Of a stretch of 64,000 nt of DNA, positions 1 to 64,000 are shown one piece after another. A program made the position numbers and the translations under genes. This DNA comes from Rebecca billardiae RCC1528 (taxonomy: Eukaryota; Protista; Haptophyta), in the NCBI GenBank assembly GCA_965240325.2, contig OZ251224.1, forward strand, positions 2,604,001 to 2,668,000, given 5' to 3'. The notes under the pieces were generated by a model. It searched no databases. It was not told the DNA's origin and worked only from the letters and a program-made list of their open reading frames with translations. Each line of letters opens with the position of its first letter. Positions within the stretch are counted from its first letter, which is position 1.

Positions 1-36
1 CGAGCGCAAGTCGTTGCCAACGACCCACCCGCCTCG

Positions 37-924
37 TCACACGAAGTACTCTGGCAGCTTATCATCCGACGTGTCGGCGATATCTTCGCCCTCGCGTGCC
101 GGCTGCGAGCGCGGGTACAGCCGGTACACGTCCTCGTACTCGCCGATCGCCTCTTTGAAGCTCACGGTGAGCGGGACGAGCTCGAGCTCGAGCGGATCGT
201 ACACGACCGCGTGCACGCGCGGCGTCACGCACGAAGCGTCGGGGTCGTCGCGCGTCTGCAGGCGCGCGCGCTGGACGACGCCCGTCTTGAAGACGTTGAG
301 CGTCTGCTCGATCGTGTTGAGCTCGACTAGCCTGCGGTAGCGCTGCTCCTCGTCCTCGATGGCCCTCAGCTGGTCGCGGTGGAGGCGCACGACGTCGCGG
401 ATGTTGCGCAGCCAGTTCTCGAGCGGCGGGTTGTGGTTGGTCTGCTGCATGGCGGCGCGCACGCCGCCGCACTCGTAATGGCCGCACACGATGATGTCCT
501 TCACCTTGAGCACGTCCACAGCGTACGCGATCACCGACATCAGGTTCATATCCGTGTTGACGACGAGGGCCGCAATGTTGCGATGGACGAACACCTCGCC
601 CGGCGCGAGGGCGAGGAGCTGCGAGGCGGGGACGCGCGCGTCGGAGCAGCCGATCCACAAGTACTTGGGCTTGTGCTGCCGTAGCCGCTCGAGCAGCCCT
701 TCCTCCTTGCGCATCTCCTTGGCCCACGCCTTGTTGCGCAGGAAGACCTCCTCCACGGGGTCAAGGCTCGAAGCGCGCTCAGCGGTCGACGCCGGCTCCG
801 GCGCCGTAGGCTTTGGAAGCGGGGGATCCAGGTGCCGCAGGATACGCGGGAGCGGCATCGCACCGCCGAGCCGCGAGCAGAGCAGCACGCAGAGCGCGCA
901 GAGAGGGGCCCAAGCACGTCTCAT
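37..924 (-). CDS. Beta-class carbonic anhydrase with N-terminal signal peptide (~295 aa)
   Basis: Zn-ligand motifs IGCSDARVP and GHYECGGV, plus GEVFVHRNIA. ATG at 924 starts a hydrophobic leader (MRRAWAPLCALCVLLCSRLGGA). Upstream starts in the ORF track look like non-coding extension. Confidence 0.93.
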   Translation of the reverse strand: MRRAWAPLCALCVLLCSRLGGAMPLPRILRHLDPPLPKPTAPEPASTAERASSLDPVEEVFLRNKAWAKEMRKEEGLLERLRQHKPKYLWIGCSDARVPASQLLALAPGEVFVHRNIAALVVNTDMNLMSVIAYAVDVLKVKDIIVCGHYECGGVRAAMQQTNHNPPLENWLRNIRDVVRLHRDQLRAIEDEEQRYRRLVELNTIEQTLNVFKTGVVQRARLQTRDDPDASCVTPRVHAVVYDPLELELVPLTVSFKEAIGEYEDVYRLYPRSQPAREGEDIADTSDDKLPEYFV

Positions 925-1849
925 TCCGATGGGCACGGGGAAGCGTCCACGCGCGAGGCGATGAGCCGTCGATGATGAAGCTGATTGCGTCGCCTGTGTC
1001 GTCCGCCCGGCGGCCGTGAGACGAAAGGCTCGAGTCTCGACGCGACTTTCTCGTGCCGGAACGAACCTCACGATGGCGACACTTTTCACAAGCACAGAGC
1101 AAGAAACAGGCGGTGCAAGTCACCGGCACATGACCGAGGCGATCGCGCGCTGACGCGCCGAGGAGCCCGCAAACCTCGCTGCGAATCCGCCGCCCGAGCA
1201 GCGATCGTCCTCTCGGCCGAGTGCGGCTTCAGTGCTTCGCGTGCGCCCGTGGTAGGGCAAGGAGCTGAGCAAGGACGAGCAGGTCATGCGCGCGCGCGCG
1301 TGAGTGGAACTCGCTCGTCGATGCTTCATCGCACGCCGCCACCCTTCGACGCCGGGTGGCTAGGGCAGCGGCGGCGGCGCGCGAGAGTGCATGATTGACC
1401 GCGCGGGGTGCCGGCTGCTCACCACGCGTGCGCGCTCGGGCTGGCTGCGGCGCAGTGTGAGGTCGCGCACAAGTGCACACGTGACTGCGCGAATGCGGCG
1501 TGGAAGGCCGAGCACAAGGCCGCGTGCCAGAGCGGCGCTGCGCGCGCGGAGGCGCAGGGCGTGTGACCGGACCGTGCGCTCCGTTTGCTCTCAGCTAGCT
1601 GCGTCGTATCGTCCGATCGCTTCTGCCACTGCCTTGGGCCGGTGTGCATGCTCGAGCGAGTTCGGCGGCTCGACGCCTCTCAACCGCGCGGGGTCCGGGT
1701 GGCCCAACGCGCATCCTGAGGCTTTGTCCGGTCTCGGTGCCACGCAAGGCACCAACAGCGCCGCAGCTTTCGGCGGCAGCTCGGCGCGCGCGGCTCAGGC
1801 ACCAGCTGCCAACGCTCCTCGCGAGGGGCGCGGTGCGTGGCGGGCAGGC

Positions 1850-4800
1850 ATGTCGAAGCTCAAGTCTGTGAGCCGTTCCGGCACCGTTGCCTGGTCGACC
1901 TCCGCCGAGCGGCCTGGCCTGCTCGCGGCGGGTACGGTCGCGGGCGCGATCGATGACAGCTTTGAGAGCACTGCGCAGCTCGAGATCTTCAACCTCGAGC
2001 TGGCCTCGCCGAGCGCGGAGATGCCGCTGCTGGGCAGCGTGACGACGAGCGAGCGCTTCCAGCGGCTCGCGTGGGGTACCGGCGTCGACACCGCCTCGTA
2101 CCCGCTCGGCGTGCTCGCGGGCGGCATGGTCGACGGCTCGATCAAGATCTTCAACGCAAGCAAGATTGTGGACGGCGCGGAGGGCGAGGCGCTGGTGGCG
2201 ACGGTGAGCAAGCACCACGGCCCCGTGCGCGGCCTCGAGTTCAACTGGAACCAGCCCAACCTGCTCGCCTCCGGCGCGTCGGACGCGGACATGTACATCA
2301 TTGACGTCTCGCAGCCGGCGACGCCGACGTTTTACACCGCGGGCCAGCGCACGGGCGGGCCGGGCGGCGCGGACATCTCGTGCGTGGCGTGGAACCGCAA
2401 GGTGCACCACATCCTCGCCTCCACCTCGCACTCGGGCCAGACCGTCGTGTGGGACCTCAAGCTCAAGCGGCCAGTGATCTCGTTCAACGACCCGAACAAC
2501 AAGACGCAGCGCAACTCGGTCGTGTGCTGGAACCCCGAAGTGGTGCGTGCGTGCGTGTGTGCGTGCGTGCCGCGCGGCGCGGCGGGGAGGTGGCGTGGCG
2601 GGACGGCGCGGCGCGAGAGCCCGCCGCTGGGGGTGTCGCACGCACGCCCGCTTGCGCGCCGCGCGCGCCCGCGGGCTCGCGGCGCCGCGCGCGCGCGCGA
2701 GGGGTCAGACCACCCACCCGCTCTGGCCACGCCCGCACGCGCGCCGCGCGCCGCGCGCCGGCTCGCAGGCGACGCAAGTGCTCGTCGCGTCCGAGGACGA
2801 CCAGTACCCGCTGCTGCAGATGTGGGACCTCCGCAACGCGTTTGCGCCCGTCGCCGAGCTGCGCGGGCACACGAAGGGCATCCTCGCGGCGTCGTGGTGC
2901 CCCTTCGACAACGGCCTGCTCCTCTCGGCGGGCAAGGACAACCGCACGCTCTGCTGGGACCCGCTGGCCGGGCAGGTCCTGTGCGAGGTGCGGCGGCGCG
3001 CCGCGCGCGCGCGGCCTCCATCGCGCGCCAGCCGGGCAGACGCCGCGCGGCTCGCGCCGTGCAGGCCGCGGCGGCCGCCGCGCCACGCCGGCAGATGTGA
3101 GTCTTGTGAAGCTCACTCTCTCTCTCTCTCGCGTCCGCGCGCGCGCCCGCCCGCACACGCCGCCGCGCGCGCCCGCGCCGCCCGTGCCGCGCAGCTGCCG
3201 GCGAGTGCGAACTGGAACTTCGACGTGCAGTGGTCGCCGTGCATCCCGGCGGTCCTGTCAACCGGCTCGTTTGACGGACAGGTGGCCGTGTACTCTCTGA
3301 CGGACTGCGCGCCGCAGGGCGACGGGTGGACGGGCCACCCGGGCGCGGAGCCGGCGCACGGGATGCGCCGCGCGCCCAAGTGGCTGCAGCGGCCGTGCGG
3401 CGCGTCGTTCGGCTTCGGCGGCCAGCTCGTCACCTTTGCGCCGCAGCCTGCCGCGCCCGGCGCCGCCGCGCCGCGGCCCACCGTCCAGGCGCTCCAGGTG
3501 GCCACGGGCTCGGACACGGTGCAGCGCGCGGCGCAGCTCGCGGAGGCGCTCGAGAGCGGAGACGTGAACACGCTGTGCAAGGCGAAGGTGGAGGCGGCGA
3601 CGACCGAGTCGGACAAGGCGGTCTGGGGCCTTCTCGCCGTGCTCTCGTCCGCCGACGCGCGACAGGAGTTGATCGAATTCCTCAGGCCGGTCGAGGGCGA
3701 GGGTGCGGACGCGGCGGCGGAGCAGGCGGGCCCGACCGACGGCGGCGCCGACGCGGGCGCGTCCGCCACCAACGGCGTGGCGCTCGACGCGGACGCGGCG
3801 AGCTCGCTCGCCGCGCTGGCGCTCGCCGACGGCGGCGCCGAGCTCGCGCCCAGCGCGCCCGCCGCCGCGCCCGCCAAGCCGCCGCGCCCCGCGCCGCCGC
3901 CGCCGCCGCCGCCGAGCGTCGCGCCCGCGCTCGAGGCCAGGCTCCGGCGCTCGCTGGTCGCGGGCTCCTTCGAGACGGCCGTCGACATGTGCGTCGAGCA
4001 CGGCCACATGGCGGAGGCGCTGGTGCTCGCCGCGTCGGGCGGCCCCGAGCTGTGGGCGCGCGCTCGTGACATCCTCCTCACCTCGCACCCGGCGCCCTTC
4101 ATGCGCGTGCTCTCGGCCGTGGTGCACCAGTCGTTTGGGGAGCTGGTCGCCGAGTCGCCGCTCTCGCAGTGGCGCGAGACGCTGGCGATCCTCAACACGT
4201 ACGCGGCGGACCACGAGCTGGCGGAGCTGTGCAACCGGCTGGCGCTGCGGCTGCAGGACGAGGGCGGCGACAAAGAGACGGCGATGCTCTGTTTCATGTG
4301 CGCGGGCAACGTCGAAGCGACCACGCTGCTGTGGCTGGACGCGCTGCGTGGCCAGCTCGACGCGGCGGCGGCCGGCACGGCCGCCGCCGAGCGGCACGCG
4401 CCGCTGGTGGCCTTCATCGAGCGCCTCCTCGTCTTCCGCCGGGTGACGGCGGACTCGGGCGCGGGCGCACCCGCTGAGGTCCACGAGCGGCTGGCTCAGT
4501 ACGCGGAGCTGCTCGCCGCGCAGGGCTCGTTTGCGCACGCTCTCGGCGCGCTGCACGCGTCAGGCGGCGGTGGCACGCCCGACGCGGGCGGCGAGGGCGA
4601 CGGCACCTCGGCGGAGGTCGCGCTGCTGCGCTACCGGCTGCACTTCTCGGGCAAGCTGGACATGCGCGGAGTGCAGCCGCCGCCCGCGCCCTTTGCCTTT
4701 GTGCATGTCGGCATGGCCCCGGCGCCGCCCGCGCCCTCGCCGCGCGCGGCGGCCGGCGGCGCGCAGGGCGGGATGGGCGGCGCGCGCCAGCCAACTGGGA

Positions 4801-6217
4801 TGGAGGCGCAGTCTGAGCTCTTCGCTCAGCCGCAGGGCGCGGCGGCCGGTGGGATGGGCGCGGCGCAGCCGCAGCCGCGCGCGGCGGGCGCGGGCGGCTA
4901 CTACGCCCAGCAACAGCCGGCGCCGAGCGCGCCGCAGCCCGCGTACGGCGGCGGCGCGCAGCAGCCGGGCATGGCGCAGGGCGGAGGCTACGGTGGCGGC
5001 GGCTATGGCGCGCCCGCGCCGCAGCCGCAGCCGGCCGCTGCGTATGGCGGCGGCTACGGTGCGCAGCCACAGCCGCCGGTCGCGGGCGGCTACGGCGGCG
5101 CAGGCGCGTACGGCTCGCAGCCGCAGCAGCCGCCGGCGCAGCCGAGTCCGGGCGGAGGGTACTACGGCCAGCCGCAGCCGCAGCCGCCGCAGCCGCCGCC
5201 TGCTCAGCCGGCGCACGCCTACGGCGCGGCGACCCCCGGTGGGTACGGCGGGGCGCCGGGCTACGGCGCGCAGCCGCAGCACGGCGCGGCGCCCGGCTAC
5301 GGCGCGCAGCCGCAGCAGCCGCCGCCGCAGCCCGCCGCGCCGCAGCAGCCGCCGCAGCCGATCAACGTGTTCACACCGGTCGCGCCGCCGCCGTCGCAGC
5401 CGGCGTCGCAGCCATCGCCCGGCCTGCAGCCGACGCCCGCCGCGCCGCCGCAGCCGCCGCCGCAGCCCGCGCCACAGGTGGGCGCTAGAGCGCGCGCGAG
5501 CACGTCGCGGGTGGCGCCCGCGCGCCCGCGCGCGCGAGGGGGCGCGTCGACCGCGCCAACGACCCACCGCGCCCTCGCGCCCCGCGCCCCCGCCCGCCGC
5601 GCGCGTCCGCGCGCCGCGCAGCGCATGGCCGACGCCGACACGTCGTCCGTCACTGGCAACAACCTGGTGGTGGTCCGCACGCTCAACTCGATCATGGATA
5701 GCTTGCTCGCGAGCGCGCCGACGCCGGTGCGCGCGGCGTGCGCCGGCGCGCGCGTGCGCCGCGGCCCCGCGCCGTGCCGCCGCTCACGCCTGCGCCCTCC
5801 CGGACCCGCCCGGACTCCCGGCCTCTCGGCCGGACTATGGGCAGATGGAGAAGCGCAAGCTGGAGGACGTCTCCAAGCGGCTCGGCGCGCTGCTCGTCAA
5901 GCTGAACAACAACGACGTCACGCCCGCCGTGTGCGAGCGGCTGTATCACATCTCGCAGGGTGAGCCGACGGGCCGCGTGCGCCGCGCGTGCACCCCGCGC
6001 GCGTGGCCGCGACGGCTGCGCGTGCGATGGCTGACGCGTGCCCGCCCCGCGCGCTGGCGCCCCTTGCCGTGCGCGCGCGCGCGCAGCGCTGTCTGCTGGC
6101 GACTATCGCACGGCCCTGCAGCTCCACGTCGAGATCACGACCTCAGACTGGGCAGACAATGGCACGTGGCTGGTCGGTCTCAAGCGTATGATCGAGTCGC
6201 TGTCCAAGGGCAAGTGA
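1850..6217 (+). CDS. SEC31: COPII coat subunit Sec31; predicted exons 1850-2542, 2769-2987, 3195-5477, 5622-5726, 5845-5959, 6087-6217
   Basis: N-terminal WD40 propeller (AGTVAGAIDDSF, VWDLK, QMWDLRN), APKWLQRPCGASFGFGGQLV motif, alpha-solenoid, Pro/Gly/Gln/Tyr-rich linker, C-terminal helical domain (KRKLEDVSKRL...WLVGLKRMI). GT-AG introns join the frames. Confidence 0.95.
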
Positions 6218-6806
6218 TCCGCCGCCCTGCCGCCGTGGCCGCGCCGCTGCAAGCGCGCGTGACCTGAGTCCTGTCACCTGTGAGCCGGCTGTGTCGTCCG
6301 TGGTCAGGGTGGGTTCGCGTGGGGCTTCACGTGCGGCGACGCTCGCGCGCCGACCACGGGTGATCAGCCCGGGCGCTGGTCGGAGCCTCGCCTGCGGCAC
6401 GTGCCGTCGCGCAATGGGTTCGCAGTGCGCAGCCTCCAGGACGGTGCATTGCAAAGCATCGATCGACGGCGCCTCACTGCCACTGGCTCAGGCCGGCACG
6501 GGCGGGACAGGCCGGGGCGCTCGTCGCTGGGAGTGCCGGGGCCCGTGCCCGTGCGGCGTGCCAGCCGGGTGGGACACTGTGGAAGTCTGAGTCTCAGGCA
6601 ATTACACGCGTAGTACTATCATAGCACACACGCGAGTACTCGTAGTCCCGAAGTTGCTCATCCTAAGAGCTGTGCTATGAGCATCATATCGGCTGACAGT
6701 GTGGCACTGTCATGCCCGGGCTACGACGAGCCGCCGTCGAGCGCGGAGCGGAGGGGATTTGGGGAAGCGCCGTTCCCGCAGAAGAGCGGCAAGGCCAGCC
6801 AGAACG

Positions 6807-7910
6807 ATGGCGGCCGCCCTCGTGGCGTTCGTGGTCGGCTCGCTGCATGCGCACAGGGCAGGCCATGCGCACGCTCTCTGGGCACGGCACGTCCCCACTC
6901 GTCTCTTGCGCATGCGAGCAGACGAGGCCGCGCCCACGACCTCCCCGTCCGACGACGGCGCGGTGCACAGGCCGCCGGGAGCGTTGCAGGACGTGCGCGA
7001 GCGGAAGCTCAAGGACGTGAGCGGCCTCATGTCACTTCCGGAGGCGCGGGACGACGGGCCGTGGCTCATGCGGCTCAACTACATGGCGCCTGAGCAGTCG
7101 TATCGCTTCTCCGATGCCATCCGCAGCGCCCGCGCCGACGGTCGACTCGCCATCGTCGCCGACCTCGCACGTCGCACCGGCGCTGACGGCCCTGAGCTGC
7201 GCCCGGCCGGCAGCGACTTGGCCGCCGAGGCGAGAGCGCTGCACGCGCTGGGCGTGTGCGCCTTCGTGGCGAGTGTGGACAGCGGGCTGCACGGCGCGAG
7301 CCCCTATGACCTCGACGAGCTCACCCGCGCCCTCGACGGGCCGGACTCGAGCACGCGCGCCCGCGCGCCGCCGGTCGCCGCCGACGAGAGCGTGCTCCAC
7401 CCGCTGCAGGCGGCGCAGCTGGTCGAGTGTGGCGCGAGCGCGGTGGTGCTCGTGGCCTCGCTCGTGGGGCCTGAGCTGGAGGATCTGCTCAACACGTGCA
7501 CAGTCATCGGCGCCGAGGCGCTCGTCGAGGTGCACACCACTGACGAACTCCTGCTCGCCCTCGAGAGCGGCGCGACAGCTGTGCTCGTCAACCGACGCTC
7601 GCGCGGCACGGGCGCTCTCGACGACAGCGCGGCGCTGCGGCTCGGCGCGCTGATCCCGGGGCACGTCCTCTCCCTCGCAACGGGCGGCTACGGCGCGCAG
7701 ACGAGCGAGAGCGAGTTCGAGCAGCTCCTCCAGGCGGGCTATGACGGCGTGCTCCTCGGCGCAGCGCTCGTGGCCGCTCCGCCCACGGCACGTCAGCAAG
7801 CAGCCGAGGGCGGCGCGGTGACTGATCCGGCAGCCGTGATCCAATGCGCGCTGTCGCCCGTGCTCGAGCAGCGAGCCATCTCGTGGGGGACATACGGTGG
7901 CGAAGGGTGA
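6807..7910 (+). CDS. Indole-3-glycerol-phosphate synthase (TrpC)-like TIM barrel, probably plastid-targeted and catalytically degenerate
   Basis: LHPLQAAQLVECGASAVVLV, EALVEVHTTDEL, VNRR and GYDGVLLG match the IGPS pattern. Hydrophobic then basic leader suggests a bipartite presequence. Confidence 0.75.
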   Translation: MAAALVAFVVGSLHAHRAGHAHALWARHVPTRLLRMRADEAAPTTSPSDDGAVHRPPGALQDVRERKLKDVSGLMSLPEARDDGPWLMRLNYMAPEQSYRFSDAIRSARADGRLAIVADLARRTGADGPELRPAGSDLAAEARALHALGVCAFVASVDSGLHGASPYDLDELTRALDGPDSSTRARAPPVAADESVLHPLQAAQLVECGASAVVLVASLVGPELEDLLNTCTVIGAEALVEVHTTDELLLALESGATAVLVNRRSRGTGALDDSAALRLGALIPGHVLSLATGGYGAQTSESEFEQLLQAGYDGVLLGAALVAAPPTARQQAAEGGAVTDPAAVIQCALSPVLEQRAISWGTYGGEG

Positions 7911-8855
7911 GCCGTCCGCTGCGTCCCGTCCGCTGATGTCGTCGAGCTTCGAGCAGGGTAGGCTGAGCAGACCGGATCGCCTTGCCACTGCCTGCGGCCG
8001 GTTGCGCTTGGCCTTGCGCGCGGCTCAACAAGGCTCGTTCATTCGGGGCGTCTCGCTCTACGACGCGGCGCGGTGGAGGGCGAGGTGGAAGGCCCGATTG
8101 CATAGCCGTACGAGCACGCATTCCGGAATTGCTGGCCGCGACCCAGCTTCGAGCTGCAGCAGCCGTGCCGCGGCCAGAGCAGGCTGAGCCGAGCGCCCGC
8201 ATGCAGCCGTGCCAGGCTGGCCAGCGGCCGCCCGGCCGGGCGCACCCGCGCCCGCGGCCGCGGGGCTCAGGGCGCTCAGGCCTCAGCCCGAGTGAGCCCG
8301 GCTCGGCTCGGCCGCCCGTGGCGCGCCACGCGGCGGTGAATGTTAAGAAAGCATCAGCGCGGGGCGAGGCGTGCAGTTCCTCAAGCGGCATATATCGTCG
8401 TCGTCACGGCGGACTACTACTCCGTGAGTACTGGCGTGCACTGCCGCGCCGCCATTGAATTTGAATATATTATTTATTGATGATTTCGATATCGGGCAAA
8501 TGATATTTCGGCTGCGCGCCATGCGGCTGCGCGGCATTGCGCGCGCATAATGCATATATGATTCGCGGTCAGATCAGAGACAGAGTAGACATCAGATCGT
8601 CAGATGACACGGCGATTTCCAGGTTCGCGCCGTCAGCCGTCACGACTGCTGCAGCGGCCGCACCGCGGCACCTGGTTGAAGCGGTCAGAGCGGACAAGTT
8701 ACTGAGTACCGGCAGGTCCGGTGACGCTCAGCCACGCTCACTGCTGTAGTCGCATGGCGCGCTCACAGTGACATTGTGAAGTGCGGCCCCGAACCACACC
8801 ACGGTCCGCGCTCCGCGGCACTCCACGCGTGGTGGCGCCGCCCCGGCCCGCGCCG

Positions 8856-10427
8856 TCATACTCGATCCGGAGAGCCGCCCGGGCGGAGCGGCTGCGGCTC
8901 GGGCGAGCTGCGCGAGCACGAGCCGTATGCAGGGTGCACGAGCATCTGCTGGCTGCTCGACGTGCCCAGGGCGGTGCGGTTGAACTCGTGCACGAGGCAC
9001 GGCAGCCGGAAGAGGTCCACCGCCCAGCCCACGCCCAGGAAGCCGACGGTGCAGCAGTGGCCGAGCGCCCAGCGGTAGCGACCCAGGTACCAGTGGTGCA
9101 GGCCGAATAGAATCCCAAGCGGCGAGAGGCACATCACATACAGGTCAACAATGTCGCGCGGCAGGTCGGGCTCCGCCCAGCCGTGCCGCGCGCGGTGCAC
9201 GAGCAGCGGCATGCGCAGCAGATCCATCGCGTAGCCCACGCCCATCAGCCCGAACGTGAGCAGGTAGAGCACGCCCCACTTGTGCCGGCCCAGGTAGAAC
9301 CAGTGCAGGCCGAGCCAGCCGAGCCCGATCCCGAGGATGTACGCGTCGAGTAGCGTCGGCTGCGCGCCCTCGTCCTTCGGGGCCGAGGGCGACTCGAGCT
9401 GCAGCGACTCGTACGACGGCGGCGGCTCGAGCTCGGGCGGCGCGGGCGTGCCCGACACCACGCTCCCGGGCACAACCGTCGCCTGCAAGATGGGCGGCGC
9501 AGTGGGCGCCGGCAGCGGCGCTGCGCGCTTGTCCGCGCTGGACGCGCCGTGCGCGGCGAGCGAGCCGGGCGAGGCCGCGTCGTCGTCGTCGTCGTCTGCG
9601 TCGGCGCGGCCGGCCTCGAGCGCGGCCATCTTGCTCGGCTTCGCCGGCGCGGCCTGCGTGTGCGTGTGCGTGTACCGCACGACCAGCGTCGAGCGCTCGC
9701 GGCACTCCTTGTTGGAGCAGTACCCGCGGCCGTAACCTCGTTTGGTGGCGCCGCACAGGTGGCATCGCTCGCGCGCGACGGCTTTGCCCGAGGTGGGAGG
9801 CGCGCTGGAGCCGGGCACGCCGGAGCTGCCCGCGCCGGAGCTACCCGTGCCGCCCGCGCTGCTGCTGCCCGCCGCGCCGCTGCTGCTGCCGCCCTCGTGT
9901 GACGCGCAGTCTGAAGATTCCTTCGCGCGCTTCTCGGGGGCGTGGTCGGCGGTGATGTAACGCTCGACCTCGCGGCGCTTGCCGCCGCGGCTCGGCGCGA
10001 CGACGACGACCGGGCTGGAGCCTGGCTGGCGCTGTGAGGCCGTCGCGACCACCGTCGCCACCGGCGCCGTGCTGCACGCAACCGCTTGAGCGATTGGCTG
10101 CGCGATCGGCGGCGGTCCTCCCGCCGCGGTCGCCGAGTGCGCCGCTGAGCGCGGCGAGGGCACGCCGTCGACAGGTGGCTGCGTATCGGCGCCGATAAGG
10201 TCGCTGAGGAACGCCGAGAGCGCCGCGTCGTCCGCGTCGCGCAGCACCTCGGGTGTGAGCAGCCCGACGATGTCCTCTGGGATCAAGTTCTCGTCAACCG
10301 CGTCGCGCAGCTCCTGAAGCGGATCGACGAAGCCGGTGTCGGTGTCGGCCTGAGTGCTCCCACTGATCACGTCACCGCTCACCGTCTGGTGGGACGATGA
10401 GCCATGCTCGGGGGACGAGCCTTGCAT
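8856..10427 (-). CDS. Protein with a CxxC..C..C Zn-finger-like motif, a PPxY motif and two C-terminal TM2 domains (start codon uncertain)
   Basis: Two TM2 signatures (GWLGLHWFYLG...LLTFGLMGVGYAMDL; GLHHWYLG...TVGFLGVGWAVDL), RCHLCG...YCSNKEC and PPPSY. Confidence 0.8.
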   Translation of the reverse strand: MQGSSPEHGSSSHQTVSGDVISGSTQADTDTGFVDPLQELRDAVDENLIPEDIVGLLTPEVLRDADDAALSAFLSDLIGADTQPPVDGVPSPRSAAHSATAAGGPPPIAQPIAQAVACSTAPVATVVATASQRQPGSSPVVVVAPSRGGKRREVERYITADHAPEKRAKESSDCASHEGGSSSGAAGSSSAGGTGSSGAGSSGVPGSSAPPTSGKAVARERCHLCGATKRGYGRGYCSNKECRERSTLVVRYTHTHTQAAPAKPSKMAALEAGRADADDDDDDAASPGSLAAHGASSADKRAAPLPAPTAPPILQATVVPGSVVSGTPAPPELEPPPSYESLQLESPSAPKDEGAQPTLLDAYILGIGLGWLGLHWFYLGRHKWGVLYLLTFGLMGVGYAMDLLRMPLLVHRARHGWAEPDLPRDIVDLYVMCLSPLGILFGLHHWYLGRYRWALGHCCTVGFLGVGWAVDLFRLPCLVHEFNRTALGTSSSQQMLVHPAYGSCSRSSPEPQPLRPGGSPDRV

Positions 10428-10779
10428 GAAGTGCGGCTCGGGCGTGAACGCCGACCTGCCTTGTGCCGTTCGTGCCGGCGGCGGTCCTCTTCGTTTCCGG
10501 CTCATACAACATACCCGCATCCTAATCAAACCCGCGCGCGGACGACCGGTCAACAGCTATCAGCCCGGGGAAGCTTTCGCGGAAGTTTTGCTTTGACGAC
10601 TGGTCTTTTGATGAAGCCGGACCCGGACCCTTTCTCGCGGCTGCGCACCCCACTCGACGCCTCGGCTTCGAGTCTCGACGGCCGAGTGGCGTCACGTCTC
10701 GCCACATGGCACCGGCTCTCAGCTGTCGGCTGTCGGGACCAACGCGGCCGACCACCCGCCTCGCACCCCCGAGCGCTCG

Positions 10780-13182
10780 TCACTCGATCACGGGGTTGTT
10801 TTTGAAGAGCCACTCCGCCAGGTAGTCGACCGGGTCGTCGGGCCGCACCTTGGTGACCTCGATCAAGCCCTCGGTGAGGGTCGGGATCACTTCGGACATG
10901 AGGTACGAGCGCAGGGGCACGCTGCGCGCCTGCACGGCGGGGCCGGCCCGGCGCGGCGCGGAGGGGCGGCGTGTGAGCACGAGGGAGCGGCACGCGGGAC
11001 GGGGCTTGGGCGGTGGCTTCGGTCCGCGCCCGTGCCCGAGCACGCCGTGCACGCGCCCCGGGCGCGACACACGCGCGGCGCTGCGCACACCTCCAACAGC
11101 TCGCGCTCCTGCTGCTCGAGCTCGGCGGCGCGCGCCTGCTCCGCGGCGCGCAGCTGCTCGCGCTCGGCCTTCTCCTCCTGCACGCGCGCGGGTGCACGGG
11201 GCGAGCCGAGCGCAAGGCTCCGCGATCAGCCACGCGGCGCGGCGCGCGCGGCGCGGCGCGCGGCGCGCGGCGGCGCGCGGCGGCGCGCGGCGCGCGTCCG
11301 CGGCGCGCGGCGGCGGCGCGCACCTCGAGCCTCGCGGCGGCGCGCTTCTCCGCGGCCGCCTCCTCCTCCGCCTTGAGCGCCGCCTGCCGCTCCTCCTTCG
11401 CGCGCACCTCCGCCTCCGTCGGCCCGTAGTTCCGCGCCTTCCCCAGGTAGAGCCTCGCCTTGGTCATCAGCTCCTCCTGCCCCATCGAGTCTGTGTCCAG
11501 CTCGAGCGGCTCGAGCGCGCGCACCGCCTTGTGCATCAGCGGGTTGTGCGGGCCCTCGGGCGCGGAGGTCTGGGCGTAGAGCTGCAGCCGCTTGGTCAGC
11601 TGGTCCTGCGTCATCCCCGTCGCCTCCACCTGCGGCTGGCTCATCCCCTGCACGCGCGCCTTGAGCGAGTCGTCCGCGGCGTGCAGCACGATCACGGACT
11701 CTGGCGTCAGGTCGGCGGGCGGCTTGGGCGGGGGCCCGCCCTCGCCCTCCTCGTCGCCGCCCTCGTCCGCCGCGGCCTCCTCCTCCTCGTCGTCCTCCTT
11801 CTCGGGGGCGAGCAGCTTGAGCTGCGCGAGGCTGATCGGGAAGCCGTCGAGCACCCAGCCCTGGTTCGTGCACACCGTCGAGTTGAGCTTCTTCGTCGCG
11901 ATCTTGACGAGCAGCTCGTCCGGAAGCGTGCCCGTCTTGCCCTTGTCGGCCGCCTCGGCCGCGCGCACCTCGTCCGCGAGCGCCGACTGCTCGGCGACGA
12001 CCTCGGCGATCATCGAGGCGGCGGTGAGGTGCGGCACCTTGTACTCGCGCGAGATGCTCTCGCAGAACGTGTGCTCGAGCACGCCCGACACGCCCGCCAG
12101 CGCGCCCACGACGATGAGCTTGAGCGGCTCGATCGCGCGCGCCTTTCGGAACTCCTTGGTGACTGTGTGGATGTGCTTCACGAGCCCGCGCGGCGCGTGC
12201 CACTCGAAGCCGAAGTCGAGGGCGGCGGTGGGCTCGAGGCGGAGGTCGAGGTTGAAGAGGTCCGCGCTCTTGTCCAGCGCCGCCTCGTCCTTCGGCGCCG
12301 GCACCACCTCGCCCGTTCCCACGTTCACGGCGATCGCCTCGGTGATCGCCTTGAACGTCTGGCCCTCCGCTAGCGCTTGGTCGACCGCGAGCACGTACGC
12401 GGGCGCCTCGTTCTCGGCGACGTGGAGCAGGATGGAGCAGAGGTCCTTGACGTGCACCGTGGGCACGAGGTTGGCGCCCTCGCCCTGGCAGAGCAGCGGC
12501 AGCGCCTCGTTGTGCCACGCCCGCTTGAACAAGTCGTGCAGCACCTCCTCCTCCAGCCCGTACTGCAGACCGGCGCACACGACGTGCGCGCGCACGCCCT
12601 CGCGCTTCGCGCGGACGACGAGCTTCTCGAGGGTGTGCACGTCGCGGAAGTTGACGTGCGGCCGCCGCCGCTTGTACTCCTCCTCTGTCAGCGCCTTCTC
12701 GGGGTCCTCGGGGTCCGCCTCCGACGTGCGCGCCCACGTGAGCACCGTCGAGATACCCAGCACGACCTTCTCCTCCTCAGAGGGAGGCAGCGCGGCGAGC
12801 AGCTCGAGGCAGCGCTCGGAGAGCGCGGCGTCGCCCACCAGGTCCAGAATGATCACGCGTGCGCGCTCGAGGGCTGGGCCGAGCGCCTCGGCCGACGTCT
12901 GCGCAGCAGCCGCGGCCGGCAAGGCGCGCCGATCAGCGCGCGGCGTGGCGCGAGCGAACGCGCGTGTGCGTGTGCGCGCGCGCGCAGGCGGAAGCTCACC
13001 TCGACAATCGAGCTCACCCACTTGGGCTTGGTGGTACCGGACTTGAGCGTTCCCGTCACCTCCCATCCCTCCTCGCCCTCCGCCTCGGCGAACGCCTGCG
13101 CGACGGCGTTGGCGGTGTACCCGCCGACGCCGAGCACAAACATCGGATTCTTCACAACCGGTTCCTCCTCCTCGTCAGCCAT
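10780..13182 (-). CDS. AK7: Adenylate kinase 7-like flagellar protein; predicted exons 13182-13000, 12898-11324, 11177-11091, 10929-10780
   Basis: Rossmann-like N-domain ([30 protein letters not shown]), AK domain ([10 protein letters not shown]), coiled coil and C-terminal Dpy-30 motif ([21 protein letters not shown]...[13 protein letters not shown]). Confidence 0.92.
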
Positions 13183-13717
13183 GGCTGCTGCGGCGCACGG
13201 CACGCAGCGCGCAGCGAGGCTGGGTCAGATGGCCGCGCGCGGGCGCCCTGCGCGCGGCACGCTTCAGCGCGCGCGCGCGCGCGAGTGGCCGCCCAACGCG
13301 CGCTCGCACCACCTGCAGGGATGGCGGCGCTCGTAACAGTCCAGTTGAGTTTTTGAAAACCGGCAAACGCTGCAGCCTGCAGCTTTTTTTTATTCGCGCG
13401 AAGCAGCATGGCGGCGCGCTGGCCGGCGTGCATCATGCAGCAAGTGAAGCCAAGGGCGGTACGCCCTTGCTGAAGCGCTCATCCACGTGCTGCTACAGCG
13501 TCAGTGGATCCGTGCGTTGGAGCGCACGGTCTGACCTCACAGATCGCGCCTACCAACGTTGTGCGCCTGGGCCTTGCCCACGTGCGCGAATCATGGCGCA
13601 GTGCAAAGCAGCACATCACCTTGTGCCTATGTGCAAGCCGACAGAACTTCCGCCGCGAGTCACAGAGTACCATCAAACGGAAACGAGTCTTCGCCATGCA
13701 GCCCTGCAGATCTGTTC

Positions 13718-13946
13718 CCGAGCGAAATCCTTGCCATGTGTCGTTCGCTGTCCGCCTCCTGTTGCGTACAGCCCACCCTGCGCGTCTGGCCGGCCTAAAC
13801 GGCGGCATGCATAACATTCCGAGTCTCGAACATCGCTTCCATGCACAAATTAAAGAGCGCCCTCGTGTGCAGCGAGCTCATGGGATGACGACTCCAACAG
13901 ATGCATGAAACGGTCATCGGGCCAGGCTTGGTCTCTTCCGCTTGAC
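13718..13946 (+). repeat. Dispersed repeat, copy 1 (partner at 35278-35480)
   Basis: Shared collinear blocks GCCATGTGTCGTTCGCTGTCCGCCTCCTG, CATCGCTTCCATGC, CCCTCGTGTGCAGCGAGCTCATGGGA, CATCGGGCCA and TCCGCTTGAC. This copy has a short extra insertion. Confidence 0.85.
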
Positions 13947-14709
13947 AAGCCGCCATCACGCCGTCAATGTGCGTCAGCACGTCTGCCTGACCATGAAGTC
14001 ACATTCACGCACTTCGGCCTGATCCGACTGGCGACTTGTCCGAGGCGGAGCCATTCGAATGAGCGCATGACATGACGATTCCTCGCGTTGCCGCATGAGC
14101 ATCAGCATTCATTTCGTCGCGTGAGCAGCCCGAGCGGCCGGCGTCAGAATCGACAATCGTCCGCCGCGGCGGCGGCGGCGGGCATCCGAGCTCTAACTTC
14201 ACTGAACTTGCTGACTGAGTGACTATACCTTATTTGACCCGGTCGGACCGGACCGCCGAGTGGCGACGTCCGACCCGCCGGCTGAGTCACGCGTCTTCAC
14301 AATAGAGCTCTATATGCCTATATATATATGTTGCCGAAAGATGTTGGTCGGTGCACGCGACGCGCCACCCGCGTGCGAGCCGCAGCCGCCGGCGACGCAG
14401 GACGCGACATGGCTGGATGCCCGCGCCACGGCTGCAGAGCCCGAGAAGCCGATGATGGCGATCGGAGATCTTTGGCCGGTAACAGAAAATGCCGGACGGA
14501 CTGTTTGTCCGGGAGCAGCTCGTTGAGGCCATGGTCCGGTAGAGGGCGATGGAGCTGATGAGCGGCGCTGGCGCCTGGCGTCCGTGTCGTCCTCTTAGAC
14601 AATCAGTTATTGTACCGCCAATAACCCCACATATATTGCGTGTCGTAGTGGCATCTCACTGACAGTGCCGCCGGACAGCGTCGCATTATGATGCATGCAG
14701 CTAGTCATA

Positions 14710-17084
14710 CTAGCTCGGGCGCAGCATGAATCCAAAAAGCTCCGCGGCGCCACACAGCTCAAACCGCAGCCGCACACGCCGGCCGACGAGCGCAACATCA
14801 ATGCGCGGCGTGCTCGCTGCACCATCGCGGGGCTGCCAGTGCAGGACCACATCCACAGCGTCAGCGCTCTGCGCAGCAAGCGCCCGCTCGTGGCCGCCGA
14901 TCGGCTCAAGACTCGCATCGTCAATCAGCGCCGCGGCGAGGCTGCTCTCGAGACCGTGGTCGCTCAGAAGCGCGCGCGCGTTCACGCTCAGCACGCGATG
15001 CTGGTCCAGCAGCTCAAACGCCCGCGTCTCCAGCTGACCACACCGCGCGGTCGTGGTGGGGTGGGTGCTGTGGGACGCTGCCGGGGCGGCGGGCACCGCC
15101 TGGCCGGTGCCGACCGAGGCTGCGTCAGCGCACGCTGGGTCGACGCGCACGCCCGCCAGCCTGTGCAGCGGCCAGCGCGCGCGCGCGATGGTCGCCGGCT
15201 TCCAGTAGCGATGGCTGTGCTGTGTCGGCCGCCCCTCGTAGTAGAGAACGTGCCCGTCCTCGCCGAGGGTGAGTAGCTCGGAGCTCGGCTCAATAAAGCC
15301 CGCGTCGAACTCGCACGCGAGGCTCGCGTGCGGTGGGGTGGCTGCCGCTCCGGGTGGCTGCGAGGCGACGGCAGACGCGGGCCGACAGCCGCCGGGGTCG
15401 AGAATCGGGGCATCTGCATACACGGAGCTCAAGTCAAAGGTGCGCCCGCCGTCGCGCGTGGGCAGGGCAAACACGCTCATCGTGTCGAACCAGAAGGGCG
15501 GGCGCGCGTCGAGGCCGGGCGCGGGTTTGGAGCCCACGCCTGGCCAGTGCAGCACCGTGAGTAGCCCCACGCCCAGCGCGCCGCGTGCGGGCGCTGCGGA
15601 GCGCCTCGCGCGGCGCTGCTGCGGATGCGAGCGTGGCGCAGTGCCCGGTGCCGCCGCCGACGTCAGCCCATCGCTGAGCGTGAGCGAGTAGATCTGCCGA
15701 CGGTACCTCTCCGCCTTGCCCTCACGATCGAGGTACCACTCGCGGACGGTCTCAAAGGCAGCGGGCTTGGCGAGGAGGCGCGTGTTCCGCGCAACCACGA
15801 CGCCTCGCACGGCGCGCCACTGCGATTCCAACTCCTCGTTGCCAAAGCCCTGCGGTGCAAACGTGCGGCGCGGCGCAGATGCGGGCCGCGGCGTGAGCGC
15901 CGGCGCATCAGCCCCGGCGGTGGGTGGGGGGCGGGATTCGTGCGACGGAGCGCGGCTTGGCACGTGGGACGCGACGCGGCACGCACAACGCGCTTGATCA
16001 GCCAGTGCGCGCCGTCGGCAGCAGACCAGCGCACGCAGTTGTACGAGTCAGCGTGGTGCGCACACGGCGGGCCGCAGCACCCGCGCACCCTCTCGCAAGG
16101 GAGCGCCAGCAGCGAGCCGTTGTGGGGAGCGCGGCTGCCACCGCCGAGCGGGGACCAACGAGCGTCCGCGTGTGCGTTGGCCGGCGCGCTTGCGAGGCAC
16201 ACGGACTCTGCGAGGTTGCCGCAGTGGCGCCCCATCAGCAGCTTGCCGTGCGCCTCGTCGAGCGAGATACACATCTCCAGGCGCAGCCCGTGCACGCCTG
16301 TCTGCGTGAGGGGCGCCCACGCTAGCCCGTCGGCCGACTCGGTGTACCAGATGGTCTTCCTGCCCAGCCACATGCGATAGAGCGGGTATGCACGGCTGGG
16401 GGGAACCACTGACCCGTACATCGCGAAGTGGTAGGCGTAGCACCACTGCTCGTCTTCATTCTGAAGCCTTGCTGCGCACCACGCGCGCACTGCGGGCGTC
16501 GGGATGTGCAGCACCCTCCTCTCCACGGGGCGGTGGTAAGAGCGGGCGATGCACGTGTGCCGGGCGATCGCATGGTCGTCGACGAGCCATTGCGCCTCAC
16601 CCGGCTGCGGCGCGAAGGGCAAGCGGTGCAGCGAGCGGCGGTACTTTGCCTCAAAGCAGGAAGTGCACGTCCTCAGGTGCGCTGAGTCGACCTGGTATCC
16701 GTCGGGCCGCTTGAGCTGGTCGGGGTGAAATCGGATCGTGCCATTGCGGATGCGCTCCATCAGAAGGCGCTCGTGCGCGTGTGGCCTCCGTCTGCGCGGC
16801 CACGTCGGCACCGGTGTATGCACGCTCGACGCATCCGCCCATTCGCGAGCCACTGGAGCGTCTGCGGCTGAGTGCGTACTTCGGCCGGGCCATACGGCGA
16901 GCTCGGGCGGGACTCCAGCCATACCAGCCGCGCGCTCTCCCTGCCGCGCGCCGTGCGCGCGCCACCGCGGCTGCACAAGCGCGAGACACCATGCTGCAAG
17001 CAGCCAGCCAAATTTAAGCCGCACGCCCGCCGCCATTGTGAGCCCATGATACAATGGCGGCGCTACCATCGGCGACGGCTTCAT
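14710..17084 (-). CDS. Secreted glycoside-hydrolase-like beta-propeller protein; predicted exons 17084 (or 17036)-15987 and 15849-14710
   Basis: Signal-like N-terminus, Asp-box ESADGLAW, motifs QWLVDD, ADSYN, QIYSL, VLYYEG...H and IARARW. The intron 15850-15986 (GTGCGT...CCGCAG) joins the two ORFs in frame. Confidence 0.6.
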
Positions 17085-17148
17085 GGGCGGTGACAGTTGG
17101 CGGGCGTCAATCTCGCCTGCCTGAGCTGTGTGCGTCTCTTATTCTTAG

Positions 17149-17157
17149 TAAACTGTA
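17149..17157. repeat. Left target-site duplication TAAACTGTA
   Basis: Identical 9-mer at 34924-34932, immediately outside the other TIR. Confidence 0.97.
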
Positions 17158-17646
17158 GGGAAAACCCCGGAAGTCCGACGAGGACCGACCGAGCAACCAG
17201 AACTCCGACAAACCTCCGCATCTCAGCACGGCGATTTCCGGACTGGCACCCCCGCCAGTTTTCCGACGGCCAGAAGCTTCGGGAGCGAGCAAATGGCGCC
17301 GCTCGCCCGCAACGCGGAAGATACCGCTCGCGGCGAACCGGCGCGAACGCCCGCCTTGTATTCGGGCGGAGTACCCTAATGAGCGGGGGTGGGTACTTTC
17401 GTATTGCGCGCAGCCTGACGCCCACCCGCGACGAAACGACGCCGTCGACTCCTCCCGCCCGGACCGCCGCCGGAACGTTGCTCGTCAATTAGTTAGAGAA
17501 ATGCGACGCCGGGGGGCGCGCCGCAAAACTTGCTCCCGAGCTCGCCACGAGGGACGATCGATGCCTCGCACGACGTTAAGGGGGTACGCCTGCCACGCGC
17601 GCGGGCGTCGTGCGCGCGCCGCGTGGTCGCGCGCGGCGCATCGCGC
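17158..17646 (+). repeat. Left terminal inverted repeat of the MULE (489 bp)
   Basis: Reverse complement of 34435-34923 with no net indel. About 17 mismatches by eye, 11 of them in one 13-nt block. Confidence 0.95.
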
Positions 17647-20600
17647 GCGCGTGTGTCTTCGTTCGCGCGCGCGGCGTGCGCTCGCGCATGTCGTCACGCC
17701 GTGCGTTCTGCGTCGTTGCGCGGCGTCGTGCCCGCGTGCCGCGCGCAGGCCGCCGCCGCCTGCGGGGACGACTCCGACTGCGACGAGCTTCGCGAACGGG
17801 GCTGCTGTGGACGTGGTGTACGAGCAGGGTGCACCGGCAGTCCGTGCTGTGGTCGCGGCGCTTGGGGTCGGCGCACACGGGCGAGTGCAGACGTACGTCC
17901 TCCGGGCTGCCGAGGGAGTGTCTGCTCATGCGTGGGCTGCGGTCCCTGGCGACACCGTCGGTGCGTCCGCGGATGGAACAGTCGAGGGCGCAGGCTCGTT
18001 GAAGAGGGTGCCAGCGGCGCACGTGCGTGCGCCGCCCGCCGGCGAGCAGTGCGCCGAGCAGGGGCAGGGCGCCGAGCAGGGCGCCGAGCAGGGCGCCCTG
18101 CTCGGCGCCCTGCTCGGCGCCGAGCCGGGCGCCGAGCAGGGCAAGCAGGCCGCCGAGCAGGGCGCCGAGCCGGGCGCCGAGCCGGGCGCCGAGCAGGGCG
18201 CCGAGCAGGGCGCCCAGCCGGGCGCCGGGCAGGGCGCCGGGCAGGGCAAGCAGGCCGCCGAGCAGGGCGCCGAGCCGGGCGCCGAGCAGGGCGCCGAGCA
18301 GGGCAAGCAGGGCGCCCAGCCGGGCGCCGGGCCGGGCGCCGAGCCGGGCGCCGAGCAGGGCAAGCAGGCCGCCGAGCAGGGCGCCGAGCCGGGCGCCGAG
18401 CAGGGCGCCGAGCAGGGCGCCCAGCCGGGCGCCGGGCAGGGCGCCGGGCCGGGCGCCGGGCCGGGCGCCGAGCAGGGCAAGCAGGGCGCCGAGCAGGGCG
18501 CCGAGCAGGGCGCCGAGCAGGGCGCCCAGCCGGGCGCCGGGCATGGCAAGCAGGCCGCCGAGCAGGGCACCGAGCCGGGCGCCGAGCAGGGCGCCGAGCA
18601 GGGCGCCCAGCCGGGCGCCGAGCAGGGCGCCGAGCAGGGCGCCGACGGCCGGCCGGCCCGCCACGGCAGCACGCGCGTGGGCGGCGGCAGCTACGCCGCC
18701 CAGGGCATCCAGCAGGAGGCTGCGGGGCAGCGCGGCGCGCAGGGGGCGGCTCACCACAACGGGCGCGGCGGCGTGCGGACGCGGGCCATGCGCCGCCAGC
18801 CGCCACTTGCGCCACCCGCCGAAGCGCTGCCCGGCGTCACCTCGGCGCCGGCGCCGCCGTCGGCGCCGACGGCGGTCGCAGGCGTCACGGCGGCGCCGGC
18901 GGCGCCGCCTGCGGCCGCCGGCGGCCCCGCGACAAGCGACGAACGCGCCGAGCCGCCACGCGCACCCGTCGCAACGCTGGCGCCGGCGCCGGCGCCGCCG
19001 CCGGCGCCGACGGCGGTCGCCGGCGTCACGGCGGCGCCGGCGGCGCCGCCTTCGGCCGCCGGCGGCCCCGCGACAAGCGACGAACGCGCCGAGCCGCCAC
19101 GCGCACCCGTCGAAACGCTGGCGGGTGCCACCGGCGTCACCGCGGCGGCGCCGGCGCCGCCGCCTGCGGCCGCCGGCGGCCCCGCGACGCGCGCCGAACG
19201 CGCCGAGCCGCCACGCGCACCCGCCGAGGCGCCGGCGGCTGCCACCGGCGTCACCGCGGCGGCGCCGGCGCCGCCGGCGCCGGCTGCGGCCGCCGACGGC
19301 CCCGCGGGCGTCAACTCAGATGACGCCGGTGGTGCTGCCTCGGGCGAGGTGGCACGGGCGGCGACGGCGTCGACCGCGACGCGCGCCGAACGCGCCGAGC
19401 CGCCACGCGCACCCGCCGAGGCGCGGGCGGCTGCCACCGGCGTCACCGCGGCGGCGCCGGCGCCGCCGGCGCCGGCTGCGGCCGCCGACGGCCCCGCGGG
19501 CGTCAACTCAGATGACTCCGGTGGTGCTGCCTCGGGCGAGGTGGCACGGGCGGCGACGGCGTCGATGGGTGGAGCGGCGGCTGGCGCAGCGGGGTCGCAC
19601 TCCCATGCACCACAGCAGGCGCCCGCCGCCGCGCAACCCGGCGGTGGCGGCCACGCTGACGACGGCGGCGGCGTCTACGGCAGCGGCGACGGCGGCTCAC
19701 GCGAGCTGTTCGCGATGAGCGATGTCTTGCAGCACGTGGATCATTTCTTCAGCGGCATCTACGGGAAACGCCGGGGGTTCGGCGGAGACACGCCCGCCGC
19801 GCCGGCGCAGGCGCACGCGCACGTGCTGGTGCGCCCCAGCGCGGTGGCGGATGCGGACGCGCGGACGACGAAGCACGGGCCGCAACCGAACAACGGCCGA
19901 TTGGTGCCGGCCATCCTCAGGTTCAACCGCGCGTTCGCGTCACGGCATCTCGGCGGCGGCGGCGGCACGGTCCGCGTGGTGAACGTGGTGTGCGATGCCA
20001 CGAACAACAAGCACTTCGGCGTGCTCACGGATGCCGACGCTGTGCGCGAGCTGTGCGCCTCGGGCGCCTTGTACACGCGCAGCGAGGTGGACGATGCGGT
20101 GCGCGAGTTCTACGCCGGCGCCGCCGCGAGCGTCGGCGGCTCTGTCTCTGAGCTCGCCCTGCGCGCAGCAGGCGAGCACTTCGGTGTGCACGGCCCGTTG
20201 CCCTACGTCCTCGACGCGGACGTGCGAGTCGCCTTAGCGGACGCTGAGGCCGACGACGATGGCGTCGCAGGCGGCGACGCGCCCTGGGTTCACCGGGCGC
20301 TTGCGTTGCCCTCGATGCGGCGCTCGGGACAGGCGGTGTTCGGCCTCCCCGCCGTGGTTGCACAGGCGCCCTCCTGGTGCGCGCTTGTGCCCACGCCGCT
20401 GCGGGCGCCCGCTGAGCAGGGGACGTCGCCTTTGCTGCACGCCGCCGTGGCCGTGGTGGACTACCGGTCCGTGGACACCGACGACACCGACGAGTCGGAG
20501 CCCGTCGTCGGCGCGCACGCGTACGCCATCCGCTTCGAGAAGGGCTGGCGCCTCCTCACCTTCGCCACGCGGCCGCCCAGTGGTGCGGCGGGCGCGATGA

Positions 20601-23200
20601 CGGCTGCGACGTGCACGGACCTCACGGTCGACGCCTTCGCCGCCGCCGTCAGCCGGCGTGAGGTTGCTGCGTGCGAGCTGCAGTCAGCGCCGCCGCGGGC
20701 CATTGCGCCCCCCGTCCAGCACGCCGCCCCCGCGCTCCACGACTCGCCGCCCAGCCCGGACGAGACGGACGCGTTGCCGCCCCGCCCGCGCCGGGACGTG
20801 GTCCCGACGTCCACGGACGTGCTCATGGGCGCCTCCGCGGTGTGCAGCGCGCTCGGCATCGGGCCATGCCATTGGGCGCCCGATGGCGACCCGCCCGGGC
20901 TCATGACGAACGCCGCGGCCATCGCGGAGGCGGCGCTCACGTACGTGCAGTCGAACTACGACGTGATTGGGGGCACGGCGGCGTCGGCGGACCTGCTGCA
21001 CACGCTCCACCAGATCATGGTCGCCGGCCGCCCGCAGCGCTCGTTTGACAGGCCTCTCCCCCGGCCGGGCGGTGGGACGCGCGTGCGCGTCGCAGGCGTC
21101 GTCGGCGAGCTGCCCGTCCATGAACAAGAGCTGATGCTCGCCTCGAAGCACACGTGCGTCGCGGCGGCCATCGCGTGCGCCTCGGCGCTCGTGCTGCGCG
21201 TCAAGGCGGCACACCTGCGATACGACGCCCTCGCCGACGTCAGCGTGGGCGATGGTGCGTCCTTCGAGGCGGCGGACTACCTCACCAAGGTGCGCATCGT
21301 CAGCGCACGGCTCGTCGCGCCCGAGCGGAAGAAGCGGCTCACCTTCGAGCTCCTCGCCGTCTCCGAGGATAACGCCGGTGCTTACGACCGCGTGCTCAAC
21401 GCCGACACGAGCTCGCGGGCACTCCACCGGGACGAGGTGCTCGAGTTCACCTACGTGCCTTCGAAGACGCGCTCGTGGAAGTCGACGGAGGCGCTGTCAA
21501 CGCACAGCCGCGCGGCGGCCGGCGACGACGCCGACGCCGGCAACTTCGGCACGCTGTTCTTCGTCCCGCACATGCGCGACCCCGTGAAGGCAGCCGCCCT
21601 GGCGCGCCCGCCGCCTGCCGGGACGCCACCTGCCGCGCCGCCCGTGGGTGCGATTGTGGACTTTCGCCCCTTGTGCATCAGCGTGTGGGCTGACATCGTC
21701 CCGTTCTGCCAGGATCGGCTCTGGACGCACCCGGCGGACCCAGTCACCGGCAAAAGCAGCGGCGTGGACGCGCCGAAGATGTACGCCGCCGCGCTCCACA
21801 GGCGCGCGCCCTCGCTGGCGCGGCACGTACAGGCGGCGCCAGCGCGCAAGCGTCGCCTGAACGAACGCGGCGCCGACGCGGGCGGCGCGGGCGGCGCCGC
21901 CGGTGGGCGTGTGGTGGCGCGCCGGCCGGTCGGCGACCCGGGCCGCGTCGCCGTCACACGGCCATCCGCCGTCGCGCGCGCACCCGGGCCACCCGAACAG
22001 GCGACGCGCATGTGCACCGAGCTCGCTGCGGCCCACGCCCAGCTCGCTGAGATGGTGCACGGCATCCCCAACGCAATGGCACAAGCGATCGGACAACTCG
22101 CTGCGAACGACGCCAAGCGCCAGAAGGACTACGAGGCCTGGCGCGCGGCGGACGACGAGCGGCGCCGGCAGGAGCGCGCGGCGGACGAGGCCTGGCGCCA
22201 GCAGGAGCGCGCGGAGGCGGCGCGCCGACGCGACGAGGATCGCGCGGCCGCAATGAAACGTGACGAGATCGCGAGCGCGATGGTGGCGTCTATGCAGGCG
22301 TTGACGCAGTTCATGATGGACCGCAGCGCAGGTGGCGCACAGCCCGGCCCGCACGCGTCGGCGCACGCGGCGTGCGTCCAGCTGCCAACAGGCGAAGCAC
22401 CGCACGGCGCGCACGCCCCGGCTGCGGGCCCGTCGGTGAGCGCTGCGTCCGCTGCGCCCACGTCGCGCGCACCCACGGCACGGCGTGGCGCGCCGCCGCC
22501 GGTCGCATTCGGCCAGCGCGCGCGGCGCCGAGTGCCGCCCCCTGACTCGCGTGTGCCCGCCAGGCCGCTGCACTGTCGCTCCGTGCGCCGGCCGCGCAGG
22601 CCGACGAAGCCCCCGCGGGCCAGCCCCCGCCGGCCGCGCAGTAGACGCCGACCCACAAGGGCGCGTCCTGACGTGCCCACGCGCCGCCCACAGGTGCGCG
22701 CACACACCACATCGGGCGGCGCCAGCCGTGCGCACGCCGAGCGGCGTGTACGCGCAGCCCTGGCTCAGTCGCGCCCGACCGCCCCCGTGCGCGCGCGCGC
22801 GTCGCGGTGGCGTGCACAGGCTGCGCGCCACCCGGGGCGGCCACGCGGGTGGCCGCCACCGCTGGCAGCATCTGGCCACGAGCTCGGCACCCGGGGTGCC
22901 GGCGGAGTGGCTCGTCGGAATCGCCGTGGCCTGAGCCCGGTTCTCCGAGCACACGGCCACAGGCACCCCCCCGGCCAGCGCCTCTGCGCCACTCGCAGTG
23001 ACGGCGCCACAAGGGCCTACGGCGGGGCCCGCCGAGAAGGTCTTAGCGCAGGTCTTAGCGGGATGCAAGCAGCGCCACGCGCGACAACACTGATACACGC
23101 CGCCGGGGGCCCACACTGTGCCGGCCCGTGCTATGTCGTCGTCAGCTCGGACGCAGGCCGGCCGGCCGGTGCCGTGAGTCGGCGCCTGTCGTTCTGTTAG
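17501..23200 (+). CDS. MULE accessory protein (mudrB-like position) of unknown function; true 5' and 3' exon limits uncertain
   Basis: 1899-codon stop-free frame starting within the left TIR. Possible small beta-barrel (Tudor/SH3-like) at ~17790-18035, long repeats, globular region ~19700-21800 and a coiled coil at ~22010-22320. Confidence 0.7.
18050..18642 (+). repeat. Coding minisatellite built on a 12-bp GGCGCCGAGCAG unit ([16 protein letters not shown])
   Basis: Directly visible tandem array of about 590 bp with variant units. Confidence 0.95.
18844..19564 (+). repeat. Two pairs of near-identical coding tandem duplications (~140-bp and ~190-bp units)
   Basis: [16 protein letters not shown]...[12 protein letters not shown] occurs twice; [15 protein letters not shown]...[21 protein letters not shown] occurs twice. 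Confidence 0.9.
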
Positions 23201-26200
23201 CTGGCACCTGGCGTGCTCAGGCGGCGTGGTGCGCACTCAACGTACCCCTGCAAGGGTGATGTAGCTCGCATGAAGTGCGCCAGACGCCCCTCGTTGTTGT
23301 CGCGCGCCGAACGCGCCTCCAGGGGCGCCGTCGCCGACACCACCGCGCCGAAGTGGCAACGGCCGTCGTACACCACGGCCATCCACGTCGTGCCCAACTG
23401 CGTGACGTCCAGACGCTGCAAGGCGCGCCGCGTGCGCTCGTCACGCAGGCGCAGGTGCGCATGCGTGCTCACTGCGACGCTGCCCTTGCGCCCGCCGTCG
23501 TCAGTCCGCCGCCAGCGAAGGCCCGGCCGCGTCTGCACGGGGTAGAACCAGACGTTGTCGGTGAACGCGCGCCACGCCGCCTCCTCCGGCGTAGCCCCGC
23601 CGCGCAGCTCAAGGACCACCAGCGGCAGGCCCGTGGCGCGCGCCGTCGCGACGTGCGAGCCCCACGCCGACCACGCACCAGCGCGCGCCGCATGCGCGCC
23701 AGCGCCGTCGCCCGTGTACCGGGCGCCGCGCGCGTACGCGCGCGCCGCTGCTCCCAGCGTCCGCACGCCTCCAGTATGTCGCAGTGGCAGTGGCAGCACC
23801 TCCTGCCAGTCCTCGTCCTGCACTTCGAGTCCTTGGCCGGTGCGGGCCCGGGGGATGGATGCTGGCTTGACGCCAAGCATGCCGAGCGCGCTTGCCGCCG
23901 ACGCCGTGGCCGACGCCGTGCCGAGCGTCTCGCCCGGTCCGTGCTCGTCCTCCCACGACGCGATGTACGAGCACACGCCGTCGCGCAGCGTCTGCGCGCG
24001 CGCGTTGGCGGCGGGCAGGTCGGCCCGCACGCCACGCGTGTCGTGCGCGAGCCACGCGTGAAAGTAGCAGTCGCCATCGCCGGGAACGTCCTGCACGCTC
24101 GTGCCGCCGCCGAAGAGCTCGCGGATGGCCGCGGCGACGTTGCCGTCGCCATCCACGCCGCCGGGTGCTCCTGTCTGTGCACCAGCCCGCGCCTCGGGCG
24201 GCAACGCCGGCGGCAGGGGCAGCACGGGGAAGCCCAGGCGCTCGAGCAGGACCGCGGCGTCGTCCACCGGCGCGTGCACGTGTGCGGCGGCCGCCGGAGC
24301 CACCGCAGCCGGCGCAGCCCCGTGCCCGGCGGGCGCCGGCGCCGCCGCACCCGCGTCCACGGTGGCGTCCGTCGCCGCCGCGGCGCGCGGCGCGGCTGCG
24401 CCGCGTGGCGCGGCATCACCCGCCGTCACGTCAGCGCGGCATCGCTCCGCCGTCACGTCAGCGGCGGTCTCGCCCAAGGCCAGGCGCAGCCCCAAGCCCA
24501 CGTCGCACCGCCATGCCCCGTCGGAGCCGTCGAGAGGGACCACCTCGGTGCCGAACGCGCTCGGGTCCAGCGCATCCACCTCGCACCCGCGCCGCCTGGA
24601 CGCCAGCCTCACGTGCGCGTCCGCAGCCGGCTGGAACGCACTCCAGCGCGACGCCGGCAACACCCCGTGCGCGCGCGGGGTGGCCTGCGGCGCAACCACT
24701 GCGTAGAACTGCCGGCGAGGACACACGTTGCGCACGATGGCCACCCAGCCGGTGCCCATCGCCCCGACGTCGAGCGTGCGCAGGACGCGTGCGTGCGTCT
24801 CGCGTCCCAGGCTCAGGCGCGCTTCGCACAGCGGACGTGCGTCCGCGTGCGCGGCGCCTGCGTCGGGCGTGTCGGCGCGCCGGCGCTTCGCGCCGGCGCC
24901 CCCGCGAGCGCGTGGCGCCGCCGGCGCCGGCGGCACGCGCACTGCCGTCGGAGGATACCACCGCACGTGCTCACGCATGGCGACGCCGTGCACGTCGCGA
25001 GCTCGGCGTGCGTAGGCCATGTCGAAGACGAGGAGGTGCACGCCGGCGGCGCGAGCGACTGCCGCGTACCACTCAGGGCCATCGCACGTGTTGCCCGGGC
25101 TGCTGACGTACCCGTCGCACGTGTACTCCGCCGCTCGCACTGCCAGCGTCACTGCGTCGTCCAGATCGCGCACGCCCTGGCCGGGGGTGTGCCACGACGA
25201 CGAGTCGTCGGGGGCCACCATGCGCAGAGCCCGCAAACGCGCCTGCCCAGCTTCGTCGCCACCTGCGCTCTCCGGGGGAAGTGCGCGCACGTCAGCGCCG
25301 CACAAGCCGATGAAGCGCGCCTGCGCTCGCAGGTCCTCTGCCGACTCGGCCGGGCCCAGCGCGCCACCCCAGCCGACGGAGTGCTCGGTGGGCGTCGCAT
25401 GCGCGTGCGCGGCCAGCCACGACGCGGCCGCCGCGCGCAGGCGCCGCGCGCAGCACGCCCACCACAGGGCCTCAAGCGTGCTGGGCGGACGCGCCCGCGC
25501 GTGCGCGTGCGCGAGCACCGCGTGCAGCACGTCGTCACCGTCGGCTGGCACGGGCAACGGCTGTGCGGCGCCCGCGCCCCAGAGGTCGTCGAGCACTGCC
25601 TGGGCGCAGCACAGCCGTAATCGGGCGAATTCGGCGTCGTGGTCGTCTGCGCCGGCGGCGGCGTCGGCGGCGTGGAACAGGCGCACCGGCGCGTGGCGGT
25701 CATCGCCCGCGGCGCGCGCTCCAGCGTCGCGCACCGGCAGACCAGTGCGCGCCAAGTGGGCGACCGCGTCGTCCGCGGTGGCGACGGCTGTGTCGTCCGC
25801 GGCACCAGACGTGCCACGCGCCGTCCCCAGCAGGTCGGCGCCTGCGCGCGTTGGGCCCGGCGTCGGCACCGACCGCGCCGCCGACGATGGCCCCGCCGTG
25901 GACGCGCGGGCGCCCGCCGCCTGGCGCGAAGCCGGCGGCAGGCGCCCATCCGCGGCCGCACCGCCCGCGTCGTCGGCGGCGGCCGCAGTCCGAGGGCGCT
26001 TGGGCGCGCACGGCGCAGACGCGGCCCCCGCGCCCGCGCGGGAGGTGCCAGCCGCGGCGCCCGCCTGGCCTGCGGCGCCTGCGCCCGCGCCGCCGCCGCC
26101 AGCCAGGACGTCCGCCAGGCCCGCCGCCGCCGCCGCGACGTCGTGTGCGCCTGCGTGCGCCCACACGTGGGAGGCCGCGTTCGGAGCGGCGCCGCCCGAG

Positions 26201-29200
26201 CCCCTCGCGCCGCCACTGCCCTCGGCGGGCACGGCGGGCGACGCGTGCGCGCGCGCCAGCTCGGCGGGGGCGGCGGCGGCGCGCGCAAACTGTGCCAGCA
26301 CCTTGCCCGTCGTCGCGCTGGACGCGCCGAATGCGTCACCGGCCGTCTCGCTGAGCGTGGGCCACGGTGCTGACAGGCCGCGACTGCACATGAACATGGC
26401 TGCCCTGCCCCGACCGATGCCAGGTATGCGCTGCAACGCCGCGAGCACTGCGGCGCTGTCGTCAGCGAGGCGCGCGTACGCCGACTCGGACTCCGCCGCC
26501 TCCGCCGGTGGCTCTGCCGCGCCCGCGCGCGCCCGAGGGACTCGCGCACCCGGTGGCGGTGGCGCGTGGGCGCCGGGCCACGGGGGGCGGAAGGGATGCT
26601 CAGTCGCCGCCAGCGGTACTGTGTCGCCCGTGGCCGGCAGCGGCTCCGCGGCGTGCGCGCGCGCGCGCGCGGCGGGCGTCGTGCCGGCGTCCGCGCCACT
26701 GCGCGGGCCCGTCGTGCCCTCAGGCGGTGCGGCCGGCCGCTGCGTGGCGGCGTTTGGCATCGGTGCCGTCGCGAAGCCCATGCGTACGCCGGTGCCGCCA
26801 AGTGCCTGCGAGGCGATCGCGCGCGCGCAGTGCCGGCGCGGGCCGCCGCGCGCGCCCGCGCCCGCCGCGGCGGCGCCGTCGCGCGTCTGGGCGGCCGCCG
26901 GCTGCGCGCGCCCGGGCGCGGGCGCCGCCGCGCCGCGGCCCCCGCGGCCGCCTGCGCGGCCCCCGCGCGCGCCTGCGGTGCGCGCGGGGTCGCCGCGCGC
27001 GGCCCCACCGCCGTGCTGTCCGCGCATACGGTGGTATGGCACGTCCTCCGGCCTCGCGCCGCGCGGCCCGTCGGGCGCCGCCGCCTCGCCCGCCGCGGCT
27101 GCGCGCGCTTCGCGCAGGCGCTTCCACGCCCCCGCGACGAGCAGGAAGTAGCAGCACGTGCACATGTACAGCCCGCTGTCCAGCGCGCCGAGGTGCCACA
27201 CATACTTGCACTGCGCGGGCGAGTGGATGAAGCAGGCGCAGCCCTGGCACGCCAGTCGGGGGTCGATCGGCGGCGAGTCCGCCGGCCACGCCGCGCTGAG
27301 GTCCGCGGCCTCGGGGTCGAAACACGCGCAGCAGCGCAGTTGCGCGGCGGCGGTCGTGCCGGCCGTGTACGTGGCAAAGTGGCGACGTCGCTGGTTCGCA
27401 ACCACACCCTCGCGGAGCGGGCCGGCCACGCGCACGAGCACGTTAGTGTCGTCGAGCACGTGCGTGTGCGCGATGCCGTACAGGTGCTCCGGCAGCCCCT
27501 CGAGCACACGCGCGAGCTCGTCGCGGTGCGCTTCGCGCACGCGCCGGGCGAAGTCGCCGTCCGGGGCTTGCTCCCTCAAGGGGCGCACGTACGACGCCGC
27601 GGATTTGCCCAACTGCACGCGCGGCGCGCGCGCGCGCGGTGCGCGCGGGTGGCGCGCCCCGGCGCGGCCCTCCCAGAACGCCAGCCGTCGCGCCGAGGAC
27701 GCGGGCCTGCCCACGCGCGCGGGCACCGCTGGCATGGCCACGTACTTTTCGAGCAGGGCGCGCTTGGCGAGAGCGGGCAGCAGCAGAGCCGCAATGGCGT
27801 CCTCCAGGCGCTGGGGCGGTGTGATGACGTCGAGCTTGGTGATGGCCACGACGCGCCCGAGCGTGTCCACCCGGGTGTCGTTGGCGTCGCGCTCGACCCG
27901 AAGGCCCACCTGCGCGAACCACGTCTCGCAGCGCAGGTCCTGGGGCAAGCACGTGCCCATGGCACGGCCGACGGAGGTCGCCACGCGGCAGAAGTGCATG
28001 CACGGCAGGCGCTTGCGGCGCAGCAACGCGCAGCACCGGAACTCGTCGAGGTACACGTGGCGCGGCGCCGAGCCGTCCGTGGTGTTGAGCATGCGCAGGG
28101 CACCTGCGTGCGGCCCGTCGAGGACACGGTGCACTTCCACCTGAGAGAGCGTGCGCGCCGTGCTCACCTGCTGGCGCACGTATTCCAGGTGCCGTGGCGG
28201 CAACCCGTGCACCTCATCATCGGCGTCGGGCTTCAGGGCGTGGCGCACGGCGACGCTGCGGTGCGTCGCGTAGAGGCGAAAGAGGTTGTCGTGCAGGTCG
28301 AGCAGCATCCACACCGGGCCCTGCGCCTTGCGCACCGGCAGCAGCCAGTGCATGAAGGACTCCGCCGGCGCGGACGTCACGTAGCCGCGCAGGGACACCG
28401 GCGCGAAGCACGGGAAGAGCTCCTCGCGGGGGATGACGTCGAGGATGCGCTTGGCCGACTCTGGCATCTCCACCCAGGCGGCCTCCCACACCTCCTCGGT
28501 CAACGCGTCCACGCACGCGTCGAACACGCGCAGGATGGTGGGCACCTCGTTCGCCGAGTGTGCGTAGCCCGTGATGAAGGTCTGGCGCTTGTGGAACGTG
28601 CACAGGAAGAGGTGCCTGCGCGGGCACAGCAGCTTCCACGCGCCGCGCAGGCCCTTCTGGCCGTCCGAGATGGTGACGCCGTTGGGGTCGTCCCACACAG
28701 CCGCCCCGCCGAGGTGCTGCATGAGGTATCCGACGTGCGCGCACCACGAGTCCAGGCACTCCACGTCGACGATGTACGACACGCACAAGACGAACAGCTG
28801 CCGGTTGGCGTTCACGGCCAGCGTGACGAAGAGCATGCCTGCGTCGCGCGCGTGCGTGCGCGCGGGCAGGTCAGACGGGCGGGCGCTGAGGCGGCACGGA
28901 CGCACGCGGCGTCGCGAGGGCGTGCCCGGGTGCGGCGGGCGCGCGCACCCGCGCGCTTCGCGCCACCGCTGGCGGGGCGGTGCAGGAAGCACGCGTCGCT
29001 GAACGCGGCCGTGTTGCCCTTCGCGTGAAAGTGCTCGCGGTAAAGCGCCTTGGCCTGCTTGGGCACGTAGTGGAAGCCACCCACTGCCTTCTTGCCGCGC
29101 ACGTCAGCCAGCGCCTTCTGCACCTCCGCCGCGTCGGGGTTGAAGGCCGCGCGCTGCGCGCCCGCCGGCAGCCCCTGCTGCACCTCGTCGTGCACGCGGC

Positions 29201-32200
29201 CGAACATGGCCAGCAGCGCGTCCTCGACCGAGTTCTCGTGGAAGATGATGGGCGCGACCTCGTTGCCCTCCTGCGACAGCGACGCGCACACGGCCACGAG
29301 GTCGCGCGACATGGCCGTGTCGTCCCCATAGATCTCGGCGCGCGCTTCTTTGTGCGCTCGCGCGATGAGCGATTCACCCATGGGGAGCTCTGCGTCCAGC
29401 TGGCGCGCGACCTCTCGTGCTTGCTGCGGGCCGTAGCACAGCTGCGCGTGCGTGGTCCCGCGCCGGGCCAAGCGCGCCTTCCAGTCCTCGACGATCGCCC
29501 GCCCGAGCTCGTGTTGGGAGTACGGCGTCGTGCGCACGCCCGGCTGGTTGGTCGGGCGCGGCAGCGAGCCGATGGGGTGTTCCTCGGACCCCTTGCCCAT
29601 GCGCAGGTTGCGGCACATGGAGCCGTGCGCGACCGAGCGTTGCACGGCCCACGGCGGCGCGCCAAACGTGTCCACGTACTTCGACGGGCCCACCACCACC
29701 ACGGACGGGCACCCGGGCGTGGGGCATCCGATCGTCAGCTTGGCGCGGTCGACGCGCCGCGTCGGCGGCATGGCCCCCCGGTGCAGCGCGCACTCCGAGG
29801 CGTGCGTGAGCGCGTCGGCGAGGCGCGGGTACACCTGGCGCACCATCGGGGGCTCGAGCAGGGTGGCGTCCGCCTTCACCTGGGAGTACGGGCGCGGCGC
29901 CCGCAAGCCCATTTTCCTCCACAGTGCCAGGGGCCGGAGCTCGAGGCGGTGCGCTGCCGCCGACGTGCTCGCCGAGGTGCTCGACGGCGCGGAGTAGCGG
30001 AAGTACCCGGCGTCACCGCCGTGGTGCAGCGACTCCGGCGCAACAAGCCGGGCGCCGGCCTGGCCGGCGCGGGGCTCGGCGGGACCGGTGGAGGGCGGCT
30101 GCGCGCGAGCGACGATGGGTGGACACGGCATGAGGGCAGCCAGCGGGTCGCGCGCGCGAGCGGCGTCGCTGTCGGCGGACTCGTCCGCCTGCAGTGCCGC
30201 CTGCGCCGCGCGCGCGCGGGCGTCCGCGCAGTCGTCGTCCGCGATGCCCTCCTCCCAGTCGCGCACGTCGATGGCGGCACTGGCGGGATCGGCGTCCGTG
30301 ACGAGCGGCTCGCCGCGGGCGTCGGACTCGCCGACGCGCATCGTCGGCCAGTCCGCGCTCAGGGCGAACAGCGGCGCGTTGCCGCGGGCGGCCGCCGTCG
30401 TGTGCGTCCTATGGCCCACGGACGCGTCGACGAGGGGCACTCCACCGCGCGCCCATGCGGGCGCCGACTTCTCCGTCGCCAACGCGTCGGCAAGGTGGCC
30501 ACCGAGGTGGGCACGCTGGCCGGCGTGCAGGGCCAGGGCGAGGTCCCCGCCGGACAAGAGGCCACCTGCGTGCGGCAGCGCAGGGAGGGCCCTCAGCCGC
30601 GCGTCGTCGTCGTCATTGCCGCCGTCGCCACCGGAGGCGCCGCGCGGCTGCGGCGGCGCGCGCGAGGCGCAGCCGGGCGGCTGCGCGATCACCGCGCGCG
30701 CGCTGCTGCTGTCGAGGGGCGGCCCCGCCGGGTGGAGTGGCGGGCGCGCCGTCGCGGCGCACACAGCGGCGCCGGGCACCGTCACCGCGACGCAGGGCAC
30801 GGCGTCGCCCGCAGCGCAGGGTGCGCCCGGCGCTGGCGTTGCCACGCGAGCGGGCGAAGAGTGCCCATCGCCAGGCCGCGGCGACGCGGGCTCGTGCGCG
30901 CCCGGCGCGTCCGAGCTCGAGCTTTGGCGGGCGCCGGTGTGCCGCAGCGGGGCGGACGCTGCGTCGGGGCGACGCACGGCCGTGGGCGCGCGCGGCCCGA
31001 CAGCCGGGTCGTCAACGCCATCGGCGCGTGGGGGCCGCGCGCCCTCGTCAAAGGGGGCGCCCACGTGCGCGCCCGTGCCGTGCGCGGCCGCGGCGGTGGG
31101 CGCGCGCCCACCGCCGTCGGCGTGAGGCGCGGGGTGGCCGCCCGCAAGCCCCACGACGTGGGGCACGGCAGGCGCCGCTGCGCGCTCATGTGCGAGCTGC
31201 GCGCCGTCGGCAGCGCACACGGGCAGCGCCAGCTGCAGCGCCGACTGCGCCCAGGCCCGCTGCTCGTGGTCCGACGGCGCCTGCTGGCCGTGCGCCGCGG
31301 TCGGCAGGTCGACCACCAGGCGGGAGACGTACTCGTGGTGCGCAGGCGAGCCGAGCCGGAAGCGGGCGTCAGCGCCAGCGCGCGTGGGCTCAGCCCCCCA
31401 GCGCAGCCTGGTCTCAAACGAGTGCTGGAGCCCGCGCTCGAGGGCGGGCACGAGCCGATACGGCGTGGGAGGCGGGTCGGAGCGCGCCGCGCACGGCGTG
31501 GCGGCGGGGCGAGGCGCGCTCGGCGGCGGCGTGAACGAAGCGCGGAATGTGTCCGCGAGGCCCCGCCCCCCGAATGAGAACACAGCCTTCAGGACGAGCG
31601 CGTCCGCCGCACCCTGACGCGTAGGCCTCTTGCGCGAGGACGACGGCACGGACCCCGAGGACGCGGCGCGCGCACTGGGGGCCGAGCGGTGATGCCACAT
31701 GGCGGGGAAGATGTGCACTGCACCTGCGCTTTCCTGCAGGGCAACGTCGCCGTGCAGCGGCACGGCGTCGGCGCGCGCACCGGGGGGGCGCGCGCCGACC
31801 GTCTGCAGCGGGAAGGGATTGGTGGGCACACTTTGCGGCAAGTGCAAGAGGACCACTGCCGTCCACAGATGGTCCTCGTCGGTCGTGCCGTCGACGTGCC
31901 ACCCGTACGTCGTGACGTCGCCGTCGTCGCACGTGCCGCGGCCCCCGTCGGGCGGACGCATCGGCCGCCCGAAGACATGCCAGGCCGTGAGGTCGAGCGC
32001 GTCGAGGCCGCGGACACCGTCAGAGGCGTCGCCGCGGAACAACGAGCTCACGACGCCCTTCAGCGCCGCCACCACGCGCTCAAAGGCGCGGCACCCCAGC
32101 ACCGAGCGCGCAGAGGAGCCGTGGTCGCCCACCCCCCAGCGCCGCTGCGCGGCCGCCTCGCCGCCCGCGTCCGCGGACTGGTACGCGTGCACCGTGCGCA

Positions 32201-34103
32201 GGAGGCCGCCACCCTCATCCAGCAAGGGCATGGACGCATCGCCGTCCCCGCCGAGGCCTGCGTGCTGCAGCACGTACTCGCGCAACGGGCCAACCAGCAC
32301 GCCCATGTCCATGTCCAAACGCTGCGGTGCCGCAGCGGCGGCACCAAACGCGGCCTGCAGCGCGCGCCCAACCGCGGTGTTATGCGCGAGCATGTCGTCG
32401 AGGCTGGGCGCGGGCGCCGCCGCAGGCGTCGGCGCCAGCGCGTCGCCCAGCGGCGGCTCGCCTGCAGGCGGCAGCGCGCGCGGCACCACCACGGCGGAGG
32501 CAGGGCGCATCGCGCCCGACGCCGCGCTCGTCACCTCGTCGCGCCACGGCGCAGCGGCGCCCACGACAGCGTGCGCACCGCACAGCGTCAGCACCAGCGT
32601 CACTGGCGGCTGCGAGACGGCCGCGCCGGCCACGAGGGCCTGCGCGAAGGTGGCGTCGAGCAAGGGGTGCAGACGCGCGCCCTCGCCGACGTGCACCAGC
32701 GCGGGCGCGAGCGGGATGACCACTGCCCACACGGTGCGCTCGGCGATGGTGGAGGCGGCCCGCAGCAACGGCCGCGCCAGCCACCCTTCGCGCAGCGAGC
32801 CGTCCTCGCACGCGGCCACAAAGGCCGCAAGACCGGCGTGGCCGTCGGCGACCACGGCAGCACGCAGCCTGACGGCGGCTGCGCGCACGGCGGCGTCACG
32901 TCCAGCGGCGGCGCCGGACGTGGCAGCGCGCGGCGCTCCATCTGCCGCCACCCCTTCGCCGGCCCCCACGACGGCCTGCGAGACGGCGCCGAGCCACGCC
33001 AAGCGGGCGCTCTCGAGTTCCGCACGCAGCTGCTGGTCGCGCCAGCGTGCCTGCTCAGCCGACGCGGGAACGAACGCGCGCGGCTGCGCCGGCACGGGCG
33101 CGCAGAGCGCGCGTACGGCAGCGTACGCCTGCGTGCGCAGCTCCGCCGCTCGCGCACGCAGCGCGTCCGCGCAGAGGCTGCTGCGGCCTGCTGGCCACGA
33201 CGCCACGCGCTCGAAGGCGACGAACAGAGGCTCGGACTGGCCAGCGTCCGCGCCGAAGACGGCGCGCGCGTAGTACATCACCGCCTCGGACGGGCATGAC
33301 AGCGGCGGGCACGGGGGGGGCGCGCCCGTCCAAGCGCCCGACGGCGCCGCCGCCGCCGCCGTCGTCGCCGGGAGCACGTCGTCGACGCCTCCGCCAGTCC
33401 CAGCACCTGGGCGGGCATCCGGACGGGGGGCGCACAACGCCGCCAGAGCCAGCTTCGTCCGGAACGGAGCGGCGGCCCAGGCCGCACGCACTGCCCACGC
33501 GCATGCGCCCTGCGCGTGCTCAGCGGCGCGTGCGTGCTGCCCTGGGGTCGGCGCCGAGGACGACGGCGACAGCGACTCCGCGCCACCCGAGCGGCGCGCG
33601 TGGGACGTGCCTGCGGGCGGCGGCGCCGGTTTCCCTCCGAGCGCCGCTGCGGACGCCGTCAGTCGCGCCGTCTCCGCGAAACTGCCCTCCTCCGCCAGAG
33701 CCCCGTCGGCGGAAGCACCACAGGCAGCGCGCACGGCGATCTGCGCGACGGCCCTGAACCAAAGGGCCGCCGCGCACACGCGCGCCACCGAGTCCGCGCG
33801 CTCACGCAGCGCGTCCGGGTGCGAAGCCAACAACTCCGCACACTCCACCACAGTGAGCAGCGCGTCGGCGCCGCTGCCACCCCATACGCGCGGCACTGTG
33901 ACCTGCGCGGCGGCGGCGCCAAGGCCCACGTCGGTGCTGTGGACCACGCCGAGGGTGCACAGCACCAGACCAAAGGTGAACGTCCACGGGGCTGCTGCCG
34001 AGGAGAACTGCAGCGTGCACAACGCGTCGTCAGCCGCTGCGATCACCGCGTCCACGAGCAGCAGGTCGTCCTGACTGCTGGGGCCGGCGGACACATGCCG
34101 CAT
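23197..34103 (-). CDS. Multidomain MULE transposase (~3,600 aa): 2OG-Fe(II) oxygenase-like, MuDR Zn-finger, DDE, SWIM, PHD, HhH, pseudo-OTU, OTU; predicted exons 34103-28949 and 28838-23197
   Basis: Intron 28839-28948 (GTGCGC...ACGCAG, phase 1) joins the two ORFs inside the catalytic domain: SDACFL...GMLFVTLAVNAN...ISDGQKGL...CTFH...AESF. SWIM RCC...LPCMH at ~27990-28040; PHD at 27151-27333; LQRIPGIGRGRA at ~26400-26440; PGDGDCYFHA at ~24060-24085 with CHFGAV at ~23345-23358. An upstream exon is possible (acceptor-like site at 34110). Confidence 0.88.
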
Positions 34104-34434
34104 GCCCGCCTGCGCGGTACGTGCCAGCACGTGCGGCGGAGAGGCAAACGCAGGCGCGCGCGAGCACACACACGGGGCACATCGTCAGACAGGGGACGGG
34201 GGCGCATGGGAGTGGTGCGGTGTGCGCGCGCGCGGCGGCGCACGCCACCAACATCGCTGCCGACCACACACACCCGCCCCGGCCCACCGCGACCTCGCAC
34301 CATTCACGAATCACGAGTGCGACTTGCCTGCTCGTCGCGGCCGGCGACCGTCGACGCCTCAGACCGACTCGGATGCGAGAAGGGGGAACTCCTGCGAGGG
34401 GAGGCCGCAGGGAACAAGAACGGTCGGTGCGTGT

Positions 34435-34923
34435 GCGCGATGCGCCGCGCGCGACCGCGCGGCGCGCGCACGACGCCCGCGCGCGTGGAAGGCGTACCCC
34501 CTTAACGTCGTGCTCACGCCCAGCCCTCCCTCGTGGCGAGCTCGGGAGCAAGTTTTGCGGCGCGCCCCCCGGCGTCGCATTTCTCTAACTAATTGACGAG
34601 CAACGTTCCGGCGGCGGTCCGGGCGGGAGGAGTCGACGGCGTCGTTTCGTCGCGGGTGGGCGTCAGGCTGCGCGCAATACGAAAGTGCCCACCCCCGCTC
34701 ATTAGGGTACTCCGCCCGAATACAAGGCGGGCGTTCGCGCCGGTTCGCCGCGAGCGGTATCTTCCGCGTTGCGGGCGAGCGGCGCCATTTGCTCGCTCCC
34801 GAAGCTTCTGGCCGTCGGAAAACTGGCGGGGGTGCCAGTCCGGAAATCGCCGTGCTGAGATGCGGAGGTTTGTCGGAGTTCTGGTTGCTCGGTCGGTCCT
34901 CGTCGGACTTCCGGAGGATTCCC
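34435..34923 (-). repeat. Right terminal inverted repeat of the MULE
   Basis: Reverse complement of 17158-17646. Confidence 0.95.
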
Positions 34924-34932
34924 TAAACTGTA
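34924..34932. repeat. Right target-site duplication TAAACTGTA
   Basis: Matches 17149-17157. Confidence 0.97.
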
Positions 34933-35277
34933 CTACTAATAGTAGTATCGCTTCATAATCCCGACGAAATCTGGCCAGCGCACCCGGCCGGGGCCGGGGA
35001 AGGTGGCTGTTCGGCGTCCCCGGCCTCGGCTCCCGCCGTGGCGCGGTGGCGGACTGATCGGCCACTCGGTGTTGACCCTAGTCCCACCCTAGTCCGCACG
35101 CATCAGAGCGCGCGCTGGCTGACTCGCCCACCGCCGCGGCTGACACGCCCGCTGCGCTGCCCGGACGGTGACTGTCCTGTTTGGAAGAGTGACTGCACTG
35201 GCTGGGGAGTGTGCTGCGATGGGGAGTCGCTCGGCGAGCGACTGTACCAACGTGATTGACCGCCCGGACCCCGACAT

Positions 35278-35480
35278 CCGAGCGCAGAACCTGGCCATGT
35301 GTCGTTCGCTGTCCGCCTCCTGATGCGTTCAGCCCGCCCTGCGCGGCTCGGGCCGGCTTAGAACCCATCGCTTCCATGCTCATCTGAGAGAGAACCCTCG
35401 TGTGCAGCGAGCTCATGGGAGGACGACCCCAGCACACGCATGACAAGCCATCGGGCCAAGCCAGGTCTACTCCGCTTGAC
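35278..35480 (+). repeat. Dispersed repeat, copy 2 (partner at 13718-13946)
   Basis: Collinear shared blocks in the same orientation as copy 1. Confidence 0.85.
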
Positions 35481-35861
35481 GGGCCCGCGCCGCGGCCACC
35501 GCGCGTCCGCCATGAGCGCATGTCCGCCATCATGTGATGAGCCAGCCGGGCGGGCGGAATCTTCCGCAGCTCGCCTTTGACGGTTTGACCGCCGCGTCGG
35601 TCCGTTGCTTCACCGAAGCGTGACAACAAGCAGGCACACGCGCGGCAAGCAGCGCGCGGAGTGGGGGGTGCGCACTGCGTAACTGCCGTAGTCTCGACGC
35701 CCGGTGCCGCTCGCCACCGGGACCCGGGTGGGCGTGAGCGTGAGTGAGCGTGTGACCGAGAGTGGCGGAGTGCGCACCACGCGCACGCGCTGGACGCCTT
35801 GGCAACGGCCGCGCGGACGGGACGAGCTGAGGGGCGGGATCTCGAGATCGCCGGTGTTGCC

Positions 35862-36924
35862 ATGTCGACCAAGTTTGCGCTGCAGGTCAACCCGAAGGAG
35901 GCTGTGTCCGCCTTCTCGCCGACCAACATCCTCGCGCGCTCGCCGCGCGCATCGCCCGCCGAGCCACCACGCCGCGATGCGAGGTCGCCATCAACTGTCG
36001 AGCAGGTGCTGCAGCAGAAGGAGGCGAGGCGGAAGCAGGAAGAGGAGGAGCACAAGCGCCGCCTGCACGCAGCGCGCGTGGAGTACTTCCAAACGCGCAA
36101 ACGTCTCTTCACCGGCGTGAAGGTGCGTGCGGCCGCGCAGAGGTGCGACCTGGCGCGCTCGCGACCCTCACACGTGTGCGCGGCCCACCCTCGCGCCCGC
36201 TGTGCGGCAGGGCGACTACCTCGACACCGACCTGGTGCTCGAGTGGTCCGCCGGCGCCTTCGTCTACGACAAGTCGTTCGTTCACCGCGGCAACCGGCTC
36301 TCGTCCGAGCTCTCCGCGCGAGAGCACAACGTGTCCGTTGCGGACGCGGCCGAGGAGACGCCGGACGTGGCCATGTCGCTCGACGAGCTTGGGCAGCAGT
36401 GGGCCGAGACGGCGTGGCTGCTACGCGCGCCGCTCGACACGGAGGGCGAGGTCGAGCGCGCGCGCGTCAGCGTGCGCACCTCGCTCCAGTTCCTCGAGTC
36501 GCTGAGCGAGCTGGCCACCAAGCACGCGCACGCGCTCAGCGGTGGCACGGGCGCCATCTTTCAGCAGCTGCTGGCCGACCTAGCGCAGTGCGGCGTGAGC
36601 GGCGTGAACGTGGACAACGTGGGCGCGCGGGGCGGCGAGGGCGGGTGCCCGACCTTGGAGCAGGCCGCGGCCAAGTCGGAGATGGCCGAGCTGCTCGGCC
36701 TGCGCGCGCAGCAGTGGGCGCGGATGCTCGCCGCCGCACACGAGGCCAGGCGTATCGTTCGCATCAAGCTGCAGGACGCCAACGACCTGAAGGCGGCGCA
36801 GTACGCGCTTGAGTGCTGCTCCACGTGCTTCCAGGAGCTCGCGGCGCACGCCGAGCAGCGCAGCTGCTCGCTCTTCGACGTCGTGACGCTGCTCGAGAGT
36901 GCCGGCGGCGAGACGCCTCGCTGA
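35862..36924 (+). CDS. Hypothetical helical/coiled-coil protein; predicted exons 35862-36122 and 36211-36924
   Basis: GCCATG start, host-like codon usage, and an AAG|GTGCGT...GGCAG intron joining two frames. Confidence 0.75.
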
Positions 36925-37690
36925 GCCGATCCTGAATCCTGATGCCGATGGAAACTCCCCGCGCCTGCGGTCGTGGCCCGCGGTCGCGGCCCGCTGGCGC
37001 TGATCAGCTGGCCGTCAACGTGCAGCCGCCGCACCAAGCAGACTTGTGAACGCGCGGCGGCCGGCATACGACTTTAAGTCAGTAGCACTGCAATCGTCGA
37101 TCGATATCGCCGTATCATTATTATTTAATCCATTATGTATCATGCATCAATATATATATGGTTCCACGCCCACGGCCGGATGTCATGTTGAGGTTAGTAT
37201 GTGGACGAACGGTACAATAGGCAGTTGGCAATGTCGTTAATATGAGTCAGAGTCGCAGTGAGTAATGTACTAGTTCAATGCGGGTAGGTCGCTCGCAAAC
37301 GGCGGGGAATCGTCAATGTCCACTGTCCAGATTGACATCTCGCTCGCCGGTCCGGCTGTGGATCCGGACTTTGCCTTTTTCAGCTAGCGGCAGCGAGGTC
37401 CTCGGTCGCACGGGTCGCGCCGGCTCGTTTGGGCCGCCTGCCGGAGCTGGGCCACCGGGGCGGACGCGGGCTTGTTGTGCGCGGTACAGGCGTGCCGGGT
37501 ACGTCTAAGCGCTCTGCGCTCGTGACCTTGCGCCACGCGGCAGTCGGGCGCCGCGCGACCACCGCGCGCGCGCGCTCGGTGCGGGTGCAGTGGGTGACGT
37601 GCGCCAGCTGCCACCTGCCACCTGCCTGCTGCGCGCCCCCCTCCGCGCCAGCAGGGCGTGCCGAGAGTCGGCCGCCTCGGCTGGGTGGCA

Positions 37691-40600
37691 ATGACGAGCT
37701 CGGCCGATCGCAGCGCTCGCAACCGCGCAAAGGTGTACCAGCTGAATAATGTCGGCCAGTGGGACGACCGAGGCACCGGCTACGCCGCGTGCCAGTATCT
37801 GCAGGGCTACGGCTTTGCGTGCATCATCCTCGTGAACGAGGAGGACTCGACGCCGATTCTCGAGACGCGCGTGAGCCCCGAGGACATCTACCAGCGCCAG
37901 GGCGAGACGATCATCTCGTGGACCGAGCCGCAGAACGGGTGCGACGTCGCGCTCTCGTTCGCCGACGCGGCCGGATGCACAGACCTGTGGGAGCAGATCT
38001 GCACGCTGCAGCGCGCGGAGCTGCAGGCGGGCGGGTGGCACGACGGCGAGGGCGACGACGACGGGCCGTCGCACCTCGGCGGGCTGCTCTCGCTCGGCGA
38101 CCGCGACGGCTTCGACGGCCCGATGGGCGCCGAGAACCACCCGGCGCTCGGGCACGAGGTGGCCGTGCAGCTGCCGGCGCCCGAGCTGCGCAACGTGCGC
38201 GCGCTCGCCGACGCGCTCGGCGAGATCACGTTCTACCAGCGGCCGACGGTGGTGCAGATGATCCTGCAGCAGGACTACGTGCCCCGGCTCGCGCGGCTCT
38301 TCTCCACCGTCGAGGACCTCGAGGACATCGAGGGCCTCCACGCCATGTTCCACACGTTCCGCACGCTTGTCATGCTTAACGACACGGGCGTGTTCGAGCA
38401 GCTGCTGCGCGACGACGTGATCATGGCGACGATCGGCGCGCTGGAGTACGACCCGGAGCTGCGCGCGCACGACACGCGGCACCGCGAGTTCCTGCAGAAC
38501 GTCGCCGAGTTCAAGGAGGTGCTCCCGCTCCGCGACCCCGCCATCGTCGCAAAGGTTCACCAGAACTTTCGAGTCCAGTACATTAAGGACGTCGTGCTTC
38601 CGCGCTCGCTCGACGACAACACGTTCGCCACGCTCAACTCGATCATGTTCATGAACAACGTGGCGATCCTCGGGCACATTCAGAACGACACGGAGTACCT
38701 GTCGTCGCTCTTCACGCAGCTCCACGACGAGCAGCTGCCCATCGAGCGCCGCCGCGACCTCTCGAGGCTGCTGCTGGAGCTGTGCCAGCTCGCCCGCAAC
38801 CTGCAGCTGTTTAACCGCGCATCGTTCTATCGCCGGCTGATGGACTTTGGGCTGTTCACGCCGATCGCGTCGCTGATCATGAGCGGCGACCCGGCGCTGC
38901 AGCTGAACGCGGCGGAGGTGCTCGGCGCCACCTGCCTGCACGACCCCTCGATGCTGCGCCAGTACGTCCTCGTCGAGCGGCCGGAGAGGCGAACGATCGG
39001 CGCGCTCATGCACGCGCTCACGGTGGGCGCAGAGGCGGGGGTCAAGGTGCGCGGCGGAGCGGGGCGCGGGCAGGCGGCGCTGCGCGGGCGGGCGGGTCGG
39101 GCGCGGCGCGACCGACGCGTCGCGCCTCGCTCTCACGCACGCCACGCGCCACGCCGCCGCGCGCGCGCGCGCCACCGCCCGTCCGTCCGCCCGCGCGTGT
39201 GTCGCGTGTGTCGCGCGCGCGCAGGCGCAACTGAGCGAAGTGCTGCGCGCTCTGCTGGACCCCGAGACGATGGAGGGCGTGGAGCAGGAGGAGTTCCTCA
39301 ACCTGTTCTACGAGCACTTCATCCTGGGCGCGCTCGCGCCGCTCGAGAGCGCGGGAAGGCCCGCGGTCGACGCGGGCACGCAGGCGTCGCAGCGCGCGAC
39401 CGCCGGCCGCGGCGCCGGGGCTTACAAGCTCCGGGCTCACAACGGTGACACGGCCGACGCGGCGCCCGCGGACGAGCACGAGCCGTCGGTGTCGGCGGCG
39501 CCGGTGGCGTCGGCGTCGACGCTCGTCGCCGCGGGCTCGCGCAGCGCGGCGGCCGAGGCGAGCGCCGCGCTCGGCGCCACGCACGAGGGTGTGACAGGCG
39601 GCTCGACCGGTGGCGACGGCGGCGGCAGCGGCGGCGTTGATGACGCGCTCGCGAGCGCGGCTGCGCAGACCGCCGCGGATACGGGCGCGGCGAGCGGCAA
39701 CGCGAGCGGCGGGAGCGCGGCGGACGCGCGCGTGGCCGACGCGGACGCGAACGGCGACACCTCGCTCGGCAGCGGCGAGGAGGCCGCCGCGCTCGACGAC
39801 GACGTCGACGACGAGGCGCTCTCAGACGTCGCGGACGGCTGCGGCGCGCACGAGATTGAAGAGGCGGTGCACGCGTCGCGCCTGCTCGTCGTCGAGCTGC
39901 TCTGCTTCTGCGTGAACAACCACGGTGCGTGCTCGTGGCCCGCGCGCGCGCGCGCCTCGCCGCGCGCACGCCCGACCGCCCGCCGCGCGCGCTCGGCGCT
40001 CACGCGGTCGCGCGCTGCCACCGTGCGCGCCCGCCCGCCTCTGCGCCGCGCGCGCCGCTGCGCGCTGCTGCCCGCCGCGCGCCCCGCGCGCGCGCGCAGG
40101 CTACCGGATCAAGTATTTCGTGCTGAAGAACCACGTGATCCCGAAGGTGCTGCGGCTGTGCCAGCTGCGCGACAAGCCGCTGATCCTCGCGGCCGTGCGC
40201 TTCATGCGCGCGTGCATCGGCCTCAAGGACGAGTTTTATAACAAATACGTCGTCAAAAATGATTGCCTCGCGCCCCTCGTCGAGCAGCTCGTCGCGAACG
40301 CGCGGCTGGACAACTTGCTGGCGAGCGCGGTGATCGAGCTGCTCGACTTCATCCGCAAGGTGCGCCCGGGCCGGACGCGCGTGCGCGGCTGCGCGGCTGC
40401 GCGGCCGGAGCGCGCCGCGCGCGCCGCGCGGGCCGCGCCGCCGCGCCGCGGCGGCCCCGCATCCGCTCTCGCCGCGCGCTCACGCGTGCCGCGCCGCGCC
40501 GCCGCTCGCCGCCCGCTCCGCGCAGGAGAACGTCAAGTCGCTCGTGGCGCACCTGCACGACGTGCACCGGGAGCAGCTGGAGAGTGCACGCCAGCCGCGC

Positions 40601-42168
40601 GTCGTGCGCGGGCTGTGGATGCGTCACGAGCAGAACCTGGAGCTGGCGCGCACCGTGGCGACGCGCGACGGCGGCGTGCCCGCAGGCGCGTGCGCGTGCG
40701 CGGGCGGCGGCGAGGGCGTGCCGGGCAAGCTGCCGCCGAGGGCGACGCTGTGCGCAGCCAGCAGCGCGGCGGCGGCGGCGCACGCGCGCGCCGCGCTCGA
40801 CGCGCGAGCCGTCGCCGCCGCCGCCGCCGACGGCGCCGCCGGCATGCTCGGGGCCAACCCCGGCCGTGCGCCGAGGCGCGCGCCGCTGAGCGGCGCCGGC
40901 TTGCGCGCCTTCCCTGACGAGGACGACGAGGACGCGTACTTTGAGGTGCGGCGCACGGCGTGCGCGGCGCGTGCGAGCGCGGGAGCGTGCGCGCGTGACG
41001 CGCCGTGCGCGCACACCCCGCCACGCGCGCCCGCGCGCCCGCGCGCGCGCCGCGCCCGCAGGGGAGCGACGAAGAGGAGGCAGCGGGAGACGAGAATTCA
41101 AACTCTCTAGGCGGCATCGCGGGCGCGCCCGGCGATGAGCCTGCCGCGCTGCGCCGTGTGGCGCGCGCTCGCGACGGCGCGGCGCGCGCGATGGCCGAGC
41201 CGCTCGCCGAGGCCGCCGTCTTTGGCCACGGTACCCTCGTGCCGCGGCCCGAGCTCGGCGCTGCCGCGCCCGGCGCGGGCGGCGGCTCGTCCATCGACGG
41301 GCCTGTCCTCGCAGCGGGCACAGCGTTTGATGCCGCGGACATTGGGCCGACGGCGCTGCGGCCGCGCGGCCTGGGGCCGGCCGGGGCGGGCACGGGCGGC
41401 GGCGTGCCCGTCTCCTCCGCGGCGGCGGGCGCGTCGTCCGCCGCGGCGGATGGCGCCGCGCGGCAGTCGGCGCACGAGCGAGCCAACCTGGCCGTCTCCG
41501 CGGCGCTCAGCGGAATGGGCGTCGAGGCCGGCGCCCACGCGGGAGCGCAGGGCTCTCCGCACTTGGCAGTGCTGCCAGCGTGCGCGCCGCCGCCGCGCGC
41601 GGGCTCGCCGCGCTCGCCGCGCAGCTCGCCGCGCTCGCCCAACCCGGCGGTCTCGCCGCCGCGCTCGCCGAGCCGCTCGGCGCATCTCACGCAGAGCGCT
41701 GCGCCGCACTCGATGCACATACCGCGCACAAGCGCGCTCGACGGCGCGACGATGAAGCGAGAGGCGGCGGCGGTGGCGACGTGGGCGCTCGGCGCGGACG
41801 GACCGCTCCCGCCGCCCGCGCACGGCGCAGACGCGACGGCCGCGGCTGCGGGAGCGGCGCCGGCGGCCGGCGGCCCCGCGGCGGGCGCGGGACCGTTCCC
41901 AGTCGGCGGCAAGCGGCCGCGAGGTCCGGACAACCAGTCGTCCCCGCTCGCACAACGGCCGCTGGTGGCGTGCACCGGGACCGAAGCGCCCGGCGCCCTG
42001 GCTGCCGGCGCGGAGCCAGCTCCGACCGCGGCTGCTGCCGCGGCCGGCCTCGCGGTCAGAAAGGCGGACGAGCCAGCGCAGCCGCCGCCGCCGGCTGTCG
42101 GCGAGGCTGGGGCGGCGAACGCAGACGCGCCCGTGCAGCCAAGAAGGGCTTCGTCGGAGGCCTCCTAA
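37691..42168 (+). CDS. PPP4R3: Protein phosphatase 4 regulatory subunit 3 (SMEK/Psy2); predicted exons 37691-39046, 39225-39924, 40100-40359, 40526-40945, 41062-42168
   Basis: EVH1-like start (RAKVYQLN..GQWDDRGTG, YQRQGETIISW), SMK-1 domain (IGALEYDPE, KVHQNFRVQYIKDVVLPR), LLCFCVNNHGYRIKYF and IGLKDEFYN. Confidence 0.93.
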
Positions 42169-42442
42169 GCCTTTCGGCGTCCCGACCTTCGAGTCACTAC
42201 CAGCGGCGCACATCAGACAATATCATCAGTATAGTCATCAGTAGTGATCAGGCGCATGATGGGCTCTGGCTTCGCGGCCTTCGGACCCGCAGGCCGGCCA
42301 GCTCAGACGGGCTAAGACGGGCACTGTGTCTGTGAGCTCCTTCGTCATGAAGTCACTCGTGAAAACTGCACAGGAGGACCTCAATGGACGCCTAGATGAT
42401 GACTTCAGAGCGATATTGGGCCAACAAGCACTTCATCTATAG

Positions 42443-42581
42443 TTCAGACTCTATTTTTACTATGTATTTACCCATTTCAGACTCTGGTCAGAACACGGTC
42501 CGGGAGCGATCCGGATGCACCCGTAGCTATTGGAAATATGTCACCGGACTGGGTAAATAGCTATGAAAAATAGAGTCTGAA
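42443..42581. repeat. Small imperfect inverted repeat (MITE-like relic)
   Basis: TTCAGACTCTATTTTT...TATTTACCCA mirrors TGGGTAAATA...AAAAATAGAGTCTGAA. Confidence 0.65.
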
Positions 42582-43435
42582 GTAGTCACCAACTGAGTTT
42601 CACACCCTGGGCACTTATTGGCCATCCATAGTAACCCTACTTGGAGCCCTGTGGGACACTTCGGGCGTTCATTCGGCCGCAGGAATGCGAAGATCATCAT
42701 CATTTTCGGTACGCCCGGTTTCTATGACCGGACTGGCAGGGGTCAACCGGAGCCAGAGCCGATGATGATATTGATATTTATTCACAGCAGCGGCATTGGT
42801 AAATATTTGATACTTAACTGTCTTAACTATACTTAGACTTAGTCTTATTATAGCAGACAGTTAGCAGTGACTGAGTGAGACTAACCTGCACTCTGCAGGC
42901 GCGTGCCGAGGGCGAGTGCCCGCGGCCGCCGTCCGGCCTCCGGGCCGTGCCGCATCACGGGCAACGCCGATGACGGGCACGGCCCATCACGGGCACGGCC
43001 GGCACGGCCACGATCGTGAACGGACCGTAGTACTGCTGCTGCTGTACTGTCGTGTCGCCTATACATACTTACACGGACTAACGACTAACGAGTACGCGGC
43101 AATAAGTGACGGACCCGCGCGGGCGCGGACCCGGCGGACCGGTCACCGGGCCGCGAGCCGCGGTCCACGCAGCGCCCTATACAGATTACAGGCCGCGTGC
43201 TGACCGCGCCTGATTAATCTTTATATATCCGTTACGGGGGCCTGCGCCGTGGGCGCGGGCCGCGACTACCGGTCCGCCTGGCCACCAGGCCGGCGGGGCG
43301 GCGGGGCCGCCGCCCCGCCGGCCCACCACGGCCGCGGCCCGCCGCCCCGGCGGTCAGTAGTGACGAGTAGAGTGAGTACTACTAGTAGCTAGGTCACGAC
43401 GCACCGTCGAGGATATGGATTGTGGGTGATATGGG

Positions 43436-44614
43436 TCAGCGACGCTGCGACGACTCGAGCACGCGACGGAACGTGCTGTTGATCGCGAGAGCGCGCTCGC
43501 AGTCGACGGAGCAGAAATCGTCCGCGCGCACCGACCGCTCGAAGGCAGCACGGAGCGCAATCGGCTCGTGCCTTTGTGCAAGGAGCTGGCTGTCGGCCTG
43601 AAGAGTGTCCACCCACAGCGCACCCAGCTGCGCTGCCGACGCGCAGCGCAGCGGGAGTCGAAGGGAGCCCGCTTGCACGCCGTCGGTGATCGATCGGACC
43701 ATGCGCCGGACGAGGGCCCGCCGCGCTAGCACGGTGTGCGGCGGCGAGAGGCCGGCGCGGTGCGCACAGTCAAAGAGCTCGAGCAGCCGCATGTCCGCGC
43801 TGCTGATTGGACGGCTGTTGCGCCAGCCGCTGTCGCTCTGCATGCGCGGCCGCGGCTGCCGCACCCGCGCGCATGCGCGAGGCGCGCGCACAACCTCGCA
43901 CACGAAGCGCTCGAGTATGCTCGCGCTCGTGTCGTGCAGGTCCAGCACGCTCACACGCGCTCCTGCGCGCGCCCACAGGCCCCGCGCCTCGGCTGGCGTG
44001 GGGAACGTGCCGCCCCAGCGCCCAGCCGGTGTGTGCGCTTCCGTCAGCATGTCGAGCAGCGCGCGGAACCGCGGCTCGCCGCGGTGGAGCATGCGCTCGT
44101 GTGAGACGCCGAGCTTGGCGATACGCTCGGTGTGGCCACTCAGGATCAGCTCAAAGAGGCGGCGGTACACGATCACGACGCGCACCTCAAACCCACAGGC
44201 GCGCAGCTCGCGCAGCAGGCGACGCGCGCGCACGTCCGGCTCGCTCAGATTCTCGTTCGTCAGCAGCAGGTGGCCACCCGCGCGGGACGCGTTGCGTGCG
44301 ATCGCGACGAACGCGTCCCACACTCGCACGGCCTGCGCTTTGGGCAGGTGCCCGGGCAGGAGCGCGAGCGCGAGTAGGTAGTGGTTGTTCACATCCTCCG
44401 GAGCAATGCTACGAGGCGGTGGTAGGTCGGGCAGATGCGGCACGATAAAGCGATCGTCGTGCTCAAGGATGCGTTTCACGGGCGAATTGCTGCGCAGGAG
44501 CGCCCATTGCAGGCTCGTGCTGCCCGTCTTGGCGGGGCCGACGTGCACGATCGCACGGGGCAACGCATGCGCGCGCGCGATCAGCACAATCGTGAGACTG
44601 CCATGCCTAAGCAT
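43436..44614 (-). CDS. Sulfotransferase-like P-loop protein with N-terminal signal/anchor
   Basis: IVHVGPAKTGSTSLQ (5'-PSB-like), LLLTNENL and VVIVYRR...S (3'-PB-like); single exon. Confidence 0.7.
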   Translation of the reverse strand: MLRHGSLTIVLIARAHALPRAIVHVGPAKTGSTSLQWALLRSNSPVKRILEHDDRFIVPHLPDLPPPRSIAPEDVNNHYLLALALLPGHLPKAQAVRVWDAFVAIARNASRAGGHLLLTNENLSEPDVRARRLLRELRACGFEVRVVIVYRRLFELILSGHTERIAKLGVSHERMLHRGEPRFRALLDMLTEAHTPAGRWGGTFPTPAEARGLWARAGARVSVLDLHDTSASILERFVCEVVRAPRACARVRQPRPRMQSDSGWRNSRPISSADMRLLELFDCAHRAGLSPPHTVLARRALVRRMVRSITDGVQAGSLRLPLRCASAAQLGALWVDTLQADSQLLAQRHEPIALRAAFERSVRADDFCSVDCERALAINSTFRRVLESSQRR

Positions 44615-44721
44615 GGGCCGGGTGGACAGACTGGAAGGGAAAAGGTCAAAAGGCGAGCTGACGTCTGACAGGCGACAAAGCCAAGCCGGAAGGGCGGACG
44701 GCGGACAGGACGGCGGGCGTC

Positions 44722-45891
44722 ATGCTCGACGTGCTCGACGAGCACGCGGCGACCGTCATCGCCGCCTCGCTCCGCGACGAGGACGTGCTGTGCGTGCAGC
44801 TCGCATGCCGAAGCATGTCGCTCATCTTCCCGCGGCCGCTTCCCATACAGCGCGGCGCGCTGCTGAGCACGGACGCGCGCGCCGTCTTTGCCTTCTCACT
44901 GCCGGGGTTCGACGACGGGCGCGCGTGCAAGCGCTGCGCGGACGCCGGGCAGCTGAGTGCGCTGCGCCGCGCGCGCGCTCAGCGGTGCTGCAAGCGCTCA
45001 GACTGCCACCTCTGCTGCACCGATCCGCGCTGCCGAGTGCACACGCTCGCGACTCACTCTGTCGAGGACCTGCCGTGCCAGCTCGGCCTGCCGCGGCCCT
45101 GGCCGAACAAGGCGCTCGAGCAGGTGCGCGAGCTGGTGGAAGACGAACCGCGGCGATGGCGTAGCAGCGCGTATCTCGCGCGCGGCACCTCGCACGACGA
45201 CTGGGTGGTGATGGTCGTCTGCGCCGCGCTCCGCCTCCGCGTTGAGTACGAGTCTGGCTTTTTGGATTCGTCCGCGCCGGTCCTGCGCGTCGTGCGGGAC
45301 GCGAATTGGCACCGCCCAGCACGAGTGCACCCGCCGCCGCTCGGGGAGAACTACGAGCCACCGCCCGCGCGATGCCTCGGATGCGGCACCGTCGCGCTCG
45401 AGGCTGAGCTGCAGCCCGTGCAGTCCGGCTTCGCCTGTGCGCGCTGCGTCTCGCGCGGCCGCGTGCGCGTGTTTGCATGCGCGCTCTGCGGCGTGCGCGA
45501 GTCTGATGCCGAGCTCGTGCGGGTGCGCGGCTGGGGCGTGGCATGCGAGGCATGCGTCGATAGCCACGCTGTGTGGCGCGCGCTCGAGGAGCGCGGGCTC
45601 GACCCGACTCGCTTCGCGCTCGACGACCTGCCCGACAACCTGAGCTGCTGGGCGCGAACGCACACCTTCCTCACTGGCGGCGGCTGGCGCGCCATGAAGT
45701 GGGGGAGCCGGAGCCGGCGCGACCCGGTGGGGCGGCGGCACCCGCGCGGTGGGACGCGCTCCCGGCAGCAGCCATGGTGGGTACCGGTGTACGTGTGCGC
45801 GCGTCAGGCGCGTGCGTGCGTCGCGACGCTCTTCGGGCGTGCGCACAACGAGTACTCACTCATCGTGCCCCTCGCGTACAGCTCGAGCTGA
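44722..45891 (+). CDS. F-box-like / ankyrin-remnant protein with Cys-rich Zn-binding segments
   Basis: N-terminal F-box-like pattern (LDVLDE...IAASL...VQLACRSM), one ankyrin-like unit (ADAGQLSALRRARAQRC) and two CxxC...CxxC modules. Confidence 0.55.
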   Translation: MLDVLDEHAATVIAASLRDEDVLCVQLACRSMSLIFPRPLPIQRGALLSTDARAVFAFSLPGFDDGRACKRCADAGQLSALRRARAQRCCKRSDCHLCCTDPRCRVHTLATHSVEDLPCQLGLPRPWPNKALEQVRELVEDEPRRWRSSAYLARGTSHDDWVVMVVCAALRLRVEYESGFLDSSAPVLRVVRDANWHRPARVHPPPLGENYEPPPARCLGCGTVALEAELQPVQSGFACARCVSRGRVRVFACALCGVRESDAELVRVRGWGVACEACVDSHAVWRALEERGLDPTRFALDDLPDNLSCWARTHTFLTGGGWRAMKWGSRSRRDPVGRRHPRGGTRSRQQPWWVPVYVCARQARACVATLFGRAHNEYSLIVPLAYSSS

Positions 45892-46425
45892 TCGGTGCCC
45901 CTCGCATCCCGGTCCCGGGCGAGACTCCGGCGAGAGCTGTTCATCAGCTGACCACGCGCGCAGATCATGATGACTGCCAGGCGGTTCACGACCAGACCGC
46001 CGCAGCGTCGGTGACATGATGACGTGCCACTCATATGAGTGTATTGTGAGTTACAGTGGCAAGTGTGAAGTGAATCACGAATCGTCCGGGATTGCTTGAG
46101 CCTTGACAATGATGGAAATAAACCTAGATCACGACTGTACTAGCGCCTGGCAGCAGAGGCTATTCGAATCTGAAGCTGCTTTACACAAGCAAGTCACGAT
46201 TGTCGATTGGACAGACACTGTCATCGCATTGTCCACTGCTGGCAGGCGAGGCGCCGGCGCCGCGGCGGCCGCGCCGTCACGGACCCGCGGCAGCGATTGG
46301 CTGAGTTCGAACCACGCACGCGGGCCGCGCGCGTACAACGCGCGACTGCCGCTTGCATTAGACCCTGCCGAGCAGGCATGGGACGCGGCCTTAGGCATGG
46401 TGTCCTCCGAGTGTGTGATCACGAC

Positions 46426-46964
46426 TTACTCGTCGCAGTAGAAGAACTTCGTCGCGTCATAGCAATCGCCAAGCTTCACCTCGGACGAAACGGCCTCGAA
46501 GTAGGCGCAGTCCGCGTCCGGGTGCGTGTTGGCATCCAGCAGCACCTCGTAACCCGCAAAGAACGGGATGTACGAGGGCTTCTCCTTGCCCTTGCCGTCG
46601 CGCCAGATGCCCGGGTGCCCGTAGTCCGAGAAGCCGACCCAGACGTCATCGCCCTGGGTCAGATCGTTGAGCAGCTGGTAATCCTTGCGCGACGTCCACT
46701 CCATGATCTCGGCACTCGGGTCCGACCCGCTGATGCGGTGGCACCACTTCTGAGCCTGCGCGCGAGACAGGTGTAGGGTGGCGCGCGCGGCGCGAAGCGC
46801 GCAATCGGTCAGCGCAAGCGCCGCACACGCACACCGCGGGCAAAGGCGACGGAGAGCGCACGCGAGCGGCCGTCGGGGGACGGCAAGGACAACGCGGCGA
46901 TGGCACGTACATCGTTGTAGCTCATCGGCCCGTACTTCTGGTGGATGGCACCGAGATCAGGCAT
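46426..46964 (-). CDS. Stand-alone C-type lectin-like domain protein, copy A (127 aa); exons 46964-46911 and 46755-46426
   Basis: MSYNDAQKWC, VWVGFSD and DCAYF...GDC...KFFYCDE give the 4-Cys CTLD pattern; GTACGT...CGCAG intron. Confidence 0.85.
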
Positions 46965-47536
46965 GGTGGCTGCGGGACGGAGACGCGACGAAGTGGATGA
47001 GACTCGGAGGGACGGCAGTCACGAACGCGCGCGCCTCTCAGGCGTCTTTATTCTGTTTCAAGACCGTCCACGGCGCGAAGACCAACTTTGATCGTGTTCT
47101 GCGACAGGTTCAGGTAGAAAAGAGAGATCTTTGCCATCTTCGCCGCGGCGCGATTCTCGAGGTGCTGCGCAAACGATGCACAGGCCGTTTCTACGGAACC
47201 CATCGTCGTGTTTTCGTCAAGACGTCCGTCCCGGCCGGCGGTGGCAATTGCTTGCTCCCCGCCCAGATCCGATTGTCTGCGGCGGCAGTGACATTACAGT
47301 TTACTATGTTTTAACGTGCACACTTGGTTAAGGCGTGATTGACGCCATCCAACACTGCACAAAGACACCGCCACAAAACAGACCGGCGCAGGCAGGTGAG
47401 GGGCGCGTTGCCGCACCTCATCGAGGCGGCCATTGCAGCAAGCGGCCGCCCCGCGCTCGGAGGCACGCGCTCGGGAGCGCGCTCTGACACCACAGTATTC
47501 TGACTTCTGTCATATTCTCATTCTGTGAACTAGTCA

Positions 47537-48436
47537 ATTGACACTGCGCCACAAGGGGGGGGGGTCCAAAATTGTCCCCGCCGACGGCTCGATGGCTGCC
47601 GCACGTGCGTGCCCCGCGTGCCTTGCGCGTGTACGTGCACGGTAGGGCGTCCCGACAGCGAGGGCGGGGTGGCGTAGATGGTCTCATGGGAGGTGTGCCC
47701 GTGTGCCGGAGACGCTTCGACACCTTGGTGGCGTGCGCACACTTCTCCTTGCCGCCGCTTGCCTGCTGCGTGCTCGGCCAGCCGTGTTGAGAGCACGCCT
47801 GCGCGTGCATGGCCAATGTCGGGCGGATCGAGCCGTAGTGAGTGCGCGTGCGGGTACTCCTACCCGATGCGTCTCCCTACCACTGTCGCAAGCCCTCGTG
47901 CGCGTCGTGAAGCCTGTCGAATCCAGTCGGGCACATGCCCAACATGCTCGCGAACAATGGCCGAGGAATGGCGTCAAATGCGCTATTTGAAAATAAAACT
48001 GGCCAGCATGTCGCATACCACCATGATAACGTTGGCACGTCGTGGGTTCGAGTGCACGGCTTAGGGTTGACGTACAAAAGCTACTGCGACAGTGGTAGAG
48101 AGACGCATCGGGTAGGAGTACCCGCACGCGCACTCACTACGGCTCGATCCGCCCGACATTGGCCATGCACGCGCAGGCGTGCTCTCAACACGGCTGGCCG
48201 AGCACGCAGCAGGCAAGCGGCGGCAACGAGAGGTGTGGGCACGCCACCAAGGTGTCGAAGCGTCTCCGGCACACGGGCACACCTCCCACGAGACCATCTA
48301 CGCCACCCCGCCCTCGCTGTCGGGACGCCCTACCGTGCACGTACACGCGCAAGGCACGCGGGGCACGCACGTGCGGCAGCCATCGAGCCGTCGGCGGGGA
48401 CAATTTTGGACCCCCCCCTTGTGGCGCAGTGTCAAT
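47537..48436. mobile_element. Non-autonomous foldback element (MITE): ~350-bp inverted arms (47537-47890 and 48085-48436) around a 194-bp spacer
   Basis: Near-perfect inverted arms with ends ATTGACACTGCGCCACAAG...CTTGTGGCGCAGTGTCAAT; no coding capacity; TSD ambiguous. Confidence 0.85.
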
Positions 48437-49576
48437 GACATTCATCATTGTCAATGTTCAAGCCTCATGAGTTCATCTGAACTCTGTCTCTGACTAGCCC
48501 AGCTTCAAGCAAAGGACCATCATTCATCAAAGGTATATTTGATGACAGACAGACAGTCCTTTGCTGCAAAGGAGTGAAAGGACCGTCAAACTCAAAGGAC
48601 AAGGTATTTGATGGTCCTTACTCCTTTGCCCTTCAAGGGCCAACCGCCCGAAGCCGAAGGCCCCCCAAGCAGGTCTGCATCGCATGACAGTCCGTCACAG
48701 TGTCAGCACAAACCGTGCCTACCGGGTGGCGGGTGCCCTGCGGAGACCCGGACCGGCGGACGACGGTGCGGTGCCGGTCGCGGTCTGTACTGATGACACA
48801 GACTCAGAGTACTCAGTACGGTGACGCGGCGGCGCCGCCACTGCGGACTCGGAGAGTGGCGCGGAGCCACTGAAGTCTGAACTGCATCTAGGTGATAGGA
48901 GTATCCGGGATATATTGATTCCGGGATCATACTCACTGATCATACAGATACTGCTGGCATACTGCCTCTACTGAAGTGCACTAGCTGGTAACGGAGACTA
49001 ATATCCGGGAGTAATCCGCAGTCTGGCAGTCATTAGACTGGCACTGGACCGTCCGCGGTGCCGCGTGCCTAGCGTGGCGCGTGCCGGGCCGCACTGCCAC
49101 TTGGCCGCGTTGATCGAACTGCGCGGACTGAAGTCTGAACCCCGGCACTACTCACTAGCCGTTACGGATTATAGTAAATTAGTATTACGCCCCGCGATTA
49201 GTTACGCGGGCCTGAGACGGGCTGATTCTAGAGGCGCCGTCGTGATTGATTCTGACAAACTAGGCGAGTACAGCAACTATACTGAGGTCATCTCCCCCGC
49301 ACACTGGCGACTCCGTGACACTGCCGTTTCACGCTGATGACCGAGCCGACCGCGGCATCCGGCGGGTGCGGCCCGGGCCGGCGCACGCGGCACGGCCCGC
49401 CTCGAATCCGCGGCCCGCGGTCGCCGCGCCCCACGGTCGTCCCACATGGGAGTGGGACGCGGTGGCGGGCATGGTCACGTGGCATACAGTTGCCGATGGC
49501 CCTGGCCGGAGCAGGCCGAGGGTGGCAGCGCCAATGCCATCGCGTCACATGCGACTATGTGCAAGATCACGTCCAC

Positions 49577-50119
49577 TTACTCGTCGCAGTAGAAGGACTT
49601 CGTCGCGTCATAGCAATCGCCAAGCTTCACCTCGGACGAAACGGCCTCGTAGTAGGCGCAGTCAGCGGTCGGGTGCGTGTTGGCGTCCAGCAGCACCTCG
49701 TAGCCCGCGAAGAACGGGATGTACGAGGGAAGCGTCTTGCCCTTGCCGTCCCGCCAGATGCCCGGGTGCCCGTAGTCCGAGAAGCCGACCCAGATGTCGT
49801 CGCCCTGGGCCAGATCGTTGAGCAGCTGGTACTGCTTGCGCGACGTCCACTCCATGATCTCGGCACTCGGGTCCGACCCGCTGATGCGGTGGCACCACTT
49901 CTGAGCCTGCGCGCGAGTCAGGCATCCGGCAGCGCGCGCGCGGCGCGAAGCGCGCAATCGGTCAGCGGAAGCCCCGCACAACGCGCCGCGGGCAAAGGCG
50001 ATGGAGAGCGCACGCGAGCGGCCGTCGGTGGACGCTACGGATGACGCTTTGGTCGCACGTACATCGTTGTAGCTCATCGGCCCGTACTTCTGGTGGATGG
50101 CACCGAGATCACGACCCAT
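49577..50119 (-). CDS. C-type lectin-like domain protein, copy B (128 aa); exons 50119-50063 and 49906-49577
   Basis: Paralogue of copy A with the same intron position. Confidence 0.85.
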   Translation of the reverse strand: MGRDLGAIHQKYGPMSYNDVRATKASSVASTDGRSRALSIAFARGALCGASADRLRASRRARAAGCLTRAQAQKWCHRISGSDPSAEIMEWTSRKQYQLLNDLAQGDDIWVGFSDYGHPGIWRDGKGKTLPSYIPFFAGYEVLLDANTHPTADCAYYEAVSSEVKLGDCYDATKSFYCDE

Positions 50120-50650
50120 GGTGGCTGCGAGATCGGAGACGCGAGGAAGATCTGCCGGGTGAGAGGGACGGAGCGACGGCTCGAGGGCTCGGCGGTTTCG
50201 CGATTTGAACACGACCAACTTTCCACTTGCGTGTCCGGTCTGTGATATCTGTCCGGTTCATTCAGTGCTGCGGTCGGCCGCGGGTGACTCTGTGAGTGAG
50301 TGACGCAGACCCGAGTCACGGATTCTCAGTTGCACAGCTAGTCTAAGTTAGTCTGCCTGAACTGAAGCCATGCCCATGGGCCTTGGCACCCATGGTAATA
50401 CGGCGAAATCTTCATGTCATCCGGGGCCCTGAGCACGCGATGTGAAGGTTGGACCGCGGTACGGTACGGTGAATACGCCTCAGCGTCCGCACAGTTCGTC
50501 GCGGGGCCGCGGCTCGGACGTGCGGCACGAAAAACGCCGACGCGGGCATTGGCACGAAGCAGACAGTTTCGGCTGACCCTGGCCAGAGGAGGCCGAGAGT
50601 GGCAGCGCCAATGCCATCGCGTCTGCTACCGTGTGCGTGATCACGTCCAC

Positions 50651-51191
50651 TTACTCGTCGCAGTAGAAGAACTTCGTCGCGTCATAGCAATCGCCAAGCT
50701 TCACCTCGGACGAAACGGCCTCGTAGTAGGCGCAGTCCGCGTCCGGGTGCGTGTTGGCGTCCAGCAGCACCTCGTAGCCCGCGAAGAACGGGATGTACGA
50801 GGGCATCTCCTTGCCCTTGCCGTCCCTCCAGATGCCCGGGTGCCCGTAGTCCGAGAAGCCGACCCAGACATCGTCGCCCTGGGCCAGATCGTTGAGCAGC
50901 TGGTACTCCTTGCGCGACGACCACTCCATGATCTCGGCACTCGGGTCCGACCCGCTGATGCGGTGGCACCACTTCTGAGCCTGCGCGCGAGACAGGCGTT
51001 GGGCGGCGCGCGCGCGGCGCGAGGCGCAGTGGGTTAGCGCCAACACCGCACACGCGCACCGCGGGCAAGAAAATGCATAGCGCCCGCGAGCGGGCGTCGG
51101 GGGACGGGAAGGATAACGCGTCGATGGCACGTACATCGTTGTAGCTCATCGGCCCGTACTTCTGGTGGATGGCGCCGAGATCACGACCCAT
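50651..51191 (-). CDS. C-type lectin-like domain protein, copy C (128 aa); exons 51191-51135 and 50980-50651
   Basis: Paralogue of copy A with the same intron position. Confidence 0.85.
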
Positions 51192-51502
51192 GGTGGCAGC
51201 GAGAGGGAAGGCTTACGTAACGAGGAAAGGGAAGGACGGCTCGGGCTCGGATCGATTTCGCCGGTGGATCTCAATTAGATCCCGGTTCACGCCCAGCCGA
51301 GCCGTGGTCCACGTGCGTGCGCGCTGGCGATCGTCATCAATTCAGACCGAATGATGGGCGATCAACTTTGACGATCGTTTCGCTAACGACATTCGGTTGG
51401 TCCGGCAGGGCGGCAGCCGGCAAGCGGTCCACATCTGCGCCGGACTCGGCAGGCCCGGCGATGCCGACTGGTCGGGCTTGTCACGCCGGGGTTGAGGGCG
51501 GG

Positions 51503-51505
<3 letters not shown>

Positions 51506-51557
<52 letters not shown>
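51506..51557 (+). repeat. Poly-G tract (52 nt)
   Basis: Uninterrupted G homopolymer flanked by further G-runs. Confidence 0.9.
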
Positions 51558-53413
51558 CGGGGGTAGCGACCCTGGAGTCCATTCGTCAGGTTGCCAGGCC
51601 GTGCTGTGCATTCCTTCTCCGGCGCGCGCCCGGCACGTGCCCGGTAAGCCTTCAGGCTTTCCCGCTTTCAGTGGTTGAATGGCGCATGCACAGGACAGTC
51701 CGCGCGACATCGTCGTAGTCGTGAAGTCGCGTGGGCGGGCCGGGCCCAGAGAAAGCCCAGGCACGCGTACTTTCGTACCCTTGCTGCCCGTACTCCCGAG
51801 AACAGGCCATGGCGAGCTCTCGTGGACCGGCGCTAGGGCATGGCACCCGGTCGCACCGTCGGGCGTCCACGCGCCCTCCGCTCAGCTGCTGACGATCCGG
51901 CCCATTGGACTGCTTGCGACGTGCTGCCCCGTTGGAGCGCTGATTCCGAGGTCACGCGGTTTCTCGAGGGCAATGGCACCTTTGATCGTCGACGTCGCCA
52001 ACCCGCACCCGTGACGCGCAGCTGAGACTGCGCCCAGCCCCGACGGCTGCATGGCATTTTTCTCGGCCGGGGATCTGTGCAAGCAGTTCGCAAAAGCTTA
52101 CTAGCTTAGCTAGATGAGACTCGTCTACGACGCATCTGAGCGGCTGGTTTGTCAGACGCGGTCCCGCAGTATGGGCTTCGAGTGCGGAATACTGCCGACG
52201 CCCCAGTCGGCACTCGGGGCGGGCGGGCGACCACATCTCAGCACGAAGGACGAGAGACTGTGAATACATACGAATTGAAATCGCATGCGTTGTTCATTCT
52301 ACTCCTCGAGTAGTACCCGATGCCTTCGCAGCCTGCGCTGACCCGCTATGCTGACCGGCGCCGCTGACGGACGGCTGGCTGATGAAGCTGGCACCTGCCG
52401 GCCACCCGCAGAGCCTCCGCTTTCTCGATAACTTCACGATTACTACAAGTCAGTTTTCAAAATTAGGCGCGGTACTTGTACGAGTGAGCCTGCAATGCGC
52501 CGCCGCGAACAAGAGCAGTCGTGCCCTGGCATTACATCTGCAGGGCCCGCGATTCACATGAGAGCTGATTAGGCGCAGCGCCGGTCATCACCCACGCGAC
52601 CCGAACCGTGCCCCCGGACTCAGACGTTTCGGACGTCGTCTGCAGCCGATTAGGATTCTCAGGAGCGTTGAACACTTCTTATCAGGGTCGGAATAACCGT
52701 CATTCAATGGCATGCGCAGTTACATACATGCTACAGCACAGCAGACTGTGTCACGTGTCTTACTCTCTACTGTCGCACTCGGTACGGTCCAATAATGACG
52801 ACGACGCTGCGAGTGTTGATACAGTAGTAGGCACGACGAACCCGTAAACCGACGTCGCGGTGACTGTAACTACGCAGCCTACGTCGACGGCTCCGGGACC
52901 GGGCTGGTGGTGTCTGAACTAAACAGTGACAGTTTGGCGGCGCGCGGTCGGCGCGGTTCTAGCAATGATAACTGGCACAGAGTCCGCGTACCGCCGTACG
53001 GCGGGGCCCTACGAGTACGGGCACCGCAGTCCGACTAAGTCTAAGTCGAACGTTAGTTACTCGGTAGTCCGTGCTGTCACTTAGCAGCTTAGACTATAGG
53101 CCATTATGAATTATATCAGATGTGCGGGTTAGTTAGCGGTGCCAATCCCCCGTTTAATTAATAATGCAGGCAGCAGCCACGGCAGGGAGCAGGCGGGCGC
53201 CGCCCCGCGGGGGGCCGGCCGCGCGTCCGCACTGTCGAGTGACTAGACTGTCGTCTGTCGGACTGTGACTGTGTGCGCCGCGGCCTAGCTTAGTAAATAT
53301 GAAACTTGTCCTGGCAGTTCTATAACTTTCTGCGACGTGTACTAAGTGACATTTCGCGAATCACTGCTGACACTGGGACCGCGCGCCCGCTCGGCTCGGA
53401 CTTCAACAGTCAC

Positions 53414-53928
53414 TTACTCGTCGCAGTAGAAGAACTTCGTCGCGTCCAGGCAGTCCCCGAGCTTCACCTCGGAGGAAGAGGCCTCGAAGTAGGCGCAGTC
53501 GGCGTCCGGGTGCGTGTTGGCGTCCAGCAGAATCTCGTAGCCCGCGAAGAATGGGACATACTCCGGCTTGTTTGAGCCCTTGCCGTCCCTCCAGAGGCCC
53601 GGGTGCCCGTAGTCCGAGAAGCCAACCCAGATGTCGTCATCCCCTGAGAGATCGGCAAGCAGCTGGTACTCCCGGCGCGTCGACCACTCCATGATCTCGG
53701 CGCTCGAGTCCGAGCCGCTGATCGTGTGGCACCACTTCTGAGCCTGCGCGAGAGACAGAATCGGGCAGGGAGCAGCGAAAATCGCGCAGGCGGTCAGCGC
53801 CGGATGCACAGCCAGAGCAAAACGGAAGGAGAGCGCGCGTGGGCGCGGTATTGGCGTGCGTGGTTGCTGCGTACAGCGTTGTAGTCCATTGGACCCCACT
53901 TCTGATGGATCGCGCCCCAGCCCGGCAT
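53414..53928 (-). CDS. C-type lectin-like domain protein, copy D (127 aa); exons 53928-53875 and 53743-53414
   Basis: Paralogue with exon 1 MPGWGAIHQKWGPMDYNA and the same intron position. Confidence 0.85.
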
Positions 53929-56007
53929 GGTTGCAGCGAGATCGAGGCCTCAGGCGGCGAGAGAGGGACGGCACCTGCCCAGTTTCGCGATCACACGATC
54001 CGCCGGCTGTAGTAGGGATCGGGATCGAGTGAAACGGGGAGGACGCCCAGACGCCACGTAGATTCGTCATTGATTACCCCGGACGGGTGCTGCAGTGGGC
54101 ACGCTCAACTTTGGAGCTGTCCGGGCGACGTGGACCGCTGGACCCACGGCCGCCGGGCGGAGCGGGCGCGCCCGAGCTGGGCGCAGACGCGCAAGATGCG
54201 GGGCATGCAGTCGAACGGAAGGCTTCACGGCCCCCGCGTGGTTTGGAGCAGGACGCTGCGCCGCGACCCTGGACTCCATGGCAGCGAAAGCCGATGTTGA
54301 GCAGATTAAGCTGCCTTGCTGCGCATCACTTGCTCGGGACGTGCCCGGCCAAGCTTTAGGGCTTGCACTAGCCCTCCGCGGTTCCCCGCCGAGGCAGAGG
54401 GAAGGGGTCCATGTAGCACTTGGCAATCATCACTCGAATGTAGCTCTAACGTGACGTCACGCGCGCGGGCCGGGCCTACAATAGGGGGAGGGCGGCCACA
54501 CAGAGATCCACGCTTCTTGGGGTGGCCATCTGATTCGGAGTTCAGCAAAACCTACCGCCCCGCCCGCCAGGGAGGCACGTGCTCGAAAGCGCGCAATGAC
54601 GTAGTCTGCGCGATGGCCTAACGGATCAATGACCTCGTGCTCGAGAGTGCCGCCACACCAGCCACGTCACCCAGTACGCAGCGTCAGAATATCCAACAGC
54701 AGGCCGCAGGCCGGCCACGCGGCCGGAGCAGCATACTTAGTTCGCATCCCGCACGGTGCCACCGGTTCGGCTTTGGGGCGTATGGGTACCGTAGACTTAT
54801 CACAAAAGCGCGCCGCATGTAGCCTTCTGCAGCCTCCTATCACGTAACGTATACATCTGAAACTTTCGCGATGACGTCTGCATCATTCGTTCGTTCAGAC
54901 CGCCACTGTCACTGTGTCTGAACATTACGAGTCTGTGACAGTTGACTCTGACATTCACTGTAAAACCGAAACTCAGCGGCAGCCAGCATGACTCGTCCCG
55001 CAGCAGCTCATACTACTACAGTAGCTACTGAATACTGATGAAAATTTCCGCATAAGACCAGCACAGACCCGCGTACCACGTTACCACGTAAACAAGTATC
55101 TTGTGACGGTGATTACGCGCGGGTGAGCCTGATCAGAGTCTGTCGTCAGCGAGAACTTTAGGCTCCGGCGAACGTCGTACGGCTGTATGTATAATTTAAG
55201 TCAGCTGAATTCTGATTCGACGACGAGACTGTCATTTGACCGGCGCATTCCGCGGTTTGGCGCGTAGAGTAATGCCCGAGTGCGAGCCGCGCAGCGCACC
55301 GGGTGGATCGCGCTCCAGCAGCTCAAGGCCGCGCTCAAGCCGGCTTTCGATGCCCACGGTGCTGTCGGTGCATCAGGCTATAGCCTAGTTATATGCTCGG
55401 TCACCAACGCCGACTTCGTCGTCAGTTCGTGTCGACGATCGGGCATCACTGCCGCCGACCAATCAGGAGACCCGTGCGTCGTCCTACCTCTGAGTACCTG
55501 TGTGACACTGTGTCGTCGCGTTATTATTTGAGCTAAGGCGGCGATCGAGTTACCAATGGCAAGTAGACCGACAATTACTGAGACAGTTACTGGGCATAGC
55601 AGGCACTACTGCCATCAATGCACGCCGCCGTCGCCGTGTCATGCTACCGCAGGTTCTTGAAAGCAATATAACGACAACTCGTCGGGAGACGACGCACTAC
55701 GACACAGCGCGGACGCACGGTCAGCAGCGTCCGACGATGGCGACGCCGCTGGCGATCGTCAATTTTCTTCGAGCCGTGTCGGCCTGTCGGGGCATGTCCG
55801 GAACCTAGCTGCGGACGCACTCGCCCTCGGGTAGTCCACTGCTCGTCGGGTCCTCGGCCCCAGCGTGCATACTTATGGGACGCAGCAGCAGGCATGCGGC
55901 CGCAAAGGAGACAGCTGCAGATGGTCCCGGCCGGAAGAGCCGAGGGTAGCAGCGTCAATGATGATGCCGCCGCCGCGTCCTGTGCATGTGGTCGTGCCAT
56001 AAAGTAC

Positions 56008-56525
56008 TTACTCGTCGCAATAGAAGAACTTCGTCGCGTCCAGGCAGTCCCCGAGCTTCACCAACGAGGACGAGGCCTCGAAGTAGGCGCAGTCGGCGTC
56101 CGGGTGCGTGTTAGCGTCCAGCAGAATCTCCTGCCCTGCGAAGAACGGGACGTAGTCCGGCTTGCCCTCGCCCTTGCCATCCCTCCAGACGCCCGGGTGC
56201 CCCCAGTCCGTGAAGCCGACCCAGACGTCGTTGCCGCCGGAGAGGTCGTTGAGCAGCTGGTACTCCCGGCGCGTCTTCCACTCCATGATCTCCGCCTGCG
56301 GGTCCGAGCCGCTCACCGTGTGGCACCACTTCTGCGCCTGCGCGTGGGAAGAGTTGCGAGCGGCATGCGGCGCAGATCGCGCAGTGTGTCAGCGCGGGAT
56401 GCACAGAGATAGCACAGCGGATGGGGAGCGCGCGCGAGCGGGCGGCATCGCCGTGTGTCGCTGCTACGTACAGCGTTGTAGTCCATCGGACCCCACTTGT
56501 GGTGGATGGCGCCAAGGTCAGGCAT
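56008..56525 (-). CDS. C-type lectin-like domain protein, copy E (127 aa); exons 56525-56472 and 56337-56008
   Basis: Paralogue with exon 1 MPDLGAIHHKWGPMDYNA and the same intron position. Confidence 0.85.
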
Positions 56526-57450
56526 GGTCGCGGCGAGACTGGAGGTGCTGCGCGGTGTTGATGAGGAAGGACGGCACCTTCGTTATGATTCGTCTCGTCC
56601 TACCAGGATTCCGCCTCGCCAGTGTGCATGCAGGCGAAAAGCGTGAATCTAGACCAGTTTTGCACGGCTGCCGACTGGCTGTGCAATCAGCCGGCAATTC
56701 GGCAAGGCGATCAACTTTCGCCAACGACGAGGATCTGGGATCTGTCCGGTCTTTGCCCGGACACTGAGCATCACCACCTGCACAATGGCCGCCGGCCAGT
56801 CGAGGCGCTTGGGGTGTGTGGGATGCCCCTACTGTCCATTCGAGCGAAATCCGAGCTTGACGTTCTCTGCGCATTTCTTGCGCGCGTATGCGTTTGGGGT
56901 TGGAAAGTCCGATGGGCCCAGTCGGAGAGCGCACGCACGCGCGTATTCGTGCCCTGGCCGCCCGGCATCGCCGGTGACCGGGCCGCTGTGAGCGCTCGCG
57001 GGCGGGTGTCATGGACTCATGGTACATGGCACCTGTGCACACAGTCGGGCGCCCTCGCGCCCTCCTCCGCTGACCTCTTGGGGAGCTCAGAGCGATGATC
57101 ATCCGGGGTGCGTGTGCACACGACGTGGCCGGTGCTGGCCATGCTGGAGCTACTCGCATGTGACCAGCGTCACACGCGTACGGACCGCCCATCCGCCAAG
57201 GGCCGCACATCCGCGCCGTGCGCACGGTCGAGACGCTATGCTCGGCTCAGTAAGCGGCACAGCTAGGCTTGAATCGGCTCTGCTGCTCTGACGACTCGGC
57301 GGTCGGCGCCGCCAAGCTGCACTCTCAACTCGTGACGCGCAGACGGTGAGCTCATGACTCGCGATGAGATCAGGACTCAGGAGAACCTTCGCTCGTGGGC
57401 TCCGCCGGACGTGAGTGAGCAACCGGCGCGCATGATGGGCGCCGCGTTGG

Positions 57451-60400
57451 ATGTGGATGCCCCCGATGTCCCGATGGTGCGCCCGGCTGGCCCTCGTGAT
57501 GTGCGCGGCCGCGGCTGCGCCTTCCGCGGATGAGACGTCCGACAAGAGGAGCAGCCGATACATCGTGCGCTTCGGCCCTTCGGCGCAGGCCGGGCGCAAG
57601 GGGCAGCTCGCCGATGCACGGAGAAGGGTGGCAGTCGAGCACGAATTCTCGCGTGTGATGCACGGCGTGAGCGCGCGTCTCACGCCGGTGGAGAAGGCGC
57701 AGTTCGAGGCGATGGGCGCAAGCGTGTACAAGGACGCCGCGATCCACGCGCCCCCGTCCACGCCGGCCGACGCCGAGGAAGCGCGCCCGCTGGGCGAGCA
57801 CGCGAGCATCCTCTCCAGCCTGCCGTGGGGGCTTGACCGCATCGACCAGCCTTCCTTGCCGCTGGACGGGGTGTACAGCACGCCCGCCGATGGCTCTGGC
57901 GTGCACATCTATGTCATCGACACGGGCATCAACGGCGCGCACTCGGAGTGGGCCGGCCGCGTTGGAGTGGGTCGTGATCTTGTCGACAACGACGACGACC
58001 CTTCAGACTGCAACGGCCATGGCTCGCACGTGGCCGGCGTGGCGTTGGGCACGACGTACGGCGTGGCGAGGAACGCGACGCTGCACGGCGTGCGCGTCCT
58101 CGACTGCGCGGGCGCCGGCTTCGCCTCCACCACCATCGCCGCGCTCGAGTGGGTCCTGACGCAGCCGGCGGACTCGGCTCGGATCGTGGTGATCTCTCTC
58201 GTGGCGACGTTCAGCTCGCCGCTGAACGCCGCGGTGGACGCGGCCGTCGCGGCGGGCGTGAGCGTGGTCGTCGCCGCGGGGAACGGCGCGCGCAACGCGT
58301 GCTACCACTCGCCCGCCTCCGCGTCGGGCGCCATCACGGTCGGCTACTCGACGAGTGCCGATCGCCGTGGCGTCTTCAGTAACTACGGCAGCTGCGTCGC
58401 TCTGTATGCGCCGGGGGACGCGGTGCTGAGCGCGTGGGTCGGCGGGCCGCAGAGCGCGCTGCAGCGCACCGGCACGTCGATGGCCGCGCCGCACGTCGCG
58501 GGCGTCCTCGCGCAGCACGCCGCGGCGCTCGGCCCGGGCGCGACTCCGTCCGAGCTGCGATCGCGCGTGCTTGCAGCCGCGGTCCAGGGACATCTGTCCA
58601 GGCTGCCAGCGCCCGAGGTGGGGCTGCTGCTGCAGGCGTACCAGCACAGCCCGCCGCCGAGCCCGCCGGCGCCGCCGAGCCCGCCGAGCCCGCCGCCCGC
58701 CCCGCCCGCGCCGCCCGCGCCGCCCAGCCTGCCTGCGTGCGCGCGCGCGCGTCTCTCGTGCGACGCGGCGGTCAGCGGCAGCACTTGGGATGCACCGCAC
58801 ACGCACGGGCAGCCGTCGGGCGAGCACTGGTACCTGGTGGACGGGTCCGGCCCGCTCACGCTGCACACGTGCGGCTCGAGCATCGACACGTGGCTCCGGC
58901 TATGGAGCGCCTGCCCCGGCGACGGTGGCGTCGAGCTCGCCAGCGATGACAATGGCTACCTCGGCGGCGGCGGGAGCGAATTCGACGCGTGCTCGACCGC
59001 GTCCAAGCTCTCCCGGACTTTTGTCAAGGGTGAGGCGCTGCTGGCGATGGTGGAGGGCTGGGGGTCGATCGAGGGGCTGTACACGCTGACGATGAGCGGC
59101 TGCATCCCGCCGAGCCCGCCGCCGCCCGCGCCGCCCGCGCCGCCCGCGCCGCCGCCCAGCCCGCCGGCGCCGCCGCCCACGCCGCCGCCATCGCCGCCGC
59201 CTCCTCCGCCGCCCGTTCCGCCGCCGCCCAGCGCGCCGCCCAGCGCGCCGCCGCCACCGCCGCCCACGCCGCCGCCGGGCGCCCCGCCCGCATTGCCGCC
59301 GAGACCGCCACCAAGCCCGCCACCACCACCGCGCACCGAGCCTTTCCCGCCGCCGTCGCCGCCGAGCATGCCGCCCTCGGCACCGCCAAGCGCGCCGCCC
59401 CCGTCGCCGCCCTCGCCGCCACCTCCGAGCCCGCCGCCGCCCTCGCCGCCGCCGCAGCCGTCACTGCCGCCCTCGCCACCACCGCCACCGCCACCCAGAC
59501 CACCGTCACCGCCGTCTCCACCACCGCCGCGGAGCCCACCGTCCCCGCCCTCGATGCCCCCGCCCCCGCCCTCGTCCTTGCCGCCCTCGCCGCCAGCGTC
59601 TCCCTCGCCGCCGCCGTCCGCACCGCCGCCGCCGTGCTTCGCAGCTGGGGTGCTTAACGTGGGTGGCGGCGCGCTGGCATGCGGCGCCGTCGTCAGCGGC
59701 GACACGAGCGGCTCAGCCGCGGGCTCCACGGCGTTCGGCCACGCCTCGCCAGAACACGTCTTCTCCATCGTCGTCTCAGAGTCGGCCGCCGTCTCCATCG
59801 ACACGTGCGGCTCGGCGTTCGACACATTTCTCCGCGTGTTCGAGCGCTGCCCGCGCGACGCTGGCGCCGAGCTCGAGCGTGACGATGACAGCGGCTGCGG
59901 CACGGCGGCGCGGCTCACGTTCAGCGCGCAGGCTGGCCGGCCCTACCTCGTGCTGCTCGAGGGCTTCGGCGACAGCGCGGCCGGCGCGTACGAGCTGCGC
60001 GTGAGCTGTGCAGCGGAGGGCGAGGCCGACGCCCCGGCTGAGGACGACGGTTCAGACGCGGACGCGGTCGCCGCCCTCGTCCGCGGGTCGCTGCAGCTTG
60101 ACGCCGAGCCGGACGAGTGGGTGGCGGGCGCGGCCGGCGCGGCGGAGAAGTGGGACGGGCTCGCCGGTGCCATCGCGAGCGTGGTCGACGTCGCGGGCGC
60201 CGACGTCACCATCACGGGCGTGACGGGCGGCAGTGTTGTCGTCGACTTTGAGATCAGAGCGCGCGACGACGGCGACGGGCAGCCTTCTAAGCTGGTCGCG
60301 AAGCTGGAGGCGGGCGCGGCTGAGCTGGCGCAGCGCGTGCAGGCGAGCACGGGCGTGGCGGTGCTCGGCGGGGGCATGGTGCAGGGCTTGCACGTCGTCA

Positions 60401-60759
60401 TCCCGAGCGCGCCACCGCCGCCCTCGCCCGACTCGGGCAGCGCAGGTGACGACGACGACGACGACGACGACGACTCTCCGAGTGGCGCTGCGAATGGCCC
60501 CGCCCAGCGCGCCCCGGCCACCGTCTCGCTGGCGGCGTTGCGTGGCGAGGACATTGCCCTGATCGCAGGCCTGGGCGCTGCCGCCCTGCTCAGCGTCGTG
60601 CTGTGCGCGTGTGCGGCGGTGTACTGCGTGCGCACGCACCGCACTCCAATGATTGCCAGCAAGCTGCGCCGCCCCGCGGAACTGGGCGGCGCTGCTGCCG
60701 CTGCTACTCTACGACTACAGATCCAGAGGGCTGGCAGCCGCGCGACCAGCAGTGCCTGA
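57451..60759 (+). CDS. Type-I membrane subtilisin-like S8 protease (proteinase K subfamily) with I9 prodomain, Pro-rich linkers and two PPC-like modules
   Basis: Signal peptide, PWGLDRIDQ, triad IDTG / HGSHVAG / GTSMAAPH, oxyanion AAGN, duplicated TCGS..DT.LR...DD modules and a C-terminal TM helix. Confidence 0.93.
59105..59635 (+). repeat. Extensin-like Ser/Ala-Pro(n) coding low-complexity tract
   Basis: PPSPPPP repeats within the subtilase. Confidence 0.9.
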
Positions 60760-61527
60760 CGAGTGTTCTGACGCTCGCGCTCAGCACAGTCCTAATAAGC
60801 GGCATGTGCACATGAGCTAGACTGTCATGCACTGCCTCTGGGCCCGCCACCGTGGCCGCAGCATCATCGATGAGTGATGAGTGAGTCAACGCGGCCCACC
60901 GCAGTGAGTGCAGTGACCGCTCAGAGTCAGAGTCAGACCGGCAGGTCGCAGAGCAGTGCGGCACCGAGTCCGACTGACACTACGGTATGAGTGCTGACTA
61001 CGGGCGACCCACAGTGCTAGCAGCTACTCCGGGCGCCCCGCGCGGGCCGCTGCTGTGACTCCGCCGGCTGCCGAGTGCCGACACCAAACCCAGGCCCCGG
61101 CCCCGGGCCGCCCGCGGGCCGCCGTGCCCGCCAGCACCCGGCCGGCGGCCGGCGCCGCGGTCCGAGCAGTCACTGTCAGTAGTCATCAAGTCTGTCACAC
61201 AGACACAGTTGCTCGGACTGTAGTCTCACTCACTCACTCATTCTTACTCTTAGCAGCGCATCAAGGCCGTAACGATTGACTCTGACGACTATGACTTGCT
61301 GCTTACTTAACTGCTGATGCTTATTATTGATGATGGTACTGACTACTGCCCCGTGCCCTGACTACTCATTCTGGCGCCGATTACGATACTCCGAGTACTC
61401 GGGGCGGATGAGTACTCCGAGACCTAGGCACTCAGGCAGTGTCGTCAAACTCATCACAGACACAGTGCTGACCAGGAGCCTGATCCATTGTTGACGGAGT
61501 GGCTGACGGCCACTGCGACCATTGTCA

Positions 61528-62226
61528 TCATCGTCGCGGGCTGTGGCCGCTGCTGCTGTGGGACCCGCAGCTGCCGCTGTGACTAGTGTGAGTGTGATTT
61601 CCACCGCCGCGCAGCAGCCCCTGATTCTCGTTGTCCGGCAGGACATACGACGGGGGCTCGACGAGGTAGCTCGACTCGAACGCCATGCTGGGGCTGGGCG
61701 GGTGCAGCTCGCGCGGGGTGCCGGGGTCGAACTGGATTTCGCTCGTGCTCGCCGTGCCGTGGTTGAGGTTCTTGACGAACACCACCAGCCGGAGCATCTG
61801 TGCAAAGTAGCGGAGAATCACGACAATCTCGGCGGCGACGGCTTCGATCTTCTCCGAGAGGGAGAGGCCGTTGGTGTACAGCGTGAGCGTGAAGATGCAG
61901 ATCGCGAACACGCCGATGTCGAAGAGGTTTGAGTAGTGCCTGCAGAAAGCGCGCCCCTGCGCCATTGCGCGCACGGCAATCTCGACTGCGAGGGCGGTGG
62001 TGATGCACACGTCCAGGGCCAGGACGAGCATGGATCTCTCCGTGACGAAGAGTAGCATCACTACCAACAGCGTGTTCAGCAGAATCAGCACGGCATAAAA
62101 TGCCTGGTACTCGCGCGAGTACAGCAGCCGGTTGCCGATGATCATCAACATCTCAGACAACGTGGGCGTGTGGTCGGGGTGCTCATCGGTCGAGATGGAG
62201 AGGCTCACACGGACCCCTTCCTGCAT
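61528..62226 (-). CDS. Stand-alone voltage-sensor-domain (S1-S4) membrane protein (~232 aa)
   Basis: Four TM helices: S1 YAVLILLN, S2 EIAVR, S3 SNLFDI, S4 [15 protein letters not shown]; no pore domain follows. Confidence 0.8.
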
Positions 62227-62555
62227 GGCTGGCGCCTCGCCCGGGCACACCGCGCGAGGGGGCTCGCCCGAAGCAGGAGCCTGCGCCGCGATCGTGCTGT
62301 GCTGTGTCGTCGCCGCGCGTCGCGGGCTGCTGGGTGCTCGCGCAGCACCCGTCCTGTTCTCGCCGGTGCGCAGCCGGCCACCCCGGCAAAAAGGCGCAAA
62401 GAAGCCATGCGGACGCGGGGATTCTTTCATTTCTTTGTTGTTGGGATCAGCATGGCCGCCGTCGTCCACGGATGCATGCTGTCCTGCTCGCCCCACGACG
62501 GGCAGAGTCTACAACGAGGTGGCATCTAGACAGGCACGACGGCATCAGATCTGTG

Positions 62556-63855
62556 TCATGCATTCCCTAAGATCTTCTTGATGATCTTGACGAGCGAGTC
62601 GACGCCGGTCAAGTAGCCGTCCTCGTCTGTGCCCTGCTTCCACGCGGCGCGGTGCGTCAGCTTGCGGCTGTCGGCGACGCGGTGTGAGTGGGCGAAGTCG
62701 ATCATCTTCACCTCGAGCGCCGCGGGGCTCGTGATCGAGATCAGGTCCTCCGCGCTGCCGCCTTGCTTGATGAGCTTGGCGTGCGCGTCGTGGTCGTACA
62801 CGATCAGAATCGACGAGCGCACAAACGCGTGCTTGTGGAAGAAGGTCGAGCGCTCGAGCGCGCTGCGCATGTGCTCGAGCTTGATGAGCACCGCCTTGAG
62901 CAGCACGGGCGACGCCTGGAAGAACGTCTCCATCGTCTTTACGACCTGCGCCTCGTCCTTGAGCGCGCGGAAGTTCACGTCGATCGGCTGCCGCTTCTTG
63001 CCCTTGTCCTTTGAGATCATCGCCGCGTCGATCCGGAAGCCGAGGGTGGAGGTGGAGGTGAGCGTGTCGCGGTAGCGCAGGTAGCGCACCTTCGTCACGC
63101 CCCCGGCCGCCCGCTCCTCGGCCTTCGCCTCGTTCTTGTCGATCGCGTCCTGCGCGCGCGCGGGCGTGCGTGGCACAGGGCGGGAGTGCACGGCGCGGGT
63201 GAGAGCGCGCTGCGCCGCGCGCCGCCTGCGCACGGCCGCGGCCGCAGCGCACCATCTTCTTGAGGAGGTCCGGGCGCGGCGTCTTGTCGCTCAGCTCGGC
63301 CTCCAGCACCGTGCGCGTGCCCATCTTGATATCCATCACGCACGGCGACGACATCCCGGCGGTGAGGTCCTGCACGAGCACGCTGACCGAGTGCTCGAGG
63401 TCGATGTCGTGCTCGCTCCGCGTCTCGGAGCGGCCGGTGAGCGCCTGCGCGCGCGCGTTCGCGTCGCTGTCCGCGTCCTGCAGGCCGTAGAGGATGGGCG
63501 CGTACGAGGAGACGTCCGAGGCGGAGAAGGCCTTGTAGAACTCGTACTCCTCCTGCGACGTCTTCTTCACCAGCGTCGTCTGCCCCGCGCGGCGCAGCGT
63601 GCCCTCGTGCCCCGCCACCTGCATGAGCGGCGTGATCGCGTCCTGAATGTCCTGGTCAGTGACCTGCACGCGCACGTTAGGCTGAGCGGCGAGCGGCTGC
63701 TTGTCGTTCTTGGTGAGCCACGCGTTGAGCCGGAGCTGGTTGAGCGTCATGCGCTGGTCGCTCGCCTTCGTCAGCATCGCGCTGATCAGCGCCTTGAGCC
63801 CGTCGCTCACCTTGGCCTTGCTGTCCTTTGGCTGCTCCACCACTGGCGGACATCT
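62556..63855 (-). CDS. 3' part of a Ser/Thr kinase - inositol polyphosphate kinase fusion; exons 63855-63253 and 63149-62556; 5' end lies outside the window
   Basis: Kinase subdomain XI (LKALISAMLTK...QRMTLNQLRLNAWL) in frame with IPK motifs PCVMDIKMG, LGFRID, SSILIVYD and MIDFAH. Confidence 0.85.
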
Positions 63856-64000
63856 CTGCGCGGCGCGCGGCGCGCAGTGCGGCGGCGGGTCGCGCCAGGC
63901 GCGGGCGCGCCGCGGGCGGGAGAGGCCGTGAGCGCGCGCCAGGCGTGCGCCGGGCCGCGCGGGCTTGGCGAGGGCCGGCCGTCGCGCGCCGCCGCGCGCC

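Follow-up and report, generated by a model that had tools for sequence, protein, structure and literature searches.

Maize MuDR is about 4.9 kb long and encodes a transposase of about 820 aa. It combines a Mutator DDE transposase carrying a SWIM-type finger with a 9-bp TSD, long TIRs (about 0.2 kb in MuDR) and two convergent genes whose start codons lie in or next to the TIRs. The element that we describe here, located in a 64-kb window (the whole stretch of DNA that was analysed), has a comparable organization, with a SWIM-like finger in the transposase and with the start codon of its plus-strand gene lying inside the left TIR. It differs from MuDR in measuring 17.8 kb and in having its transposase embedded in a protein of about 3,592 aa, and the cores of the two transposases are very distant. 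Its plus-strand gene, ORF1, is without similarity to anything searched, and kinship with mudrB of MuDR is not expected.

Cysteine protease domains of the ubiquitin or ubiquitin-like type have been described in other MULEs, some of which are very large (PMC2836005; PMC6446971, Table 1). Examples are the Arabidopsis KI-MULEs/VANDAL20 (‘monstrous MuDR-like’) and the Ulp1-MULEs of hydra, lancelet, maize, rice and melon, and Hydra MuDR-6_HM carries an OTU motif (PMC2836005, PMC6446971). The proteases of these elements are mostly Ulp1 (C48), usually encoded by a separate gene, and their hosts are plants and animals, whereas the present element has two tandem OTU-like modules fused to the transposase C-terminus and resides in what is probably an alga; the likeness is one of features only. 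Because large and protease-carrying MULEs thus have precedents, the element stands as a new, isolated lineage within a known superfamily and not as a new kind of element. The reference for the cut-and-paste mechanism of MULEs is Muta1 of Aedes aegypti, which has the DDE and CxxH signature in common with our element (PMC5499845) and is the source of the mechanism that we infer below; Muta1 itself is a small single-gene element.

Ends of the element and insertion site

The element spans positions 17158–34923 of the window (17,766 bp, between the TSD copies), about three times the usual size of a MULE. The left copy of the 9-bp TSD, TAAACTGTA (17149–17157), is identical at 9/9 positions to the right copy, TAAACTGTA (34924–34932), and the chance of such a match at a fixed boundary is about 4e-6. 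Global alignment set the limits of the left TIR at 17158–17651 (about 494 nt on the plus strand, first letters GGGAAAACCCCGG), which holds the ORF1 ATG at 17501, and those of the right TIR at 34923–34427 (minus strand, reverse complement starting GGGAATCCTCCGG). An inverted-repeat search likewise recovered the pair, as outer arms at 17140–17554 and 34527–34941 (415 nt, 98% identity) and inner arms at 17568–17651 and 34430–34513 (84 nt, 95%). There are 4 mismatches in the outer 397 nt of the TIR pair, 3 of these at tip positions 6, 7 and 9, and beyond nt 397 a 13-nt unalignable patch is followed by the 84 nt at 95% identity. A 41-nt TIR probe occurred exactly twice in the 64-kb window, where 0 occurrences were expected. 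Subterminal repeated motifs in the TIR showed no enrichment over shuffles, and a TIR 24-mer had no match among metagenome or viral contigs. A preliminary description of this DNA had reported a perfect 9-bp TSD, which is exact at both ends, and TIRs of 489 bp, a length that is essentially right.

The insertion lies in an intergenic region of about 2.3 kb between two divergently oriented host genes. The host is very GC-rich and probably a haptophyte-like alga, so that ‘algal’ in the preliminary description is plausible; the best named matches were a haptophyte at 44% and green algae at 37–39%. The flanks consist of ordinary eukaryotic genes with GC3 similar to that of the element. Both the TIR probe and a comparison of the element with the rest of the 64-kb window revealed a single copy; with one copy in view, autonomy and current activity are inferred. 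The element appears to be missing from a genomic sample of a strain with a 98.5%-identical flank, whose contig starts 367 nt from the insertion; if so, it would have been gained or lost recently. No public sample searched, this one included, contained a close protein relative. Recent mobility is plausible, and the young, probably still mobile element of the preliminary description has indirect support only; TIR identity is no clock for cut-and-paste elements.

Coding content of the element

The interior is filled by three very long ORFs, all longer than chance and all with GC3 periodicity. As raw ORFs these are ORF1 (17501–23200, plus strand, 1899 aa), ORF2 (23197–28992, minus strand, 1931 aa) and ORF3 (28812–34169, minus strand, 1785 aa). 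The stop-free run of greatest length measures 2013 codons; in 200 dinucleotide-matched simulations the corresponding length averaged 663 and never exceeded 1286. GC3 of 0.85–0.96 with GC2 of 0.45–0.65 is found in exactly the three ORF frames. The interior had earlier been described as two stop-free convergent units; the convergence holds, and the count has to be revised to three ORFs, the two on the minus strand being joined by a predicted intron. We detected no similarity between the element and the rest of the 64-kb window or between one ORF and another. Pfam searches with full-length ORFs gave no match, a weak MULE match emerging only from sub-pieces, and neither PHROGs nor NCBIfam matched; Rfam had no match in the window.

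ORF1 begins within the left TIR and runs to 1899 codons. Its core, at about 19500–22350, has strong GC3 periodicity, and this coding periodicity is lost over the last ~280 codons (22350–23200), making the true 3′ end of ORF1 uncertain. An in-frame minisatellite of 12 nt in ~52 copies (18043–18645, plus strand) encodes (G-A-E/Q/P-Q/P-G) repeats, and in-frame tandem repeats of 141, 114 and 192 nt (18843–19565, plus strand) encode Ala/Pro-rich sequence. Rehavkus, a MULE-related group of insects and annelids, likewise has a minisatellite just inside the TIR, 3′ of the transposase gene, together with a 9-bp TSD, long TIRs and a transposase with an additional Cys-rich finger (PMC6446971). Compared by description only, the present element differs from Rehavkus in that its minisatellite is in-frame coding sequence of ORF1, in that its Cys-rich module has no PHD match, and in its unrelated host. 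ORF1 yielded no homolog or domain in Pfam, PHROGs or NCBIfam, nor did its core in a word-index search or among PDB sequences, and the core had no relatives among viral contigs; with no detectable homolog, ORF1 gives no showing of likeness to mudrB.

The minus-strand ORF3 and ORF2 are joined by a predicted GT..AG intron of 128 nt (28839–28966, phase 1) into one gene of two exons and about 3,592 codons. The upstream exon, the ORF3 part (28967–34169, minus strand), contains an N-terminal extension of about 1,590 residues, then the conserved region that precedes the DDE domain, and D1, the first catalytic Asp; its first in-frame ATG is at 34101–34103. The downstream exon, the ORF2 part (23197–28838, minus strand), comprises D2, CxxH, E, a SWIM-like finger, a Cys-rich module, a low-complexity linker and the two OTU-like modules, and ends at a stop at 23197–23199. 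The intron would thus fall inside the DDE domain, after D1 and before D2; a second possible donor is found at 28948/28947, 18 nt downstream. The spliced model aligns unbroken to relatives through the junction, and GT..AG is phase-compatible. Both DDE halves are also collinear in the relatives’ loci L001, L003 and L005, with a frame switch at the intron site in L001 and L003, and with the two halves in one frame and ~100 nt apart at that site in L005.

Judged from the aligned motifs, all DDE and CxxH catalytic positions are retained. The first catalytic Asp lies in AAFSDACF (ORF3 aa 1721–1728; 28986–29009, minus strand, as are all motifs that follow) and is conserved in 8/8 covering relatives, and the second lies in ISDGQKG (ORF2 aa 108–114; 28651–28671), whose D, K and G are invariant in alignments A1 and A2. 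Between D2 and E stands the CxxH motif CTFHK (28588–28602), with C and H invariant, and the catalytic Glu is the invariant E of PAESF (ORF2 aa 209–213; 28354–28368). Further downstream, a SWIM-like zinc finger, CC-x10-C-x-H (CCALLRRKRLPCMH; 27994–28035), aligns with CC..PC.H of the relatives. The element’s own protein had no direct Pfam SWIM match, and two relatives scored 19.1 and 19.4 bits against a cut-off of 19.6. A Cys-rich module, CCAC...C-x-GC-x-C-x-IH...C-x2-C (27145–27333), is conserved in P0004, P0005, P0007 and L005; a PHD finger was considered for this module and rejected, there being no Pfam match.

Relationship to the Mutator superfamily

Profile comparisons support placing the DDE domain within the Mutator/MULE superfamily, in agreement with the Mutator-like assignment of the preliminary description. 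The direct match to Pfam MULE (PF10551) scored 17.3 bits (E=0.007, profile positions 16–95 of 99), in the correct register, and fell short of the cut-off of 27.6 owing to the intron that splits the DDE domain; the case for membership is therefore a transitive and profile-based one. An exhaustive phmmer search found 17 relatives among 1.84 billion proteins (best E=3.8e-28). In an alignment of 17 sequences, the element’s own piece included, 12/17 match PF10551 and 10/17 match PF00872. P0011, P0013 and P0014 stand above the Pfam MULE cut-off, at 30, 59 and 49 bits, and, in the search of all 1.84e9 proteins, match the element core at E=8e-7 to 1e-4; when the element’s clade was compared with these three by hhalign, the probability was 100% (E=6e-44) over 295 columns reaching through the SWIM-like finger. 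A locus search with alignment A4 returned only two short loci, and the transposase core had no relative among prokaryotic genome contigs.

The closest relatives form an environmental MULE clade, P0001–P0007 (loci L001–L005), at 27–31% identity at best and themselves marginal to Pfam. They have in common with the element ISDGxKG, FxCxxHK, TSSxAES, the CC..PC.H finger, GRP and the CCAC...IH Cys-rich module, as well as collinear pre-D1 and post-D1 halves, between which the frame switches or a gap occurs where the element has its predicted intron. Where complete, these proteins are about 490–614 aa long, with a CCHC knuckle at the end, and the N-terminal extension, the OTU tail and an ORF1 partner were not detected in the clade.

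The structural evidence agrees with this placement. MULEs are defined by TSDs of 8–11 bp and TIRs of 14–500+ bp (PMC6446971), and the element’s TSD of 9 bp, a typical MULE value, and TIRs of ~494 nt both fall within that definition. The convergent genes, previously taken as a defining trait of MuDR-type elements, are seen in maize MuDR and do not define MULEs. The size was rightly called unusual: MULEs of arthropods measure 1.4–10 kb (PMC13359780) and full-length MULEs about 7 kb (PMC6431247), far below the 17.8 kb found here. No close relative appeared in any public protein set searched, in line with the suggestion of a possibly undescribed family.

OTU-like modules and N-terminal extension

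The C-terminal end of the giant protein carries two modules that resemble OTU proteases at the level of motifs only. Module 2 (23200–24201, minus strand) has the Cys motif DGxC[FY][FY]H (VPGDGDCYFHAWLAH) and a C-terminal His (GRCHFGAVV), in the right order. Searches of PDB sequences with this module matched only OTU proteins, at the Cys motif and all at sub-significant scores, the nairovirus L N-terminal chains 7y5m_A and 11ny_A at E=0.1 and EschOTU 6w9s_A at E=0.62; Pfam gave no OTU match, and an AlphaFold2 model of the module from a 2-row alignment was unusable (pLDDT 33). Module 1 (24553–25635, minus strand; VPADGDDVLHAVLAH and PRRQFYAVV) aligns with module 2 along its entire length at 32% identity, and has Asp in place of the Cys (in VPADGDDVLHAVLAH) and Gln in place of the His. 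With both presumed catalytic residues lost, module 1 is probably catalytically dead.

The N-terminal extension of 1,590 residues has no detectable relatives. ORF3 aa 600–900 had none in word-index homology searches, and PDB sequence searches with the ORF3 N-terminus and the remainder of ORF2 gave nothing beyond the faint OTU matches described above. An HxD...H motif spotted by eye at ORF3 aa ~750–850 led us to consider a 2OG-Fe(II) dioxygenase. The candidate had no Pfam or PDB sequence match and no homologs, and a single-sequence AlphaFold2 model of ORF3 aa 630–905 was unusable (pLDDT 36), so the dioxygenase idea is a lead and not a finding.

Proposed mechanism and alternative explanations

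We consider it very likely that the locus is an autonomous, structurally intact cut-and-paste Mutator (MULE/MuDR) element inserted in an intergenic region of a very GC-rich eukaryote, probably a haptophyte-like alga. By analogy with Muta1 and MuDR biology, the transposase would bind the TIRs and excise the element as double-stranded DNA, and reinsertion would involve a staggered cut of 9 bp, the repair of which gives the TSD. Both genes would be transcribed from start points in or near the TIRs, with transcription converging on 23197–23200. The C-terminal OTU-like module may serve as a deubiquitinase or a self-processing protease, as has been proposed for the Ulp1/OTU domains of other transposons, and ORF1 could be an accessory factor analogous, not homologous, to mudrB of MuDR. 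The roles assigned to ORF1 and to the N-terminal 1,590 residues are guesses, since we could detect no relatives of either.

It is possible, though we rather doubt it, that the element is a cargo-laden or chimeric MULE in which only the central ~650-residue transposase is ancestral and the rest is captured host sequence without a role in transposition. The captured parts would then be ORF1, the 1,590-residue extension and the OTU tail, acquired by Pack-MULE-style transduplication and fused in frame. Gene capture is known in MULEs (PMC6446971, PMC6431247), the relatives are of normal size (P0004 ends at 614 aa), the extensions have left no trace in L003 and L005, and the element’s codon usage and GC3 are like those of host genes. 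Against capture, no paralog of the element’s ORFs was found elsewhere in the 64-kb window or among public proteins, the coding sequence is long, complete and in frame with sustained GC3 periodicity, unlike the usual short gene fragments of Pack-MULEs, and the protease domains that other MULEs carry or have fused are considered functional (PMC2836005). We give a similar, minor weight to the element being immobile despite its intact look, that is, a single-copy or silenced relic, or one nearing domestication, that has lost transposition. Only one copy is seen, the TIR tips have three mismatches, the protein is of extreme length and rich in low-complexity sequence, and no transcriptome-derived set searched held a matching protein. 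The perfect TSD and TIR identity of ~99%, the three uninterrupted ORFs and the retention of all catalytic residues nevertheless argue against immobility, as does the apparent absence from the sample of the 98.5%-identical strain, and domesticated MULE genes do not have the TIRs and TSD present here.

That the locus is another large TIR element (Polinton/Maverick, CACTA, hAT or KDZ/Zisupton) or a virus-derived insertion is highly improbable, and this explanation is already effectively refuted. The 17.8 kb and long TIRs are Polinton-like, but the TSD is 9 bp long, compared with 6 bp for Polintons and 3 bp for CACTA elements. Polinton/Maverick was rejected because of this TSD and because searches of Pfam, PHROGs and NCBIfam gave no sign of a polymerase, an integrase or a capsid. 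A red alga does have CACTA elements of 16–20 kb (PMC6431247), yet the family matches of the present element are all to Mutator models and no viral-contig relatives were found. An assembly artefact or chance inverted repeat is just as hard to credit: nothing specific speaks for it beyond the use of a single window without read support, whereas the interior is unique, non-palindromic and occupied by coherent genes, and the perfect 9-bp TSD sits exactly at the tips of a TIR that occurs nowhere else in the window.

Within the reading as an intact MULE, we put forward as speculation, and at present unlikely, that the element is the first representative of a ‘giant-protein’ MULE lineage of GC-rich algae, still mobile, in which the extra domains aid transposition or counter host silencing and are not cargo. 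The ~3,600-residue protein would here consist of an N-terminal region, maybe enzymatic, the DDE core with its fingers, and a dead and a live OTU-type deubiquitinase; the partner gene would encode 1,600–1,900 residues without known relatives, and the element would be polymorphic between 98.5%-identical strains.

Known transposon classification is unaffected by the element, which offers two large protein regions of unknown function for study. Should it be active, it would rank with the largest autonomous cut-and-paste MULEs and have by far the longest MULE transposase polypeptide, and it would indicate that Mutator machinery can mobilize ~18 kb in nature and accommodate very large fusions. DNA transposons have repeatedly been linked to ubiquitin-type cysteine proteases, and the element would provide a further example from an alga, probably a haptophyte. 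An active MULE could be an insertional-mutagenesis tool for algae with few genetic tools.

Boundaries and coding content of the element

A repeat search of the window returned two pairs of raw inverted-repeat arms, at 17140-17554/34527-34941 (415 nt, 98%) and 17568-17651/34430-34513 (84 nt, 95%). Global alignment of both ends, which upheld the 489-bp terminal inverted repeats (TIRs) and perfect 9-bp target-site duplication (TSD) of the preliminary description, gave TIRs of ~494 nt at 17158-17651 and 34923-34427. Only four mismatches fall in the first 397 nt, including three in the tips (positions 6, 7 and 9; GGGAAAACCCCGG vs GGGAATCCTCCGG); past nt 397 is a 13-nt patch that could not be aligned and then 84 nt with 95% identity. 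Directly outside both tips is the TSD, TAAACTGTA, a perfect 9-bp direct repeat (17149-17157 and 34924-34932), and the empty site is reconstructed as ...CTCTTATTCTTAG-TAAACTGTA-CTACTAATAGTAG... The element proper (17158-34923) is 17,766 bp with 75.8% GC. A 41-nt TIR probe occurred exactly twice in the window, with no occurrence expected by chance.

Since long stop-free frames arise by chance at 76% GC, coding was tested by length and by codon-position composition. The longest stop-free run in the element is 2013 codons, while 200 dinucleotide-matched simulations gave a mean of 663 and a maximum of 1286. GC3 was 0.85-0.96 and GC2 0.45-0.65 along ORF1 (17501-23200, plus strand), ORF2 (23197-28992, minus strand) and ORF3 (28812-34169, minus strand), exactly in their own frames. 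This periodicity was weak in the Ala/Gly/Pro/Arg-rich linker of ORF2 (~25500-27000) and was gone in ORF1 from ~22350 to the stop (~850 nt). Given this loss, and the 2-nt overlap of the ORF1 and ORF2 stop codons at 23197-23200 (T-TAG), the last ~280 codons of ORF1 may be non-coding, and this tail probably represents GC-rich 3' sequence that happens to lack stops. Of the two stop-free convergent units proposed earlier, the convergence and the near-complete coding of the interior stand; the units themselves become three ORFs, with the minus-strand pair joined by an intron.

The ORF1 start codon at 17501 lies inside the left TIR, and an identical ATG is found in the right TIR (34580, minus strand), in the frame class of ORF3 yet with three stops between. 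A shared, TIR-encoded first exon may be spliced onto the transposase gene.

The minus-strand gene encodes a MULE transposase core

ORF3 and ORF2 overlap at 28812-28992 in different frames. A predicted 128-nt GT..AG intron of phase 1 (28966-28839, minus strand) joins '...AAFSDACFLHRPAS' to 'G-MLFVTLAVNANRQ...', and an alternative donor 18 nt downstream of the first is phase-compatible too. Starting at the first in-frame ATG (34103), the spliced coding sequence runs for 10,776 nt (3,592 codons) to the stop. Alignments of the spliced model with relatives that have a complete domain were continuous across the junction (P0008, query 201-624; P0015/P0017, 261-523). In three independent environmental loci (L001, L003 and L005), the halves before and after the first catalytic aspartate (D1) are collinear and 65-110 nt apart, and in L001 and L003 the frame changes between them at the window's intron site. 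The continuous alignments and collinear halves indicate that the intron is real and that its position inside the DDE domain is probably old. The three loci are environmental contigs of 58-66% GC that belong to a MULE clade marginal to Pfam, in which a CCAC...IH Cys-rich module is conserved; their hosts are probably other GC-rich protists.

The full-length ORFs had no match in Pfam. The ORF2 piece just downstream of the intron matched PF10551 (MULE; 17.3 bits, E=0.007) over profile positions 16-95 of 99, as would be expected with the first ~15 positions encoded by the upstream exon. An exhaustive phmmer search with the 429-residue core against 1.84 billion representative proteins retrieved only 17 proteins (E<=1e-3), with a best E-value of 3.8e-28 and top identities of 27-31%. 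Among 17 aligned sequences, counting the window's own piece, 12 matched PF10551 and 10 matched PF00872. Three relatives exceeded the Pfam MULE cut-off (P0011, P0013 and P0014, at 30, 59 and 49 bits, respectively); P0014 was also above the Transposase_mut cut-off, and P0011 (19.1 bits) and P0014 (19.4 bits) narrowly missed the SWIM cut-off of 19.6 bits. A profile of the window and its seven closest relatives matched the profile of these three MULE proteins with a probability of 100% (E=6e-44) over 295 columns, from just past D1 through the zinc finger.

The element retains every catalytic residue: D1 (AAFSDACF, 28986-29009), D2 (ISDGQKG, 28651-28671), CxxH (CTFHK, 28588-28602) and E (PAESF, 28354-28368), all on the minus strand. 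Downstream of E on the same strand are a SWIM-like finger (CC-x10-C-x-H, 27994-28035), a GRP motif and a Cys-rich module (27145-27333). The relatives conserve this last module, for which Pfam had no matching family.

OTU-like modules and regions without relatives

The last 334 residues of ORF2 (module 2) contain VPGDGDCYFHAWLAH and, ~240 residues later, GRCHFGAVV, which correspond in order and form to the catalytic Cys and His motifs of OTU proteases. Among PDB sequences, module 2 matched only the nairovirus L-protein N-terminal chains 7y5m_A and 11ny_A (E=0.1), at the Cys motif; the OTU protease domain of these viruses is that N-terminal region. The ~360 residues ahead of module 2 (module 1) are a paralog of it (29% identity over 167 aa, E=3e-7; 32% over the full alignment). 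Because Asp replaces Cys (VPADGDDVLHAVLAH) and Gln replaces His (PRRQFYAVV), module 1 is probably an inactive duplicate. A profile built from the two modules (two rows) matched only EschOTU (6w9s_A; E=0.62), again at the Cys motif. As these PDB matches are sub-significant, Pfam gave no match for the modules and an AlphaFold model reached an unusable pLDDT of 33, we use 'OTU-like' for a consistent motif-level lead, short of a demonstrated domain.

The core of ORF1 (aa 700-1560) had no relative among 5.8 billion proteins and no match in Pfam, PHROGs, NCBIfam, PDB or viral contigs. ORF1 carries, on the plus strand, an in-frame 12-nt minisatellite (18043-18645) and repeats of 114-192 nt (18843-19565). 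A host subtilase gene (57436-60756) has in-frame 9-12-nt low-complexity repeats at 59077-59435 and nearby, and coding minisatellites like that of ORF1 seem to be common in this genome.

Nor did relatives emerge for the first ~1,590 residues encoded by the transposase gene. Within them, 'WHVDG ... VHIFPAMWHHRS' (31660-31901; ORF3 aa ~757-835) resembles, by eye only, the HxD...H iron-binding motif of 2OG-Fe(II) dioxygenases; this stretch had no sequence match or homologs, and its predicted fold was unusable (pLDDT 36). The relatives of the transposase are normal-sized, with one of the closest, P0004, ending at 614 aa, past a CCHC knuckle, and 2.4-3.1 kb of upstream sequence in L003 and L005 has no similarity to the extensions. 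These comparisons indicate that the giant architecture is confined to this element or to a closely related, as yet unsampled family.

Comparison with known MULEs and a proposed mechanism

Both the size of the element and the length of its protein are exceptional among MULEs. As the preliminary description held, the element is unusually large for a MULE: arthropod MULEs span 1.4-10 kb (PMC13359780), one rice MULE measures ~7 kb at full length, and cargo beyond ~6 kb reportedly makes transposition less efficient (PMC6431247). Precedents for large size or protease carriage are VANDAL20 ('monstrous MuDR-like'), the Ulp1-MULEs and Hydra MuDR-6_HM, which has an OTU motif (PMC2836005, PMC6446971), and a red alga has CACTA elements of 16-20 kb (PMC6431247). 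Judged from sequence, each defining MULE feature that could be checked is present, the zinc finger nearly so, and the element is placed in an isolated transposase lineage of the known MULE superfamily.

At the sequence level the element is built as an autonomous MULE whose catalytic core is intact, and the general biology of MuDR underlies the mechanism proposed here. The transposase would bind the TIRs and excise the element as double-stranded DNA, as expected from MULE biology (Muta1, PMC5499845), and the element would be reinserted with a 9-bp stagger. Transcription would be convergent, from promoters in or beside the TIRs, with ORF1 as a putative accessory gene. For the OTU-like module, possible roles are an action on ubiquitin-type modifiers or the processing of the giant protein; such roles have been suggested for Ulp1 and OTU domains carried by other transposons (PMC2836005). 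With one copy of the element in the window, its youth and mobility are plausible inferences rather than observations.

Host, insertion site and neighbouring repeats

The flanking proteins are ordinary eukaryotic ones (beta-carbonic anhydrase, a Sec16/WD40 protein, IGPS, a TM2 protein, adenylate kinase, PP4R3 and subtilase), and the GC3 of their genes is similar to that of the element. The best named relative of PP4R3 is from the coccolithophore Scyphosphaera apsteinii (44%), with green algae at 37-39%. Window GC is ~70%, which would suit a haptophyte of the Pavlovales type, as a tentative lead; the D. lutheri genome has 73.25% GC, with LTRs and LINEs as its main repeats and MULEs unmentioned (PMC8379373). 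The insertion lies in a ~2.3-kb spacer that separates an ORF on the minus strand (14713-16047) from one on the plus strand (36121-36921), at an AT-rich 9-mer with flanks of 64-68% GC.

A Logan genomic contig (L006, ERR14847148) matches window 35299-40821 with 98.5% identity over 5.5 kb, so a close strain or species has been sampled. A dispersed repeat is found at 35299-35480 and 13738-13946 (74% over ~209 nt). L006 ends exactly at the edge of this repeat, 367 nt from the element, and the insertion site is thus beyond the contig. That nothing in public protein sets is >31% identical to the element's core or the ORF3 piece, though this strain is sampled, suggests that the element may be absent from it.

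A second long inverted repeat (47537-48436) has 334-nt arms at 47557-47890 and 48085-48418 that are 99% complementary, 194 nt apart and reach ~20 nt further outward over a poly-G tract of unequal length. It shows no clear TSD and no similarity to the TIR of the large element, and is a candidate non-autonomous TIR or foldback element. The region 46424-56305 is a tandem lectin-domain gene cluster, with five copies of a ~300-nt repeat (81-96% identical), companion repeats, lower GC (60-62%) and C-type lectin domains (PF00059) in minus-strand ORFs at 49580-50218, 50654-51136 and 53417-54070.

What the first reader, a model, noticed from the sequence alone, without database searches (positions are those of the whole stretch)
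23197..34103. ~3,600-aa transposase fused to a possible chromatin reader/eraser toolkit (2OG-Fe(II) oxygenase + PHD + HhH + OTU)
Seen: one 110-nt intron fuses the two minus-strand ORFs, and it must be spliced because the first catalytic Asp (SDACFL) and the rest of the DDE core lie on opposite sides. The product carries an HxD...H oxygenase-like domain, a CPTPGC...H...C Zn-finger, DDE, SWIM, a C4HC3 PHD finger, an HhH motif and OTU domains. Known: PHD fingers often read H3 tails, OTUs are deubiquitinases, some plant MULEs carry Ulp1 proteases, and TET/JBP oxygenases travel with KDZ transposons. Inference: a self-contained targeting or anti-silencing machine. I do not know this combination in a single MULE polypeptide; it is the best candidate for a new system in this window.
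Basis: partly seen in the sequence, partly recalled or inferred. Interest (0 to 1): 0.92.

Follow-up and report, generated by a model that had tools for sequence, protein, structure and literature searches.

The report
Giant Mutator-like transposon with OTU-like tail
This is a complete, recently inserted 17.8-kb Mutator-like DNA transposon in a very GC-rich eukaryote, whose ~3,600-residue transposase has a probable OTU protease tail; the proposed oxygenase "eraser" domain found no support in any test.

Summary
Two minus-strand ORFs join through a GT-AG intron (110 nt, or 128 nt with another donor) into a stop-free 3,598-codon CDS (34103..23197). Host-like codon usage marks the annotated frame in 70 of 71 windows.

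This matches the layout of Mutator/MuDR.

- **MULE DDE core:** Pfam E 0.006, below threshold, but the D, D, E residues are in the right order.
- **OTU Cys loop:** every weak hit is an OTU (Pfam OTU E 0.22, two nairovirus OTUs and a bacterial OTU in the PDB).
- **Upstream OTU-like copy:** a paralogue of the second (E 3e-6) that lacks both the Cys and the His.
- **HhH:** a weak motif match (E 0.077).
- **PHD-like finger:** a non-random Cys/His cluster (0 of 20,000 shuffles) with no profile hit.
- **2OG oxygenase:** unsupported. There were zero hits in 1.84 billion proteins, Pfam and the PDB, and HxD...H occurs 10 times in the protein.
- **Structure:** both single-sequence AlphaFold runs failed.

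MULE+OTU and MULE+PHD fusions are already published. Verdict: an oversized variant of a known kind, not a new system.

The parts
17158..34923 (.). Whole transposon, 17,766 bp, 75.8% GC against about 66% in the flanks
   Evidence: It is bounded by TIRs and a perfect 9-bp TSD. There is no second copy in the window.
17149..17157 (+). Left target-site duplication, TAAACTGTA
   Evidence: It is identical to 34924-34932. The insertion site is locally AT-rich and intergenic.
34924..34932 (+). Right target-site duplication, TAAACTGTA
17158..17646 (+). Left terminal inverted repeat, starting GGGAA...
   Evidence: blastn gives 490 aligned bases at 96.9% identity to the reverse complement of 34435-34923. 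Identity is 47-50 matches per 50 columns from the tip inward over the first 400 columns.
34435..34923 (-). Right terminal inverted repeat
28949..34103 (-). Transposase gene exon 1, residues 1-1718 plus one base of the split codon. It contains a 1,400-aa orphan N-terminal region, a zinc finger and the first catalytic Asp.
   Evidence: The reading frame is open. The annotated frame scores best in 34/34 windows.
28839..28948 (-). Inferred intron, 110 nt, GTGCGC...CGCAG. An alternative donor at 28966 gives 128 nt.
   Evidence: with the frame switch. No RNA evidence is available.
23197..28838 (-). Transposase gene exon 2, residues 1719-3598 plus the stop codon
   Evidence: The reading frame is open. 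The annotated frame scores best in 36/37 windows.
31470..32402 (-). It remains an orphan sequence.
   Evidence: No hit in any search. AlphaFold2 gave pLDDT 34.5.
29589..29771 (-). C-x4-C...H-x3-C zinc-finger candidate (CPTPGC...HGSMC), at the position where MULE transposases carry a WRKY-GCM1 DNA-binding finger
   Evidence: Pattern and position only. There is no Pfam hit. The architecture comparison comes from PMC1702500.
28360..28997 (-). DDE catalytic core (D1703, D1777, E1878, with a CTFHKRQ motif), interrupted by the intron
   Evidence: Pfam MULE PF10551 gives E 0.006 and 17.4 bits, against a gathering score of 27.6. The motifs were read.
27994..28035 (-). SWIM-like CC-x9-C-x-H (CCALLRRKRLPCMH)
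   Evidence: Single regex hit, also seen in 660 of 20,000 shuffles. No Pfam hit. It sits just after the DDE core, as in MULEs (PMC1702500).
27151..27333 (-). PHD-like cross-brace Cys/His cluster, residues 2221-2281, with 10 Cys and 2 His in 61 residues
   Evidence: The regex hit is unique in the six-frame translation of the window and appears in 0 of 20,000 shuffles. There is no Pfam or PDB PHD hit.
26386..26445 (-). Helix-hairpin-helix motif (LQRIPGIGRGRAAMF)
   Evidence: Pfam HHH gives E 0.077. The best PDB hit is the HhH of a 3-methyladenine glycosylase II, 2yg8, at E 0.39.
24613..25695 (-). OTU-like domain 1, degenerate. It has Asp (D2821) at the Cys position and Gln (Q3095) at the His position.
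   Evidence: It is a paralogue of domain 2: BLASTP E 3e-6 with 29% identity over 129 aa, and the two are colinear in alignment A1.
23200..24225 (-). OTU-like domain 2, with the Cys loop DVPGDGDCYFHA (C3309) and CHF (H3547)
   Evidence: The PDB top hits are nairovirus L-protein OTU domains 7y5m and 11ny at the Cys loop, E 0.1. The A1 profile hits only EschOTU 6w9s, E 0.66. Pfam OTU gives E 0.22 over model positions 1-43. The loop regex appears in 9 of 20,000 shuffles. The C-terminal half gave no hit.
17501..23200 (+). Second, convergent giant ORF (1,899 codons). The coding signal covers only about 17801-22450. It contains a 12-bp tandem array at 18043-18645 and repeats with 114- to 192-bp periods within 18843-19565.
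   Evidence: There is no Pfam or PDB match.

Best explanation
The region is the transposase gene of an intact, recently inserted, autonomous Mutator-like (MULE) cut-and-paste transposon of 17.8 kb in a very GC-rich eukaryote.

Shown:
- The element has ~490-bp TIRs and a 9-bp TSD.
- It carries two convergent genes that begin next to the TIRs, as mudrA and mudrB do in maize MuDR.
- The CDS is continuous, has host-like codon usage, runs to 3,598 codons and needs one splice.

Inferred from motifs and order:
- The central 900 residues form the usual MULE unit, made of a zinc finger, a DDE core (D1703, D1777, E1878) and a SWIM-like finger. This unit would bind the TIRs, excise the element and reinsert it with 9-bp staggered cuts.
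- A PHD-like zinc cluster and one HhH follow. They probably add chromatin or DNA contacts.
- The C-terminus is a tandem pair of OTU-like papain-fold domains, of which only the second keeps the Cys and His.

My committed reading is that the second OTU-like domain is an active isopeptidase or protease. It would either cut the long, linker-rich polyprotein into working pieces or remove ubiquitin from the transposase or its chromatin target. The first copy would act as a non-catalytic binding module.

The 1,400-residue N-terminal part and the second gene are lineage-specific orphans. No function can be assigned to them, and no oxygenase has been demonstrated.
For: Element and gene model:
- TIRs and TSD.
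- Spliced CDS without a stop.
- Frame switch at the intron.
- Host-trained codon model picks the annotated frame in 70 of 71 windows.
- By my estimate from the codon-position composition, a stop-free run of 1,785 codons has a chance probability of about e^-22, assuming roughly one stop per 80 codons.
- The convergent second gene shows coding signal.

Domains:
- Pfam MULE is the only family found in the core (E 0.006).
- Four weak OTU-pointing hits from three searches. Because OTU was named before the searches, the multiple-testing burden is far smaller than the printed E-values imply.
- OTU1 and OTU2 are paralogous.
- HhH.
- The PHD-like cluster is non-random.

Published precedent:
- WRKY-GCM1 + DDE + SWIM as the MULE core, C-terminal OTU in Medicago MULEs with a proposed self-processing role, and C-terminal PHD in Ciona and C. 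elegans: PMC1702500.
- PHD in Rehavkus: PMC6446971.
Against: - No homologue of any part was found. Three word-indexed searches, one exhaustive search, one metagenome scan and two viral scans were all empty.
- No family match reaches a curated threshold.
- The OTU evidence covers only the first third of the fold. The His-loop half gave no hit.
- Both AlphaFold2 runs were uninformative, at pLDDT 31.8 and 34.5.
- There is no RNA evidence for the splice or for one continuous mRNA.
- Only one copy is visible, so mobility and selection cannot be measured.
- Protease or deubiquitinase activity is pure inference.
Confidence: 0.72

Rival explanations
1. One reading: the polypeptide is a self-contained chromatin toolkit. 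An N-terminal 2OG-Fe(II) oxygenase (a demethylase or hydroxylase 'eraser'), a PHD histone reader and an OTU deubiquitinase would target insertion or counteract silencing.
For: - By eye, the stretch 31659-31931 can be laid onto the double-stranded beta-helix motif order (WHVDG, then TAVVLLHL, then AVHIFPAMWHH).
- Transposon-borne epigenetic modifiers exist. Examples are TET/JBP in fungal DNA transposons, SET genes in Phytophthora MuDR and Harbinger elements, and VANDAL anti-silencing factors (PMC12730594).
- The OTU and PHD-like parts are at least plausible.
Against: - There was no hit for the oxygenase stretch in Pfam, NCBIfam or PHROGs, in PDB sequences, in 1.84 billion representatives, in phage tblastn or in viral contigs.
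- HxD...H occurs 10 times in the protein.
- No PHD profile hit was found.
- The model was unusable.
Confidence: 0.12
2. The long ORF is not one protein. The OTU-like tail, the N-terminal 1,400 residues, or both are separate genes or captured host fragments (Pack-MULE style) that happen to lie in frame. Extremely GC-rich spacers would leave them without stops.
For: - Linkers such as 27029-26130 reach about 88% GC at all three codon positions and show weak periodicity. By my estimate, at that composition a 300-codon stop-free run is not rare.
- MULEs are known for capturing host genes (PMC6431247).
Against: - The host-trained codon model still prefers the annotated frame in every linker window but one.
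- Both junctions would have to be in frame by coincidence.
- No homologous host gene was found for any part.
Confidence: 0.1
3. The two ORFs are separated by a frameshift mutation, not by an intron, so this copy is a dead transposase gene.
For: Fifteen in-frame GT-AG pairs exist in the overlap, so finding one is not evidence of splicing. There is no RNA evidence.
Against: - About 110-130 nt between D1703 and MLFVTLAV read as Arg-rich junk in both frames, which fits an intron rather than a one-base slip.
- Both flanking ORFs are intact over 1,700 and 1,880 codons.
- The TIRs are 97% identical and the TSD is perfect, so there has been little time for decay.
Confidence: 0.06

Closest known systems
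MuDR / Mutator-like elements (MULEs), e.g. maize MuDR with convergent mudrA and mudrB
   Same: - 9-bp TSD and TIRs of several hundred bp.
- Two convergent genes starting next to the TIRs.
- A transposase core with an N-terminal zinc finger, a DDE domain and a SWIM-like finger (PMC1702500).
   Different: - The element is 17.8 kb, against about 5 kb for MuDR.
- The transposase is 3,598 aa, several times larger than the MULE transposases I know of (from my own knowledge, not measured here).
- The Pfam MULE score is below threshold.
- The second gene and the N-terminal 1,400 aa have no relatives.
- The SWIM is CC...CxH.
Medicago truncatula MULE transposases with a C-terminal OTU protease (Babu, Iyer and Aravind 2006, PMC1702500)
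   Same: An OTU-superfamily papain-like domain is fused C-terminally to a WRKY-GCM1 + DDE (+ SWIM) transposase. A polyprotein-processing role was proposed for it.
   Different: Here the OTU-like unit is duplicated, with the first copy lacking the Cys and His. It is separated from the core by about 1,000 low-complexity residues, and it is too divergent to reach the Pfam threshold.
Rehavkus, and the Ciona and C. elegans MULE-type transposases with a C-terminal PHD finger (PMC6446971, PMC1702500)
   Same: A C4HC3-type zinc cluster lies downstream of the DDE domain, the TSD is 9 bp, and TIRs reach up to about 400 bp.
   Different: No PHD profile match was found here. The spacing is H-x4-C, not H-x2-C. 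Rehavkus is reported in animals only, and its minisatellite lies before the 3' TIR. Here the tandem arrays lie inside the second gene.
Other transposons and viruses carrying OTU proteases: Ginger1 DNA transposons, Helentrons, nairovirus L protein
   Same: An OTU-like cysteine protease is embedded in a very large mobile-element protein (PMC2836005, PMC6431247). The best PDB matches are nairovirus OTU domains.
   Different: The transposition or replication enzymes differ: integrase-like, Rep/Hel, and RNA polymerase. The similarity is limited to the Cys loop.
KDZ and other fungal DNA transposons with TET/JBP dioxygenases (PMC12730594)
   Same: The shared idea is a DNA transposon carrying a 2OG-dependent chromatin or DNA modifier.
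   Different: In those elements the dioxygenase is recognisable by profile or structure. Here nothing in the sequence could be matched to any 2OG family.

Membership tests
Mutator/MULE superfamily of DNA transposons | Target-site duplication of 9 bp (range 8-11 bp) | tested here: met
   A perfect TAAACTGTA at 17149-17157 and 34924-34932.
Mutator/MULE superfamily of DNA transposons | Long terminal inverted repeats | tested here: met
   490 aligned bases at 96.9% identity.
Mutator/MULE superfamily of DNA transposons | DDE transposase matching the MULE domain (PF10551) | tested here: inconclusive
   It is the only family hit, but at E 0.006 and 17.4 bits against a gathering score of 27.6. D1703, D1777 and E1878 and the C..H motif were read by eye. 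No homologue was retrieved.
Mutator/MULE superfamily of DNA transposons | N-terminal WRKY-GCM1-type zinc finger and C-terminal SWIM finger around the DDE core | tested here: inconclusive
   Cys/His patterns sit at the right positions, but there are no profile hits. The SWIM-like regex arises in 3.3% of shuffles.
OTU cysteine protease / deubiquitinase superfamily | N-terminal Cys loop (D-x-P-G-D-G-x-C-x-F-H/R-A) | tested here: met
   The loop reads DVPGDGDCYFHA. Pfam OTU model positions 1-43 match at E 0.22. The PDB top hits are OTU domains aligned on the catalytic Cys. The regex appears in 9 of 20,000 shuffles. All scores are below curated thresholds.
OTU cysteine protease / deubiquitinase superfamily | C-terminal His loop and the overall papain-like fold | tested here: inconclusive
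   CHF (H3547) and a WGS...A.A...P..V stretch were read by eye. The C-terminal half gave no PDB hit. The AlphaFold2 model had pLDDT 31.8.
OTU cysteine protease / deubiquitinase superfamily | Isopeptidase or protease activity | not testable with these tools
   This needs ubiquitin-probe or cleavage assays.
2OG-Fe(II) oxygenases (including TET/JBP, AlkB and P4H types) | Profile or sequence similarity to any family of the superfamily | tested here: not met
   No hit in Pfam, NCBIfam, PHROGs, the PDB, 1.84 billion representatives, phage tblastn or viral contigs.
2OG-Fe(II) oxygenases (including TET/JBP, AlkB and P4H types) | HxD/E...H iron triad on a double-stranded beta-helix | tested here: inconclusive
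   The motif is present but not discriminating, with 10 such sites in the protein. The fold prediction failed at pLDDT 34.5.
PHD finger | C4HC3 cross-brace spacing (C-x2-C ... C-x2-C-x4-H-x2-C ... C-x2-C) | tested here: inconclusive
   All eight ligands are present at residues 2221-2281 and the cluster is non-random (0 of 20,000 shuffles). However, the spacing is H-x4-C, and no Pfam or PDB PHD match was found.
PHD finger | Histone-tail binding | not testable with these tools
   This needs peptide-binding assays.
Helix-hairpin-helix DNA-binding motif | Match to the hhH consensus (L..hPGIG...A) | tested here: inconclusive
   Pfam HHH gives E 0.077 against a gathering score of 24 bits. The best PDB hit is the HhH of an AlkA-like glycosylase at E 0.39. 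The upstream sequence is low-complexity, so no full HhH-GPD domain is present.

The most novel reading that the evidence does not exclude
The 1,400-residue N-terminal part, which has no relative among 1.84 billion proteins, might contain a genuinely new and extremely divergent enzyme such as a 2OG-type oxygenase. Together with the PHD-like finger and the live OTU domain, it would then make this MULE a self-contained anti-silencing or targeting machine on a single polypeptide, with the second orphan gene as a further accessory.
Probability: 0.1. Interest if true: 0.8.

Novelty: new variant of a known kind. Interest (0 to 1): 0.42.

Why it matters
If the gene model is right, this is one of the largest DDE transposase polypeptides I know of. 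It sits in an element that looks capable of moving, with near-identical TIRs, an intact TSD and intact ORFs.

It offers a test case for two open questions. The first is what OTU proteases do in transposons, polyprotein processing or deubiquitination. The second is why a catalytically dead copy is kept next to a live one.

It also shows that, in very GC-rich protist genomes, about two thirds of a mobile-element protein can be invisible to every current sequence database.

It does not establish a new class of system. The transposition machinery and two of the add-on modules have published precedents.

Tried and rejected
- **Homologue searches for an alignment, all empty.** These were three word-indexed searches (MULE-SWIM-PHD region inside the whole ORF, the OTU2 piece, and the 588-aa core piece), an exhaustive HMMER search with the 2OG-like piece, a metagenome scan with the MULE core, viral-contig scans with the 2OG and OTU2 pieces and tblastn against phages.
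- **Structure route.** AlphaFold2 without an alignment gave pLDDT 31.8 for OTU2 and 34.5 for the 2OG-like stretch. I therefore ran no fold search, because the matches would have been meaningless.
- **Exact-product look-ups.** The three element ORFs from their first ATG and three ORFs next to the insertion site were not on record. Two host genes at 43.4-45.9 kb were found on short Logan contigs, which carried no information about the element.
- **NCBIfam and PHROGs scans.** These returned only noise.
- **Full HhH-GPD DNA glycosylase around the HhH.** I considered and rejected this, because the sequence upstream of the motif is low-complexity.
- **TET/JBP membership.** I considered and rejected this, because there is no similarity of any kind.
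- **Organism.** I could not name it. The neighbouring genes only show that it is a eukaryote.

Full report
**1. What is in the sequence**

The window is 60-82% GC. Its neighbouring genes are eukaryotic: a beta-carbonic anhydrase, a Sec16/WD40 protein, PP4R3, a subtilase and an inositol polyphosphate kinase.

They are 28812-34169 (1,785 aa) and 23197-28992 (1,931 aa).

In so GC-rich a sequence, long ORFs also appear in other frames, so I tested coding directly.
- GC by codon position follows the ORF1 frame from about 34.2 kb to 29.0 kb and the ORF2 frame from 28.8 kb to 23.4 kb.
- A codon model trained only on Pfam-supported host genes prefers the annotated frame in 34/34 windows of 150 nt in exon 1 and 36/37 in exon 2.

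**2. The splice**

Removing GT(28948)...AG(28839), 110 nt, gives a CDS of 10,797 nt from ATG 34103. That is 3,598 aa with no internal stop.

D1703 (SDACFL) lies before the gap. D1777 (ISDGQKG) and E1878 (PAESFMHW) lie after it. The Pfam MULE alignment begins at model position 14-17 on the first residues of exon 2.

Three caveats apply.
- A donor at 28966 (128 nt) is equally in frame.
- Fifteen in-frame GT-AG pairs exist in the 290-nt overlap. The dinucleotides alone therefore prove nothing.
- No RNA evidence was available.

A frameshifted pseudogene is the rival. It is made unlikely by the roughly 110-130 nt that read as junk in both frames, and by the intact ORFs on both sides.

**3. The larger unit**

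The gene lies inside a 17,766-bp element at 17158-34923.
- The terminal inverted repeats are about 490 bp and 96.9% identical.
- The element is flanked by a perfect 9-bp direct repeat, TAAACTGTA, in a locally AT-rich intergenic site.
- A second ORF of 1,899 codons runs convergently on the plus strand. It starts in the left TIR and shows coding signal from about 17.8 to 22.45 kb. It contains tandem-repeat arrays and has no family or PDB match.

A 9-bp TSD, long TIRs and two convergent genes make up the layout of MuDR. The maize comparison comes from my own knowledge. The general MULE features are in PMC6446971.

**4. Domain calls, one by one**

- **MULE.** This is the only Pfam family found in the core, at E 0.006, below the gathering score.
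- **Zinc finger (CPTPGC...HGSMC) and SWIM-like CC-x9-CxH.** Both are patterns at the positions expected from the published MULE architecture (PMC1702500), but neither has a profile hit. The SWIM-like pattern arises in 3.3% of shuffles.
- **PHD-like cluster.** Eight ligands lie in residues 2221-2281. The pattern is unique in the six-frame translation and appears in 0 of 20,000 shuffles. The spacing is H-x4-C, and there is no Pfam or PDB PHD match.
- **HhH.** Pfam gives E 0.077. The best PDB hit is the HhH of an AlkA-like glycosylase. The surrounding sequence is low-complexity, so this is not a glycosylase domain.
- **OTU.** Four weak hits from three searches all point to OTU domains and all align on the catalytic Cys loop.
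  - Two nairovirus OTU domains, at E 0.1.
  - EschOTU, found with a two-sequence profile, at E 0.66.
  - Pfam OTU model positions 1-43, at E 0.22.
  - Because OTU was specified in advance, these are much stronger than the database-wide E-values suggest.
  - The half that should carry the His loop gave no hit.
- **Upstream 'OTU'.** It is a colinear paralogue of the second copy (BLASTP E 3e-6). It has Asp at the Cys position and Gln at the His position, so it is catalytically dead.
- **2OG oxygenase.** Nothing was found anywhere. H.[DE] followed by an H occurs ten times in the protein.

**5. Why structure could not decide**

No homologue of any part was retrievable. AlphaFold2 therefore ran on single sequences and returned pLDDT 31.8 and 34.5. 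I did not run fold searches on such models.

**6. Mechanism**

- **High confidence:** this is a cut-and-paste MULE. The insertion is recent, and the element is potentially autonomous.
- **Inferred:** the zinc finger binds the TIRs. The DDE core cuts and joins with a 9-bp stagger. The PHD-like and HhH modules add chromatin or DNA contacts.
- **Inferred, about even odds between the two roles:** OTU2 processes the polyprotein or acts as a deubiquitinase, with OTU1 as a non-catalytic partner.
- **Unassigned:** the N-terminal 1,400 residues and the second gene.

**7. Comparison and novelty**

MULE+OTU (Medicago) and MULE+PHD (Ciona, C. elegans, Rehavkus) are published (PMC1702500, PMC6446971). OTU domains also occur in Ginger1 elements and Helentrons (PMC2836005, PMC6431247). 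Transposon-borne chromatin modifiers are known as well (PMC12730594).

Several features appear new.
- The size: 17.8 kb and 3,598 aa.
- The tandem dead-plus-live OTU pair together with a PHD-like finger and an HhH.
- The second giant orphan gene.
- The complete absence of database relatives.

I file it as a new variant of a known kind, with interest 0.42.

Noticed in passing
window 17501-23200 (+), coding signal about 17801-22450: A second giant orphan gene lies inside the same transposon, convergent with the transposase gene. It has a 12-bp tandem array (AEQG-type peptide repeats, 18043-18645) and repeats with 114- to 192-bp periods (within 18843-19565). It has no Pfam or PDB match. The last ~750 nt of the ORF show no coding signal.
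   Followed up: partly
window 46429-56388 (-): A tandem family of at least five small genes, each with a C-type lectin domain (Pfam Lectin_C, E 3e-6 to 1e-4). Their C-termini are nearly identical.
   Followed up: partly
window 47557-47890 and 48085-48418: A 334-nt inverted repeat, 99% complementary, with a 194-nt spacer, lying among the lectin genes. It could be a foldback element or an inverted duplication.
   Followed up: no
window 43439-45888; loci L001-L003: Two divergent host genes (392 and 389 aa, no Pfam family) are encoded verbatim on ~3.3-kb Logan contigs from runs ERR14847151 and ERR14847148. Reads from the same organism are therefore public and could be mined for element transcripts or empty sites.
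   Followed up: partly
window 17501 and 34580: Because the TIRs are near-identical, the ATG that opens the plus-strand ORF in the left TIR has a twin in the right TIR on the minus strand. The twin is in the same frame as the transposase ORF but is separated from it by a stop at 34185-34187. The true 5' ends of both genes may therefore lie in the TIRs and involve further splicing.
   Followed up: no
window 17158-34923 versus the flanks: The element is about 10 points richer in GC (75.8%) than the 500 bp on either side (66%), and it sits in a short AT-rich patch.
   Followed up: no
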